Below, in pieces: positions 1 through 64,000 of a stretch of 64,000 nt of DNA (positions are counted from its first letter, which is position 1; each line of letters starts with the position of its first letter). The notes beneath the pieces are model-generated. The model did not search any database and was not told the origin of the DNA. It was given only the letters and a program-made list of their open reading frames with translations. The stretch lies in NCBI GenBank assembly GCA_907165135.1, contig OU015567.1:12462001-12526000 (forward strand). Direction: 5' to 3'. Made by a program: the position numbers and the translations under genes. The DNA is from Oikopleura dioica. Its lineage: Eukaryota; Animalia; Chordata.

Positions 1-1393
1 GAGCGATGTTGAGGGTCGCCGGCAGAGCTTGCCGGCCTGTGGTGAACTTGGCATTGATGAGTTCATTGTTCTTTGCCCAGAGCTCACTAGAATCAACAAA
101 CCAAGAAACGGGTCCTTCGGTGCAAAAGTTGAAAAGCGGCGTCGAGTAGAAACAACGATAGTCAAACCGCAAGTCAGACAGGATTCAAAATCGCTGAAGA
201 CGCAGCTGGAAGATGCGTTTTTCAAGGCTAATCCAGCCTCGCTCAAAAGAGCGACCGAGTTTGTGATAGAAAGAGTCACATCTAATTGTGTCAAGCACTT
301 TAGAAATAAAGGAAGGTTGAAAACAATCTAATCAACTTCAAATTCGAAAGTCTAGCTTTATCAAGTCAATTACTGTTTTCAATCTGCTAAAGTAATACCC
401 GACACGCTGCGCGATTTCAACGCCAAGGTCAAGGATCACTTCAACGCGACACCCTCGGATGCAGAAGACGATGTCATCGCAATTGCTTTCATCAATACAA
501 TTGTTGAAAAGTGTCTCAAAGCATGCCTCGACAAGTGTTTGGCCGAGAGCGTACCGTTTTGCGAAAAGAACTCCAACGAAGCGCTGCCTCCTATTCTCGG
601 TCCTGATGTGCCCCGTGCGGCTGTGGCATTCGCGGTCAAGATCACTGAGAGGGATACAAAGGCAAAAACAGCGGAATGGTTTAAAGAAAAGGTGCCGATT
701 ATTGTAAATAGAGATGGAAAAATGGCTTTTGAGCGATCAAGAATTAACAGGCACGAGTTGACGCTAAATAAAAGTCTTTAAATCCTAGAAATCCGAATGA
801 TCTGTATGGTAGACTCATTGAAAGAACCAAACAAAAGGTTTACCAAATCTCGAATGAGGATTACAAACCGCACTCGGAGCTTTTGTCCTCTCTTCGCGAA
901 GTCGTCATGCGCGACCAGCTCGGCCAGGCTGATGAATCAACTCAAATCATGTCGCTTGGTAAATTACTGCCTCAGTTGCTGGAGTCAATACCATCAATGG
1001 ACGGTGGATCAATCAAAACGGCGTCATTTCTTTTGACTCAAGTCGTCTTCATCGCTTTCAGGTCAAGGTTACTCCATTTCAAATTCTTTTACATAAAGGA
1101 AAAACTAGAATTTTACAGTCGAGTAACTTTTTTGAAGATTTCCAAAAGCGGAATTTTCCTTATTGGTCTCAATGTTCACCGCTGAAATCGTGGAGCAACT
1201 ATCATTCCTGCCCTCTTCAGTTCTTATTTGTGCCTTGCTAGAGTCATTTGTCTTGCAACCAAGTAAAAGTGCCAACGAGAACATACAGTTATTCCTGACG
1301 ACTATGCCTGGCTGGGAGACGCAGGACATCGAGCAAGTCCTCGAAACGTATCCTCCGGAAATAACTTTATTCGTTCAAAACTGTTTACAGTAG
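1..1393 (+). CDS. CDAN1: Codanin-1, C-terminal exons (gene starts upstream of the window)
   Basis: QLEDAFFKANPASLKRATEFVIERVTSNCVKH matches the codanin-1 C-terminal motif ([32 protein letters not shown]); later exons stay in frame across short introns; stop TAG 1391-1393. Confidence 0.8.
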
Positions 1394-1577
1394 TCCTAGC
1401 TTTTTTCTATTTCCCAAATTCGATTCAATGTGTGTGTATTTATTTATTCAAGCATCTTATATTCAACAAATTTCTGTACAGGCTTTTTATACTTACAGTG
1501 ATCGTTCCATTTTCTGTTATTTTTAGTTACAGTATTAAAATATAATTCCAGATATTCTAAATTTTTGTACTTCTTTT

Positions 1578-3490
1578 TCATTCTCTTCTATTATGATAAT
1601 GATTCTTTTTGCTTCGATTTTTCTGAAGAAAAGTTGATTTTTGGCTGCAATTTCGAGCTACCTTTAATTGATAGATTCTTTTTTCAAAATTGCTCATTTC
1701 TCTGCAACCAGGAGAGTATTTCGGAAGCACCCAATGAGCATTTTCTTCATCGTTAATTTTCTTTACTCCAAAGCGGCATCTTATATTTTCAATCTCGAAT
1801 TGCGTCAAGTGAAGACAAATTACCTAGCTTGATATGGGCTTTCATGCCACTCAATGCCTTTATTACACTCATATTGGCAATTTCTCGTATAGAACCAACG
1901 ATTTTCCCCTTCCGGATGTACCAAATGTCCGACGCAAGAGCCCTTCTTTAATCTGACATATCCACCTTCCTTACTTCGAATAGTCTTTGGCAATTTATGA
2001 ATCGAGCAACGATCAGCTGCCCATTTTTCATCGGGGCAGTTTGGCAGCGTATGCGGTTCTTTCCATTTGCCCCGAGTACATGTCGTTGCTACGCCTAAAA
2101 GTTAAGTACGTTATAAAGCGATCATAAGGAAATGTTTATTTACTTGTGCGGTTAAAGTCTTCACAGGAGAAATAGCACTTCTTTATTTTGGGGTTCCTAG
2201 CCTTGAGCTCGTAAAAATGCTTATTGAGAAAGTAATACACAAGTAGAAAGATAACTGAATATGAAGTTCAGTCTATGAACCCTATTCCTTGTCACCAAAC
2301 TCATCCGCCTCGCAATCACCCCACGTCCCTCGCGGAAATCCCCATTTCGGGATATCCCACGGATCGCAATCAGGCTCAACACTTCGTAGACTTATGCTTT
2401 TATACGTGGCCAAGTCCAGCGGTCTACGCGGGTGGCGAGTTTCGATTCTGATACGAGGACAGCTCATTTTCTTGCGCCGGGAAAGAGCTGTCAAGAAGTC
2501 GGAATTGGCATCCAAGCTGCCATGGTTTCGGCAGAGGCAACCTCGTGTCAGTTTCAGCCAAGAGCCCCGGCAATACGGAACAGTTTGCGGATCAGCTGGG
2601 TCTTTTTTTGCGACACAATGTCGTGTTTCTAAAAATTCTTTGTTGTTGGAAAAGATTTTCCGGAATTTCACGTGAAATCGACGTAATTACGTAGATGAAC
2701 ACACTCAATGACCTTTATCCGTTGATTCCTTCGTCAATTTTCCCGAAATGAGCGTAATTGGGCGTTATGTCTGTATTACAAGAATCGAGCGTTTTTATCT
2801 AGGTAATCTGGCGTTCAAATTTTCACTCGGCCTATTTGCTCAGCAGACATGTGTTTACATGTAGATATTAAGTCCTATGAACTTGCTTCGTTCGTTTACC
2901 TTGCGAGTAAAATTCTTCCCACGGTCTACAGGGGCTTGTCACTTGCCAGTTCGTCCATTTACCAGGAATAATCTTTTTCTCAGTTGAGCAAACAATGAAC
3001 ATATCTGATGTTCCAGCTTCACAGTCGCCTCCGTGAATTCTGTAATCTTTGATCGCGCACTCTTGGATATCTCCCTGTCCTTCAGGACAGTTGACCCCGC
3101 CAACGATGTACTCAATCGTTTCCGGCAAGGAAGTATCTTCTCCCGGCATGTATCTTCGGTACGCCTCCTGGTTGCCTATAAACAAGTTCCGACTAAAGCC
3201 CATCTGCCAACATGCTCTTTGTCCAAAGCTCTTAGCATTCTTCCCTGTCAGTCCGAAGACACCACTGTTCTGACAGAGACGACCCCAGTTTACAGCCCCG
3301 TATCCATCATTTGCTCTTTGTTGGATATCTCAAAATGATCAATTAAAATTCCAAAAGCAATAAATAACTTTTCTCAAATTAAATAAACACGAGTAAATAC
3401 AGTATCCCTTGCCCAATGTAAACTCTTCCATGACTCCAATGTGCGGCTTTGACTTCCCACCGACTAATCCACGCGGAAATCTCGTTTATT
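1578..3490 (-). CDS. Secreted mosaic protein: SRCR + thrombospondin-1-like + two Sushi/CCP-like modules; 5' end unresolved
   Basis: LVGG..WGRLCQ..ACWQMGF..VNCPEGQGDIQEC..DMFIVC is SRCR-like; GKWTNWQVTSPC and WGFPRGTWGDC are TSP1-like; CYFSC..TTCTRGKWKEPHTLPNC and CQYECNKG..IRC..HWVLPKYSPGC are CCP-like. Confidence 0.65.
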
Positions 3491-3998
3491 TTCAAAAACA
3501 GTACGATAATACTGTGTACTCTCATTTAAATTCAGGTTCACTCAAAATTTTCAAATTCTAGTAGTTTTATCTATTTTCAGTTTATGTATGTTTTGCGTGA
3601 CAGAAATATTCTTTTATTTTCTTTCTTCAAAGGCAGACAAGCGCGATCCCCACCTAGTTTGGCGCCCCATCGACTACTCGCGCAGTATTCTTTGCGCCGC
3701 AGTTTGCGCATCGCGCGTTTCTTTCCCGAAAAGTACACCAAGCAGCATCAGATTAATTTGTCTATTTGTTCAGATGGATGTTGACGGACTCGTTTTTCTC
3801 ATCTGGTCGCTGTACTTTTCAGTTGTAAAAGGTCACGTTGACATGTTATGCAACAGTATTTGCGCTTGAACATCGAATTCGGTCGATTTTTGACAGCTTT
3901 TGACCTTTAAGTCAAGTTTGTGTTGAAACATCCCACTGTTTCTCGTCGTTTCTTCTTCTTTCTTTTGTCAACCTTTTCAAAGCAAAAATAATTACTTT

Positions 3999-5535
3999 TT
4001 GCCCATGTATGGGCCGATATGGAAATCAATTAGGTCCGGGGCTCAGAAAATCAAATTTTCGAGTCCAGAAGTAAGGTCTGTGTTAAAGAACAAGTAGCGA
4101 GCCAAACTAAGACCACGTCACTTCCATGTTGCATAAATCAAAGGAAATGAAAACGACTCTGTTACTTCCCAGTTTCATTTCCTATGAAGAAAGCCCATTA
4201 GCGCTTATTCCGTTTGAAGACGTCTTCCAGGTCAGGAACGGGTGCCTTCTGTATTTCAAAACGCAAGAATTATTGCCCATAATCTCGTTCTTCAAACTTG
4301 CTTCCAACAGCGTTTTGTATCCGAGAATAAATATTAAAAGACGGAAACTTGTCAAAATACCATTTTTATAAGTTTAATTATCTTCTAGTTTCAAAAAGAA
4401 GTAGTGGGGCTTGAGTTTGTTCTAGATAACGGCGTAAATATCGAAATTGTTCTGTGAATTTTCAATCATGAGAGCACGCAATTACTATTTTTTAACAGAG
4501 ACGCTAACCCGCTGAAAAAGTCCTTTGATAGAGGGCGGCTTCGATGTCCTCCCCGCGTCTGGCTTTGACTTTGATCAGCTAACAACAATTCTTTGTCATA
4601 GCTCACGCATGCGCGACTCCACCGCAACGGGGTCTTCCGGTGACCACAACGGAGAACCGAGTTGCGATCTGAGCGGAAATCCCCGCGGTACTTACTGGCG
4701 ACGCCTTGGCGTTGAATTCCTCAAGTCTGATGTCGTCAGTTCACTTGACGCACACGATGAGCCGGTCGCCTTGACCGGGGCGATAACGTCTTTTCCGGCT
4801 CCGGAAAGTGTCAACTATGTTCATCAATATTTGCACTTTGCCCCAAACATCCTCCAGATCGCTGATGAGATTCGAAACAGGATGGGCGGATCGTTTCTTG
4901 GAATTCATCTTAGAATAGGCACCGATTTCACGAAAGCCTGTGATATTCTTGACCGTAATGACAACTTGATGGGTACAGTTATGAAAGAACAACTTTATGG
5001 GCATCTTATGGGCGTTTTTACATACTTTATCAACAATTTTTGGGCCGAATTTTATTACTAATTTCGCTCATCCTATTCGTAACTTTTGAAAGCATCTCCT
5101 CAATGTGGAACCCCTCAAGTGAAGCTGGAAAAATCAAAACACTGCGCCCCATCTATGGAACAAATTCTAGACGAGCTCGATTTCTTCAAAGACAAATTCA
5201 ACACGCTTTACATTTCTTCTGACAAAAAGATCGACCGTCAGATCTTTGAAGAACGCGGGCATGGGTTTATATTCAATAAGCTTCTCTTACTTTTTGTACT
5301 TTATAAACCGAAAATTAGATTTCGAGTGGCTACGCTGGACGATTACCGTGATTTGCCAATTCCAAAATTTTTTGACCCTTTGATCGATTTGTCCGTGCAA
5401 ATATTAAGTGACCAGTTTATTGGTAATTGCATTTCAAGCTTCACGGGATTTATCGTCCGGCAAAGAAGAGTTAAGCACCTTCCAGTTGCTTTCTGGGGTC
5501 TCGTTGACCATTCTGACGCACACGAAGAGCTTTGA
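3999..5535 (+). CDS. POFUT1: GDP-fucose protein O-fucosyltransferase 1 (start codon not resolved; coordinate marks the CPCMGRYGNQ motif)
   Basis: CPCMGRYGNQL, FLGIHLRIGTDFTKAC, DQFIGNCISSFTGFIVRQR and a C-terminal ER-retention-like HEEL. Confidence 0.9.
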
Positions 5536-5746
5536 TTTACGATTCTTATTCCTAGCTGGAATCAGATGACCTTTTTTCAATTTCTGTATACTTCTTGTAA
5601 TTCCCATCCAATTGCGAATTCACCAATTTCCTTTTAATGCCTGTGATTGGATAATCCTTCCATTGATTCTATTTTTCTACTTTTTCAACTTTTTATCGAT
5701 ACTTTTTAACCGGTTATTCAGAGATTTAGAATTTTGCTCCTCCGAA

Positions 5747-6202
5747 ATGTCGCTCGGAATCCCAATCAAAGTCCTCCACGAAGCCGAGAGCCACGTAATC
5801 ACCTGTGAAACCTCCACCGGCGAAGTCTTCCGTGGAAAGCTCGTCGAAGCCGAAGAACATATGAACATCCAGGTACAATCAACCACTTTAATACCTTCAC
5901 AAAGCCGATTCTAGATGCAGGATGTCACCGCTACCTACCGAAACGGATCAACCGCCCAATTGGCGAACATCTACATTCGTGGCACTCAAATCAAGTTCAT
6001 GATTCTCCCCGAGATGCTCAAAAACGCCCCAATGCTCAAGGTAAATTTGGAATTGGATTAAACCATCACTCTCGTTTCTTCTCAGGTCGCAACACGAAAC
6101 CAGGCTCAAGGCCAGAAGCAGAATTTCTGGCAAGCTGGCCGAGGTCGTGGACGAGGCGGCGGCTTCCGCGGTGGTCGAGGCGCCCCAAGAGGCCGATATT
6201 AG
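5747..6202 (+). CDS. SNRPD3: Small nuclear ribonucleoprotein Sm D3
   Basis: [66 protein letters not shown] plus an RG-rich tail; two short GT-AG introns. Confidence 0.95.
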
Positions 6203-6457
6203 GAAAATTAGCGAGGGTAGACCCGCTGGTCCCCTGAGAAGGAAAATCTGCTACCGATTTTAGAACACACATTTACCGATTTATTAAATTCTCCAGTTAT
6301 CTCACACTCTTCTTGCTTTTAGCTACTCAACTTTATCATTTTAGTTGTGTCAAGCTCATTATTGAAATTTTGAATTACTGTCGCACTCGACACCACCTAG
6401 ATATCATGTTATAAACAACTGCCCTAAACTGCTCCTGGTCACTTTTTGAGTTTTAGA

Positions 6458-7533
6458 ATGAGTGGAGTCGAGGCGGCAAAGCGTCTAGCCGCGAGGTCAG
6501 CCGTCGATGCCTTTGTCAAGAATGGATTCAAGCTGGGAATCGGCTCCGGTAAAGAAATTTTTCTTTGACAAGGGTTGTTAAAATGCCTTTTTTGTTCAGG
6601 ATCGACTGTAGTTTACGCGGTGGAGAGAATCGCGGAACGAGCGCGAGCGGAGAATCTTCAGGTTCCGATCGTTAAGATTTTAATGAGTCGTATTAACTTT
6701 AATTTAGCTCACTTGTGTACCCAGCAGTTTCCAAGCTAGACAGGTGCGATAATATGATATTTACTCATGTCTCAAATAACTGGCAGTTTGCGCAGATGCG
6801 TTCTTCACTGACCTCTTAACTAGTTATAAAAAATCAGATTTCAGTTCATTCATTCCTTTAATTTATCTTTAGCTTATTATCGAGCACGGCTTGCTTCTAT
6901 CCGATCTCGAGCGAACTCCGGAGCTCGACTTGGCAATCGACGGAGCTGACGAAGTCGACGACCGACTTACCCTGATCAAGGGTGGCGGTGGATGTCTCCT
7001 CCAAGAAAAGATCGTCGTCAACGCGGCAAAGGATTTCGTCGTTGTTGCTGATTACAGAAAGAACTCGGCCGCCCTCGGGCAGCAGTGGAAAAAGGGAGTG
7101 CCGATCGAGGTGCTGCCTCTTGCGTACAGGTAATTTTTCGTCTCTAGAAACTGGGGAGCTTCTCAGTGAGTTGAGAAATACAATTTTCGTGGTGAGAAAC
7201 ACCCGGATTTCTAGAGAAATCAATCGATTTTCACTTTGAATTGAAATATCTCTGGTATTTTTGCTCTTTTTTAGACCGGTGCAGAAGGAAATCGAGTCCC
7301 GTTTTGGTGGTGTTGCAAAACTGCGAATGGCAAAAGCGAAAGCAGGACCTCTCGTCACTGACAACGGCATGTTCATCATTGATTGGGAATTCAACGAAGC
7401 TCCAGCTGAAGGATGGACAAAGATCGGAATGGAGCTCAACAATATTCCGGGCGTCGTTGAGCACGGATTATTTATTGGCTGCGCAAAGAAGGCATACTTT
7501 GGAAATGAAGACGGAACGGTTTCGGAACGATGA
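6458..7533 (+). CDS. RPIA: Ribose-5-phosphate isomerase A
   Basis: [58 protein letters not shown]. Confidence 0.95.
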
Positions 7534-7907
7534 ATGATGATCGAAAATGAAAAATGATTAAAAGTATTTACCTTCGCTGGCTTTAGATTACTATAATTTC
7601 TGCCAAGTTCAGTATTAAAAATACAACTCGCTCAAGAAGGACTAATAGTATTGTATCAGACCATATGACCAGGCTCTGATATACTGGTCCTCTATACTGT
7701 ATAGACTACACAGCAAATTAGAATAAATTGCTTCAAAGAAATCGACGCATTTTAAGGGGAAAACTTTTGTTAATTATTCTGGCAACGACGAATGAAGTAA
7801 AATGATTCGATGACAATGAAAAAAGTAAAAAAGTGAGAAAGGGTAGTCAGTTCCATAGCAGTAAAATCGTTTCATTGGCTTTCAAAATTCATGCCGTCGA
7901 AAATCCT

Positions 7908-8087
7908 TCAGGGGCACTTGCAGGCACCAGAGACTCGGACGTCGACGAGCTTGGTGACAGTGACGATGGAGACTCGGGCATCGAGGACGATGCTAGAATT
8001 CATTTTATTTTGATTCTATATTGTGACTTACTCAGAGGCCATGTTGATTTCTGGGGCTTCGAAGCAGATTTCTTCCTTTCGTGGCAT
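7908..8087 (-). CDS. Predicted 46-aa microprotein A (MPRKEEICFEAPEINMASDIVLDARVSIVTVTKLVDVRVSGACKCP)
   Basis: Exon 1 8087-8032, GTAAGT..TTCTAG intron 8031-7993 (39 nt, phase 2), exon 2 7992-7908; paralogous to the gene at 8293-8481. Confidence 0.75.
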
Positions 8088-8292
8088 GTTGAGTTAGTTG
8101 ATGAGTATCTGAGATGATCTGAGCTGGTCGATTCAAATCACTTGATTATATGCGGTTTTATTGCCCTGCCACCTAGAGGCACTCACTTCCGCGTCCGGTG
8201 ACGGCAAGAGCACCATCTACCCGGTTAATGATGATAAAAGCGCGGATCTGAAAGCGTTGAGCATTAGAATTGATCATAATACAATTTTAACC

Positions 8293-8481
8293 ATGCCACG
8301 ATCCAAGAACGAAATCTGTGTCCAAAGTCCCGAAGTCGTCATGCACGGAGAGTAAGTCTTTTTCTACCCTAACAGAGCTTTATTTGTCTTTTTCAGCATC
8401 AACCTCCACGCTCAGGTCGCCGTCGTCACCAAGGCTAAGCTCGATGATATCTCTATCAAGGGCGATTGCAAGTGCGATTAA
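8293..8481 (+). CDS. Predicted 47-aa microprotein B (MPRSKNEICVQSPEVVMHGDINLHAQVAVVTKAKLDDISIKGDCKCD)
   Basis: Exon 1 8293-8351, GTAAGT..TTTCAG intron 8352-8396 (45 nt, phase 2), exon 2 8397-8481; 24 identities with microprotein A by hand alignment. Confidence 0.75.
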
Positions 8482-8639
8482 ATTTTTTTTACAGTTCTGA
8501 TTGACTCCTTTTTTAATTTTTCTGGCAACACGAATAAATAATGCTTTCAAATAAAAGCTGTTTGTATTTTGATGCAAGAATCGAATAGGCTAGGGAATTA
8601 CTTTTTTATTGAAATTTCTAAGTAGGAAGTTATGAATGT

Positions 8640-9185
8640 TTATTCCAAGAGAAGCAAAACGGTTTCTGGCTCTTCCTCGTTGGCTTCAGCAATTGGCTGA
8701 ATTTTGATCTCAACGCTGCTCCAGAAGGAGTCAACATCATCCGTTGCGTTGACAGCATCATTGATCGCTTTGGATGCTTCTTCGTATTGTTTCTGCAAAA
8801 GCTGAAGATACCCAGCATCCTGGGCGTCTACGGTTTCAGAAGACTCCTCCTCGGGTTTCTTTCCCATGCATGCTGAACAGCAGATTTGATCGACTAGTAG
8901 AAAATATTTAAGCTTACCTGCAAAAATTCCTTTCAGTTTTTCCTTCACTACTTCTCCGAACTTCGCAAAAGCAGCTTTAAGCGCATCGATGAAGCCTGCC
9001 TTGGCTTGTTCTAAAGCCTCAACAGCACTTTCCTTCAAGTCATCAATTGCTTCAGAAGCAGCTTCTTTTACATTTCCAAGAGCATCAGCGGCCTGCTCTT
9101 GCAAATCACTAGCAACTTCCTGAGCCTGAAGCGTGACATTCTCGAGAGACTCGGTAACTTGTTGGGTAGCTTCTTCGACTGACAT
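8640..9185 (-). CDS. Acidic Ala/Glu-rich helical protein with 11-mer repeats (LEA/apolipoprotein/perilipin-like pattern)
   Basis: 181-codon ORF containing an in-frame 45-nt GTAAG..CAG intron; repeats AADALGNVKEA/ASEAIDDLKES/AVEALEQAKAG. Confidence 0.6.
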   Translation of the reverse strand: MSVEEATQQVTESLENVTLQAQEVASDLQEQAADALGNVKEAASEAIDDLKESAVEALEQAKAGFIDALKAAFAKFGEVVKEKLKGIFAGKLKYFLLVDQICCSACMGKKPEEESSETVDAQDAGYLQLLQKQYEEASKAINDAVNATDDVDSFWSSVEIKIQPIAEANEEEPETVLLLLE

Positions 9186-9642
9186 ATTTTGAAAAAATAG
9201 ATATATTTGTTAATTCTGCCAAGAGAAGAATGATTATATACGACTTCCGGCCGGAAATTGAATAATCAAAATAGAGGAGCAGTTACTTTTTTGAAATCTG
9301 TTTATGCGGCATATTTTGTTATAATCTCGTTTTATTTGTGACTTATTAATTATAGGCATCATGAAGTATAAATATCAATTTGACCGAAAGTAAATTCTAA
9401 AGCCGGTGGGATTTATTGCCTAGGAAGTAATGAAAATGAAGATGTCAAAATGAGAATAAAATAATTAGACACTTGATGACAAGTCAATTGATGATAAAGT
9501 GGAGTTATTATTGGTCCAAATGAAACGTTTCATCGTAATCAAAATTAGTTAAACCGCATCGTAAATAGTCGTTAATCCAAAATGTACTTATGTTGCTATT
9601 CCTTTATTTCGACACTTTCGCATATCTTTTGCAAATTGATTC

Positions 9643-10341
9643 TTATTCTTCTTCTTCCTTGATTTCAGAAACTAAATCGATGTTGTTTTTCGATGTCAGC
9701 GGAAGACTATTCTTCTTATAGACTTTAAAACTGATTACAAAAAGGCATTTTATTGAAAAAACATAATTTTGGCCAAATGGAGTTCTTTCTTGGCTTTCCG
9801 CCAGATCCTTCGTTTGTCGCACCATTCTCAATTTGTCCGTCTGCAATGGACGCCAGGCTTTTTCGATTTCCAGATGGGCCAGATCCACTTCCAGAGGACT
9901 CGTTCTGATCGACTACGGTTTCTACTTGCTCCTCCCTGTCTATTTCTGAGCCCTCAAGTCGATCGTACTAGATAAGATTTATTAGAAAGAAAGTAAAAAT
10001 TTCACAATCGTACCATTGATTGCAAGCCCCAAAATACTCGAAAAGCATCCCATGCTCGTCCAGCATTGTACTCGAAGCCGATGAAGAGGCAAACAAAGAT
10101 TGAAAACATTGGAACAACTCCCCACAGGATCAGCATGTGAATGATAAACCAATATATTCCTAAAATGCCAAATAAAAAGTTAGTCTTTTACTTTCAAACC
10201 GGGTGTTCCGAGAAAAGGTTTGTAAAAGATTGCTCCGCTTTTCTTAATTTGAGATGTAACTAATCTGATCTCATCCAAGTAATCTTGGTATTTTTCTTCA
10301 TTTAAAATAGAATCTATAAAAGACGTATCCTCGTCAGCCAT
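9643..10341 (-). CDS. Hypothetical membrane protein (four exons)
   Basis: MADEDTSFIDSILNEEKYQDY..GTP|GIYWFIIHMLILWGVVPMFSIFVCLFIG (hydrophobic span)..|YDRLEGSE.. then a Ser/Gly-rich tail ending KEEEE*; GT-AG introns keep the frame. Confidence 0.55.
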
Positions 10342-12347
10342 GATGATTTCTCTTCTGTTTCCCGGAGAAAGTGATCAGCAGTTTAATTTTTCTTCGCATA
10401 TGGGGAACACGGAGCTGTGTATAAAGATATTGCGCGATTGCATTTAAGATATTGCAATAACGGGAAAGAAGAGTTACAGTACGAGTCGAACCCAACTACC
10501 CGCCAGCATGGCGCCGTTTCCTAGCCTGATTCTAGCTGTGCGAGAGTACTTTGGCCAATTAAGCAAACTCATCGAAGCTCTCGAAGCGCCAAATTCCTCA
10601 CCATCTCTGACTCCCGCACGGGACAACATGACAAAGTTGTAGAACGCGAACTGTTAGGCACAAAGTGTGCGAAGGTTAATATTTACGAATACCGCACTTG
10701 AAAAACTTGGAAATTTTAATTGACAGTCGCAATAATAACCTGATATTTTAGTCAGTCAATTATAAAAAGAATTTTCAACTGAAGAATGCAGGCCTCCTAC
10801 AAAATGAGAAATCCCCTTGTTTCGCTCGAAATAATCACAGAAAATGCTAAATGCTTCATGCATATTTGTTTCGAGCAATTTGAATACCCAAAAAGGATGA
10901 ATACTCGCGCGACATGTGCATGTCAGTGTTTGTCCGGCTGCCAAAAAACAAGACTCCCGTCTAATTCTGGCTTGGGCGCTAATTTCAACACTGAAAATGT
11001 GCAAAATCGCTTGCTTGGTATGTTTGCACCAATTTCGCGTGTTCCACCGCCGCCACTCCGTCGACTACAATCTCGACCGCGATGCGTACAGCGCAAACCA
11101 GGCCTTCATGGCGCCACCGGATCGCCCGCTAATTGAAGGGATTACTAGGGATTATGATATTTCAACTTGTTTTTTTTCTCAGATGTTAAAGTTTTCAGTA
11201 AAAGGAAGTAAAAAGATTATACAGTAACAAAGGAGTCTAGTCCGCAAAAACGGAACCGGAAGAAATTCAGGATCTTCCATATAAATAAACTCCTCAACAA
11301 AACGCTTTGTAAACTCGAGTCACCTGAACCTGTCCCCTCTTTTGAAGCAGTGGGTCGAGTGTGTTGAGGCCCGGTCGGTTTGTATTGTTTGAGATGGTTT
11401 TGGACATTCCAACGGCGACCAGGCACTTGACGTCGCCTTCTTTTAATTCAAATTCGCCACCGCCTCAAGAATTCCACAGATGAACCAATTAGGCCTTCTC
11501 CTCATATGAGATTGTACGAGGATTTGTACTGGTGAACTTGTACTGGGACATTCTTGTGGCTTTCTTTATTAGCAGGGTAGATTTTTATACCACGAAGATG
11601 ATAAAAGACCATCCGTTAAAAGCGAAGAACTTTAGTAAAAGAATTAGATTTTATTAAAATTTGACTTTTTTCAACTTTATATTTTTTATATCAATCAAGA
11701 AACTACAGGAACAGTGCTAGTAATTTTCAAATTGGTTTGTTACGGTAGAGCAATTTCTTGGCCCGTAATTACAAATGCTTTGGCGTACTGGCGATTCTCG
11801 GGCTGGTGCTTGCCTGCGTGGTGGTGGTGCATTCCATTGTGCAGTGGCGCTCTTTGCTCCGCCAATGAGCAGCCAGCCATGGCGCGTACTGTACGACTGA
11901 TTAGAATACCGATGGGCTCAGCAGGAGCTTATCGCTTTGAGTAAAAAACGATTGAACTTCGCCGGGGGAAAGTTACTTTGCGAAATGGAATATCCGCTGT
12001 GGGCGGAATAACCTGCCGATTTTCCAGGCACAGCTTATCGACAATTTGGCTTGATTTGAATCTAGGCGATAAAATTCATCTCCGGTTGGTGGTGGTGACT
12101 TTTCAAAGATCAAAAAAGAATACCGACTCAAACTTCTACTTGTAGATCGATCACTTTTTCTTATAAACGGCAGCGAGAATTATTGTCATTTCTACGAAAA
12201 CACAATCAAACGGCAAAAGATCGTCCGATAGACAGAGCAAACTTGGAGGACCCATCTCTTTGGCGACAATTTCGCTGCCGTATTAATCGCTTTTCACCGA
12301 ACGGTGACTTATTCTGCAAGAATATTTTGAGAATAGCATTTCGAGAG

Positions 12348-12864
12348 ATGAGCAACGCTGAGCACGCCCGCCGATCCACCCCTGTCATGCTCCGAGATGG
12401 CAGCGTTGAAAAGGGTGGTGATGGTCTCGCCCCTGCTTTCAACAGCAAGAGCGAACGAGCTCCGAAACTAGGAGAGCTGAAGAAGAGAGAGGCCGAAAAA
12501 GGTAATAGTTGATATGAGGACTTTTTCGTAAATTCTTTCTAGGTGAAATCTTCATGTCGACTGATGTCGACGAAGACAACAGCTTCACCTTTGGCAACGC
12601 TAGTCCGGTCGAAAGAAAATTTACACCGGCCAATGTAAGTACCAAAACGTCCATCTCAAAAGCAGTGGTTCAAATTATTCTCAGAAACGCGCCCCGCGTC
12701 TCGGTGATCTCCCGAAGACGCCGTCGATCGCGAAGGGTGACAAGCTTGTTCTCATGTCGATCGAGATTGACGAAGAACAAAGCTTCGATTTTGGCGAAGA
12801 AAGCTCCATCGAAGGCGAAGCGAACAACGCGACCGCCGTTCAAGCTGGTGACGTTTCGCTCTGA
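12348..12864 (+). CDS. Hypothetical 141-aa acidic protein with a duplicated ~35-aa motif
   Basis: Exons 12348-12501, 12543-12634, 12685-12864 with canonical introns; RAPKLGEL..KG..MSTDVDEDNSFTFG and RAPRLGDL..KG..MSIEIDEEQSFDFG. Confidence 0.65.
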
Positions 12865-13979
12865 GCAGCTGCGATCTTCTGCCAAAATCACAATAATAAA
12901 TCAGAGTTCAACTTCTGTTTTCTTTACGAAACCTGTTTCTTTTAATTTGAAGCAAAACGCTCATGAAAAAAATATTCAATTAATTTATAACAAAAGAGTG
13001 CTTCTTCGGAATGAGTCGACATCCGGGCTTGACACCTTTTTCGCGCTGATTGAAATCGCGCACTCGAGGTGCAAGAGCGGTAAACACAATCAGAAATTGC
13101 AACAAGGGCCCAAATATTATGACATTGTCGAGCTTGGAAAACGATAAATAAAAACACTTCCACTTTCTCATAAGGAAGTCGGCGGCGAGTTTCAAAGGCA
13201 AAAAAGGGGCGAATTTGTAGCCGGATTCAGAAAACAGGTTTTAGAGGACCATCGAGAATTCCTTCGACAAAAGAAAAGTTTGTTGAATTTCAAATTTGCA
13301 TCTCAAAGCTTTTGAGACTTATTCTTGGCATTTTTGCTGGAGGTTTTTATGGTCTTTTTAATGCATATTTATCAGAAAAGACTTGTTTTTATGAACATTT
13401 TACTACCTCCGCAATTTAATATATACCACATTTCCTAGCCTAAATCAAACAAGCGTAAATTAATCTTCAGAATTACTAACCTTTGGCAGATCAAGTTTAC
13501 CTTCTTACAAGATTTATCTGACAAAGAATGCAATTAGTCACATTGAGCCTTCCCTGGCAATGTTATCTTGAATACCTTGACGGAACTATTTATCCATCGG
13601 AAGCGCCAAAACTGACCCTCAACGTGTTTCAGAAAATCTTGGCATTTGGCTGGTTATGAGAAAAAATGTGAAAAAATTTGGAGCACATGTGCACCGGGCG
13701 TTGCATTGAACGTGGAATGCCATTTATTTAGGAGTTCGGAACTGGAATCTCGCTCAGAATTCCCAAAAGCATACCGACCTGCCGCAGACATCGCTTTCTT
13801 ACGACACGCGCCTCTCCCAATCCATCAAAATTCGCCCAGACCACGGCCTCTAAGTGACGAGATTTTATGACTACCGGTACCTGACCCAGATAGAAATGAG
13901 CTGCAGGACTATTTTTGTAGAAATACCTCAGCCTAAAGTCTTTAGGGAGCTAAATTTTTCTTTAACGCTCTATTTCTCT

Positions 13980-14633
13980 CTATTTTTTTTTTGCAACAGT
14001 TTGCCTATTTATGAGTTTTGAGAACTTGAAAGCTAGTTTGTCAATGTCTCTTTTCCAAATAATCTTCGAATTTCTCCCCTTGGGTCGGTAAGAGATCTGT
14101 AATTTTGGTTTTCTGATGGTATCTTCTCCGAAACGCTCCGTTTCTGAACTTTGCCAATTTGTTGCTTGATGTGGTGACCACCCAAAACGCCAATTTTCAG
14201 CTCTAAACAGATTCGAGACTGTTATTGTCATGTGATGACTGGTGTATTCACACTTTTCTTGGTAAAACTGCGGATCAACAGTCAATTTGACGGACTCAAA
14301 ACTACTCTTCACAAATTCATGTGCTAAACATTATTTGGAAATCTCTAGAGCTGAACTGTTTTCTTCCCAGCAATCCGTATAAAATTCGATCGCTTTTAGG
14401 ACTTGAAAATCTAAAACTCCCTTTTCATCCTCTTCTCTAGAAGCCCGCAGTGTTTTCTTCCCACCAATCCCTATATAAATCCCCGTAAAATTATTTTCCT
14501 CATTCCGGACAGACGATGTCCTCCAAGAGTGGTTGGAAACATCCAACGAAGAAACCGCGCCTGCTTGCCTGACCAAGCTGTTCCCAATTTCTATGACAAA
14601 AGTCAAGAAGGAACAAAAACCGATTTGATACAC
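13980..14633 (-). CDS. Possible secreted hypothetical protein; exon structure unresolved
   Basis: Two adjacent 100-110 codon same-strand ORFs; hydrophobic N-terminus MYQIGFCSFLTFVIEIG; no recognised motif. Confidence 0.3.
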
Positions 14634-15947
14634 ATCAAACTTATCCTATCCTCCTGACCGAGCAAAAGTTTTCTATTTAGCCCTTTTTAGGGCTCTAAAT
14701 TCAATCTAAAATTATCAGAAAAATAATCTTTGTCTTCACTTGAAGTTCACGAGAATTCTTCTGTCTCCGAAGCAGGCCCCTTGTCAGGGCGCGTTTTTTG
14801 GGCAATACTATCTGCTAACCCCCAATTAGTGCCTTTAGAAGTCGTTAATGAAATTCCTCTGCGTGTGTAAGCGGGTTCATGAGAAATTTTTGGGAAATTT
14901 CGCAAAATTTTTCTTCACATTGTGAGACATTCTGGCATGCAATTGGTGCGCATTCTACGTGCAAGCGCATCCAAGGTCAATCGTAATCCACCCGCCAAGT
15001 TATGCACCAAGATTGACACCTGGAATCCGCTCAAATTATTATTTTTGCGCAAGGCGTTAAATATATTTCACCGCTGCTTTTGCGCCTTCCTTTTTTCTAT
15101 CAGCCCTGAGAATTTCGCACGGCCGATAATGAGCGGGAATCGATCATCCCTCCTTTTCGTAAATGTTGAGCTCGCTCAGATGCGAAAAATGATGGATGGC
15201 GCTGGACGCGCACGCAGCTGCTCGCGACCAACCATTCGGCTGAGCAGCCAGAATTCGCACCAACTGTAATCTCTTTTACTTTCTCTTCGTGATGGAATAA
15301 TTGGAGGAAGGGTTGAGCTACTGGGTGGTTTCTCCGATTTAGCGGGTGATTATCGCAGAACTAGCCAGACTCGGCGCCCACCAACGAAGTTATGATTCAA
15401 TCAGTCTAGATCAAAGTTAAAATAAATTCTAACTGTAAAAATAATCCATTGAACTTAATAAAAATTAATGGTCCTCCTTATATATTCAAGTTTTATCAAT
15501 AATAATCAACCTTTTAAGAATCGTCTTCTTTTCAGTGTGGCGCTAAATTTGATATTATTTCATGAAATAATCTTCCGAAGCTAAACAGTATTTCCAATAA
15601 AAAAAAGTTATAATCACCTTCATTAGACTCCGATGACGACTACTAACTTTGCTCGCTGACCCCACCGCGCGGCGTCGAATCGTCAACCCCTTTTCTTGCC
15701 TGACTCCGTTTCGTGGACAGCGCCACCTCTCGGCGCGGCGTCCCCATCCAACAGTAGGCTCCAGCCGCCCTCACCACAATTCTCCACTACAGATTCCTCA
15801 AATCTTTTAAATTCAAACAAAATTGTTTTTTTTTTGATCATCCTTTCGCAAACATACAGATATCCTTACTAACAGTCACCACCAGAGATTGCCAAAAAGA
15901 TTGAAAATAAAAGCTCAACCTTTTAACAAGAGCGAGATAAAAAAGAT

Positions 15948-18900
15948 ATGATGAGCGCTCCAGAAGTGATGCCACAGACGATGCAAAGTTTCCAGTACCT
16001 CAACTACGCTGCCCAATATCAGCAACAGGTAATTTTTGAGATCGGATCTATATTGAAGAGAGTCTGAATTTTAATAAAAGGCGAATTTGCTGGAATTAAA
16101 AAATGTACTCGGCACTCAAGAGGCCGGACCGCACTTGGTGGAGATAGTAATTTTGGGCTTGGGATCAGTATCTAGAATAGAATAAACTCTTCAGATTCAT
16201 TTTTGGCGGATTTTATCCTAAGATTTTATGTGAAAATGTCGAAGGGCTGTCACTTGTGGGTGAATTTTTTTGAAAAAAGAACCCTTGAAAACTAAACTCC
16301 TGTAATTTTCATCGTAATAAGCCGAACATCGTTGAGTTTCGAAGGAGATAGGCAAAAATCAAAGGTCAAAAAGGCGAGTTAGCAAAATTTTCTCGAGAAA
16401 TTATCATCTACCGATAAGCTCCCCTTATTCTCAAAATAAGATAAAAGGTTTTTTCCGCGTGAATATTCCATTCACCAAGTTGAGCATCCGATTCAGCCCG
16501 ATCATCACTTGATAAGGCAAATGAATCATCAGTCGTTGACACTGATGATGCTCAAAAGAAGTTGTTATCGGACTTCTACGTCGGGGGCCCACCCAATTTG
16601 AAAGGATCGTTGTTGATTCATCACATAATTCGCACCACCAAATTGTCCCTTTGTTCTGTTTTGGCAACTGCCGGGTTGAACTCGAAGGTGATAAGTAAGC
16701 TCTGCAAGAATTTGCGAAATCGTGAGCGTTCTATCTTCGTAAACATTTGCAACTGAAAGCTAGAATTTTAGAGCTTTCTTGCTATTTCATTAAAAATTAT
16801 GTTACAGAGGATTAGAAAACGTTTTCAAACTAGGAATTTATGAAAAAGATTGTAATGAGCAAAATTACTCAAAAAATGCCAAGCGCCTGGGTCTCCAAAT
16901 TCTTGCGCTCTAAGAAAGCCAAATGAATGTTCTCCCGACAACCCGAAAGTATTCGCCTTATGTGGATCCGCATATCTCACTAGATGCAACAATTTCCACT
17001 GAAAATTCCCCCCTCACACGAAAATTTCACAATTTCCGCTTCTGAAAATATGAACCCAAAATAATTAACATGAAAATTCACTCAACTGAATCTGCAATCA
17101 TCAATCAAATCAGATTCTTCTCTTTTTGACAGCAGGAAATGAAAACTGCGAAAAATTCAAGTTGCATAAACAATGTTTTTAGCAAATTCACAAACTAAGG
17201 GTATCACTGTTAATTTTTACAGAACCCACTGCGGTTTGATTTCATGAGCCTAAATTTCACCAGAAACGATGATTTTTGAAGGAGCTAGACAGCGCGGCGT
17301 GTCAGAATTTGTAATTCGCAGTGTGTGCCCCTGTCGTAAAGGGGACCATGGGATCTGGTGAAACTGGCTACCTACCCCTAAACTACCAGTATCCGCCGCC
17401 TTTGATCACCGCGGGAGAGCAACTGAGGGGACGAGCTTATCACGTGTTATCAGGCAAACGGAACACAAGAATACGAAATGCAAAAAGCTCGTGTACTTCC
17501 GCCGGGAAGCTCGTGTACTTCCGCCAAAGTTTGGAAAGCTCTTCTTGTGGTCGACTTTGAGTTCGATAAGTTTTTATGATAAGTTTTGAACATGACTCAA
17601 AGTATGAGTAAAAAAATTATTTCGAACTATTTCGAAATTAATTTATTGATCGGTTCAAGTTATATTTACATTTAAATATTCAAATCTTGCGCGAGTACAA
17701 ATGACTCTCGGATTCCAAACATCTATGGAAAATTTATTCGTCTGAGGCAAAGGAGATTTTTTCGAATACACATCGCTCATTTTTGGGTATTCGCTCCTGC
17801 ATGTATAGCGCCTTTGATCCGCCCATGTCTGCTCAATTTGTCCCGGCAGGGGCCGCCGAGCATTCCACCAATTTAACCAAGGCTGGCGGAAATCGACCGA
17901 CCACGACCCACCGCTCAGCAACCTTGCGAACAACAAACACCCTTGAAGCAGGCAGCGCCACTCTGAACTCTTTTGACGCCCCTTGACTATCAACAAATAA
18001 GAAATTGGCCAGTCAAAGTCGCCTTTGAACAAGATTCAAGGCGTGAAAATTCCGTTCCACTTTCTTTCAAAAGGCCCTTCAAAACCATATCCTAATCATT
18101 TCTCTTCAGCGACTGAACTTTGCTAACGGCTACCATCAATCCGGACCGGGTCTTCACGATACTCCATCAGTTTCCACAATGAATCCAGTATCCGTCAGCG
18201 CTCCTTCAGTCCTCGACCCAGCCACTCAACTCGGTCATTTGAACGCTGCTATCACGAAACTAGAACCACAGTTGCCAGTAGCTCCTACAGGCCACAGTAC
18301 CCCTGCCTCGACCTCGCCAAATCAACCAACGCAAGAGCAGAGTCTGCCAATGACTCCACCCCGGCCGAATGCGATGGAACCGCTGGTAGAGAGTTTTTAC
18401 GAAAAAGATATCGAAGAAGAGCTCGATGAACATTTCAAGAAGTCACAGTCAGAAACGAAAACAAGAAGAGGTAAGAGATCATATTCAAATGGATCTTTTG
18501 AACTTCGGAAGGCGGAAACGAAACCAATTTGTCATTTTTTGGGTGGAGGAGGCGCCCCACTTAGTAGAAACCGGTCGGTTCATTTCAATATTTGCGGCGG
18601 CGGCGCTTTGATAGCTATTAAACAATACTAAGTGCATAAAATCTCAAATCAGCGTGGATACTCATTTTTGAATACGAATTTAGGAGTTTCATAAATGATG
18701 ATTAGATTTGTAAGTCTTAATTGGAAGGCGCTTCGGACCGCGCGGTTTATTTGAAGAGCCCACTTGTTGGTGATTATGGCGGCGTGGTACATTCCTTGTG
18801 TGAATGATAATTTACTTTTTTTCAATACAAAAGGGTCCGATTTGGCCTGAGCGCTCTATGTGTCCGGCGTGGAATGTTTCAAAAATGCGCCGAGCACCGT

Positions 18901-19764
18901 CTCAAAACGGCCGCAACAATTCGCAAATGCCGCTCGCCCGCAACCAGTGAGCCCTCTCTCTTCACAAAGCCCGGCTGGCCCTGCCAATTACGCTTTTATA
19001 TAAACTACTCGATTTTTCTGTTCTTTGGAATGTCCAAAATACCGTTTTACTTTGGCTGTTTGTCAACACGCGCCATTTTGAGTACCAGGGACAATACCAG
19101 ATACGCAAGCCTTGGAGACTAAGACTGACAGCAGGAATGATAATTGCCGGTGTTGCTAGCGCGGGGTAGACAACAACGCTAGAATTAATTTGTCAATCAT
19201 CGTTCACAGGGGCATCGAATCCATCCTCCGTCCCCACCTGGCAAAGAACAATTGCTCAAGATTTTAGAATTCCTTGCTTTGCACTTTTTGGCAAGCCGAA
19301 ACAAATTTTCTAACTGATGATTTTAGGACTCATCTTCCCCGCATCGTACTACCAGCAACAGACCTCCCCCGGCCGCCCAAGCTCCGGCATCGGCAGTCTC
19401 ACATCTTCATCACTGTCGACCACGCCACCGTACGGTCATTACAGTGGATTCCCTGGCTATGGCACGGGTCCAACGTCTTTCTCTCCGCGCACCAGCGCCA
19501 CACCGACCAAGCTACAATTCTTCCCTCAATCTGACGGCAGGAGTCGGTACTTACAATCAGAGCAGTCTTTTCCCTTCGACTGGACCAACAGCAGCAACAG
19601 GACTCGATCAACTTGGAGCAAATCAGTCGCCTTTTCAAGCCGCAGCAGCTGGTAAGTTTCATCTTCTTTAAAACAGCCTCTCAATCAAAAATTTACTAAA
19701 AGAATTCCAAACTAAGGCTATTTATTTCATCTAATTTAACTCTTTAGGATTCCGGAGCTACTGA
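15948..19764 (+). CDS. Probable vestigial-like (Tondu/TDU-motif) TEAD cofactor, multi-exon with long introns
   Basis: Exon 1 MMSAPEVMPQTMQSFQYLNYAAQYQQQ|GTAAT; Pro/Ser/Thr-rich exons; FYEKDIEEELDEHFKKSQ (18394-18448) resembles the Vg/TDU core YFQGDISSVVDEHFSRAL. Internal exon joins are uncertain. Confidence 0.55.
17485..17525. repeat. Tandem duplication of AAGCTCGTGTACTTCCGCC (19 bp x2) in an intron of the vestigial-like gene
   Basis: Copies at 17485-17503 and 17507-17525; each contains an ETS-like ACTTCCG. Confidence 0.7.
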
Positions 19765-22556
19765 AAATGAAGCCAATTTCAATATCGAAAGAAACGATCT
19801 GACGATTCGGACGAACTGTACATAAATCAATGTAAAGCTATTTGTCACTGCTCCTCAAAAAATAAAATAAACGCTCATTGGAAAAAATAAACAACTCGAT
19901 CTTATTTTGTGCAACTTGTAAACACGTGATGAAGATAAACGCGCAGGGGTTGAAAAAAAGGAGCAGGAGTAGTACTATCTTATCATGGAGTGGGTGAGCT
20001 CTCGAGGGTTCAAGCTTCAGTGACCTCAGCGATGTCAAGCCCCATCGTGAAGGAATGGGCTCTGAATTCCATCCCCTAAGTATTTAACCACTACTCACTC
20101 TTTGTGGAGGTTTTTGAAGCTCAATTAGATTATATGATAGACCATCATTGATAGTTAATCCTCGAAATTAAATAAGTAAGTGCACTGTAGAGTTGTAAGT
20201 TTATTTTGTTTACAAACTGTTAGCTCTAAGCGCAATCAACCCTAATTAGCTGATAATTATCGACCGTGGGAAGCAGACTTCTTGCCCGAAAGAGCGAGCA
20301 CAAGTGGTGTCGGTGACCTTCCACTCCCTGCTCCCTTCCTATCTTGAAAAAAGGATGAATCCGTGCGCCAAAAATATACGACACAATTTTATCAGTTGTG
20401 ATAATTCGGCGACCGCTGGCTGACCCACGCTCGAATTCCTGAATCTCAATTTGTGACTTTAAAAATGCGTCAATTTTCAAAGATAGGGGATAGTTTGAAA
20501 TCAGGTTTTTTCTCCATCTAATTACGTAAAATGCACAGTTTATTTTCAGACAATTATGAGATCACGTCTTCAGTTGTTTTTAATCACTTAGCACGTGTAA
20601 ATATTTGCTTTCATTTGTCTACGAGTGCTATCATTATCAGCTAATTGGGAGGTTACGTTTAACTCTGGGAGACTCCCAGAGGATTAGACTTGCTAACTAC
20701 ATCGGATAGCAGAAACAGCCGGTGAGCTTTTGCGCTAAAAAAGAACGCATGAAAACCTACAGCCAAATTATGAAAGTGAGCGGCTCTTCGGCAGGAATGC
20801 GCGCCGCAACCGGTCGGGCAGCGCGGTGGGAGACAGAGCACCATCAAAGATTCGTTATTGTATATCTCCGCGTGGTTTTGTATATCCTTTACTGGATCTG
20901 GCTGCATTCCCCAGGACGAAGGGAAATTCCGATTTTAGAATCAAACAAAGCACCCAGCAGTAAGAGGTAATTGGAAACAAGAAAAATAGAGAAGAAAAAA
21001 GAGTTTTTTTTTGCAACAATTTGGTTGATGTTCGGCTTCAAAAATGTTCTCTAATGAGCTTCAGAATTCCACCTATGCATATTCTGGTCTTGAATTGGAT
21101 CAGTCTCTGGCTTGAATGTGTATATTGTGGGCAACGGTAGACCGCAGGTGAGAGCTCGAATGAAATACTTTGAAGGAATCGGAATGCGGAAGTTCGGTTT
21201 TTGGAAAAATTTCTCTCTTCGGAAGTTCCCTTATCTTGAATGCCTCTTACTGCGACCGTAAAAAAGTAAAGAGCTGATAACTCGCTGCAGCATAGAGATA
21301 TCCGTTAATACGGGGATAGCACTTCCCTCTTTGAGGCGCGACTGGTGTTTTACTAAGAGCCGCTTTCCGTTGAGCTGGGAGGAGTGCTTTTCTTTGGCAC
21401 TTTGTGAGCACCATCCGGGTTTGTTGCAAGAGACGAGAATTTTTTCTAGTTTTGAGGGTGTTAATGCGCAGAAATCTTCAGGAAAGACTTTTTGAATTTA
21501 GGAAAGCTTGTTTGAATACAAGAAAAAATGGAAAAGGTGAGCTTGGTTCAGTACGAAGAAGATTTTCCGGCCCGAGCGTGCCAGACATACTGAGGATCGC
21601 CCAACCACAATGGTATTTATTTGGCTCCTGTGCAACATTCGGGTTTAATTTTTGCCTCAGCCGGGGCACGATCGGCATTTGTGTCTTCCTCGAAGAGTTT
21701 GCCATTAGAATCCGGCAGTGCGGTCGTTGGCAATTATTTTGCTGCGCGGAATGCCGATCGTGATTCGCGATTTTGGCCGGAGAGCTGCGTACCTTTTGTG
21801 GCTCCACTTCTAGGTTTTTCTGTGTGCGTTGTTTTCTACCTCGAATTCCGACGGGGCATTCTTCGTCCTGCGCATTACCTGCACAAGCGAAATTGGCATG
21901 ATTCAAATCGTAAATCCCTGAACCGCCTGCATAACTTCGATTTACCGCCTCAACCGGTTCAACTAGCGTTGCTGCACTTTGGCAAGAATTTACACAGTGA
22001 AAAATTAGACACAACTTTAGTGATAATCTTTACGATACATCTTCCCGCCATGTCTGATATCTCCCGCTGAGAAACCATCAGTGTTGCGCCCTCAGTTGGA
22101 CCCGGACAATCATAAATGGGAAAAATGAAGGCTTTGCATATTATTCAAAACAATTTTTTGAAAATGAAACTCTATTCTATCTTTTCATACAATGGCCAAA
22201 TATTACATTGATTTGTAATTTTTTTTTAAATAGAGGACTTCCTAAGTCAGGAATCTTGACTGAATGACTCTTACATAAAATGAAACTGTTTCAAAATCGG
22301 TAGTTAGATATTTCATCTTTACTTAAGTTTTGAATAAATTTTAGTTTAAATTATATTGTTTAATACAAATTGATGCCTTTGATTTTCAGATTTTTGAGAT
22401 TTGTTCCGTTGTTGAAAAATTCCGATGTTGAAGGAGTATGCAACCCATTGTCAGCGTCGGAGGCTTTGTGTCTTCTTGTGGTATCTAAATAACGTGGTGA
22501 TAAGGGAGTCGCGTTCCACCCGCAGCTCAGGAATGGCTGCTGGTGATGTGGGAATG
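18790..22556. promoter_or_regulatory. Cluster of MCAT/TEAD-type GGAATG/CATTCC motifs in an intron and 3' flank of the vestigial-like gene
   Basis: Motifs at 18790, 18871, 19027, 19134, 20052, 20794, 20905, 21181, 21748, 22530, 22551; no convincing coding exon between about 19.8 and 22.9 kb. Confidence 0.4.
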
Positions 22557-22915
22557 TCGGCTGTATTCGTGAAATGTGTTCAGAAATGTCGCCAAAATTT
22601 CTCAAAAATATTCGACCAATTCTGAAGGCCACAGCGTATTGTGACATTGGCTCGCCTGTGGAATCCGCTCAACGTGTTCAAATATGAGCAACAAATTATT
22701 ATTCAAACTCGTATATTCAAAAGGCTCGATTGGAAGACTATTAACATTACCAGAATTTGAACGAATCGAAAGATTTTCGAACTCTACGACTTCACTACTG
22801 ACCGCATAGTGTTATTATAGTCACAAAGAGTAGCTTTAGTACTTAGAATTCTATAACTTGCGATTATTCGCTTATGCGAGTTTGCGTTATAAACCTCCCA
22901 AAATGAGCATCCTTC

Positions 22916-23033
22916 GCTTAGCGTCATACCGCGTAGAATAAACCAGTTCTCGTCCGATCACTGAAGTCAAACTACGACGGGCGGGGTTAGTACTTACATG
23001 GGTGACCGGTTGGGAATACCTCGTGCGCTAAGC
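22916..23033 (+). rRNA. 5S rRNA gene, copy 1
   Basis: 118 nt; terminal helix GCTTAGCG..CGCTAAGC; conserved CATACC, TCTCGTCCGATC, GGTTAGTACTT..ATGGGTGACC..TGGGAATACC; followed by ATTTT (Pol III terminator). Confidence 0.95.
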
Positions 23034-23169
23034 ATTTTGCCTCTTTCGGAGTCATATTTCAGTTTTATTGAAATTTTGGTCCATTTGCCTCCTTGAATAT
23101 TGCTCTTTATGGAATGTAAAGCCGACCAAAATTTCATGAAACTGAAACCTAAGTCCCAAAAAACAAAAT

Positions 23170-23287
23170 GCTTAGCGCACGAGGTATTCCCAACCGGTCA
23201 CCCATGTAAGTACTAACCCCGCCCGTCGTAGTTTGACTTCAGTGATCGGACGAGAACTGGTTTATTCTACGCGGTATGACGCTAAGC
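23170..23287 (-). rRNA. 5S rRNA gene, copy 2 (convergent with copy 1)
   Basis: Reverse complement is identical to copy 1 by eye; same 13-nt 5' flank ATGAGCATCCTTC and ATTTTG terminator. Confidence 0.95.
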
Positions 23288-23648
23288 GAAGGATGCTCAT
23301 CTTGGACGAATTATGTGTCAATTTTTCAAAACCAAAAAGTCCCTTTTTGCAATTATTTCCGCCGTGAAGCCAGAAGTAGAGGCGAAAATAGGACTTTTTC
23401 GCTAGATTTGAAGCGTAACAAACTTCCACAGCCGCTGATTGGGTGTTGAGCCCGCGCGCCAGAAACTCTCCAGACCGAACCATGTTACGTCATTTTGCCT
23501 CATCAGCGAATGATCCCGTCGATTTTCGGAGTAACCGATTTGGACATCAACATTTCTCCCTCACATGCTCTTCTCGAAATTTTTGAACCCCCTAAAATTC
23601 TGAAAATTTCCTCGATCGTGGAAGCAAAAATTGAAAAGAGAAAAAAGT

Positions 23649-26600
23649 ATGAGTATCCGCCTTGATCAAATTACCGAAGACGATGTCGGCAATTCTCGCC
23701 AGAAGAAAAAGTCGAAGGTCACCAAGAAAGAGGTAAGCCACTCAAAACTGTTTTCTTAAATAATTTCAGTCAACTTTGTTCGCTCGTCTGTATTTTTTTT
23801 TTAGGAATCTGTCGATCTCGATGCCCTGCTCATGGCTGGAGAAACTCTCAACAAAGAAAACACTCCTCCATCTTTTCCAAAACGCTCCGTGGGCTCAGAC
23901 TGGAGCGATTCGGAGGACGAAGCTCCTCCTCCACCAAAGCGCTCCACTCGAGCCACCAAGGCTAAAGCTCAAGATCCAGTCAAAACCAAGGCTCGTGGAA
24001 AGACTGCTTCCAAAGCAGAACCCAAGCCTAAGAAGAAAAAGACAGTCAAGGAGCAAGTTTCCGAGGAAGATGAAGAACCACGGTCGCCGATGAAGAAGAG
24101 AACTAGAGCCGGTCGCGCGAAGGCTGCAGAAGCTCCAAAGAAAGAATCAAAGTCGAAGAAAGCCAAAGCCACAAAAGAGGTCAAATCGAAATACTTCAAG
24201 GCCGAAGCTGACGACAATCAGAATGACACTCCTCAGCCAGAAGAAAGCGATGAAGAAGCTCCTGCTCCTAAAAAAGCAGCGAAGGGGCGAAAGAAAGCCG
24301 CGCCGAAGAGAAAGAAGGTGAAGGAAGAAAATGAGTCGGACTGGTCGGAATCCGACAAGGAAGAAGAAAAGCCCAAACCAAAGGCTAAAGCAAAGAAAAG
24401 AGGTGCTAAGAAAGAAGCAGAGGAGAAAGAAGACGAAGCTCCCAAAGGCCCACACGTCGAAGGCACCTATCTCGACGACGGAACTCTTCAAATTGAAATA
24501 ACAGAGGCGAAGAAAAACCGCTTCAATGAAGAATACAAAGAAACTCCGGAAGAGCGACAGCAGCGCGAGTGGGCAGCCTACATGAGGTCGATTATTAATC
24601 GTGAGAAGCGAGAGCACTCTCAAGAACGACACCGAATCGATCTTTTGGTCCACTTGTGGCTCGGTCTCAGCTGGGACAAACACATTGATTGCAAATTTCT
24701 TCAGGTAACTTTATTTCCATCAATATAAATTTAACCATTTCCTTCCAGGCGAACATCCTATCCATGCTGCCCATTGACGCCAACGTCGATTCTGAAGCTG
24801 ACCTCCGCCGACTCACAGTCGCGATGAACAGCTCCTTCCATTTTCCCGCCGCTCCAGCCGATTCCGGCATCCCTAGCCCCCACGGCGGACTTCTCCTTCT
24901 CGACCGAGCTCTTCAGCGATACAATTGCGAAGACCCTTGGTGGAAGAACAAATCGATCACCTATCAGTACTTCCTCCGAACTTGCCTCTTCGTCGCTGCG
25001 GTACGATCTGTCGGTGGAATCGCTCGTCTTGTCATCGACGGACGAATTCATCACCACAAGCCGCAGTCCGAAAAACAGCTCAAGGAGGGAAAAAAGAAGA
25101 ATGAAGAAATCCGCCGAATGGTTTCCAAACACGAGTCCTCCGTCATTCTCAACAGCTGGTGCGAAGTTTTCATCGGAGAAACCTGGCTTCCGGTCATTAT
25201 CAAGGAGAACAGATTCGCAGTTGTGGAGACGAAAAACGTCGAAGGGTTCCTCTACTGGCCAGTGAAGTATTGCATGGGCTTCGACGGAGGTGTTCGGGAT
25301 GTTACTGCGCGATACGCATCAAAGTGGCTGGAAGACACCAAGAAGCTTCGCATCAAATATGTGGAGAAAAACACCAACTACTGGAAGGAAACATGTGAGA
25401 TGTTCCCCTCGCGAAATAAGCACTTGGAAACTGCAGAGACAAAAGAGATGAACAAGAATCTCAAGTCTGCGCCAATCCCGAAGACGATTTCTGCCCTCAA
25501 AGGTCATCCTCTCTACGTCTTACGTCGTCATGTCCTCAAATACGAATGCATCTATCCCGAAGACACAACACCTGTCGGACAGATCGAATTGAAATCAAAG
25601 GGAGAAATCACATACGAAGACATCTTCCCTCGAAAAGCCGTCAAAAAGCTTCACACCAGAGGAACATGGCTCCAAAATGCTCGAGTCGTACGCGACGGAG
25701 AAGTTCCAATGAAAATGGTTGCCAGCTGGATGCAAAATAAAAAGGCTGGCAACGACGCTGGTGCTAAGAACTCTCCTCTTTTCGGCGAGTGGCAGACTGA
25801 TTGGTACAAAGCTCCTATTGCGAAAGATGGTCTTGTCCCCAGAAACGATTTCGGAAATGTTGATTTGTATCAGATGTGCATGCTTCCAATTGGAACGGTT
25901 TTTCTCGAGGATTTGGACGACTTCGGAGTGTGCTCTCGAGTCTGCAGAAAGCTTGGAATCGACGCGGCAAAGGCCGTTGTCGGATTCGATGGGAAGAAGG
26001 GATACCCTAAGATCGGCGGCTACGTCATTTGCAAGGAGTACGAGCAGACAGTGCGAGATGCATATGTTGAAGCTGCCGGTATTTCGGAAGAACGCGCTCG
26101 ACAGAAATCTCGCAGTCGGGCGAAGAAGAACTGGCGAAAGCTACTCGCTCTCTATTTCGCGAAAAAGAAGGTTGAACGACTCTTTGCTGGACGAGAAGTT
26201 GATCCTCAACTTGAACGCGTTATTATGAAGGGCCAGCGTCGAAAGATGGATCTCGAGGTAATTGAATACGCTGATCGTAGAAAGCTAACTTCGTTTTAGG
26301 ACGAATCATCCGATGAAGAGATTGAAAAACTGGAGAAAAAGGCCTCCGCAACGACCAAAAAACGCGCTCCAGCGAAATCAAGCGGGCGCGGACGAAACAA
26401 GGACGATGACGATACAATTGAATCGATCGAGTCTGAAAACGAAGAGCCCGAAGCCTCGTCTGACAGCTCCGGTGAATCAGATGACGACTCTCCGCCAGCA
26501 AAGTTGACGAAGAAGTTGAAGCAGCAAGTCGCAAAGACAGTTATTCCACGAGAGAGAAGCTCTCGCCGCGCTAAAGCTGCCCCAGCCAAACCGGTATTTT

Positions 26601-26711
26601 GATGACCTTCTGGTTTTGTTCCTAATTATTCATATTTAGGTCAAGTACGAATTCAGCGGTAGCGAATCTTCTGAGTTCTCGGCTGAGTCGAATGATGAAG
26701 ACTGGGATTAA
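23649..26711 (+). CDS. XPC: DNA damage recognition protein XPC/Rad4
   Basis: Long Lys/Glu-rich N-terminus, then KGHPLYVLRRHVLKYECIYP, VPRNDFGNVDLY..MLPIG, LGIDAAKAVVGFD..YPKIGGYVIC, RAKKNWRKL (BHD1-3 region). Confidence 0.92.
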
Positions 26712-26889
26712 TCCCTGTATTTTTGTACATGCTTGTACAAATCTAGCTTGCCATTCCCCCATTATCACCCTGACATCCACAATAGTTCAGTTAAAGTTCT
26801 ATCTGCTGCATATTTTCGAAAATAGAGTCAGTTAAAATTATCTAATGATGTTTTTATTTGCAAAAGGAAGAAAGTCAGGCTAACATCAT

Positions 26890-28237
26890 CTAATTAGGCG
26901 AGGAGAATCGTCCAGCAAAAACGGTCTCTCCTTCGTATCGGATGAAAAATAGGAATGGTTTGTTGGCTTCGATTAGGATTGGCATCATCGGCATCATTCT
27001 CATCATGCCGATCATCCCAGTGGCAGCAGCAGCTTCTGTTCCTTGCTCGTCGACGATGATTTTAACTTTGTGAACGGCGGCGCCAATGTGAAGTCCCGCG
27101 TGCGTCATTTCAGAAAGTGGGTTCACCTCGGGGTTGAAGATTCGCTATAGAGAATTTACGACCTCAAAGAAATAATTGCCCTCTTACCGTGAGTCCGCAT
27201 TTCTCAAGAGTGTCCTTCAAGTTCATGCCAACTTCAAGCTCGAACTTTGGCATTTTCACCAGAACTTCATCTCCGCCAGATCTGTCGAGATTTCTGACAA
27301 GATCATCGACGACTTCGGGAGTGATCTTTGCTTCGATTCCGTCGAGTCCACCAATGTATTGTGGGACGACAAGAAGCATTGAAGCTCCATTTGAATATGG
27401 AAGCTCAACGACTTGTGCTTCCAGCTCTCCCGAGTAGTTAAACGCAAATCTGTGCTGGAAACAAATTAAGAAAAAGAACGACGGGCATTTTTACCTTTTT
27501 CTGCATCAGCTGAGTCTTAACTGTTTCGCTCTCAGAGAGATGGAAGTTATCTTCAAAAGGAGCATCGAAGGGATACTCCCAAGATCCCTTGAAGTGAAGA
27601 GCGGAGCAAAGTGCAATCATGGTGTTTGCATCGACGTCAGAAGCAGAAAGCAAATCTTTGATCATTTCCTTTGTCTCCCCAGCGACCCATTTGTTAATTC
27701 TATAATCATTATCGTTATTTACCCGCTGAGAGATTCAAATATTTGAGCATAAATCTGCATAAATCACATATTCTGACGGTGATTTTTAGCTATACTCTGA
27801 CCGACTTACGTTCCAACTGACGCTTCTGGGTCGGCGAAATCGACTTTTTCAGCTCCGGCACCGTATTTTTCGAGGCATGCCTCTTGGAATGGCGTTTTGA
27901 CTTCAAATCCTCGCTGGATAAAGAGTTTAGCAGCGATGTTAGCCACTTCTGAATTCGGTACATAATTAAAAAAGTTACATTCAGTCAACTATTTCTAACT
28001 GATGCGGTATTGATTCGACGCTGTACCTTTAGATTTCATCGAGTCAAGAGCCTTCTGTAGGACTGAATGCGTCTGAGCATGATCGCCTCGACCGAGAACA
28101 GTTGCCAACTCGTCTCTGGTCTCGTCCGTAGTGCCAAGCATCACCATTCCGAGTGCATGTGAAATATTAACGGGTGAAAAACATTGATTTCCCTTCAAAT
28201 GCTTGAGCATTTGGAACACGAATTTGAAATCGGACAT
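26890..28237 (-). CDS. Serpin, intracellular type (no signal peptide), inhibitory-type hinge
   Basis: FSPVNISHALGMVMLG, NTMIALCSALHFKGSWEYPF, VKMPKFELE, HKVKIIVDEQGTEAAAATG, ANKPFLFFIR..VFAGRF. Confidence 0.93.
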
Positions 28238-28632
28238 CTTGTAGCTTCCTTTCTCCTTGATCTTTTAATCTTTGATTTTGAAAGAAAGAAGATTGCCTTT
28301 AATAGTTGTTAGGTTAATTTTTAACTCGACGCTCCATTACGTACTCTGTAAATACGGGTCTCTTCGCAAAACAGTGACAGAATTCGTTATGTTTAGTTTG
28401 TGACAATCTAAAGGGAAAGCGCACTCAGGGCAGTCAGGCTTGAAGATTGAGTCATCAGATGATTGTGCGGAGTTGTGGTACTTCTAGAGCCTTAGGGCTT
28501 GTTTATAAGACCTGGTTTCGAAGACTTTATGAAAATAGAGTGACGGTTCTTTTGATCTCGATTTTTAATTTGAAAGTCGTTGGCAGTTAAATTTTCAGCA
28601 GTTTAGAGGAAATTATTAATTAAAGTGATATT

Positions 28633-30464
28633 CTATAGATGAGTAGAAGCAGAGTTTGAATTGAGGGCATTGACGGTAGAAAGTCTAAAGTAGGTTGGCT
28701 TTCGCCTCGTCGTCGAAGCACGTGATAGGCGAGAAACATCTGAACTTCTCGACAGTGTTCTTTTTGAAGACTCAACAAAAGGCAATGTGATTACCTTGCT
28801 ATATCACGTGATTTTTGATCTCATGAAGATCGAGTTAGAAGCTCAAAACCTGATTATTGTAATTTTGTATAGGAAGAATCTGAATTGCTGAATCTGTCCT
28901 AGAGCGGAATGTTTCCGATGTGATTGTAGCATCTGAGTTTGCCATGGAAGTTCTTCGCGTTGATGATTTGCTCGAGATTGCGGCAGTGGAATGTTCAATC
29001 ATTGTTTGCGATCGAGTAAGACTGTTCTTCAGCTCGTTTTGAAGCACTGTTCGCTCGTTGTACAGCGTCTCCGCGGTTTTTAGCACACCTGAGAGACGCT
29101 TCATCAGTTCCTTGTTCTTCTGCTCTGAATTAGACATTATCAACCTTGTCCTACAGACATGACCCTGAAGGGGACATTTTTTCATTGACAACGGTGTATT
29201 TTAGTAACATTTGAATAATTAATGTCAACGCTCTCCAATAATGTCGGTTCTATTACGCGTCCACATTCAAAATGAGTGTTTTTGAGGGGATAATTCTGGA
29301 CATTACATTCCCTGCCGGCCAGATGTTTAAATTATCTTGTCATTTAGTATTGATGAGAACATATTGGATCGCACTTAGATTTTACGGTCAAATAGCAAGA
29401 TATATGATATATACTGTATATCTATCCTGTACCGTATATATTACGAGGTTAAATATATGAAAGGTTATACGGGATATTTATTAACGTATATCCAGCTATT
29501 AAATAATTCTTAAATGATGTAAATATCCATATTCTATAGATTTTCTATTGATTACAGATCAGTCCGGTCTTAATTGATTCAATACAAGATCCTTCAATCT
29601 TGTTGGCCTCTGGGGTCATTTAAGGGGGTAGAACTAGGATTTTCGAAAATAGCCAATTCTAGACCGGCGCTCAAAGCCAGGCAAGCTAAGATATTCAAAT
29701 TATCTCTTCAGCTGAAGATAGAGCAAACTTAGATCTAACAACATTTTTCTTAAAAAATTTTTCGTCAACAAATTTTGGCGGTAGAGAGCGAAACACCAAA
29801 CTATCTCATCGAAAATCGCCATTTTAGCCTATTTGCGTCCTCAAATTTCTCGAGTCACGTGATTAGCCGATTTTTAAAATTTCATTTTTTGATAGTTGAA
29901 TGCTTTTTCTAGCAACATCTCAAAGGAAATTTCGTTAACCTTTGTAAAAATAGGTTTTTCTTATTTAAAGGGGCTCTCAAAAATCACTTATTTTCGGAAA
30001 ACCTAGTTCTACCCCCTTAATCCACTGTCATTCCCTTCTGATGAGCCCGGGTAATTCAATTAACTGTACCACAATTTTATACTGTACCTAGCTCTTCTGC
30101 GCGTTTTCTTTCTTGTGTGTAGCTTTCTCTTGCCTGACAGTAATCTTGCCTAAAAAGCAGTTCAGTAAAACCCGGATTGTTCTGTTATTGACAATGTAAT
30201 AGTAAAAACTTATTATCAATAAGAAATTACCTATTTTTCTCACAAATCATTGCTACTCGGTGGATCTTCTTTTCGATGAGCTCATATTTTCTAAATCTAA
30301 GCTGTCAAATTTGTGCCCAAGAATCACTTCGCATACCTTATATTTTCCTCTTCTTTCAGCTGTTTCGTTATTTTCTCCAGTTGGAGTTCATGTTCATCTC
30401 TTATTTCGTCAATGGTGAGTTCTAGCTCCTCAATCCTGCTGAGCAATTCTTCTTCTGAAAACAT
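28633..30464 (-). CDS. Hypothetical coiled-coil protein; one intron carries a MITE
   Basis: Exons MFSEEELLSRIEELELTIDEIRDEHELQLEK.., KYELIEKKIHR.., QDYCQARESYTQERKRAEEL, EQKNKELMKRLSGVLK.. show heptad periodicity; 3' end approximate. Confidence 0.5.
29624..30016. mobile_element. 393-bp MITE with ~30-bp TIRs, flanked by TTAA on both sides
   Basis: Left TTAA-GGGGGTAGAACTAGGATTTTCGAAAATA; right end reverse-complements to TTAA-GGGGGTAGAACTAGGTTTTCCGAAAATA; no ORF. Confidence 0.88.
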
Positions 30465-30910
30465 GGTCTTCTTTTCATCAATTCTCTTCGTTGATTTCAA
30501 TGATTTCTGAGCTCTACTGAAAATTCTAGCAGAAATATGAGTACGTCGTTGTGCTGGTATGGTATGGTTGGCCTTTCTCTGGTCTGAGAAATAGGGATTG
30601 ATTTTTTCATTCTCCGGCCCCCGCTCAAAGCGAGTGGCAGCGCGCCACATTGCCAATTTGACTCTCCTGGCTTATTAAATATAGATATGCCGAACATGTC
30701 TCTCGATTATTTTGCGGTTTTATTTTTCCACCTTTTTTGATCTATCTTTTCACTCTTTAATTTCGATAAAGAAATAACCCCTTTCGAACGGACAGCGTAC
30801 ACAGGCAAATGAATAAATAAAGGGATATGGCAGTGGGGGATTAGAAGCAATTACAATAAATGAAAAATGAAGAAACTAAAAATTGAAGAATTCGATAGTT
30901 TTGAAGTAGA

Positions 30911-33381
<2,471 letters not shown>

Positions 33382-33975
33382 CAATCTTCAATGTTGATCC
33401 GTCTCTTCTATATTTTCTCTTGAATCTTCTTGGCGATTGAAATCGTTGTCCGTTGTCGCACAGTGCTGTGAGGGTCCCTCGAGAGTTTCAAATTAAAATC
33501 CCAAATCTTGGCACTACTGGTGTCCATCTGAACCTAGCATTCAGCAGCTTGCAAATTTATGCTATAAATTGTTATAAGACTCGAATCAATTCCGAAATTG
33601 ACATCTATGAGAATCAAAACCAATTTTTAATTGGACTGGAGGGAACAATAACCGTATTGATCTCGATCTGATGATTACAGGATAATCTTGCTTTCGAAAG
33701 ATCTTACTGTTGACTAGACAAAATTATGATTTAATAATTTGCTGTCTACGCAGATAATATATGTTAATTCTGAATTTCAGAGCAATATTATGGTGCTTTA
33801 TAAAACTTGCGCTTATTGTGTGAGCATAATTTTTATTAGCTAAACTCGTAATCATGACGTTTCCGCGACAATTAAACTACTCAAGTCGTAATCTTCCAAA
33901 GCATCTCAGATTTCAGATATACTTCCTTTGAATCTAAATTGCATCTTTTTACTTACAGAGGTTTTAAAAGAAGAA

Positions 33976-34974
33976 ATGAGCTGGAGAATGATTCTACTGT
34001 CTTCGCTTCTCTTGTCAGAGATTACCGCTGATTACTTAGGCTGCACGTCGTCACAGTTCAGGTTCGAAGCTCAGCGGCGGATTTTGCAATCCAGCCAAAT
34101 GAAAAAAGAAAAGACGGGGCTAATATTGGTTGTGTTTGAGGCTTTATTAAAATAAATTTTAAAGCTGTCAAGATGATAACACTGCTGAAAGCCGAACGTG
34201 CGTTGATATGCGATCGGTGTGCGATTGTAAGAAGGAACGTGTTAATTAATTTTACAAGAAAAGGGAGTTCGGACAGCCTCTGACGCATTCCCTTTTAATA
34301 AGCTGAAAATTATTTAAAAACGCGTTTAAAAGGATTGCCCTAATAACAAAGATGAAATAAATTGCCCAGCGGAAGTTTATGATCTACTTGAGGAGCCCTG
34401 CATTGCTAGCACTATCGATGAATGTGCGAATTTTAAGGAGTCAACGGATTGCCAGTGCAAAGGTAGTTTTTCGCTGCTGAATAATTCAAGCGAAGGAAAT
34501 CCTTAATCATTTGATTCTATTACAACTAGGCGTCGACGACCCGGACCTCGTGTGCGAGGATACTTCAAATTGTACATCGAAGAAAAAGTGCTGTCCTGAT
34601 CCTTCCTTTTTCTACTGGTACAGTAATAATCGTTTTTTTCTCAGCTTTATGCGTCCATAGTCATTCGAAATCGGTGACAGAGTACTCTCAAGCGAGGTGT
34701 TTGCCGAAGGAAATTGCTTGCGACAGCGATTTATTGCGATTGATGACGGACTGCCGAAATTCGCCCTCAGAGTTCTATAATGTCAGTGACTCCTGATCAA
34801 TCTCTTTTCAAATATTTATAGAGTACCTACTGCAAAGAAGAGCCCGAAGAGGTTTTTTGCGCTGTCGATGAAGTTTGCTCGGTGCAAGATATGATCGACA
34901 AGGATAAAAACTCTGCATTATTACCATCGGCTATTTCATCTCTCAGTTTACTGATCACTGCTTTATACTTGTAA
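33976..34974 (+). CDS. Small secreted, probably GPI-anchored, LDL-receptor class A domain protein
   Basis: Signal peptide MSWRMILLSSLLLSEITA; CTSSQF..CVDMRSVCDCKK|DCPNNKDEINC is LDLa-like; a second degenerate module; hydrophobic C-terminus SALLPSAISSLSLLITALYL*. Confidence 0.72.
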
Positions 34975-35186
34975 ATAAATAACTTTTATGTAAGATTGGG
35001 GGCAAGTTTTTATTCACAGCTCGCGACTGAACTTTACAAAATATAAAAATTCTTGTCAAATGTGGTTCAGTGACGCGTTTCATTCTTCTTTTCGTAACTA
35101 AGTTTCTTAGGCTTGGAAAACTTCGTTTCCGGTTGTAGGATCTTCGAGGCCAGTATGATCAGTAGTTGCCTAAGTTTTAAATGAAA

Positions 35187-38100
35187 TTATCTGCATGAAT
35201 TTTTCATTCTTACCCTCCACCAGTCCAACTGGCCAGCCCATGTTGACTCAACAATACTGAATGTATTTTGCTGATCATCATACATTTGAAGTTTGCCATT
35301 TACATCAGTAAAAACGCTTGCAGCAGGTTTCGATGCGCTCTCATATGAAGCAAAGCAGTTGGTACAAACTGAGGACATGTCGGATCTCAAGCTTCGGCCG
35401 AATGCGGCTCCTGCTCGAAGTTGAGAAGCTGTTACCCAGTTGGCTTTGCATTTGTCAAATCGGGAGATTTCTAAATATTGATTAATATAAATATCTCGAA
35501 TTTCATTCCTTACTTTGTGGGATATTGGAAATCTGGAAGTTCTGCTCCTTCTCAGCGGTACAAGCTCGATGTTGTTTGCAGCCAGCGTTGACGACCTCTC
35601 TGCCGCTTTTTTCGGGTCAAGTATGAATTTATCTTAGAAAACAAAACATTTTTTACAAGAAAAATAGCTTTTCAACCGTTCCTTGAAGTGAACTCGTATT
35701 TAACGTAGCAATCCCAATAGTCACCCTTAGGACACAGTTGAACCTGGGTACATGCTGCAAGACTATCGGTATTGTGGCAAAGTGGGCACCATCTTGCGCT
35801 TCCAAGAGTGGTTCCTGCGAGAGCAATGAATGGCAAACCAGCGTTTTTGATTTCTTCGTCTTCTGAAGCACCTGGTCGATTACCGACGGACTTAAAGGAA
35901 TTAAAGATTCAATAGCAAGATTATATCTTACCTGTGAGCTTTCTCGTAAGTCATCATCAACCTGGTCAGATGCAACAGCAGAAGCACCTCCGATGATGTT
36001 TGGTCGATTATTGCTTGGTGCTGGGGCTGATCCAAAGATTGAGGTGAGGTCGAGAGTGCCGAGAGAGCCGAGGGCAGATTGAATACTGTCCAAGTTAGAG
36101 AAGTCGACGACTTCTTCTGCTGTTGTTGTGGTTGTGGTCGTGGTTGTGGTAGTCGTAGTAGTTGTTGTAGTTGTTGTGGTTGTTGTCGTGGTGGTAGTTG
36201 GTGGGACAAGTGTAATAACTTGATCTCGGAGGTTAGTCTTGACATTCATCGTATTGTAGTCGACGTTAGCGGTAGACAAGAGGCCTTCGAAAAGTGGGCC
36301 AACAATTTCATCGCCGGATGGCTCTGGAACGTCACCGGTCAATAAATGGATGAGAGTAATCTTAACTCGGTGAGTAGGATCGACGTCTCGTCTTCGTCGT
36401 CGTAGCGGTTCAACAGCGACTTGCATTCCCTTGATATCAAGTGGTCCAGATTGCATTCGCTGCTGAACTTCTTGCTTGAAAGCGTCCTCGGATGATTTGA
36501 GCTCGGCAAGGAATTCAATGTCGTTTCGCATGAATCTGTTTCTGATAGGCTCTGGCGTTGTAGTTGTAGTTGTGGTGGTTGAGGTCGTTGTTGAGGTAGT
36601 AGTGGAGGTTGTTGTGACAATGACGGGTGCCTCAGTAACGACTGGAGCATTTCCACCGAAAAGTGCATTCAAGTCAAATTGTCCAAGGTTATTGAAAACC
36701 GAGTTGAGATCGGAAAGATTATTGAGGTCAAGGATCTGGGCTTCTGTTGTTGATGTGGTTGTAGTCGTAGTTGTAGTTGTCGTTGTCGTAGTAGTTGTCG
36801 TTGTCGTAGTAGTAGTTGTCGTTGTTGTTGTAGTTGTGGTGGTGGTTGTAGTGGTGGTTGTCGTTGTCGTTGTCGTTGTGGTGGTGGTGGTGGTGGTTGT
36901 CGTTGTCGTTGTCGTTGTGGTGGTGGTGGTGGTGGTGGTCGTGGTGGTGGTGGTGGTGGTTGTTGTGGTGGTTGTGGTGGTGGTAGTGGTTGTGGTGGTG
37001 GTTGTGGTGGTGGTTGTGGTGGTGGTTGTGGTGGTGGTTGTGGTGGTGGTTGTAGTAGTGGTTGTTGTAGTCGTGGTGGTGGTTGTAGTTGTAGTAGTGG
37101 ATGTTGTGGTCGTTTCTTCAGGTTCAGCCGGGGCAATGTTTATTTCTTGCTGTTGCTGAGGAGCTGGCGCGCCAAACATACTGAAGATGTCAGCTGGTCC
37201 ATTATCACTGTTTCCGAAAAGACTGGCAAACATTGTGTTGAAATCGAAATCAGCTCCGGCAGCTGGTGCTGCAGGTGGTGGTGGAGGAGGTTGAGCTGTG
37301 GTCGTAGTAGTTGTGGTAGTTGTGGTAGTTGTGGTAGTAGTGGTTGTCGTCGTTGTAGTTGTAGTTGTAGTTGTTGTTGTAGTAGTAGTTGTTGTGGTCG
37401 TGGTAGTTGTAGTCGTTGCCGTAGTTGTGGTTGTAGTTGTTGTTGTCGTCGTTGTAGTTGTCGTTGTAGTCGTAGTTGTAGTTGTAGTCGTCGTTGTGGT
37501 AGTAGTTGTTGTAGTAGTTGTGGTGGTAGTTGTTGTCGTCGTGGTAGTTGTAGTCGTAGTCGTTGTGGTTGTAGTTGTTGTTGTTGTCGTTGTAGTTGTA
37601 GTCGTCGTTGTGGTAGTAGTTGTAGTAGTAGTTGTGGTAGTAGTTGTTGTCGTCGTGGTAGTTGTAGTCGTAGTCGTTGTTGTAGTTGTGGTTGTAGTTG
37701 TTGTTGTCGTCGTGGTAGTTGTCGTTGTAGTCGTTGTTGTAGTTGTGGTTGTAGTTGTTGTTGTCGTCGTGGTAGTTGTGGTTGTAGTCGTTGTTGTAGT
37801 TGTAGTCGTTGTTGTAGTTGTAGTCGTCGTTGTGGTAGTAGTTGTGGTAGTAGTAGTTGTCGTCGTTGTCGTTGTTGTGGTAGTGGTAGTTGTGGTTGTA
37901 GTTGTTGTCGTCGTAGTAGTTGTTGTAGTTGTAGTTGTAGTTGTGGTAGTAGTTGTTGTCGTCGTTGTAGTCGTAGTTGTGGTTGTAGTTGTTGTTGTAG
38001 TAGTAGTCGTACTGGTTGTTGTAGTGCTTGTTGTTGTTGGAGCCTCTGTTGTTTCTTTTTTGTTTTTATTTTTCTTATTCTTCTTTCCCTTCTTATTGGG

Positions 38101-38511
38101 TGCCTTATTCGAAGAAGGAATTTGAATATCTGCGTTGTTTCCTTGTGTGTTTGTTGCAGCAGCAGGAGCCCCGCCTCCGAAATTCGCGAATGGGTCAGAT
38201 GGAGCAGCGAAATTAATTGGAGAAGCAGGGGCGGCAGGGGCTGCTGGGGCTACTGGTGCAGCTGGGGCTGGTAGCCCTGGTCCTCCAGCACCAGGTCCAC
38301 CAAACATGGAGAAAATATCTCCTCCGCCTCCAAACAAGTTTGCGAACATTGAGTTGAAATCGAATGCATTTCCTTGCTCTGGTGGGGCCTGCTGTTCAGC
38401 TGGAGCACCTCCTCCGACTGAAAGAATTATCTAAAGTCCAGTTTATCGTTTTAACTTACATAAGTTCTGGCCAAGCGCCGCTGTGACGAAGAATAATAAG
38501 TTGAACTTCAT
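35187..38511 (-). CDS. Secreted poly-threonine mucin-like protein (oikosin-like house component by inference)
   Basis: Signal peptide exon MKFNLLFFVTAALGQ|GTAAG; 898-codon ORF with four Thr tracts; RRRRR site; Cys/Trp-containing C-terminal exons. Confidence 0.85.
36107..38037 (-). repeat. Coding ACN-codon (poly-Thr) tracts: about 38037-37297, 37110-36750, 36610-36560, 36200-36120
   Basis: Continuous GTN triplets on the + strand. Confidence 0.95.
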
Positions 38512-39019
38512 CGTCTATTCTATCAGCTGGTTTCACCTAAAAATGTTCTTTTAAAGTATCCTGAATAAGTACGTTAATATTATTTTGTTAAAAAAATAAT
38601 TATAGTTGAATTTCAAAGAGGTTTTCTAATTTTTATTCAAAATAAATTTTATGTTGACGAATAAAATGTCAATTATACGAAAAAATCTTCGTTGTTCTTC
38701 ATTTCAGGAATCTCTTTTTCGATAATCAAGTGCTTGTACCTCTGATAGTTTTTTTTTTCTTTTGAAGGAAGACAATTAACAAAGTTGACAACTCTTACTT
38801 TTGCAAGCTGGAGATGCTTTTTATATCATTAAATGCCATCTAGAGGCGGAATATAACCGCTGTGACAAGAGTTCTAAACCGCTATGTCAGGTGTGATATT
38901 TATAGGAACTAATATCAACAGCAAAAAGTAATCTGCATTGAAATACCGATTCGGTGACTGTGGTCATTACAAATAGACATTGAGTTGAGAAATTTATTTC
39001 AAGACATGACAAATAACAT

Positions 39020-39950
39020 TTAAAGGCCGATCTCATCAGTGTACCACTGTCGTCCTTCTGGGAAAGCGATGTTGGTGTAGACTCCCGCAATATTGACGTC
39101 GCATTTGCCACTTCCCCATGAGACAGCACCGAGAAGAAGGTTGTCGCCGCTCTCTGGATCCTTGACGACCAAAGGTCCACCAGAATCGCCCATGCAGCTA
39201 GTAGAGCCCTGACCGCCGCAGCACTGCATTCGTGGGGTGTATTTGCCGAGGATAGGGTTGATGGTTGGGTCGCCCCAGAATCCGACGCAGGTATCCCAGC
39301 TGTTAAGTGGAAGCTCGACAAATTGCATTCGGTTGGGAATGTTGATTGGTTCGCCGCTAAAAAGTCATATAAGAAGTTATTTGCAAAAGTACAGCTTACT
39401 TGGAATCATGGGCAGAATAGCCCCATCCAGAAGTAGTAGCAGTCTCACCGTAGAGCAAATTGTTGTTTTGCGAAGCAGAGTTAGCGGGAACAAGTTGGAT
39501 TGGCTGAACAGTCTCACTAAAAGAAAGAGCCTCCTTGAGGATCATGTAGGAGTAATCGTAATCGATCGCTCGGGCATCATAGTTGGGGTGTCCTCGAAAA
39601 ACCTCCACCTCGGCGAGGTTATCGTTACTTCGCCAGTCGTTGGTGCCATAGGCAACGATGACTCGGGTGGCGTCAAGAACGCAGTGAGCTGCGGAGATGA
39701 TGTATTTGGAGCCACCGATTGAACCACCGCACATGTGAGAGCCAGGCTGGCCGAGTTGGATTCGTCGCTGGGAGATTTGCCAGGGGAACTGACCTTCAGC
39801 AGCCTAACAGTTTATTTACTAACAGTCTCTTTGAGTTTATAAGTGTACCTCGGAGCCTCCAATAATTCTGGGAGCATTGGTGTCGTATCGTGGGCTCTTG
39901 AAACTTGGAACAGCCAAAGCCGAGCCAACTAAACCGAGAATCTTGACCAT
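39020..39950 (-). CDS. Chymotrypsin-like S1 serine protease (preproenzyme)
   Basis: Signal peptide, R|IIGG activation site, SAAHC, DYDYS, TSCMGDSGGP (Ser at position 189, chymotrypsin-type pocket), VSWG. Confidence 0.93.
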
Positions 39951-40261
39951 AATTGCAAAGGACTAACTAGCTCTCCCTGACGCAAATGTGACTTTAGAAA
40001 ATGACCGCGGGGGCTTTTGGGCACAAACACGTGTGTTATTCCCACCAACTTTGGCGAAAATGGAATCAAATGATTGATTATGCAAATTGCGCAAGAAATT
40101 AGATGATCACAGACAATTTGGCTTGGCGCTTTGCAAAATCACAACCCTTCCAACTGTCCAAATGTGGTCAAGCTTTGGACAGATCCCTTTCTCAAAAATT
40201 TCAAAGACGCCCATTTAGTTTCAGAATTAAATATCTAGCAAAATTTTTCTTGAGAGTTCAA

Positions 40262-43224
40262 ATGATTTTATTTTTCCTATTTTTCTGGTGGACAGGTCCA
40301 GCGGCTGCTTTAATATACGGCGAAGATATACAAAAAGTGAAACTAAGAAATTTCAATCCAACTCTACCGAAAAATCTCCAGTGCAAGGTATGATCATAAT
40401 TTCCTTCCCTTCCAATTAGTAATTGGCAATTACGAAAGAACTAAGAGACCCCTCCCACTTTCACACCAAAATCGCTATCAACAATCCTCTCGTATCATCA
40501 ATGGTCAGCGAGCTGATTGGAACTGGCCTTTTATCGTTCGAATAAAAATTCAAAAGAACAGATCTTACTGTGGAGCTTCAATTATCAATCCTGAATATGT
40601 CATTACGGCGGCTCATTGCGTTGCTCATGATAAAAAGTAACCCTGACTTTTGGCGACCAAGTTTTACATGAAAAAGAGACGAGAGAGCTTTCTATGGATT
40701 CAGGAAGGAGTTTGAGAGGAAACTGCTCCAGCTGGAGCGTCTAAAAATAAGCAGATTATAGTGCTATAGTGCGCATCATATACGGCTGTAGACAGTTACT
40801 GTTTGTATATAATGCGAATTGTGAACATCTTCACCCTAATTTTTTAATCATGAGGAAAATAATTATTCCGAGGTTATTTTGACTTTATTATGGTTTCCCT
40901 CGAAATCTCTAGAAACAGCCGAATTCATCATTCACCCAAGATATTCTCCAACAACCGGTCAAAATGACATTGCTCTTATAAAACTGCCACGGCCGATCGC
41001 CTATTCTTCCAACATTTCACCCGTTTGCTTACCGTACAAGCAAGAATTTCAACCTGGAACAGATTGCTTTATCGCCGGCTGGGGCGCCCAGGACGAGAGT
41101 CACAAGAGAGGAGTCGTTTCAAGTCAGCTGATGGAAGCTCGAGTGCCGCTGCTTTCTGGAGAAGGAAAGGGGTTGAGCTCGAAATTTTACTGAAGCAAAT
41201 TGTGAAGTGTGTATTTTCGAATGCGCAAGATAACCGGACCTAACCCCTTTGAAGTGTGCGCACGTGGAACGTCATACGGGACTTTATTCAACCCGCAAGT
41301 GCATATCTGCGCGGGTCACATGCTCGGCGGGCGCACTGATGCCTGTCAGAATGATTCAGGTGGACCTCTTGTCTGCCTCGACAGAGATAACCAACCGGTT
41401 CTCGTCGGAATTGTCAGCTTCGGCAAAGGATGCGCGCGGCCGAATTACCCAGGCGTTTACTCAAATGTCGTTAGCTACACAGAATGGATTCACCAGCAAA
41501 TTTACGATAACGACTGGCGAAGCATTTACGACCAATACAAGCCCAACTCTTGCGGATCCAAAAACATCGGAGCCACAGAAATGAGCTCAAGGACAGAAGC
41601 GTCCACTATTTTAGTAACAAGTGGTGAAACGAAATGCTTTGGAACTGTAATTAGCGAAAATTTTGTCATTTTCGCGATCGACTGCGTTACAGATGAAAAA
41701 TTACTCAAGATTTTCTCCGTCTACGATGAATTGACAATCAAGAAAATTTTGTACGATGATTACGGTAAAAATCAAACCACACCAATTGTCGTCATAGTTT
41801 CTTTTTCAAGGGAGCTTGGCAATGGTAGAAACAGTGGAAACTTTAGAAGTGCAAATGTGCGTCAGCGAGTCAACACCAGGTACGAATGAAGAATGCCTCT
41901 CACTTGATTCAGAATACTTCCCGAATTTTTACCGGACGTCGCCCTGTCCAGTCGGCAGTACTGAAACAACTTGCTTTGATAATATTCCTTCCAGGTTGAT
42001 AACGAACATGCTAAGGTAAAAAAAATTCTTCAATGAATTTGCCATAACTTCTAATAGTGTTCCTATCATCTGCGGCAACCGACTGGTCTCATTCTACCTG
42101 GATACCGAGTCAATCCAATTCATGAGTCTTCAACAATCGCAAAAAACCATCACTGCCGCCATTGAAAAAATTAAATCTCAACAAGTTTCTGAAGAAGACG
42201 ACAATCCCTTCATTCAATCATTATTCATGGGTCGTCGGCAAGTTCATTCATTGGGGATGCAAATTAAATGCCTGATTATCTCTTTTAGAAAGCCGCAAAT
42301 TGCTCCGGAAGAAAACGTTATGGTGACATATGAGTATCAGTATGATTACACGGAGGTGGACGGCGAGGAAACTGCGGAGGCTTTCCAGGACTATGAAAGT
42401 CGCGGATCCAAGAAAAAATCGAAGCCTGAGAAGACAGCTTCTAAAAGCCCAAAGAACAAGTATTTATTTTAAATAAATTATTTATCAATTATTCGGACGC
42501 AAGTGAACTAGACCTAAAATGAGTTCTTAGACTCGGAAAAGAATCTGCAACGAATCTTCGTACATGTGAAAATGTCGAGCAAACATACGACATTCTCCCT
42601 GACGATGTCATCACAGCCTGCGAAAATACAACCAATTCGTGTGAATTTTCATGCTCCACTGTCGGTCACATCCCAACCATCGCAAGAGCAACGTGTAAAA
42701 ATGAAAAGCGCAAGAAATGGGAGCCAAAACCAAAAAGAACTGGCTCTGTCGGTTGCGCCAGACCAGAACATCAGACAAAGTGTGGCCCAATAACGCGCCA
42801 TTTCGAAGTCGACTTTGATTCCGGCGTCAATATCGACTGCAACAAGAATCGATGCTGGATCAGTTGCCCCGAAACGAAAGTCAACACTCTTCCTCGTTGG
42901 ACGAAAGAAGTCATTTGTAGAAATTCTGTGAGGAACATTTGGAATATCAAGAAGTCAATCGACATCGCCTGTGTCAACCCTTCTCTTCGAGCAAGAGAAG
43001 AGAGTCTCAAATGCGGCGCTTTAGAGGACTTCTATCCTTGGTACAAGAAATCGGACATAACTGCTATTTGCTCTGGAAGAAGAGAAAAATACGAGCAATG
43101 CGATTTCTACTGTCCCGATGGAACCAGACCGAAAAGAAAAGGAGAAGTTTTTGATTCTGTCATTTGCCATCGGGGAAAGAGGAAGTTCGAGCCAGCTCTA
43201 GAAGAAGCTCCGGTTTGCGGATAA
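40262..43224 (+). CDS. Mosaic S1 serine protease: trypsin-type domain, degenerate second protease-like domain, acidic linker, three 6-Cys repeats
   Basis: R|[45 protein letters not shown]; then [17 protein letters not shown]; C-terminal Cys repeats in 42531-43224. A split into two genes cannot be excluded. Confidence 0.78.
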
Positions 43225-43348
43225 AAACTTTCTTTCACTGTATATTTTCTGTAAATATATTTTTTTACGATTCATTAGCCGATTGTTTCCGAGAAATCAA
43301 TAGCTGGTAAAATTCTCAGTATTACACCTGCGGTCGAATTTATAGCGC

Positions 43349-44932
43349 TGGAATGTGTTATGTGAGCGTGTCTTTGCAGAATCGACCTTTTTGCAAAATG
43401 GCTATCCTCAGCGGTGGCTGATCCGGCACAACATGCGAAATAGGTAAATTCCACATTTGACGGGGCGATGCCATGAAGGCTTACCGCAACCTATTCAGAT
43501 CTACTGGTAATAAAAATAGTGTCAGCCGTTTTCCAAAAGGTCATTTAGAAGCTTTCCAAAAGCAGTGAGGCCATGTTTTTTGGCAGTTAATATTATGTAA
43601 ATCAAACATTCTCGAAGAGTTCATTTAACATCGATTTCAGTAAATGCTCAGCAATTAAAGCGTCGTATTCAAAGGCAAGACAAGCTAGAATTTAATCCCA
43701 CTGAATTTCATGTCTCAAAATTTCGTCTAGTGGCCGTAGTTGACCGTGACGCCCTCAAGTGGTGCTCTTCTGATAAGGTACGATGCTGTACTCAGCTAGT
43801 TCAACACTTTATCGCCCAGAAAACTTAGAAAGGAAATGCTTCTTTTGAAATATTTTTTGTTCTTTGGCGAGATTTTCGGCGGTTTCAATTTCGAACTCAA
43901 GAGACTATTCTATCCAGATGATAAACTGAACCCGAAGAAAGAAAAGCGGCTCAAACGAAAACAAGAAAAACAAAGACAACTGAATCAATGTCTCGATGTT
44001 CCGAATGGATTCGTAACGCAATTTGCCGATTTGTTTCTGGTAAATTGCCATCAGGGCTTTTGCTTGGGAGCAAATACAGGGGGCACCTTCAATTGCGATA
44101 ATGGAGAGCTCAAGCCAAAAGCCGAATGCACATGTTGTTCAAATAGCTGCGATGGAGACTTGCCAACTGATCCAGAGACAACTTTTAGGCCGCCTATTTC
44201 TACTGCGAATCCTTTTGCGCCAACAAATGGCCCTGCAAGCACGACTTCAGGACTCGTTCTCGATTAATTTTCCTACCTATGATTTTGGACAATATATGAA
44301 CGTGAAACAGGGCCCTGTAAAACCTTAGAAGGGTTGATATCAGCGCAATACGTGGACGCATGGATGAGGCACGACAAATTTGGATTCGCTGTCGAAATAA
44401 AAGTTCCTGCAAATCTTCTTGATTTCTCGATTTCAATGGATTTTCAGGGCAGTAATTCATTCAACATTCAGGTTGTAAAATGAGCTCCGGTCTCCGATAA
44501 TTGTTCAATTTAGACTTGGAATCTGGAATACTGGAACTTCTATCGTGGCAATACTTTTGTTGTGCTTCATTCAAAACGTAGCCCAGAAGATTTAGAAGAT
44601 CGTTTTTCAAAACTCATCGTCGTTGAAGGCCTCAATCTTCAAAAATATCGTATGTTCATCTTCACTTATAAACGTTCTTAAAAAATTCTAGCGATTATTC
44701 AATTCTACGGAGGAAAAGTGAAGAATCACAATTGCTTTAATCGCAACGGTCTTAGTCGAAACAATATTCCTCAGATAGGAAGAAGCTATGAAGAAATTTT
44801 GGATAGAAAGAAGTTCAGAAAACGAAATCTTACGAAGGCATCAGTTCACAACGTTAGAAAATTATACTTTCCACATAAAAACTATTTTAGGTCGTGGTAC
44901 GGAACAACAAGCTCTTCGTCAATCCTATTTAA
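43349..44932 (+). CDS. Probable secreted protein with a Cys-rich module, Pro/Thr linker and a CBM2-like beta domain; 5' end unresolved
   Basis: QCLDVPNGF..NCHQGFC..FNCDNGELKPKAECTCC, linker PTDPETTFRPPIST, then ISAQYVDAW..FGFAVEIKVP..FSISMDFQGSNSFNIQ|TWN. Confidence 0.55.
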
Positions 44933-45184
44933 ATGAATTAACTGTACATGCTCAAAACTGTAACTAAGAAATATATTTTTACAAAAAAGATATTCTGTTA
45001 TTTCTGAGACGTAAGTTTTGATCAGGAAAGTTTAAAGGAAGCACACGAGCTGCTGAATTTGATCAAATGTCAAGAAACTTCGGGCAATTCATTTGAGGTT
45101 CTTTTTTGTTTTCGGTTTTTGGTTGTCTGCTATTTAATAAATTTATTCCACTGATAAAGTAGAATAAACAAGAGATTCGTTAAT

Positions 45185-46552
45185 ATGAAGATTCTTACGT
45201 CAGTCTTTCTCGCTTCAGGATATGTAGATAGAGCAGTTTTTATGAAGAAGTATTCTTAGAGCCTTGAATATCTATTTTTAAGTTTCATCACAAATTGGAG
45301 AAGTCCGCAACGACCTGAAATGTGGTAAATCAGCAGGCTTCGCCATTTGTTCTTCTGACAGTGACTCGTCCAGTTGCTGTAATCATGCTCATGGCAAATG
45401 TCGTTCTTCTCAGTCGAACACTTGCGACTGTCCCACTTGTGTCGATTTCTCGGCTTTATCACGTGGCCTCCTGCAGATAAGGTCCAAGTTAGCGCAAGGA
45501 AGGGGAAACAGACTGTCTAAATATAATTCTTGAGCTTTGAGTTTCGCTGAATAACCCGGACAAAGACTACGAGCCGACAATTAAGGGTCTTTTGCTACAA
45601 AATGCAGACCTGTCGCTAGAATGGGCAATGACCAAAATCCCTCACAGCCCAAATATCAAGAAGATTCTCGATCGAGTCAAATTTAGAACCTCTGAGCTGA
45701 TCAAAAGCATCGAAACAAACGATTGCACAACGGTTGATATCACCGAGCCAGTCAGGAAATGAATTTCGATGCATGTGAAAAAATTAAATGTGAGAAAAAA
45801 AGAATTTTTAAAAATTTAATGAAAGCACGGAGCTATTGACTCAAGTGGCTAACATTCAAGTCAACGAGCAATTTGGAGCGATCTTTGGCCCTGTGATCGA
45901 TGAGTACTTTGCCAAGTGCACTTCGGCGAAAAAAGACAAACTTCTGAAAAGAATGAACAGGATTAACGCAGTTGTTACTCAGTCCTGTAATGAATTGAAT
46001 TTGGTTTGCCCTGGGTTTCAGAAAGCATCGTTCTCATCGGAAGAAACTTCGGGTAAGACAACTAGAAATTCACCAAAGTTAAATTTTTTTATTTACCAAA
46101 TCATTTTCCAAGAAACCGGGCTAGCGCGTGCTCGTCCAAGCTTTTCGTCCTCCTGGTCATCCATTAACAATATTCCGGGTCCTGTTAGCTGGCAACAAGG
46201 CGTAAACAATATCGCTCATAATTATCCGAACGCCTCTAAAAACCGACCATACGGTCGCCCAACTCACACGCCAACAAACAGTCGTCCTCACTCGTCCAAT
46301 AACTGGAGTACAAATCAAAGGTTGAACCTAGTTGTCAAAATTAATACCATGAATCTTTGAATAGGCCTCCTCAAAGCGCATGGATTAAGATTCCAAAATT
46401 CAGTGGAAAATTTTCCGGAAGAAATATGGAAGAGAGTTCAGGTAGTAGGGTAAAACATAAAAGAAAATAATTATTTTCAAGGTCCCTTCGTGAACTTGTA
46501 CAAACATCGAAAAGATGGAAGCTACAATATTCGCCGTCACTTTGAAGGATAA
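45185..46552 (+). CDS. Secreted protein with a hevein/ChtBD1-like Cys module and a helical domain
   Basis: MKILTSVFLAS|VSSQIGEVRNDLKCGKSAGFAICSSDSDSSSCCNHAHGKCRSSQSNTCDCPTCVDF; downstream exons stay in frame to ..RRHFEG*. Confidence 0.65.
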
Positions 46553-46652
46553 CTCTGTAATTTGTATGTAACTTTTTTTTTTAATAAAAGACAAAAAATC
46601 AAGTTCAAAATTTATTTGAATTTACAGAAAAGGAGAAAAGTGCACAGTAGAG

Positions 46653-47102
46653 CTACTTTGGAGATTGTTTGCGTTCGAGTTTCTTCAGATGTCCTCGAAT
46701 AAATGGCAGAAGTTTCTTTGCTTCCTGTACTTGTCGGCTGTAGCGTTTGAGTTTCTTGTCAGTTTCCCAATCTTTCGCCTCTGCGTTCCGAAGAATCGGG
46801 TTTGGCCTTCCATCATCGTCGTGGTGCCCGATAATCGTGTGGAGCTGGAACAGAGCTTTGTAGATCATTCGTTCCTGAGTAGAAGCTGCAGGAGGATCCC
46901 CGGTTTTTGGGCGGCCATCGAGGGGAGAGTTGCTGCTTGATTCTTTCAAGAGTTCTTTGAGTCGCGTATCCAGTCCTAACGGGCTTGACTCTTCAGCTGG
47001 TTTTATCTTACTCGCTGGCATGTTGAAAATATCATCTGATTTGCGCTTTCTCGATTCACTGGTCTTCTTTGGCTCAAAGTTGATTTTCTCGGTAGCTGGC
47101 AT
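46653..47102 (-). CDS. Hypothetical single-exon basic protein with NLS-like RKRK
   Basis: 149-aa ORF MPATEKINFEPKKTSESRKRKSDD..; no recognised domain. Confidence 0.45.
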   Translation of the reverse strand: MPATEKINFEPKKTSESRKRKSDDIFNMPASKIKPAEESSPLGLDTRLKELLKESSSNSPLDGRPKTGDPPAASTQERMIYKALFQLHTIIGHHDDDGRPNPILRNAEAKDWETDKKLKRYSRQVQEAKKLLPFIRGHLKKLERKQSPK

Positions 47103-47499
47103 AATTCGCAAGTAGAGGTACAATTAGTGTACTGGTTTTATTTTCTAGTAATGCCTAGGGGCGAATTCAATTATGAATTTCAAAAGTCAGATTGCTCGGT
47201 ATTTATAGCGCGCGGTGGGTTTGATACAGCTGGTGCTAATTCATAGCTGCAGATGGCGCTTTTTCTCGAAAAGGCCGGGTGCAAGGCCAGCTGATTCTCG
47301 GGCCCTTGGGTCGTTCGGAACATTGGTTTTATTTTTCTTCACAAATTTTATTTCATAGAAACAGGCATTAAAGAAGTGCTTTGATCTTCAAACATGTTTG
47401 TAAGTTCGATTTCATATTTACGCGGCTTGTCAGATCGGACATATCGAAGAAGTTTCACTTCAAGTTTTTTGATTCTCAAAATGCTAATTTAAATCATTA

Positions 47500-47990
47500 C
47501 CTGATCCAGCATTTCTACTTTTTCTTCGAAGTCTTTCCCGCTCGGCCGTTTCTTCTTTCAGTTTCGCCTGGTCAGCGAGTTTCGGCAACTGTCTTCTGAT
47601 CAAATTGAACTTTTCTGAAATACGAAAAAATAGTCGAAGTGTGTTTCCGCCATGTCAAACCGATGATAGCTTTGTCGGAGTCTTGATCGTGACTTTCGTC
47701 GTATTCGTCTGGGTCAAGGATGACCGGCGCGACCGTTGGAATAAGCAAATGATATTTGTGTTGGGGCTTTTCTTATCAAGAAGGTTAGTACATAACCGGA
47801 TATTTGCAGATTAATACCAACAAATTTCTCGCGGAAGTTCCTCAGCAGGCGGCGCATTTCTTTCGTTTGGATTTCTTCCTTTATGTCTTCAATTGACTTC
47901 AAGTTTTTCCGCCGCCGTTGTGGCAGACTGCGGAAGTTGGAAGGACTTCGTCGTTCATGATCGATGCGTTGTCGCTCCAACTCGAGATAG
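47500..47990 (-). CDS. Hypothetical protein exons; structure unresolved
   Basis: Charged ORF ELERQRIDHERR..KEMRRLLRNFREKF plus downstream exon-like segments. Confidence 0.3.
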
Positions 47991-49029
47991 TTGACGCTCT
48001 TTAGAACGGATTATCTTTTTCGATTGAGAAACTTCCAATTTTCGATGAGCAAAATTCGATAGGTCAAAAAAGCTATGGCAACAATGGCAGATAAAACCAT
48101 TTCCTGACCAACTATCAAGCTTCTACTGCCAAGGTGTCTTAGTTTAGCTCCCAAGCAGTATTTACAAATTAACAGATCAGCTAATAATTGCTCTCAACTT
48201 TCAAGATAGAGTCAATACTGTTCCTTTATGTGCGTCATGAAAACCGCCGCTGCCGAAAACCGTCTCATCTAATTGCCGTCGTAACCGATCGTTTTTTACA
48301 TGTGCTAACAAATATTTTTAGAAAATTATAACTAGTAGTTATTTTCTTGATAACTGGCACCCACGTTTGTCTTGTCTATAAAAAGTATTTTGCTTATCTT
48401 TAAAAAGTAGACATTTCATGTATGGCTAAAACTCAAGAGAAACTGTTTTTTTTATCAAAAAAGTCATATCTAAGCTCAGGATGACATTTTTACGTGCGAA
48501 CTCTTCAAAATTGCGTTAATCCCTGAGCAAATTTGCATAGGTCGATACACTTTAAAATTTATACTGTATCTTCCTTACCGATGAAGGTTCGTTTCTTTTC
48601 TTGCTCTTTAGATTTCTGATAGTTTCTCTCGGTCTTCGACGGACTTCTTAGGTCGTATTGCATTTTTGATTTAGATTCAAGTGGGAGCGATAGGCGCCCA
48701 TCAGCAGATTATTTGCTCGGAAAGTCAATTTGTGTTGATCCAACTCCTTTTCCAGATACTGTAAATGTCATGTTCGCCTGTAGCAGTAGCTCATCAGAGA
48801 AGGGCAATAAAATTTTACGCCACCATGTGAGAGGCGAAACCACATGCGATCATAAGAGCGCACTTTGCATTGTCTGAAAACTACTGTTGGTGTAGCACAG
48901 GCGTTTCCCATCGCGATCGTTGAACTCCACCAACTGACGAATTTTACGCTCCGTCAGTTCTCCGATGCCTCGGGGCGGTGGAGGAGCATCTTTGCATCTA
49001 TTATATTTCTCCGTCCGACTTATTAAAAT

Positions 49030-50782
49030 ATGGAGCTATTTTTAAGCTCGTTAAGATTTTTCGTCAAAAGCTTTACAGTAGTAGAGAAATACAAGTATTT
49101 AATTTGGTACACATTATGTTTCTGGACAGGATGGAAAATGGTTTCTTCAAAAGCTTATTCAGAGAGTCTTTCGCATCGTTACTTACCGAATTCAAACACA
49201 GTAATTGGATTGCATTATTATTTATGATTAGGCTAAAAATTAAGATTGATGGAGAATACACAGACGCAAAGAAAGCAAAATTCTTCATGTGGGAGGGAGA
49301 AAATCCTGTCGCTCCGGTAGAATCTGATGCGCAGAAGCCAAATTACTCAAAATTCCTTTCAAATTACAACGAAGAACAAAGATCTGGGAAAGTCCCTTAC
49401 GTATTTGACTATATCCCGTCAATGTTCTTGAAAAGCCCGTCTCTGCAGAGATCCTATAACGACTTTGCGATAAAGCACGGCAGTGGGTTACGGAAGCAAA
49501 CGAAGGGGACGGTTCTGCTGACGTACTACCGTTCCGGGTCAAGTTTTCTTGGACAGCTTTTCAATCAACATCCTGATGTGTTTTACCACTTTGAGCCGCT
49601 CTTTCCGTACTCGAGGGATTGCTCGTCTGATTCTCCTGCTTTCAAGGTGAAAAAATCCGTTTATGTTTTCTAACTTTTTGTAGAAAGAGAAAATCGAAAA
49701 TCTCGAAAGAATACTGTCATGTGACATGCCAAACATGCGAAATCTCACCCAAAAGATTCAACACTTCAACCCAAACCTTTACAACTCAAGGCTCTGCCTC
49801 TTGACTGGTGCATGTTTTCGTTTCAACTCCCTTAGTCTTTGCGATCCGCGGCTGTGCCCGCCAATGCCTGGTGGAGAATTGAAATGCTCGAGTTGTGGGC
49901 CTCTAAATTTGGAACTGACGGACGACCTCTGCAGGGAGAAAGAAATGACGGTTGTGAAAACCATTCGAATATGCAACGGTTCCTGGTTAGACTCAATTTC
50001 TAAGTCAATGTCTCTCAAAGTCGTCCATCTCATTCGCGACCCGCGAGCCATCGCTAAGTCCCGACTATCAATCCCCGATGATCCAATAACAGAAGCTGAG
50101 ATCGTCAAAAATGTTACTGATCTATGCAAACAACAAATGCTGACCCATGAAAAATACTTTGGAAGCGATGACTACTCAACGGTTCTTTATGAAGATCTGA
50201 ATCGAATGCCGTTTGATAAGACTCAGGAAATTTATGATTTCGTGGGTTTGACCTTTCATCCGAAAGTGAAAGGCTGGATCCGACAAAATACAGGCGCTTC
50301 AAGGTTAGATCTGATGGATATGCAAATCTTTAATAATGTTTAGGGTACGGCGCGAATCTCTCGATCTCAAAGATTTCCACGTCGCAAAACGAACCATGAT
50401 CGATGACAAAGAGGTGATTCTGTACGAAGACAACGCTGGACATAACTACACGAAAACGAAGTTCAAGGTCAAAGAAACTCAAGATATGCTCCTTCAAAAC
50501 AGCATGCCTGACATGTCGAAAATAATCGTCCAAGAAGTCAACTCACCCGACAGAAAGAGGACCGTCGTCCACAATCAAATTCTCGAAGCGAGAAATCCCT
50601 TTGGCACGTATAGAAACTCGGCGACGGTTTTGGAGACATGGCCAAGCAAACTCCCGTTTGAGATAGTTGACGGGATTCAGAAGGGATGCAGTGAGCTTAT
50701 GGAAGAATTCGGTTACAAGTTTGTACGATCAAAAGAAGAATATGAAGATAAGAATCCCTCGTACCTGCCTGAACTTCAGTGA
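49030..50782 (+). CDS. Golgi carbohydrate 6-O-sulfotransferase (CHST1/CHST2-7 family)
   Basis: N-terminal signal anchor; 5'-PSB LLTYYRSGSSFLGQLFNQHPDVFYHFEPL; 3'-PB KVVHLIRDPRAIAKSR; VLYEDL; C-terminal RNS..W..L..IQKGCSELMEEFGY. Confidence 0.9.
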
Positions 50783-51174
50783 GATAGATTTCGTTACTGT
50801 AAATAAATATTCCCCCATCGATTAGTGGCTGAACGCGTTCTTCTTTATATGGTTTGTTTTGACTCATTAACACGGACCAAATTGTCAGCCAGGGACCGGT
50901 GAAGTCTAACTGAGTTGGTAAAGTTTTTCATCATCGCCTAAGAATTTGATGCAAAAATAATTTTCCCACGATAAAACGAATATTTAGCTTATGGTTTCTT
51001 GAGTTTTTTTACTTGCGGACAAAGTTTTGGTAGACATACCACTAGAAAAATATTATAGCATACAATAAATAAGATACACTGTATTTTTTCACAAGAAACT
51101 TCTCAAGTTGATGCTGAAGATTGAATGATGATGAATTTATTGTGGAACTGAGACAACTGTTTAGTTGAAGGCCT

Positions 51175-53548
51175 TTAGAAAAGGTAATGGGCATTGTTGA
51201 AAGGATCAAATGGATAAGGGCAGTATCCGAAATTAGGATTGACGTTTGGATTCTGAATGGCTGGCTGAGCAGGGAGACCCCGGGCGAGCATTTTGCAGCG
51301 CCACTCGTTCAATCGCCATCGCGCTGGGCCGGGCTGGTTCACTGACTTGTCGCTCCAAAGCCGCTCGGCTAACAAAACCCTTAGAATCGGAAGAGATTGA
51401 GGACAACTTACCGACAGCGCTAGCGCGGGGCCAGATTCGCTGAAGAATGTTTGTTCCGTCGACGAATTCGCCCCACATCGCCGCTGAACCGCCCATGACA
51501 AGTTTGTTCTGCTCAGCGGTGCCGTTGAAGTCAGTTGGTTCGATAACGTAGTAGCCTTCCCAATCAACGCCGTATGAGATGATATTGAGATACCAAGGGG
51601 AGGCGAGAATGGCTTTGTGGCCAGATTTCGTGACCGCATTCATGGTGTCCTTCCATGTTCCAGATCTTCCCTTCCAAACTTCAACGACGGTTTCATTTGA
51701 GATTTTCACTCCATTGACGAATACTTCTTCCCAAACAACGTAGTTTTTCTTCAAGTCGTGTGCGATGTCGACCATTCCTACCGAAATAAATCATTAGAAT
51801 TTGAAATTTTTCTCTATTTTAATACCTTGAACCCAAAGTTGTTCAAGTTGCGCGTACGTAGTCAAATTATTCTTCGCCATATACGCAGTTATATCTGCGT
51901 TAGACTTCCAGCAGCCAAATGGAACTTCATCGCCGCCGAGATGCAGGTAGCTATCGCGAAAGACTTCGTTGACTTCTGTGAATAGTTTTCGCATGAGATC
52001 GTAGTTTTCTTGGTAGATGGGGTTGATTGGCCCGTGGCTTCCGTCGGGCTCGCCATTGTGGTAGCAAGGAGTCAAGAATTTCGGGCCACCGCCGGGTCCC
52101 CAAGCGTCGGTATGACCGGGAGTGTCGAACTCTGGAACAACTCGGACGCCTAGAAGATGATTTACGGGTTGCTTCTCGCTGATAGAATTTACCTCTTAGG
52201 CGGGCGAATTCGATGATGTCTTTGATTTCGTGAATGGTGTAGACATGGAGTGGTGTGTAAGATCCAAGGAAGCTGAGTTCCGGCAACACTTGCGATTCAT
52301 AAGGGAAGCTTTGCAGGTCGACAATATGCCAGTGAAGAATATTCATCTTATTCCAAGACAGGGGTGTGCATTCGGCCCGAAATCGGGTGTCGGGCTGACC
52401 GAGGGCCGAGCCGAAACGAAAAAATCAGTGTTGGGCCGGCCGAAAGCCGAGCCGAGCCGAGGTGCCCGAAGTGCCCGAATCGGCTTCGGCTCAACTTTCG
52501 GCTCGGGCAATTTGGGCAAATTTTCGGGCATTTCGGGCAATGATTTTCGGAAAATTAATATTAATCTGAGCTCAAAAAACAACCGATTTTGAGGAAAATC
52601 GGCCAAATCAGTCGAAGAATCAAGCACAGATCTCTGTAAAATTCTTTCTTACTCTCTAACTTTGGCCGGGTGCCCGGTTGCCCGAAGATTGGGCCGAATT
52701 GCCCGAATGCCCGAGCCTGCCCGAGAGAATTTCAGGTCACCGGCCGACCGAGAGCCGAGCCGAACCTGATTTGCCCGAAAAATTTGTCGGGCAGCCGAAT
52801 GCCCGAGAGCCGAATGCACACCCCTGTTCCAAGAAAGAGCGCTAGAAAATGCGAGTTATTGCCAAATATATATTCTAGGACTCACGTGATCTGAGCTTTG
52901 ATGACGGAAATAGGAAGATAATGTCGGGAAGTGTCAATTAAAAATCCTCTGAATGGAAATCTAGGCCAATCGGTAATCATGGTCGAATTTACACTCGGTC
53001 GGTAGTCAATATTGTGAATCATCTGCGTGAAGCTCTCCAGTCCATGAATTACTCCCCACTCGGCACTGGCTGTCAATTCAACTTTCTCGGGCGTTGGAGA
53101 GCCGACTTGAAGGGTGTACGATTCGTTCATATTTTGAGAAGGGTAGTTTTCGCAGTTGATGATTTTGACCTCAATTGTCTCGATGATTCCAGCGGCAGAG
53201 GAGGCTGAGAACTTGAGCTTTTTGGAACTAGAACTGGCGATTTTGAAGTGGGAACGGATCAGATCTTGGTATCGCTGGAAGATGTCGGGGATAATGTCGC
53301 ATTGGGGCGACTCAGGAGTCAGAACGAACTGGATATTTGCATCTGAAAAGAAATTGAGTGATTGAATACATTCCGTTAGTGTAAGGGCTTGATTGTTTTT
53401 TAGACTCACCTAAAATTTGAAACTCTTGCGTCACCGTCATACTCTGCGGCAAAGGCCAAACCGTGCCATCGTACTGCCACGGCGGCAGAAATCTATCAGC
53501 TGCATTCGTTAGCGCATTTCCAAGAAGAAATGCGGAAAGAAATTTCAT
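51175..53548 (-). CDS. HEXB: Beta-hexosaminidase (GH20, HEXA/HEXB-like), interrupted by a MITE in a coding exon
   Basis: VWPLPQ, PRFPFRGFLIDTSRHYL, NKMNILHWHIVDLQSFPYES, PEFDTPGHT, YLHLGGDEV, ASPWYLN, MGGSAAMWGEFVDGTN..IWPRASAV. Assignment to HEXB rather than HEXA is not resolved. Confidence 0.9.
52359..52826. mobile_element. 468-bp non-autonomous hAT-type element
   Basis: 18-bp perfect TIR CAGGGGTGTGCATTCGGC / GCCGAATGCACACCCCTG; perfect 8-bp TSD TTCCAAGA (52351-52358 and 52827-52834); many subterminal GCCGA/GCCCGA repeats. Confidence 0.95.
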
Positions 53549-53723
53549 TTTTACATTCAGTTACGATTTCTCTAAAAAAAGAATTTGAGCGTATTTTCTG
53601 CCGGCGTTTCGATTTGAAAATGGGAGTAGTTCACACTTGAATGGCAAAAACAGACAAGAATCGATAAAAATTTTATGCTCTCGCGCCCTGACCTAGAAAA
53701 TTAGGGAAAATCGTTTTTGAGCT

Positions 53724-54483
53724 TTATTCTGAAAGTTTTTTCAAAAATTCCAATTCTGGCTGTTCATTCTGCTTTTCGATTTCTTCAGGGAACATCGTTC
53801 CAACTGCATCTCTCGCAAACTCGGCAAATATCGGCTCTTGCATCGCCTGGTCGAGCAAGAATCGAATATCCGTCGAGCTTCGTTCTGAAACAATCTCTCC
53901 TAGCATCGGCCGCAAGTGGGGATTGAACAAGTGCCGTTTGATCAAGTCTGTGTTCAATCGTTCCAGTCGGTGGACTTCTACTTTGTCTTGAGATATTACA
54001 GAGTCGATTTCCTGAAGAAAGGGCTGATTAGAATGTTTGAAAAGTGGAAGGGAAAAACACCTTCAATCCAGGTTTCTTGGCGGGTTTGCGCTTTCTCGGG
54101 ACACAAGTTGTTTTGTGGATCTTGTAGCATTCTACTTTACAGTAATTTGACAGGCAGGCAGGGCATCTGTACTTTGGGCTTTCTATCTTTCAAAGAGTTG
54201 AAAAAAATCGGATATTTTAATTTGAAAATGTGAGAAAAAGGTGATTTTCGCTAAAGAAGAGGATTAAAATTGATTGAATTACTCTTTCCTTGCATTCCAC
54301 GCAGATCTTCAACGGTTTGACTTCCACTTCTGTCGTTTTCACTTGCTCTGGCTTTTTGAAATTTCCATCCCTTTTTGAATTATTCTGATTTCTGCTCCCT
54401 CCACGGCCTCCTCTTCCTCGACCTCTTCCTCTTCGGTGATTTCCTCTGTGATTACTCCTTTCTCGTTCGATCTGTTCAGTCAT
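53724..54483 (-). CDS. ZNHIT3: Zinc finger HIT domain protein 3 (box C/D snoRNP assembly)
   Basis: CVECKE..CPACLSNYC..CYKIHKTTC HIT finger; LFNPHLRPML..AMQEPIFAEFA C-terminal motif; extra RGG-rich N-terminus. Confidence 0.85.
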
Positions 54484-55020
54484 TTTCTGAAAAAGTCGGG
54501 ATCAGCAGGAGAAACTCTTGAAAATTGGAGATTTGAAAAGAGAAAATCGGGCGGAACATGCGCGCTTATTGGCCAGCGGCGCTCCCGACCGAGAGATTGA
54601 GCCGCAATTTTTAATGCATTTTTTCTCAAGAGAACAATAATCAGCTGTCTTTTCTGCCACTCTTTAGGTTTTTTGAGTTGAAAAAAGTATTGAGAGATAA
54701 CGAGAAGACACGAAAAAATGAATTTAGTAGAGAATGTTATCTGGAAATCATTTTATCATGTATTAAAAGTACCTGGCTTTAGTTATGAGTCTTATTGTCT
54801 ACGATACGAAGTATGAATCAAAGTAATTTGTCTCGTAAATCTGAAAATCAATTTATTAAATATCCATTATTCTTAAAAAACAAGTTGTGGTCTTCACTAA
54901 CAGAAAGAAAAAATCAACTGTCAAACAACTTCACTTTCAATTTATTTCGATGCTTGTCCATAATTATTTCCCCGGAGGAAAATTTTTGTTTTCAGAACAA
55001 AAGTTCGAAAAGCAAGAAAA

Positions 55021-56755
55021 ATGCCGCTGGAAGAGCTGAAACGATACGCGTCACAAGTCAAAAAACTCTGCGACAAGGAAAAATATGGCGATGCCGGTCA
55101 GCTACTCAATGCGTTGAAGGAAGAAAAAATCACAAAAGAACTGCTCGAAAGCTCGAAAATCGGTCATGTCGTCAATGCACTGAGAAAGGGGGCACAAAAT
55201 GCTGGACACACGGAAATCGCTGCTCAATCGAAATGTAGATTTTGATTATATAAAAATGTATATTTATATATAAACATAAAAATTGCTCTGAAAAAGAAGT
55301 GATTCACTTCATGTATCTATATTTATGAGATTTTAAATTGATTTATTTATGTCTTAGGAGGGAAACTCTCTTATTTGCCCGCTGAAATCGAAACATAAAG
55401 AGTCAAGTGTAATAAAGATTTACAGCTACTCGCCAGAATAAATATCAATCCTCAATTGTGAATTGCCAATTTTCAATTGCGCATCGATTTTATTCTTGAA
55501 TTCAAAACAGAGACGCTTTTTGAGAAATTCCTATGCCAGGAATTTACGTTTAAGTTTTTCCTTTCTAGCTCTGATCAAACAATGGAAAGCGCAAATGGCT
55601 CAAAACGCGGACAATGGGGGAACGCCGAAAGTACAGAAGACAGAGAGCAGCTCACAGAAACGCGAAAAAGAAAAGGAAAAGCTGCCTGTCGCGAATGATT
55701 CTTCTCCAAATCTTGGCGCTTCTATTCAACCCACTTCGGATCCGAGCAGAAACAAATGCAGAGAACTTCTCCAGAAAGCCCTGATGGTTGATAAAGATAA
55801 ATACCAACCGCAGTTTGTTAGCCTAATGGCCGCTAAAATTGAAGGTATTCGACTGATCCTTAGATTCAGGGTAGAGGGGGCCTGTAAGTCCTTATTCTTG
55901 ATTTCAGAGGCAATCTTCACCTTCCACGGCTGTTCAAGCTCAGACACGAAATACCGAAACAAAATCCGCTCTCGCTACTCGAACCTCAAAGATGCCAAAA
56001 ACCCGGAGCTGCGCGACTCGGTCATGAGCGGCATCATTTCTGCCGAAAAACTAGCCAGCATGAAGCCAGAAGAAATGGCTTCAAAGCAACTTCAAGAGTT
56101 GAGGAAGAAATTCACTAAAGAAGCGATTAATGACCACCAAATGGCGCAGAATGAAGGCACAAAGACGGATATGTTTACTTGCGGAAAGGAAAGAGGTTCA
56201 AGATTCTTCTTGAATGCAGTTTTCTTTTTTGAAAATACCAGTTGGCATGAGTCGCCCAAAGAATAAATCGAAAGAGCATAAACTCCCGTAAACACGCAGT
56301 TACTGCAAGAGAGTTGGCATTTTCAGTTTGCTCAGCGCATCTGTGACATCATTACGAGTAAATATTTAGCGAGTGAAATTTCATTCCATTTCCTTTCACT
56401 TTGTAGGATCACTCGTACGAGACCATTGATAAAGTAAAAATATGATTTGATTAACATTTTTATTGAAAAAAAAAAATGGAAGAGATATAAAATGAAAAAC
56501 TTAAAGTTCGTTTTTGCGTAATCGCAAATACAGGAATATTCAATGAAACTTCTTTTTAATTCAGAAATGTTCTAAAATGAATCCGTATATCATTTATATA
56601 AAAATATCCCGCTCCACCATAAAATATCTTTAACCTCTCGAAAGTGCAAGGGCAAAGAATGCACATACACCCAGCTCCAAACCCGATCTGCCGATGAGCC
56701 GATGACGACCTTCGTTTACTGTATGAGCTGTGGTAATCGATGGAAATTCTGCTAG
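55021..56755 (+). CDS. TCEA1: Transcription elongation factor TFIIS
   Basis: [54 protein letters not shown]|[40 protein letters not shown] paralogue number not resolved. Confidence 0.95.
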
Positions 56756-57287
56756 CTCCTTTTCTTTTGTTTTCCCTATTTTTAAAATTTACATTTACAT
56801 TTTTTCCGGCCATGTTTAAATTTAGCCTGTACAGAAAGAGAAAAAACTAGAACTAAAAAGGTGCTTTTTAGCTTTTTTGAAGCATGAGCTTTCTTTTAGC
56901 TAAAAAAGAAACTGGTGAACAGAAACAGAATCTACCATATTTTCAATCTACTAGTAGTATATTTATATGAGTGAACATACAACTACATGTGAGCAAACAC
57001 GAATTCATAAATACAGAAAAATCCTCCCTGACAGTATCCCAATCTCAAAGATCTATCAACTTAAAACTTGTATCCAAAATATTTTGCGATAAGGTTATTA
57101 CGTTACTATAATTTTTACTGCCCAAATACTGTCAACTGAAAATCTACAAAGTCTTGTTACTGAAACTTACTCTCACTTTTACTTACACTCAGGATGAGTC
57201 ACTCATATATAACTTTACATTACTATTCTTCTTTTCGTAAAAATAAACCTTTGCCCGGCCAATTTATCAACCCAAAATATTCAGAAA

Positions 57288-59310
<2,023 letters not shown>

Positions 59311-59750
59311 CTGTGTTTTTTATTATAACTGCTCTCCACCACCAATTTTTCTCCAGTTCAAAAACTCCTCACAATCGCAACTCTTTTCTCCGCTCTTTTC
59401 CGCAGTCCTTCATTCCTGAAATCTCTTCATCCGCACAAGCAGCTGTCTAATTGAATATATTGCTACTTTTGTAAATATAAAAAAATACAACCGACAATCC
59501 ACTTCTTTCCAATTTCAAGCATCGTACGAGAAAAATGTGAAAAAAGTTCAAAAATCCTTGAAATTTTTATTTTTAATTCGCTCCTGAAAGAAAAACTGAT
59601 TACTCAAAGTGTAATGAAATTGTAATTCATTCTACCTCCACCAAAATATACTAGACCTACAAATAGTCACTTACGGAGCCGATTTTCTAGAACATCGGGA
59701 TTGCTCCTGTTATTACTGATAAAAGGCTCACAGTGTAAAAGGAGTGAGCG

Positions 59751-62267
59751 ATGACGCAAAAGGCTGCTGCAAATCCTCATCGCTCGGCGGTGGTCCAGAC
59801 GGAACGCAAGCATGACTATTTATACTCAAAAGGTAAGCTCTCCAGACTTATTTTTCGTAATAACAAAATTGGCTAGACTATCATGTTTCGGGGCCAAGGG
59901 ATCACAACCGCGCCATCTATCGGGCAAAGACCAATACTGATAATGTTAAGAAAATGTTCAGGTAAATCGCTTTAACTTTCATACCTTTTAATTATTTTAA
60001 ATTTAAGCCATGAAAAAATGTTCTCGGAACTTCGGCATCATCCTCGGTTTGAGACGGTGCTTGTACAAAAAGACCCAGTACCTTCGTTTATCAACAAGAA
60101 TTACCAAGACAAAGCTCAAATCGACCGCCAGGAGACGATGTTCTACGGAGCTAGGGATGTCGGAGGCGAGGACAGATACAAGTATTTCAGAAGGCCAAAT
60201 GTTCCATTCAGTCAGGTATATATCCTCTTCAAAGGCTCTTTTCTAGCGTTTTCAGGCTCCAGCAGACGTAATTCTTGAGCCACCACGCCAAGTTGTCCAT
60301 ACAAATGATTCGGTCGTCCAAAGAACTCGTACACTCGCCACACAAACCGACTACCGCGATCAAGAATCTCAAACCGAACCATACTCTCCCGACTACACGG
60401 TCGCCCCTGGTCAAAATCCCGAGATCCTCTCTCTCGCAGGGCTCAAGTACAAACGTGGCCTGCCAGCGGGCGTCGCCGAAGTGACGATGATCGAGCGTGC
60501 GCGGGATAAACGTCGCTGGGAGGAAAGTCTCCCGCCGCTCAACGACCCGTCCCAGATTCACAAGCGGCGGCTGATGATGGAGCAACGCGAAAAATTTGAA
60601 TGGCAACAGCGTGACAGAGAAATTGAAGAAATCCAAAAAGAAAAACTTGACGTATGTACTCTTTTCTAACCCGTTTCCTTTTCTTATTCCTTTTGTAGAT
60701 AATGAAACAAGAATTAAAAGCTGAATATGAAGAATTTGCCGGATTATTGGAAGAAGCACTTGAAGAGACTGCTGTCAAGCTCGCGAAAGAAGCTGAAGTA
60801 AAAATAGATAAAGTAAAGAAAGGTACTCTTCGTCTCTAAAACTCCATTTTCAATCTTTTCTTTCAGAACACGTCAAGAAGCAAAGGCGAATAAAAAAATA
60901 TGCACACATAGATACGCCATATCTAGGAGAAGATTACAAGCGAGACATCGTTAAGGATTATATTGATTATGGGTCGGAGGTGAGCTTTTTTAGCCAGCTT
61001 GAAATTTTAGTGTTGTTATAGACATATGCACCGATCGCTAGACACGGTCAAATCGGCGATAAAACGAGCAGCAAGTACCACGTGCAGAGTAAATATCTCG
61101 ACACTTATGAAGGTCTATGCGCGCTCGAAAGATCCATCGGGAAGAGTCTCACAGAAACGTACATCCGCGCTCCTGCACCAAAACAAGGACCTGGCAAGGA
61201 CGGCTTCGTTCGACGCAAGGACAGGATGGACTGGGACCTCAAAGAGTCTTACGACATCATTCAGAAGCAAAAGGCCGAACGAGAGCTCAAGCGACAGCCG
61301 CGACTGCTTGTTGAAGTTCCTCCACCAGCACCTCGACCAGTTACTCCTACTTGCGAGGCGCCAGGCGAGAACTTCCAAAAGAAACAGATCGCAGCAACTC
61401 TTCTTCAAAAACTCCTGCGAGGAATGGCTTCGCGACGAGAAACTCTCGCCGAGTTGGATAGACGACGCGATCTCATCGAAGAAGTCAGATCTACTCACAT
61501 TCTTCTCGAGTCCGAAAAGAAGGCGAAAGATGCCGAGAAGCAACGGGTCATGGATCGAAGGAAGGTCGAAAAGGACATGCGAGCAGAGCACAATGAGGTC
61601 TCAGAGATTGTCCACGGCGTTGCTGGAAAGAAAGCGCAGAGAATCTTGGACTTCTTGCAGAATGAGCTTATTCGACTTCAGGATGAGCGAAGGTAAGATT
61701 TTCGATGAAATTCTCTCCTAAGTTCTCTTATTTAGATGCCATGCATTCGCAATTCTAGCAGAGCGAAAACGACGCATCCGGGAAGCCGAGGAAGCTGGAC
61801 TTCGCCAAGAAGAAGAGCGCCGCCGCCGAGAAGAAGACGAAATCTGGCAAGAAGTCGTCAAAACTCGCCACCAGTCCGTCGACCAGTACTTGCTCAAGAT
61901 CGCTAGCGAGGCAACCAACTTGGCTGCTGCTGAGCTCGCTGAAGAGCAAATTGAAAAGATGGTCGATGTTATTGACACAAACCCTCGTGGCCTCTCGTCA
62001 CGGTGAGTCTTTATTTCTTATTCTTATAAACGATTTCACGGCATATTCTCGCCTCCAATAGAAATTCACATGCCTGAATTTTAATTTTATTCTTTTCCTA
62101 GCGACCAAGCTGCGGATATGGTTCACAACTTCTTGATTCCCGAGGTCGTCCGACGAGAGCATCTTGAAGAACCACATCGAGAACGAGAAGCTCGACTCAA
62201 GGCTGCTCGAAATCTGCTCTTCCCGATTGTCGATGGAGACGAGAAAGAGTGCCAGACCGAAGAATAA
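59751..62267 (+). CDS. CFAP91: Cilia- and flagella-associated protein 91 (MAATS1)
   Basis: TQTDYRDQESQTEPYSPDY..PEILSLAGLKYKRGLPAGVAEVTMIERARDKRRWEESLPPL; IQ-like LLQKLLRGMA; DFLQNELIRLQDERR. Confidence 0.88.
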
Positions 62268-62470
62268 TCCTCCGATTTCTTCAACTTTGTTACTATTCCT
62301 CTGAGTCCATATATTATTCAATCTCTTTATTCAAATATTTTTCTATTCAACAAATCTTTTATTTATAATAAAGAACTATATTTTTATACAAAAATTGTGT
62401 GTCGTTTACTAAAAAAAACGTGGATAAATTTGGATTTTTTCTAGCTTTTCTACTTTAATTTCGTAATAGA

Positions 62471-63412
62471 ATGGCAGCTCCACTTTCGCCTAGAAGTAAC
62501 AACACTGGAAACATAACCAAGTCTTTCCAAAAATGCTCATTATCCGGCGAACTTGTCAATTTCCAGATTTTATGTCAGTCAACGAATCTCGGCTCATTAA
62601 CCGAAAAACGATACGACAAGGGATTGAGTATCCGGGAGCTCAAGGGCAAGCTTGAATTAATAACAGGTAATCTACAGCTGAGCCGCTGGAATTTGATTTT
62701 CTGATTGCTAGGATGCTCGCCTGCTTCGATGAAGCTCTCGCTCGAATCGAGAAAGGGCGAGAAGATTTGCGACATGGACGATGATGAGCGACTTCTTGGA
62801 TCGTACCCAGTCGAGGACTGTTGCGGGATTAGGGTCATTGACCCAGAATCCTTTGACTGGTCCGACTTGAACAAGATCGAGAAACAGGAAATGGACGATG
62901 ATACCTACGATACTTTTAAGCCGACTTCAGTTAAGCCTACTGTTCGCGAATACAAGGTACATCAGTAAATCTAGTTCATACTCATTTCGTTTTCAGAGAA
63001 TTCACAAGCTGGGCATGTTTAATCCAGAAAACCAAAAGAAAGCGCTTGAAGATATGGAGGCACAGGAGAAAAAAGACAAAGAAGCAAGAGAAAAGTAGAA
63101 TTCACTGCCTTTTTCGCCTTATTAATTTTATTTTTTAGCTTCAAAGTTGGCCAGCGATGCGAAGTGACGTTGAAATCAAAGGGCAAACAACGCGGCGAGG
63201 TCAAATTTGTTGGAAACGTGTCTTTTCAGCCCAACGTCTGGATCGGAATCCAGCTCGATCTTCCGTATGGCAAAAACAACGGAACAGTCGAAGGACAGAA
63301 GTATTTTGAATGTCCGAACAATTTCGGTGTGTTTGCCAAACCTGATTCGGTAGAAGTCGGTGATTTTCCAAATGAAGAAGATGATCTCTTCTCGTCTGAA
63401 GATGAGATCTAA
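62471..63412 (+). CDS. TBCB: Tubulin-folding cofactor B
   Basis: Ubiquitin-like EKRYDKGLSIRELKGKLELITG|CSPASMKL..LLGSYPVED; CAP-Gly RGEVKFVG..WIGIQLDLPYGKNNGTVEGQKYFEC..GVFAKP; acidic tail EDEI*. Confidence 0.95.
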
Positions 63413-63519
63413 TGAACGTTTTAGTTCCTAGTTTTTTGTATTGAATAACTTTCTGTAAAACCCTCTTTTAGTATGTAAAGTTTATATCTCTATGTTCCTA
63501 GAACAAGCTTTCTGCAGTA

Positions 63520-63918
63520 CAGTTTTTTATGGAATTTTTGGACATCAAATTTTTGGACATTTTTGCAATTTTAAGGGGTTTTCTTGGGACACTTTTCAAA
63601 AGTGCCTGTATCAAATTTTTGGACATTTCCTGCGCCAAAATTTTAAATTTTCTGTTTTTTTGCCAAAGATGACGTTTTTTCTTATCAAAAATCTTACTTT
63701 TTCTTTGAGAAAGATAAGATTGAAGGTTGATCTCGTACCCCTAGATTATTTTTTTGTCTTTAGAAGGAGGATGAAACAGAGGATAATGGAGATTTCCCTC
63801 AGAAAAAATTTTTAAGCGATTTGGATGGGACATTTTTTTTGGCAGCGTGTATCAAATTTTTGGACATTTTTGCGAAAATCTTGGGACAAAAAATGTCCAA
63901 AAATTCCATAATTAACTG
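63520..63918. mobile_element. 399-bp Tc1/mariner-type MITE
   Basis: TA|CAGTTTTTTATGGAATTTTTGGACAT..ATGTCCAAAAATTCCATAATTAACTG|TA: 26-bp TIR with 2 mismatches, TA on both sides, internal repeats of TCAAATTTTTGGACATTT. Confidence 0.85.
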
Positions 63919-64000
63919 TATTCCCATTTGAAATTTTCAAACATGTCATGAAAGAAACAACATTTCCATGAAAACAAATCTTCTACCAACTTTCAAATAC

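Follow-up and report, generated by a model that had tools for sequence, protein, structure and literature searches.

A beta-hexosaminidase gene with an interrupted third exon

The window analysed here, i.e. the whole stretch of 64,000 nucleotides of the Oikopleura dioica genome within which all positions are counted, carries on its minus strand a GH20 beta-hexosaminidase gene, the third exon of which is interrupted by a small transposon-like element. The parts of gene and element are the following.

51178–53548, minus strand: GH20 beta-hexosaminidase gene OKI2018_I69.chr2.g7514, from Pfam matches, exon reconstruction and the 550-aa translation without the element
53548–53410, 53342–52886, 52841–52193 (interrupted), 52149–51826, 51777–51412 and 51368–51178, minus strand: the six exons of g7514
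52359–52826, no strand assigned: non-autonomous hAT-like element (MITE) of 468 nt and 54.7% GC, from sequence, repeat finder and pattern search
52809–52826, minus strand: TIR that lies upstream in gene orientation, CAGGGGTGTGCATTCGGC, from repeat finder and pattern search
52359–52376, plus strand: TIR that lies downstream in gene orientation, reading GCCGAATGCACACCCCTG on the gene strand, from repeat finder and pattern search
52827–52834, minus strand: TSD copy 1, TCTTGGAA, within the S-W-N codons, from sequence and the 8-nt overlap at the empty site
52351–52358, minus strand: TSD copy 2, TCTTGGAA, on the same evidence

The Pfam domains PF14845 and PF00728 were matched on all g7514 exon pieces, across which profile positions 1–341 are covered (PF14845, PF02838 and PF00728; Glycohydro_20b2 and Glyco_hydro_20), and both the N-terminal GH20b domain and the GH20 catalytic domain, by which membership in GH20 is defined, are present. 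A profile search led to two annotated O. dioica proteins, CAG5113403.1, which is the product of g7514 itself (508 aa), and CAG5113336.1, the product of g7447 (550 aa). The latter is a beta-hexosaminidase by its UniRef name, and the element-free ORF of g7514 is 98.9% identical to it; the DNA around the annotated g7514 is 100% identical to the window, which places the latter at OU015567.1:12,462,001–12,526,000, on chr2 of the Okinawa assembly OKI2018_I69. In the exon reconstruction all five introns are canonical GT-AG introns of 43–67 nt, with the donors GTGAGT, GTGAGT, GTAAAT, GTATTA and GTAAGT and with acceptors that consist of T-rich tracts ending in CAG or TAG. Exon 3 begins at 52841, with its AG at 52843–52842, and the element lies 15 nt into this exon.

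An earlier note on this DNA had placed a hAT MITE inside the coding exon, and sequence, repeat finder and pattern search all bear this out. As the note had also proposed, taking out the element together with one TSD restores ALSWNKMNILHWH, in the context ...KAQITALSWNKMNILHWH..., and with it a 550-aa ORF; all of its numerical statements hold on recomputation. Both 18-nt TIRs are perfect (two matches in the pattern search, with 0.01 expected by chance), and the TSD is a perfect 8 bp. A window-wide scan for perfect TIRs of at least 11 nt combined with an 8-bp TSD found this structure as the only one in the whole window, and the offset control of the same scan across the window returned zero structures. 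Perfect TIRs and TSD are in keeping with a young insertion.

With respect to class, the TIR starts with CAGGGGTG, which fits the hAT rule of a (C/T)A(G/A) start and a short TIR (about 10–25 bp), in comparison with the termini of Ac, hobo and Tol2. Hexamers of the type TCGGGC/GCCCGA are concentrated in both subterminal arms, with 14 of the 33 in the window lying inside the element, and subterminal repeats are usual in class II elements. By its 8-bp TSD, its CAG... TIR and its subterminal repeats the element can thus reasonably be termed hAT-like as judged from sequence. Of the hAT target consensus nTnnnnAn, the target site matches no more than position 2 when read as TTCCAAGA and no more than position 7 when read as the complement TCTTGGAA. 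No Pfam domains were found in the ORFs of the element, Rfam gave no match at gathering score over the region (mir-8521 reached 30.7 bits, compared with a gathering score of 80), and an exact look-up of one element ORF product returned no record.

An uninterrupted gene version, and DNA reads with the empty site

At a distance of 197.65 kb from g7514, the g7447 locus has the site in its exact empty state, and the 550-aa ORF of g7447 is intact. The alignment of this locus to the window breaks precisely at 52827 and 52358 with an overlap of exactly 8 nt, i.e. one copy of the TSD, and identity amounts to 97.3% and 96.1% on the two sides of the element. Besides the element, the two loci show no further indel of at least 15 nt over 19 kb, and they have a CAP-Gly protein, CFAP91, a kinase, TFIIS and a sulfotransferase as common neighbours. 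The genes are part of a larger duplicated block, which comprises positions 13774–37059 and 44202–63506 of the window, is collinear at 96–98% identity and includes the gene pairs g7432/g7504 and g7447/g7514. The first of these stretches matches OU015567.1:12,261,264–12,284,331 at 96–98%, including the XPC pair g7432/g7504, and a non-homologous segment separates it from the second. Position 44202 as an end of the duplication was ruled out, because homology resumes further left (g7432/g7504). The offsets of the block on the one chromosome scaffold are 197.65 kb and 214.5 kb, and there is a structural change of roughly 17 kb between the blocks.

Over the 2.3 kb that were aligned at and around the gene, 62 substitutions tell the two copies apart. 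Without the element, the product of g7514 differs from that of g7447 at 6 of 550 residues, and the coding sequences differ by 32 synonymous and 6 non-synonymous substitutions (pS 0.089, pN 0.0047, ratio 0.05). With this excess of synonymous changes, both versions have been under purifying selection until very recently, and the few residue differences and the low pN/pS indicate that the insertion is recent, in one haplotype or one duplicate.

Two DNA runs (X1 and X5), in the form of Logan short-read contigs, served as a population test. Each contains a contig that joins 52350 directly to 52827, a jump of 476 nt with an ambiguity of 8 letters, i.e. the empty site. In X1, the filled junction is present as well, as a 60-nt contig over 52329–52388 with 0 mismatches and a depth of 89.7, and a window-type contig over intron 4 has a similar depth of 87.2; the empty joint reaches a depth of 150, above that of the filled junction. 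The variant letters in X1 are those of the g7447 locus at 36 of 36 sites, from which it follows that X1 carries exactly the two versions found in the assembly. In X5, the empty joint stands at about full local depth, so that the insertion is rare or absent in this run. Finally, the ORF of an independent ENA contig (97% identical) reads through the empty site, continuing with ...ALFLGIR and then a stop. The empty site, which the earlier note had suggested looking for in other individuals, is therefore present in g7447, in the short-read contigs of both runs and in an independent ENA contig, and the insertion is real and not fixed.

Whether haplotype or duplicate, an intact version coexists with the interrupted one. 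As to which of the two it is, we lean slightly towards haplotypes. According to the assembly paper, the sequenced individual has a heterozygosity of 3.6%, and a single HaploMerger2 round brought the draft down from 99.3 Mb to 64.3 Mb prior to Hi-C scaffolding. The divergence of the blocks (2.2–4%) equals this heterozygosity, and the blocks are collinear and adjacent, with coding constraint intact in both copies, all of which speaks for a second haplotype that was left uncollapsed. The alternative is a real, possibly polymorphic tandem segmental duplication, in which g7514 would be a true paralogue undergoing pseudogenization, i.e. a redundant duplicate lost to a transposon. It is favoured by the location of both blocks on one scaffold with the two different offsets and internal structural differences, and by the depths in X1, which at 88–90 for window-type and 150 for g7447-type contigs are closer to 1:2 than to 1:1. 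As relative depths, these give a ratio of about 0.6, a value that suits a simple heterozygote as little as it suits a pair of fixed loci. The match between divergence and heterozygosity, however, argues against a paralogue, as does a draft of 1.5 times the haploid size before a single round of haplotype merging, and at a pN/pS of 0.05 there is no relaxed constraint in either copy. We therefore regard a pseudogenizing paralogue as possible but doubtful.

Candidate splice routes through the element

For the interrupted transcript, four features have to be considered (a slash marks the splice point).

52347–52819, minus strand: candidate 473-nt GT-AG intron, a possibility of the sequence, with donor ggt/GTGCAT and acceptor GGAATAAG/atg, giving WNRGMN and 551 aa
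52347–52822, minus strand: candidate 476-nt GG-AG intron, from sequence, with donor agg/GGTGTG, giving WNRMN and 550 aa with K to R as the only change
52347–52992, minus strand: 646-nt intron in the public g7514 model, with donor agt/GTAAAT in exon 2 and the same acceptor as in the candidates, from mapping the annotated protein
52649–52651, minus strand: first in-frame stop with the element retained, from read-through translation

If the element is retained, translation runs through 57 element-derived codons and meets the stop that the earlier note had located inside the element (52651–52649, residue 263), so that the product ends with residue 262 and lacks most of the catalytic domain. The earlier note had also pointed to an in-frame way of splicing the element out, and indeed the interval from the GT at 52819 to the AG that ends at 52347 measures 473 nt, the removal of which keeps the frame. 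The junctions to be expected in transcripts are AACAGGGGT/ATGAAT for the 473-nt route and AACAGG/ATGAAT for the 476-nt route, compared with CCGAGT/ATGAAT for the 646-nt intron and AACAGGG/ATGAAT for an out-of-frame 475-nt removal. The upstream TIR carries the candidate donors AGG/GGTGTG, GGG/GTGTGC and GGT/GTGCAT, and at the other end GCCGAATGCACACCCCTG forms a C-rich stretch directly before the first downstream AG. The middle one of these donors is a GT at 52821, 2 nt upstream of that at 52819, with a G at +5; it would remove 475 nt, which is out of frame and leads to a stop at residue 222. Splicing through the TSD with zero footprint was ruled out, as no register of TCTTGGAA ends in AG.

On this basis g7514 could harbour a nascent intron, i.e. 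the element would be spliced out from a donor in the TIR (GT at 52819 or GG at 52822) to the AG at 52348–52347, leaving a near-native enzyme with WNK changed to WNRG or WNR. Two routes are in frame with a full-length ORF each, the TIR provides G-rich donor candidates as well as the C-rich tract before the first downstream AG, and the public model uses the same acceptor. Further points in its favour concern the host: about 11–12% of the introns of O. dioica are non-canonical, more frequently so among new introns, and its spliceosome is thought to be permissive; transposon insertion is listed among the sources of intron gain in Oikopleura, and MITE-derived introns occur in Fritillaria. An in-frame splice route read from the sequence alone is weak evidence, however. 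Given several G-N donors at the offsets −1, 0, +1 and +3, chance by itself makes it almost certain that one route or another is in frame. The acceptor AG lies in host sequence, 4 nt past the TSD, and thus is supplied neither by the element nor by the TSD, so that the in-frame outcome is a matter of luck which nothing in the design of the element guarantees. Both the donor GTGCAT and the acceptor GGAATAAG are weaker than the sites of all five real introns, and with 473 nt the candidate intron has about ten times the length of these (43–67 nt). The out-of-frame GT with its G at +5 stands just upstream of the candidate donor. As RNA, the element is predicted to fold into a hairpin of −239 kcal/mol (z = −10.4), in which the terminal stem would pair the TIRs and bury the donor.

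Relatives and annotation point in the same direction. Each of the 13 cluster members covering the site retains the lysine of W-N-K, as do more distant larvacean relatives. A protein with WNRG or WNR was sought in the 90% cluster of the gene (15 members, with the Okinawa lineage represented by annotation alone) and not found; members spanning the site all read SWNK(Y/M)N. The public g7514 model deletes 42 residues, VNSTMITDWPRFPFRGFLIDTSRHYLPISVIKAQITALSWNK, including RGFLIDTSRH. It was made with AUGUSTUS, which had been trained with RNA-seq reads as intron hints and was run using hints, and yet it lacks the 473-nt intron. The 646-nt intron that it contains instead looks like a workaround of the predictor, and this counts as weak evidence that no intron hint lay behind the 473-nt route. 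Two RNA runs of the species (2026 bulk; X29 and X30) contain 15–18 partial reads, which end loosely at conserved motifs, lie outside exon 3 and stem from a paralogue or a diverged lineage, and which therefore speak neither for nor against splicing; in older O. dioica RNA runs, the fraction of the gene's words that is present is 0.00. Moreover, the insertion is not fixed, and with an intact copy present there is no need for splicing. A nascent intron in g7514 thus seems rather unlikely to us. Distinctly improbable is the more far-reaching version, in which the element is efficiently removed via a TIR donor and the first host AG so as to yield active enzyme, and is one member of a genome-wide class of exonic hAT insertions in O. 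dioica that are tolerated because a permissive spliceosome reads them as introns. That the element was misplaced by a Nanopore misassembly or in polishing, a form of the assembly artefact that the earlier note had raised and for which only the general error rate of long-read assemblies speaks, is so improbable that it can be set aside, as an X1 short-read contig bridges the junction of flank and element with 0 mismatches, and a perfect 8-bp TSD with an exact empty site is the signature of real transposition.

The explanation that we consider probable, though by no means secure, is that a recent, non-fixed insertion of a hAT-like MITE disrupts the hexosaminidase in one haplotype or duplicate, a loss that the animals tolerate owing to the intact version beside it. 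On this view, the transposon, hAT-like, non-autonomous and low-copy, recently entered exon 3 of one of two near-identical versions. The other, g7447, about 197 kb away in the collinear block of 96–98% identity, has kept the empty site and the full ORF, and its block is either a tandem duplicate or the second haplotype left uncollapsed. The insertion would most likely inactivate or cripple g7514, i.e. create a null or hypomorphic allele or copy, and cryptic splicing of its transcript may give mostly aberrant products. Its persistence would then be due to the intact version in the same animals and not to a working intron; loss of function and a lack of efficient in-frame splicing are what we infer for g7514. 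Of the two readings in the earlier note, a recent null allele in one haplotype has gained support from the intact empty-site copy and from the empty site in short reads, whereas the birth of an intron stands as a possibility of the sequence only.

Relation to known insertions and to intron gain

The class that most likely fits is that of ordinary transposon insertion polymorphisms, such as null alleles in highly heterozygous marine invertebrates, with which the insertion shares its recent and non-fixed state, perfect TIRs and TSD, an empty site and an otherwise intact ORF, and from which it shows no essential difference. The other close precedent comes from maize, where Ds and dSpm elements in exons of wx, adh1 and bz are said, from the work of Purugganan and Wessler (1992), to be partly spliced via cryptic sites at their ends. 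As a rule, alleles of this type behave as leaky mutants and not as true introns. With maize Ds the present case shares a non-autonomous hAT element within a coding exon, a donor-like GT in the terminus of the element, and a host or cryptic acceptor through which most of the element could be removed at the cost of a few extra or altered codons. Unlike in maize, splicing is here a candidate only, the host is an animal whose introns are very short and whose spliceosome is permissive, and an intact copy coexists.

Among larvaceans, the MITE-derived introns of Fritillaria borealis (Henriet et al. 2019) are, according to PMC11282704 and PMC13326754, mostly AG-AC or AG-AT introns that are fixed and demonstrably spliced. 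As in g7514, TIRs and TSDs mark their transposon origin, and the spliceosome of Fritillaria has adapted to odd sites. By contrast, g7514 has GT-AG introns only, and its element is polymorphic and no more than a candidate intron. Another comparison is offered by the introners of Micromonas and other protists (Huff, Zilberman and Roy 2016; Gozashti et al. 2022), which, according to the review PMC11282704, carry one splice site of their own and generate the second in the TSD, a built-in means of removal, and which form families with hundreds to thousands of intronic copies. The element in g7514 resembles these in being MITE-like with TIRs and a TSD in coding sequence and in having a candidate splice site in its terminus. 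It differs in that its TIR contains donors but its TSD contains no AG, the nearest being the host AG 4 nt beyond, in that splicing is a candidate only, and in that its family seems to be low-copy.

The mechanisms behind the thousands of intron gains in O. dioica are still being debated, and a polymorphic exonic transposon for which one assembly also contains the matching empty-site copy provides a clean natural test of intron birth versus gene breakage. If the element were removed by splicing, the insertion would be close to neutral and might go to fixation as a new intron. If, in addition, there were a whole class of such exonic hAT insertions, g7514 would show, in a polymorphic and datable state, the way in which thousands of new introns arose in this species. 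At a more practical level, the large near-identical block on chr2 of OKI2018_I69 can make haplotype-specific lesions resemble features of a single-copy gene.

The element itself has the characteristics of a MITE, being small, non-coding and bordered by TIRs and a TSD, and existing in several copies. Nine loci in JGI metagenome contigs that contain the exact TIR were rejected as relatives: each has a single TIR match and no second arm, and GC content is mostly 54–68%, which makes them chance matches in unrelated DNA. Other copies, which the earlier note had proposed to seek, came to light in the DNA contigs of X1 and X5, where the ends of the element are joined to other flanks. Element depth is 2–10 times that of one haplotype, and the family thus looks small, i.e. 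multi-copy but low-copy. In these contigs, the commoner form of the family carries about 49 extra nt at 52608.

An intron close to the insertion point in a related larvacean gene

A larvacean GH20 gene recovered from Tara/ENA metagenome contigs (L014-L016; region L014:455-610; protein P0004) is about 50% identical and is split within S-W|N-K, after the W codon and before the N codon, by a canonical GT-AG intron of 143 nt, the position of which lies 2 nt from the point at which the hAT-like element is inserted in the window gene. The same gene lacks the O. dioica intron located 15 nt upstream. Inspection of the 143-nt intron revealed no evident TIR or TSD.

The public gene model and the common form of the element

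The GH20 gene carrying the element is represented in public databases by the following model:

52347-52992, minus strand: gene model g7514 (CAG5113403.1), a 508-aa protein with 42 catalytic-domain residues missing

The gene predictor skipped over the transposon, and the 508-aa model is probably not a real isoform. In the Logan short-read contigs of the DNA runs X1 and X5, the most common variant of this element family differs from the window copy by approximately 49 extra nt at window position 52608 and by three further substitutions.

Two copies of a block on the chr2 scaffold

Most of the window has a second copy on the same chromosome scaffold, located approximately 200-215 kb upstream: positions 13774-37059 and 44202-63506 match L013, L011 and L012 (OU015567.1:12,261,264-12,327,855) collinearly and with 96-98% identity, and the gene pairs across the two copies include g7432/g7504 (XPC/Rad4) and g7447/g7514 (GH20). 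Either one haplotype was left uncollapsed in the OKI2018_I69 assembly, or the block is a large tandem duplication. In the other copy, the matching stretches lie about 25 kb apart, and that interval contains no counterpart of window positions ~37-44 kb. Two further features are:

35653-38349, minus strand: single-exon ORF of 898 aa, for which no Pfam family was found at E <= 0.001
29621-30016: piggyBac-like element of 396 nt; TIRs GGGGGTAGAACTAGG..., TTAA duplication

The 396-nt element is a second transposon polymorphism distinguishing the two block copies. The other copy lacks it and has the empty site GTCATTTAATCCACTG; the element lies in a non-coding portion of the range of a serpin gene.
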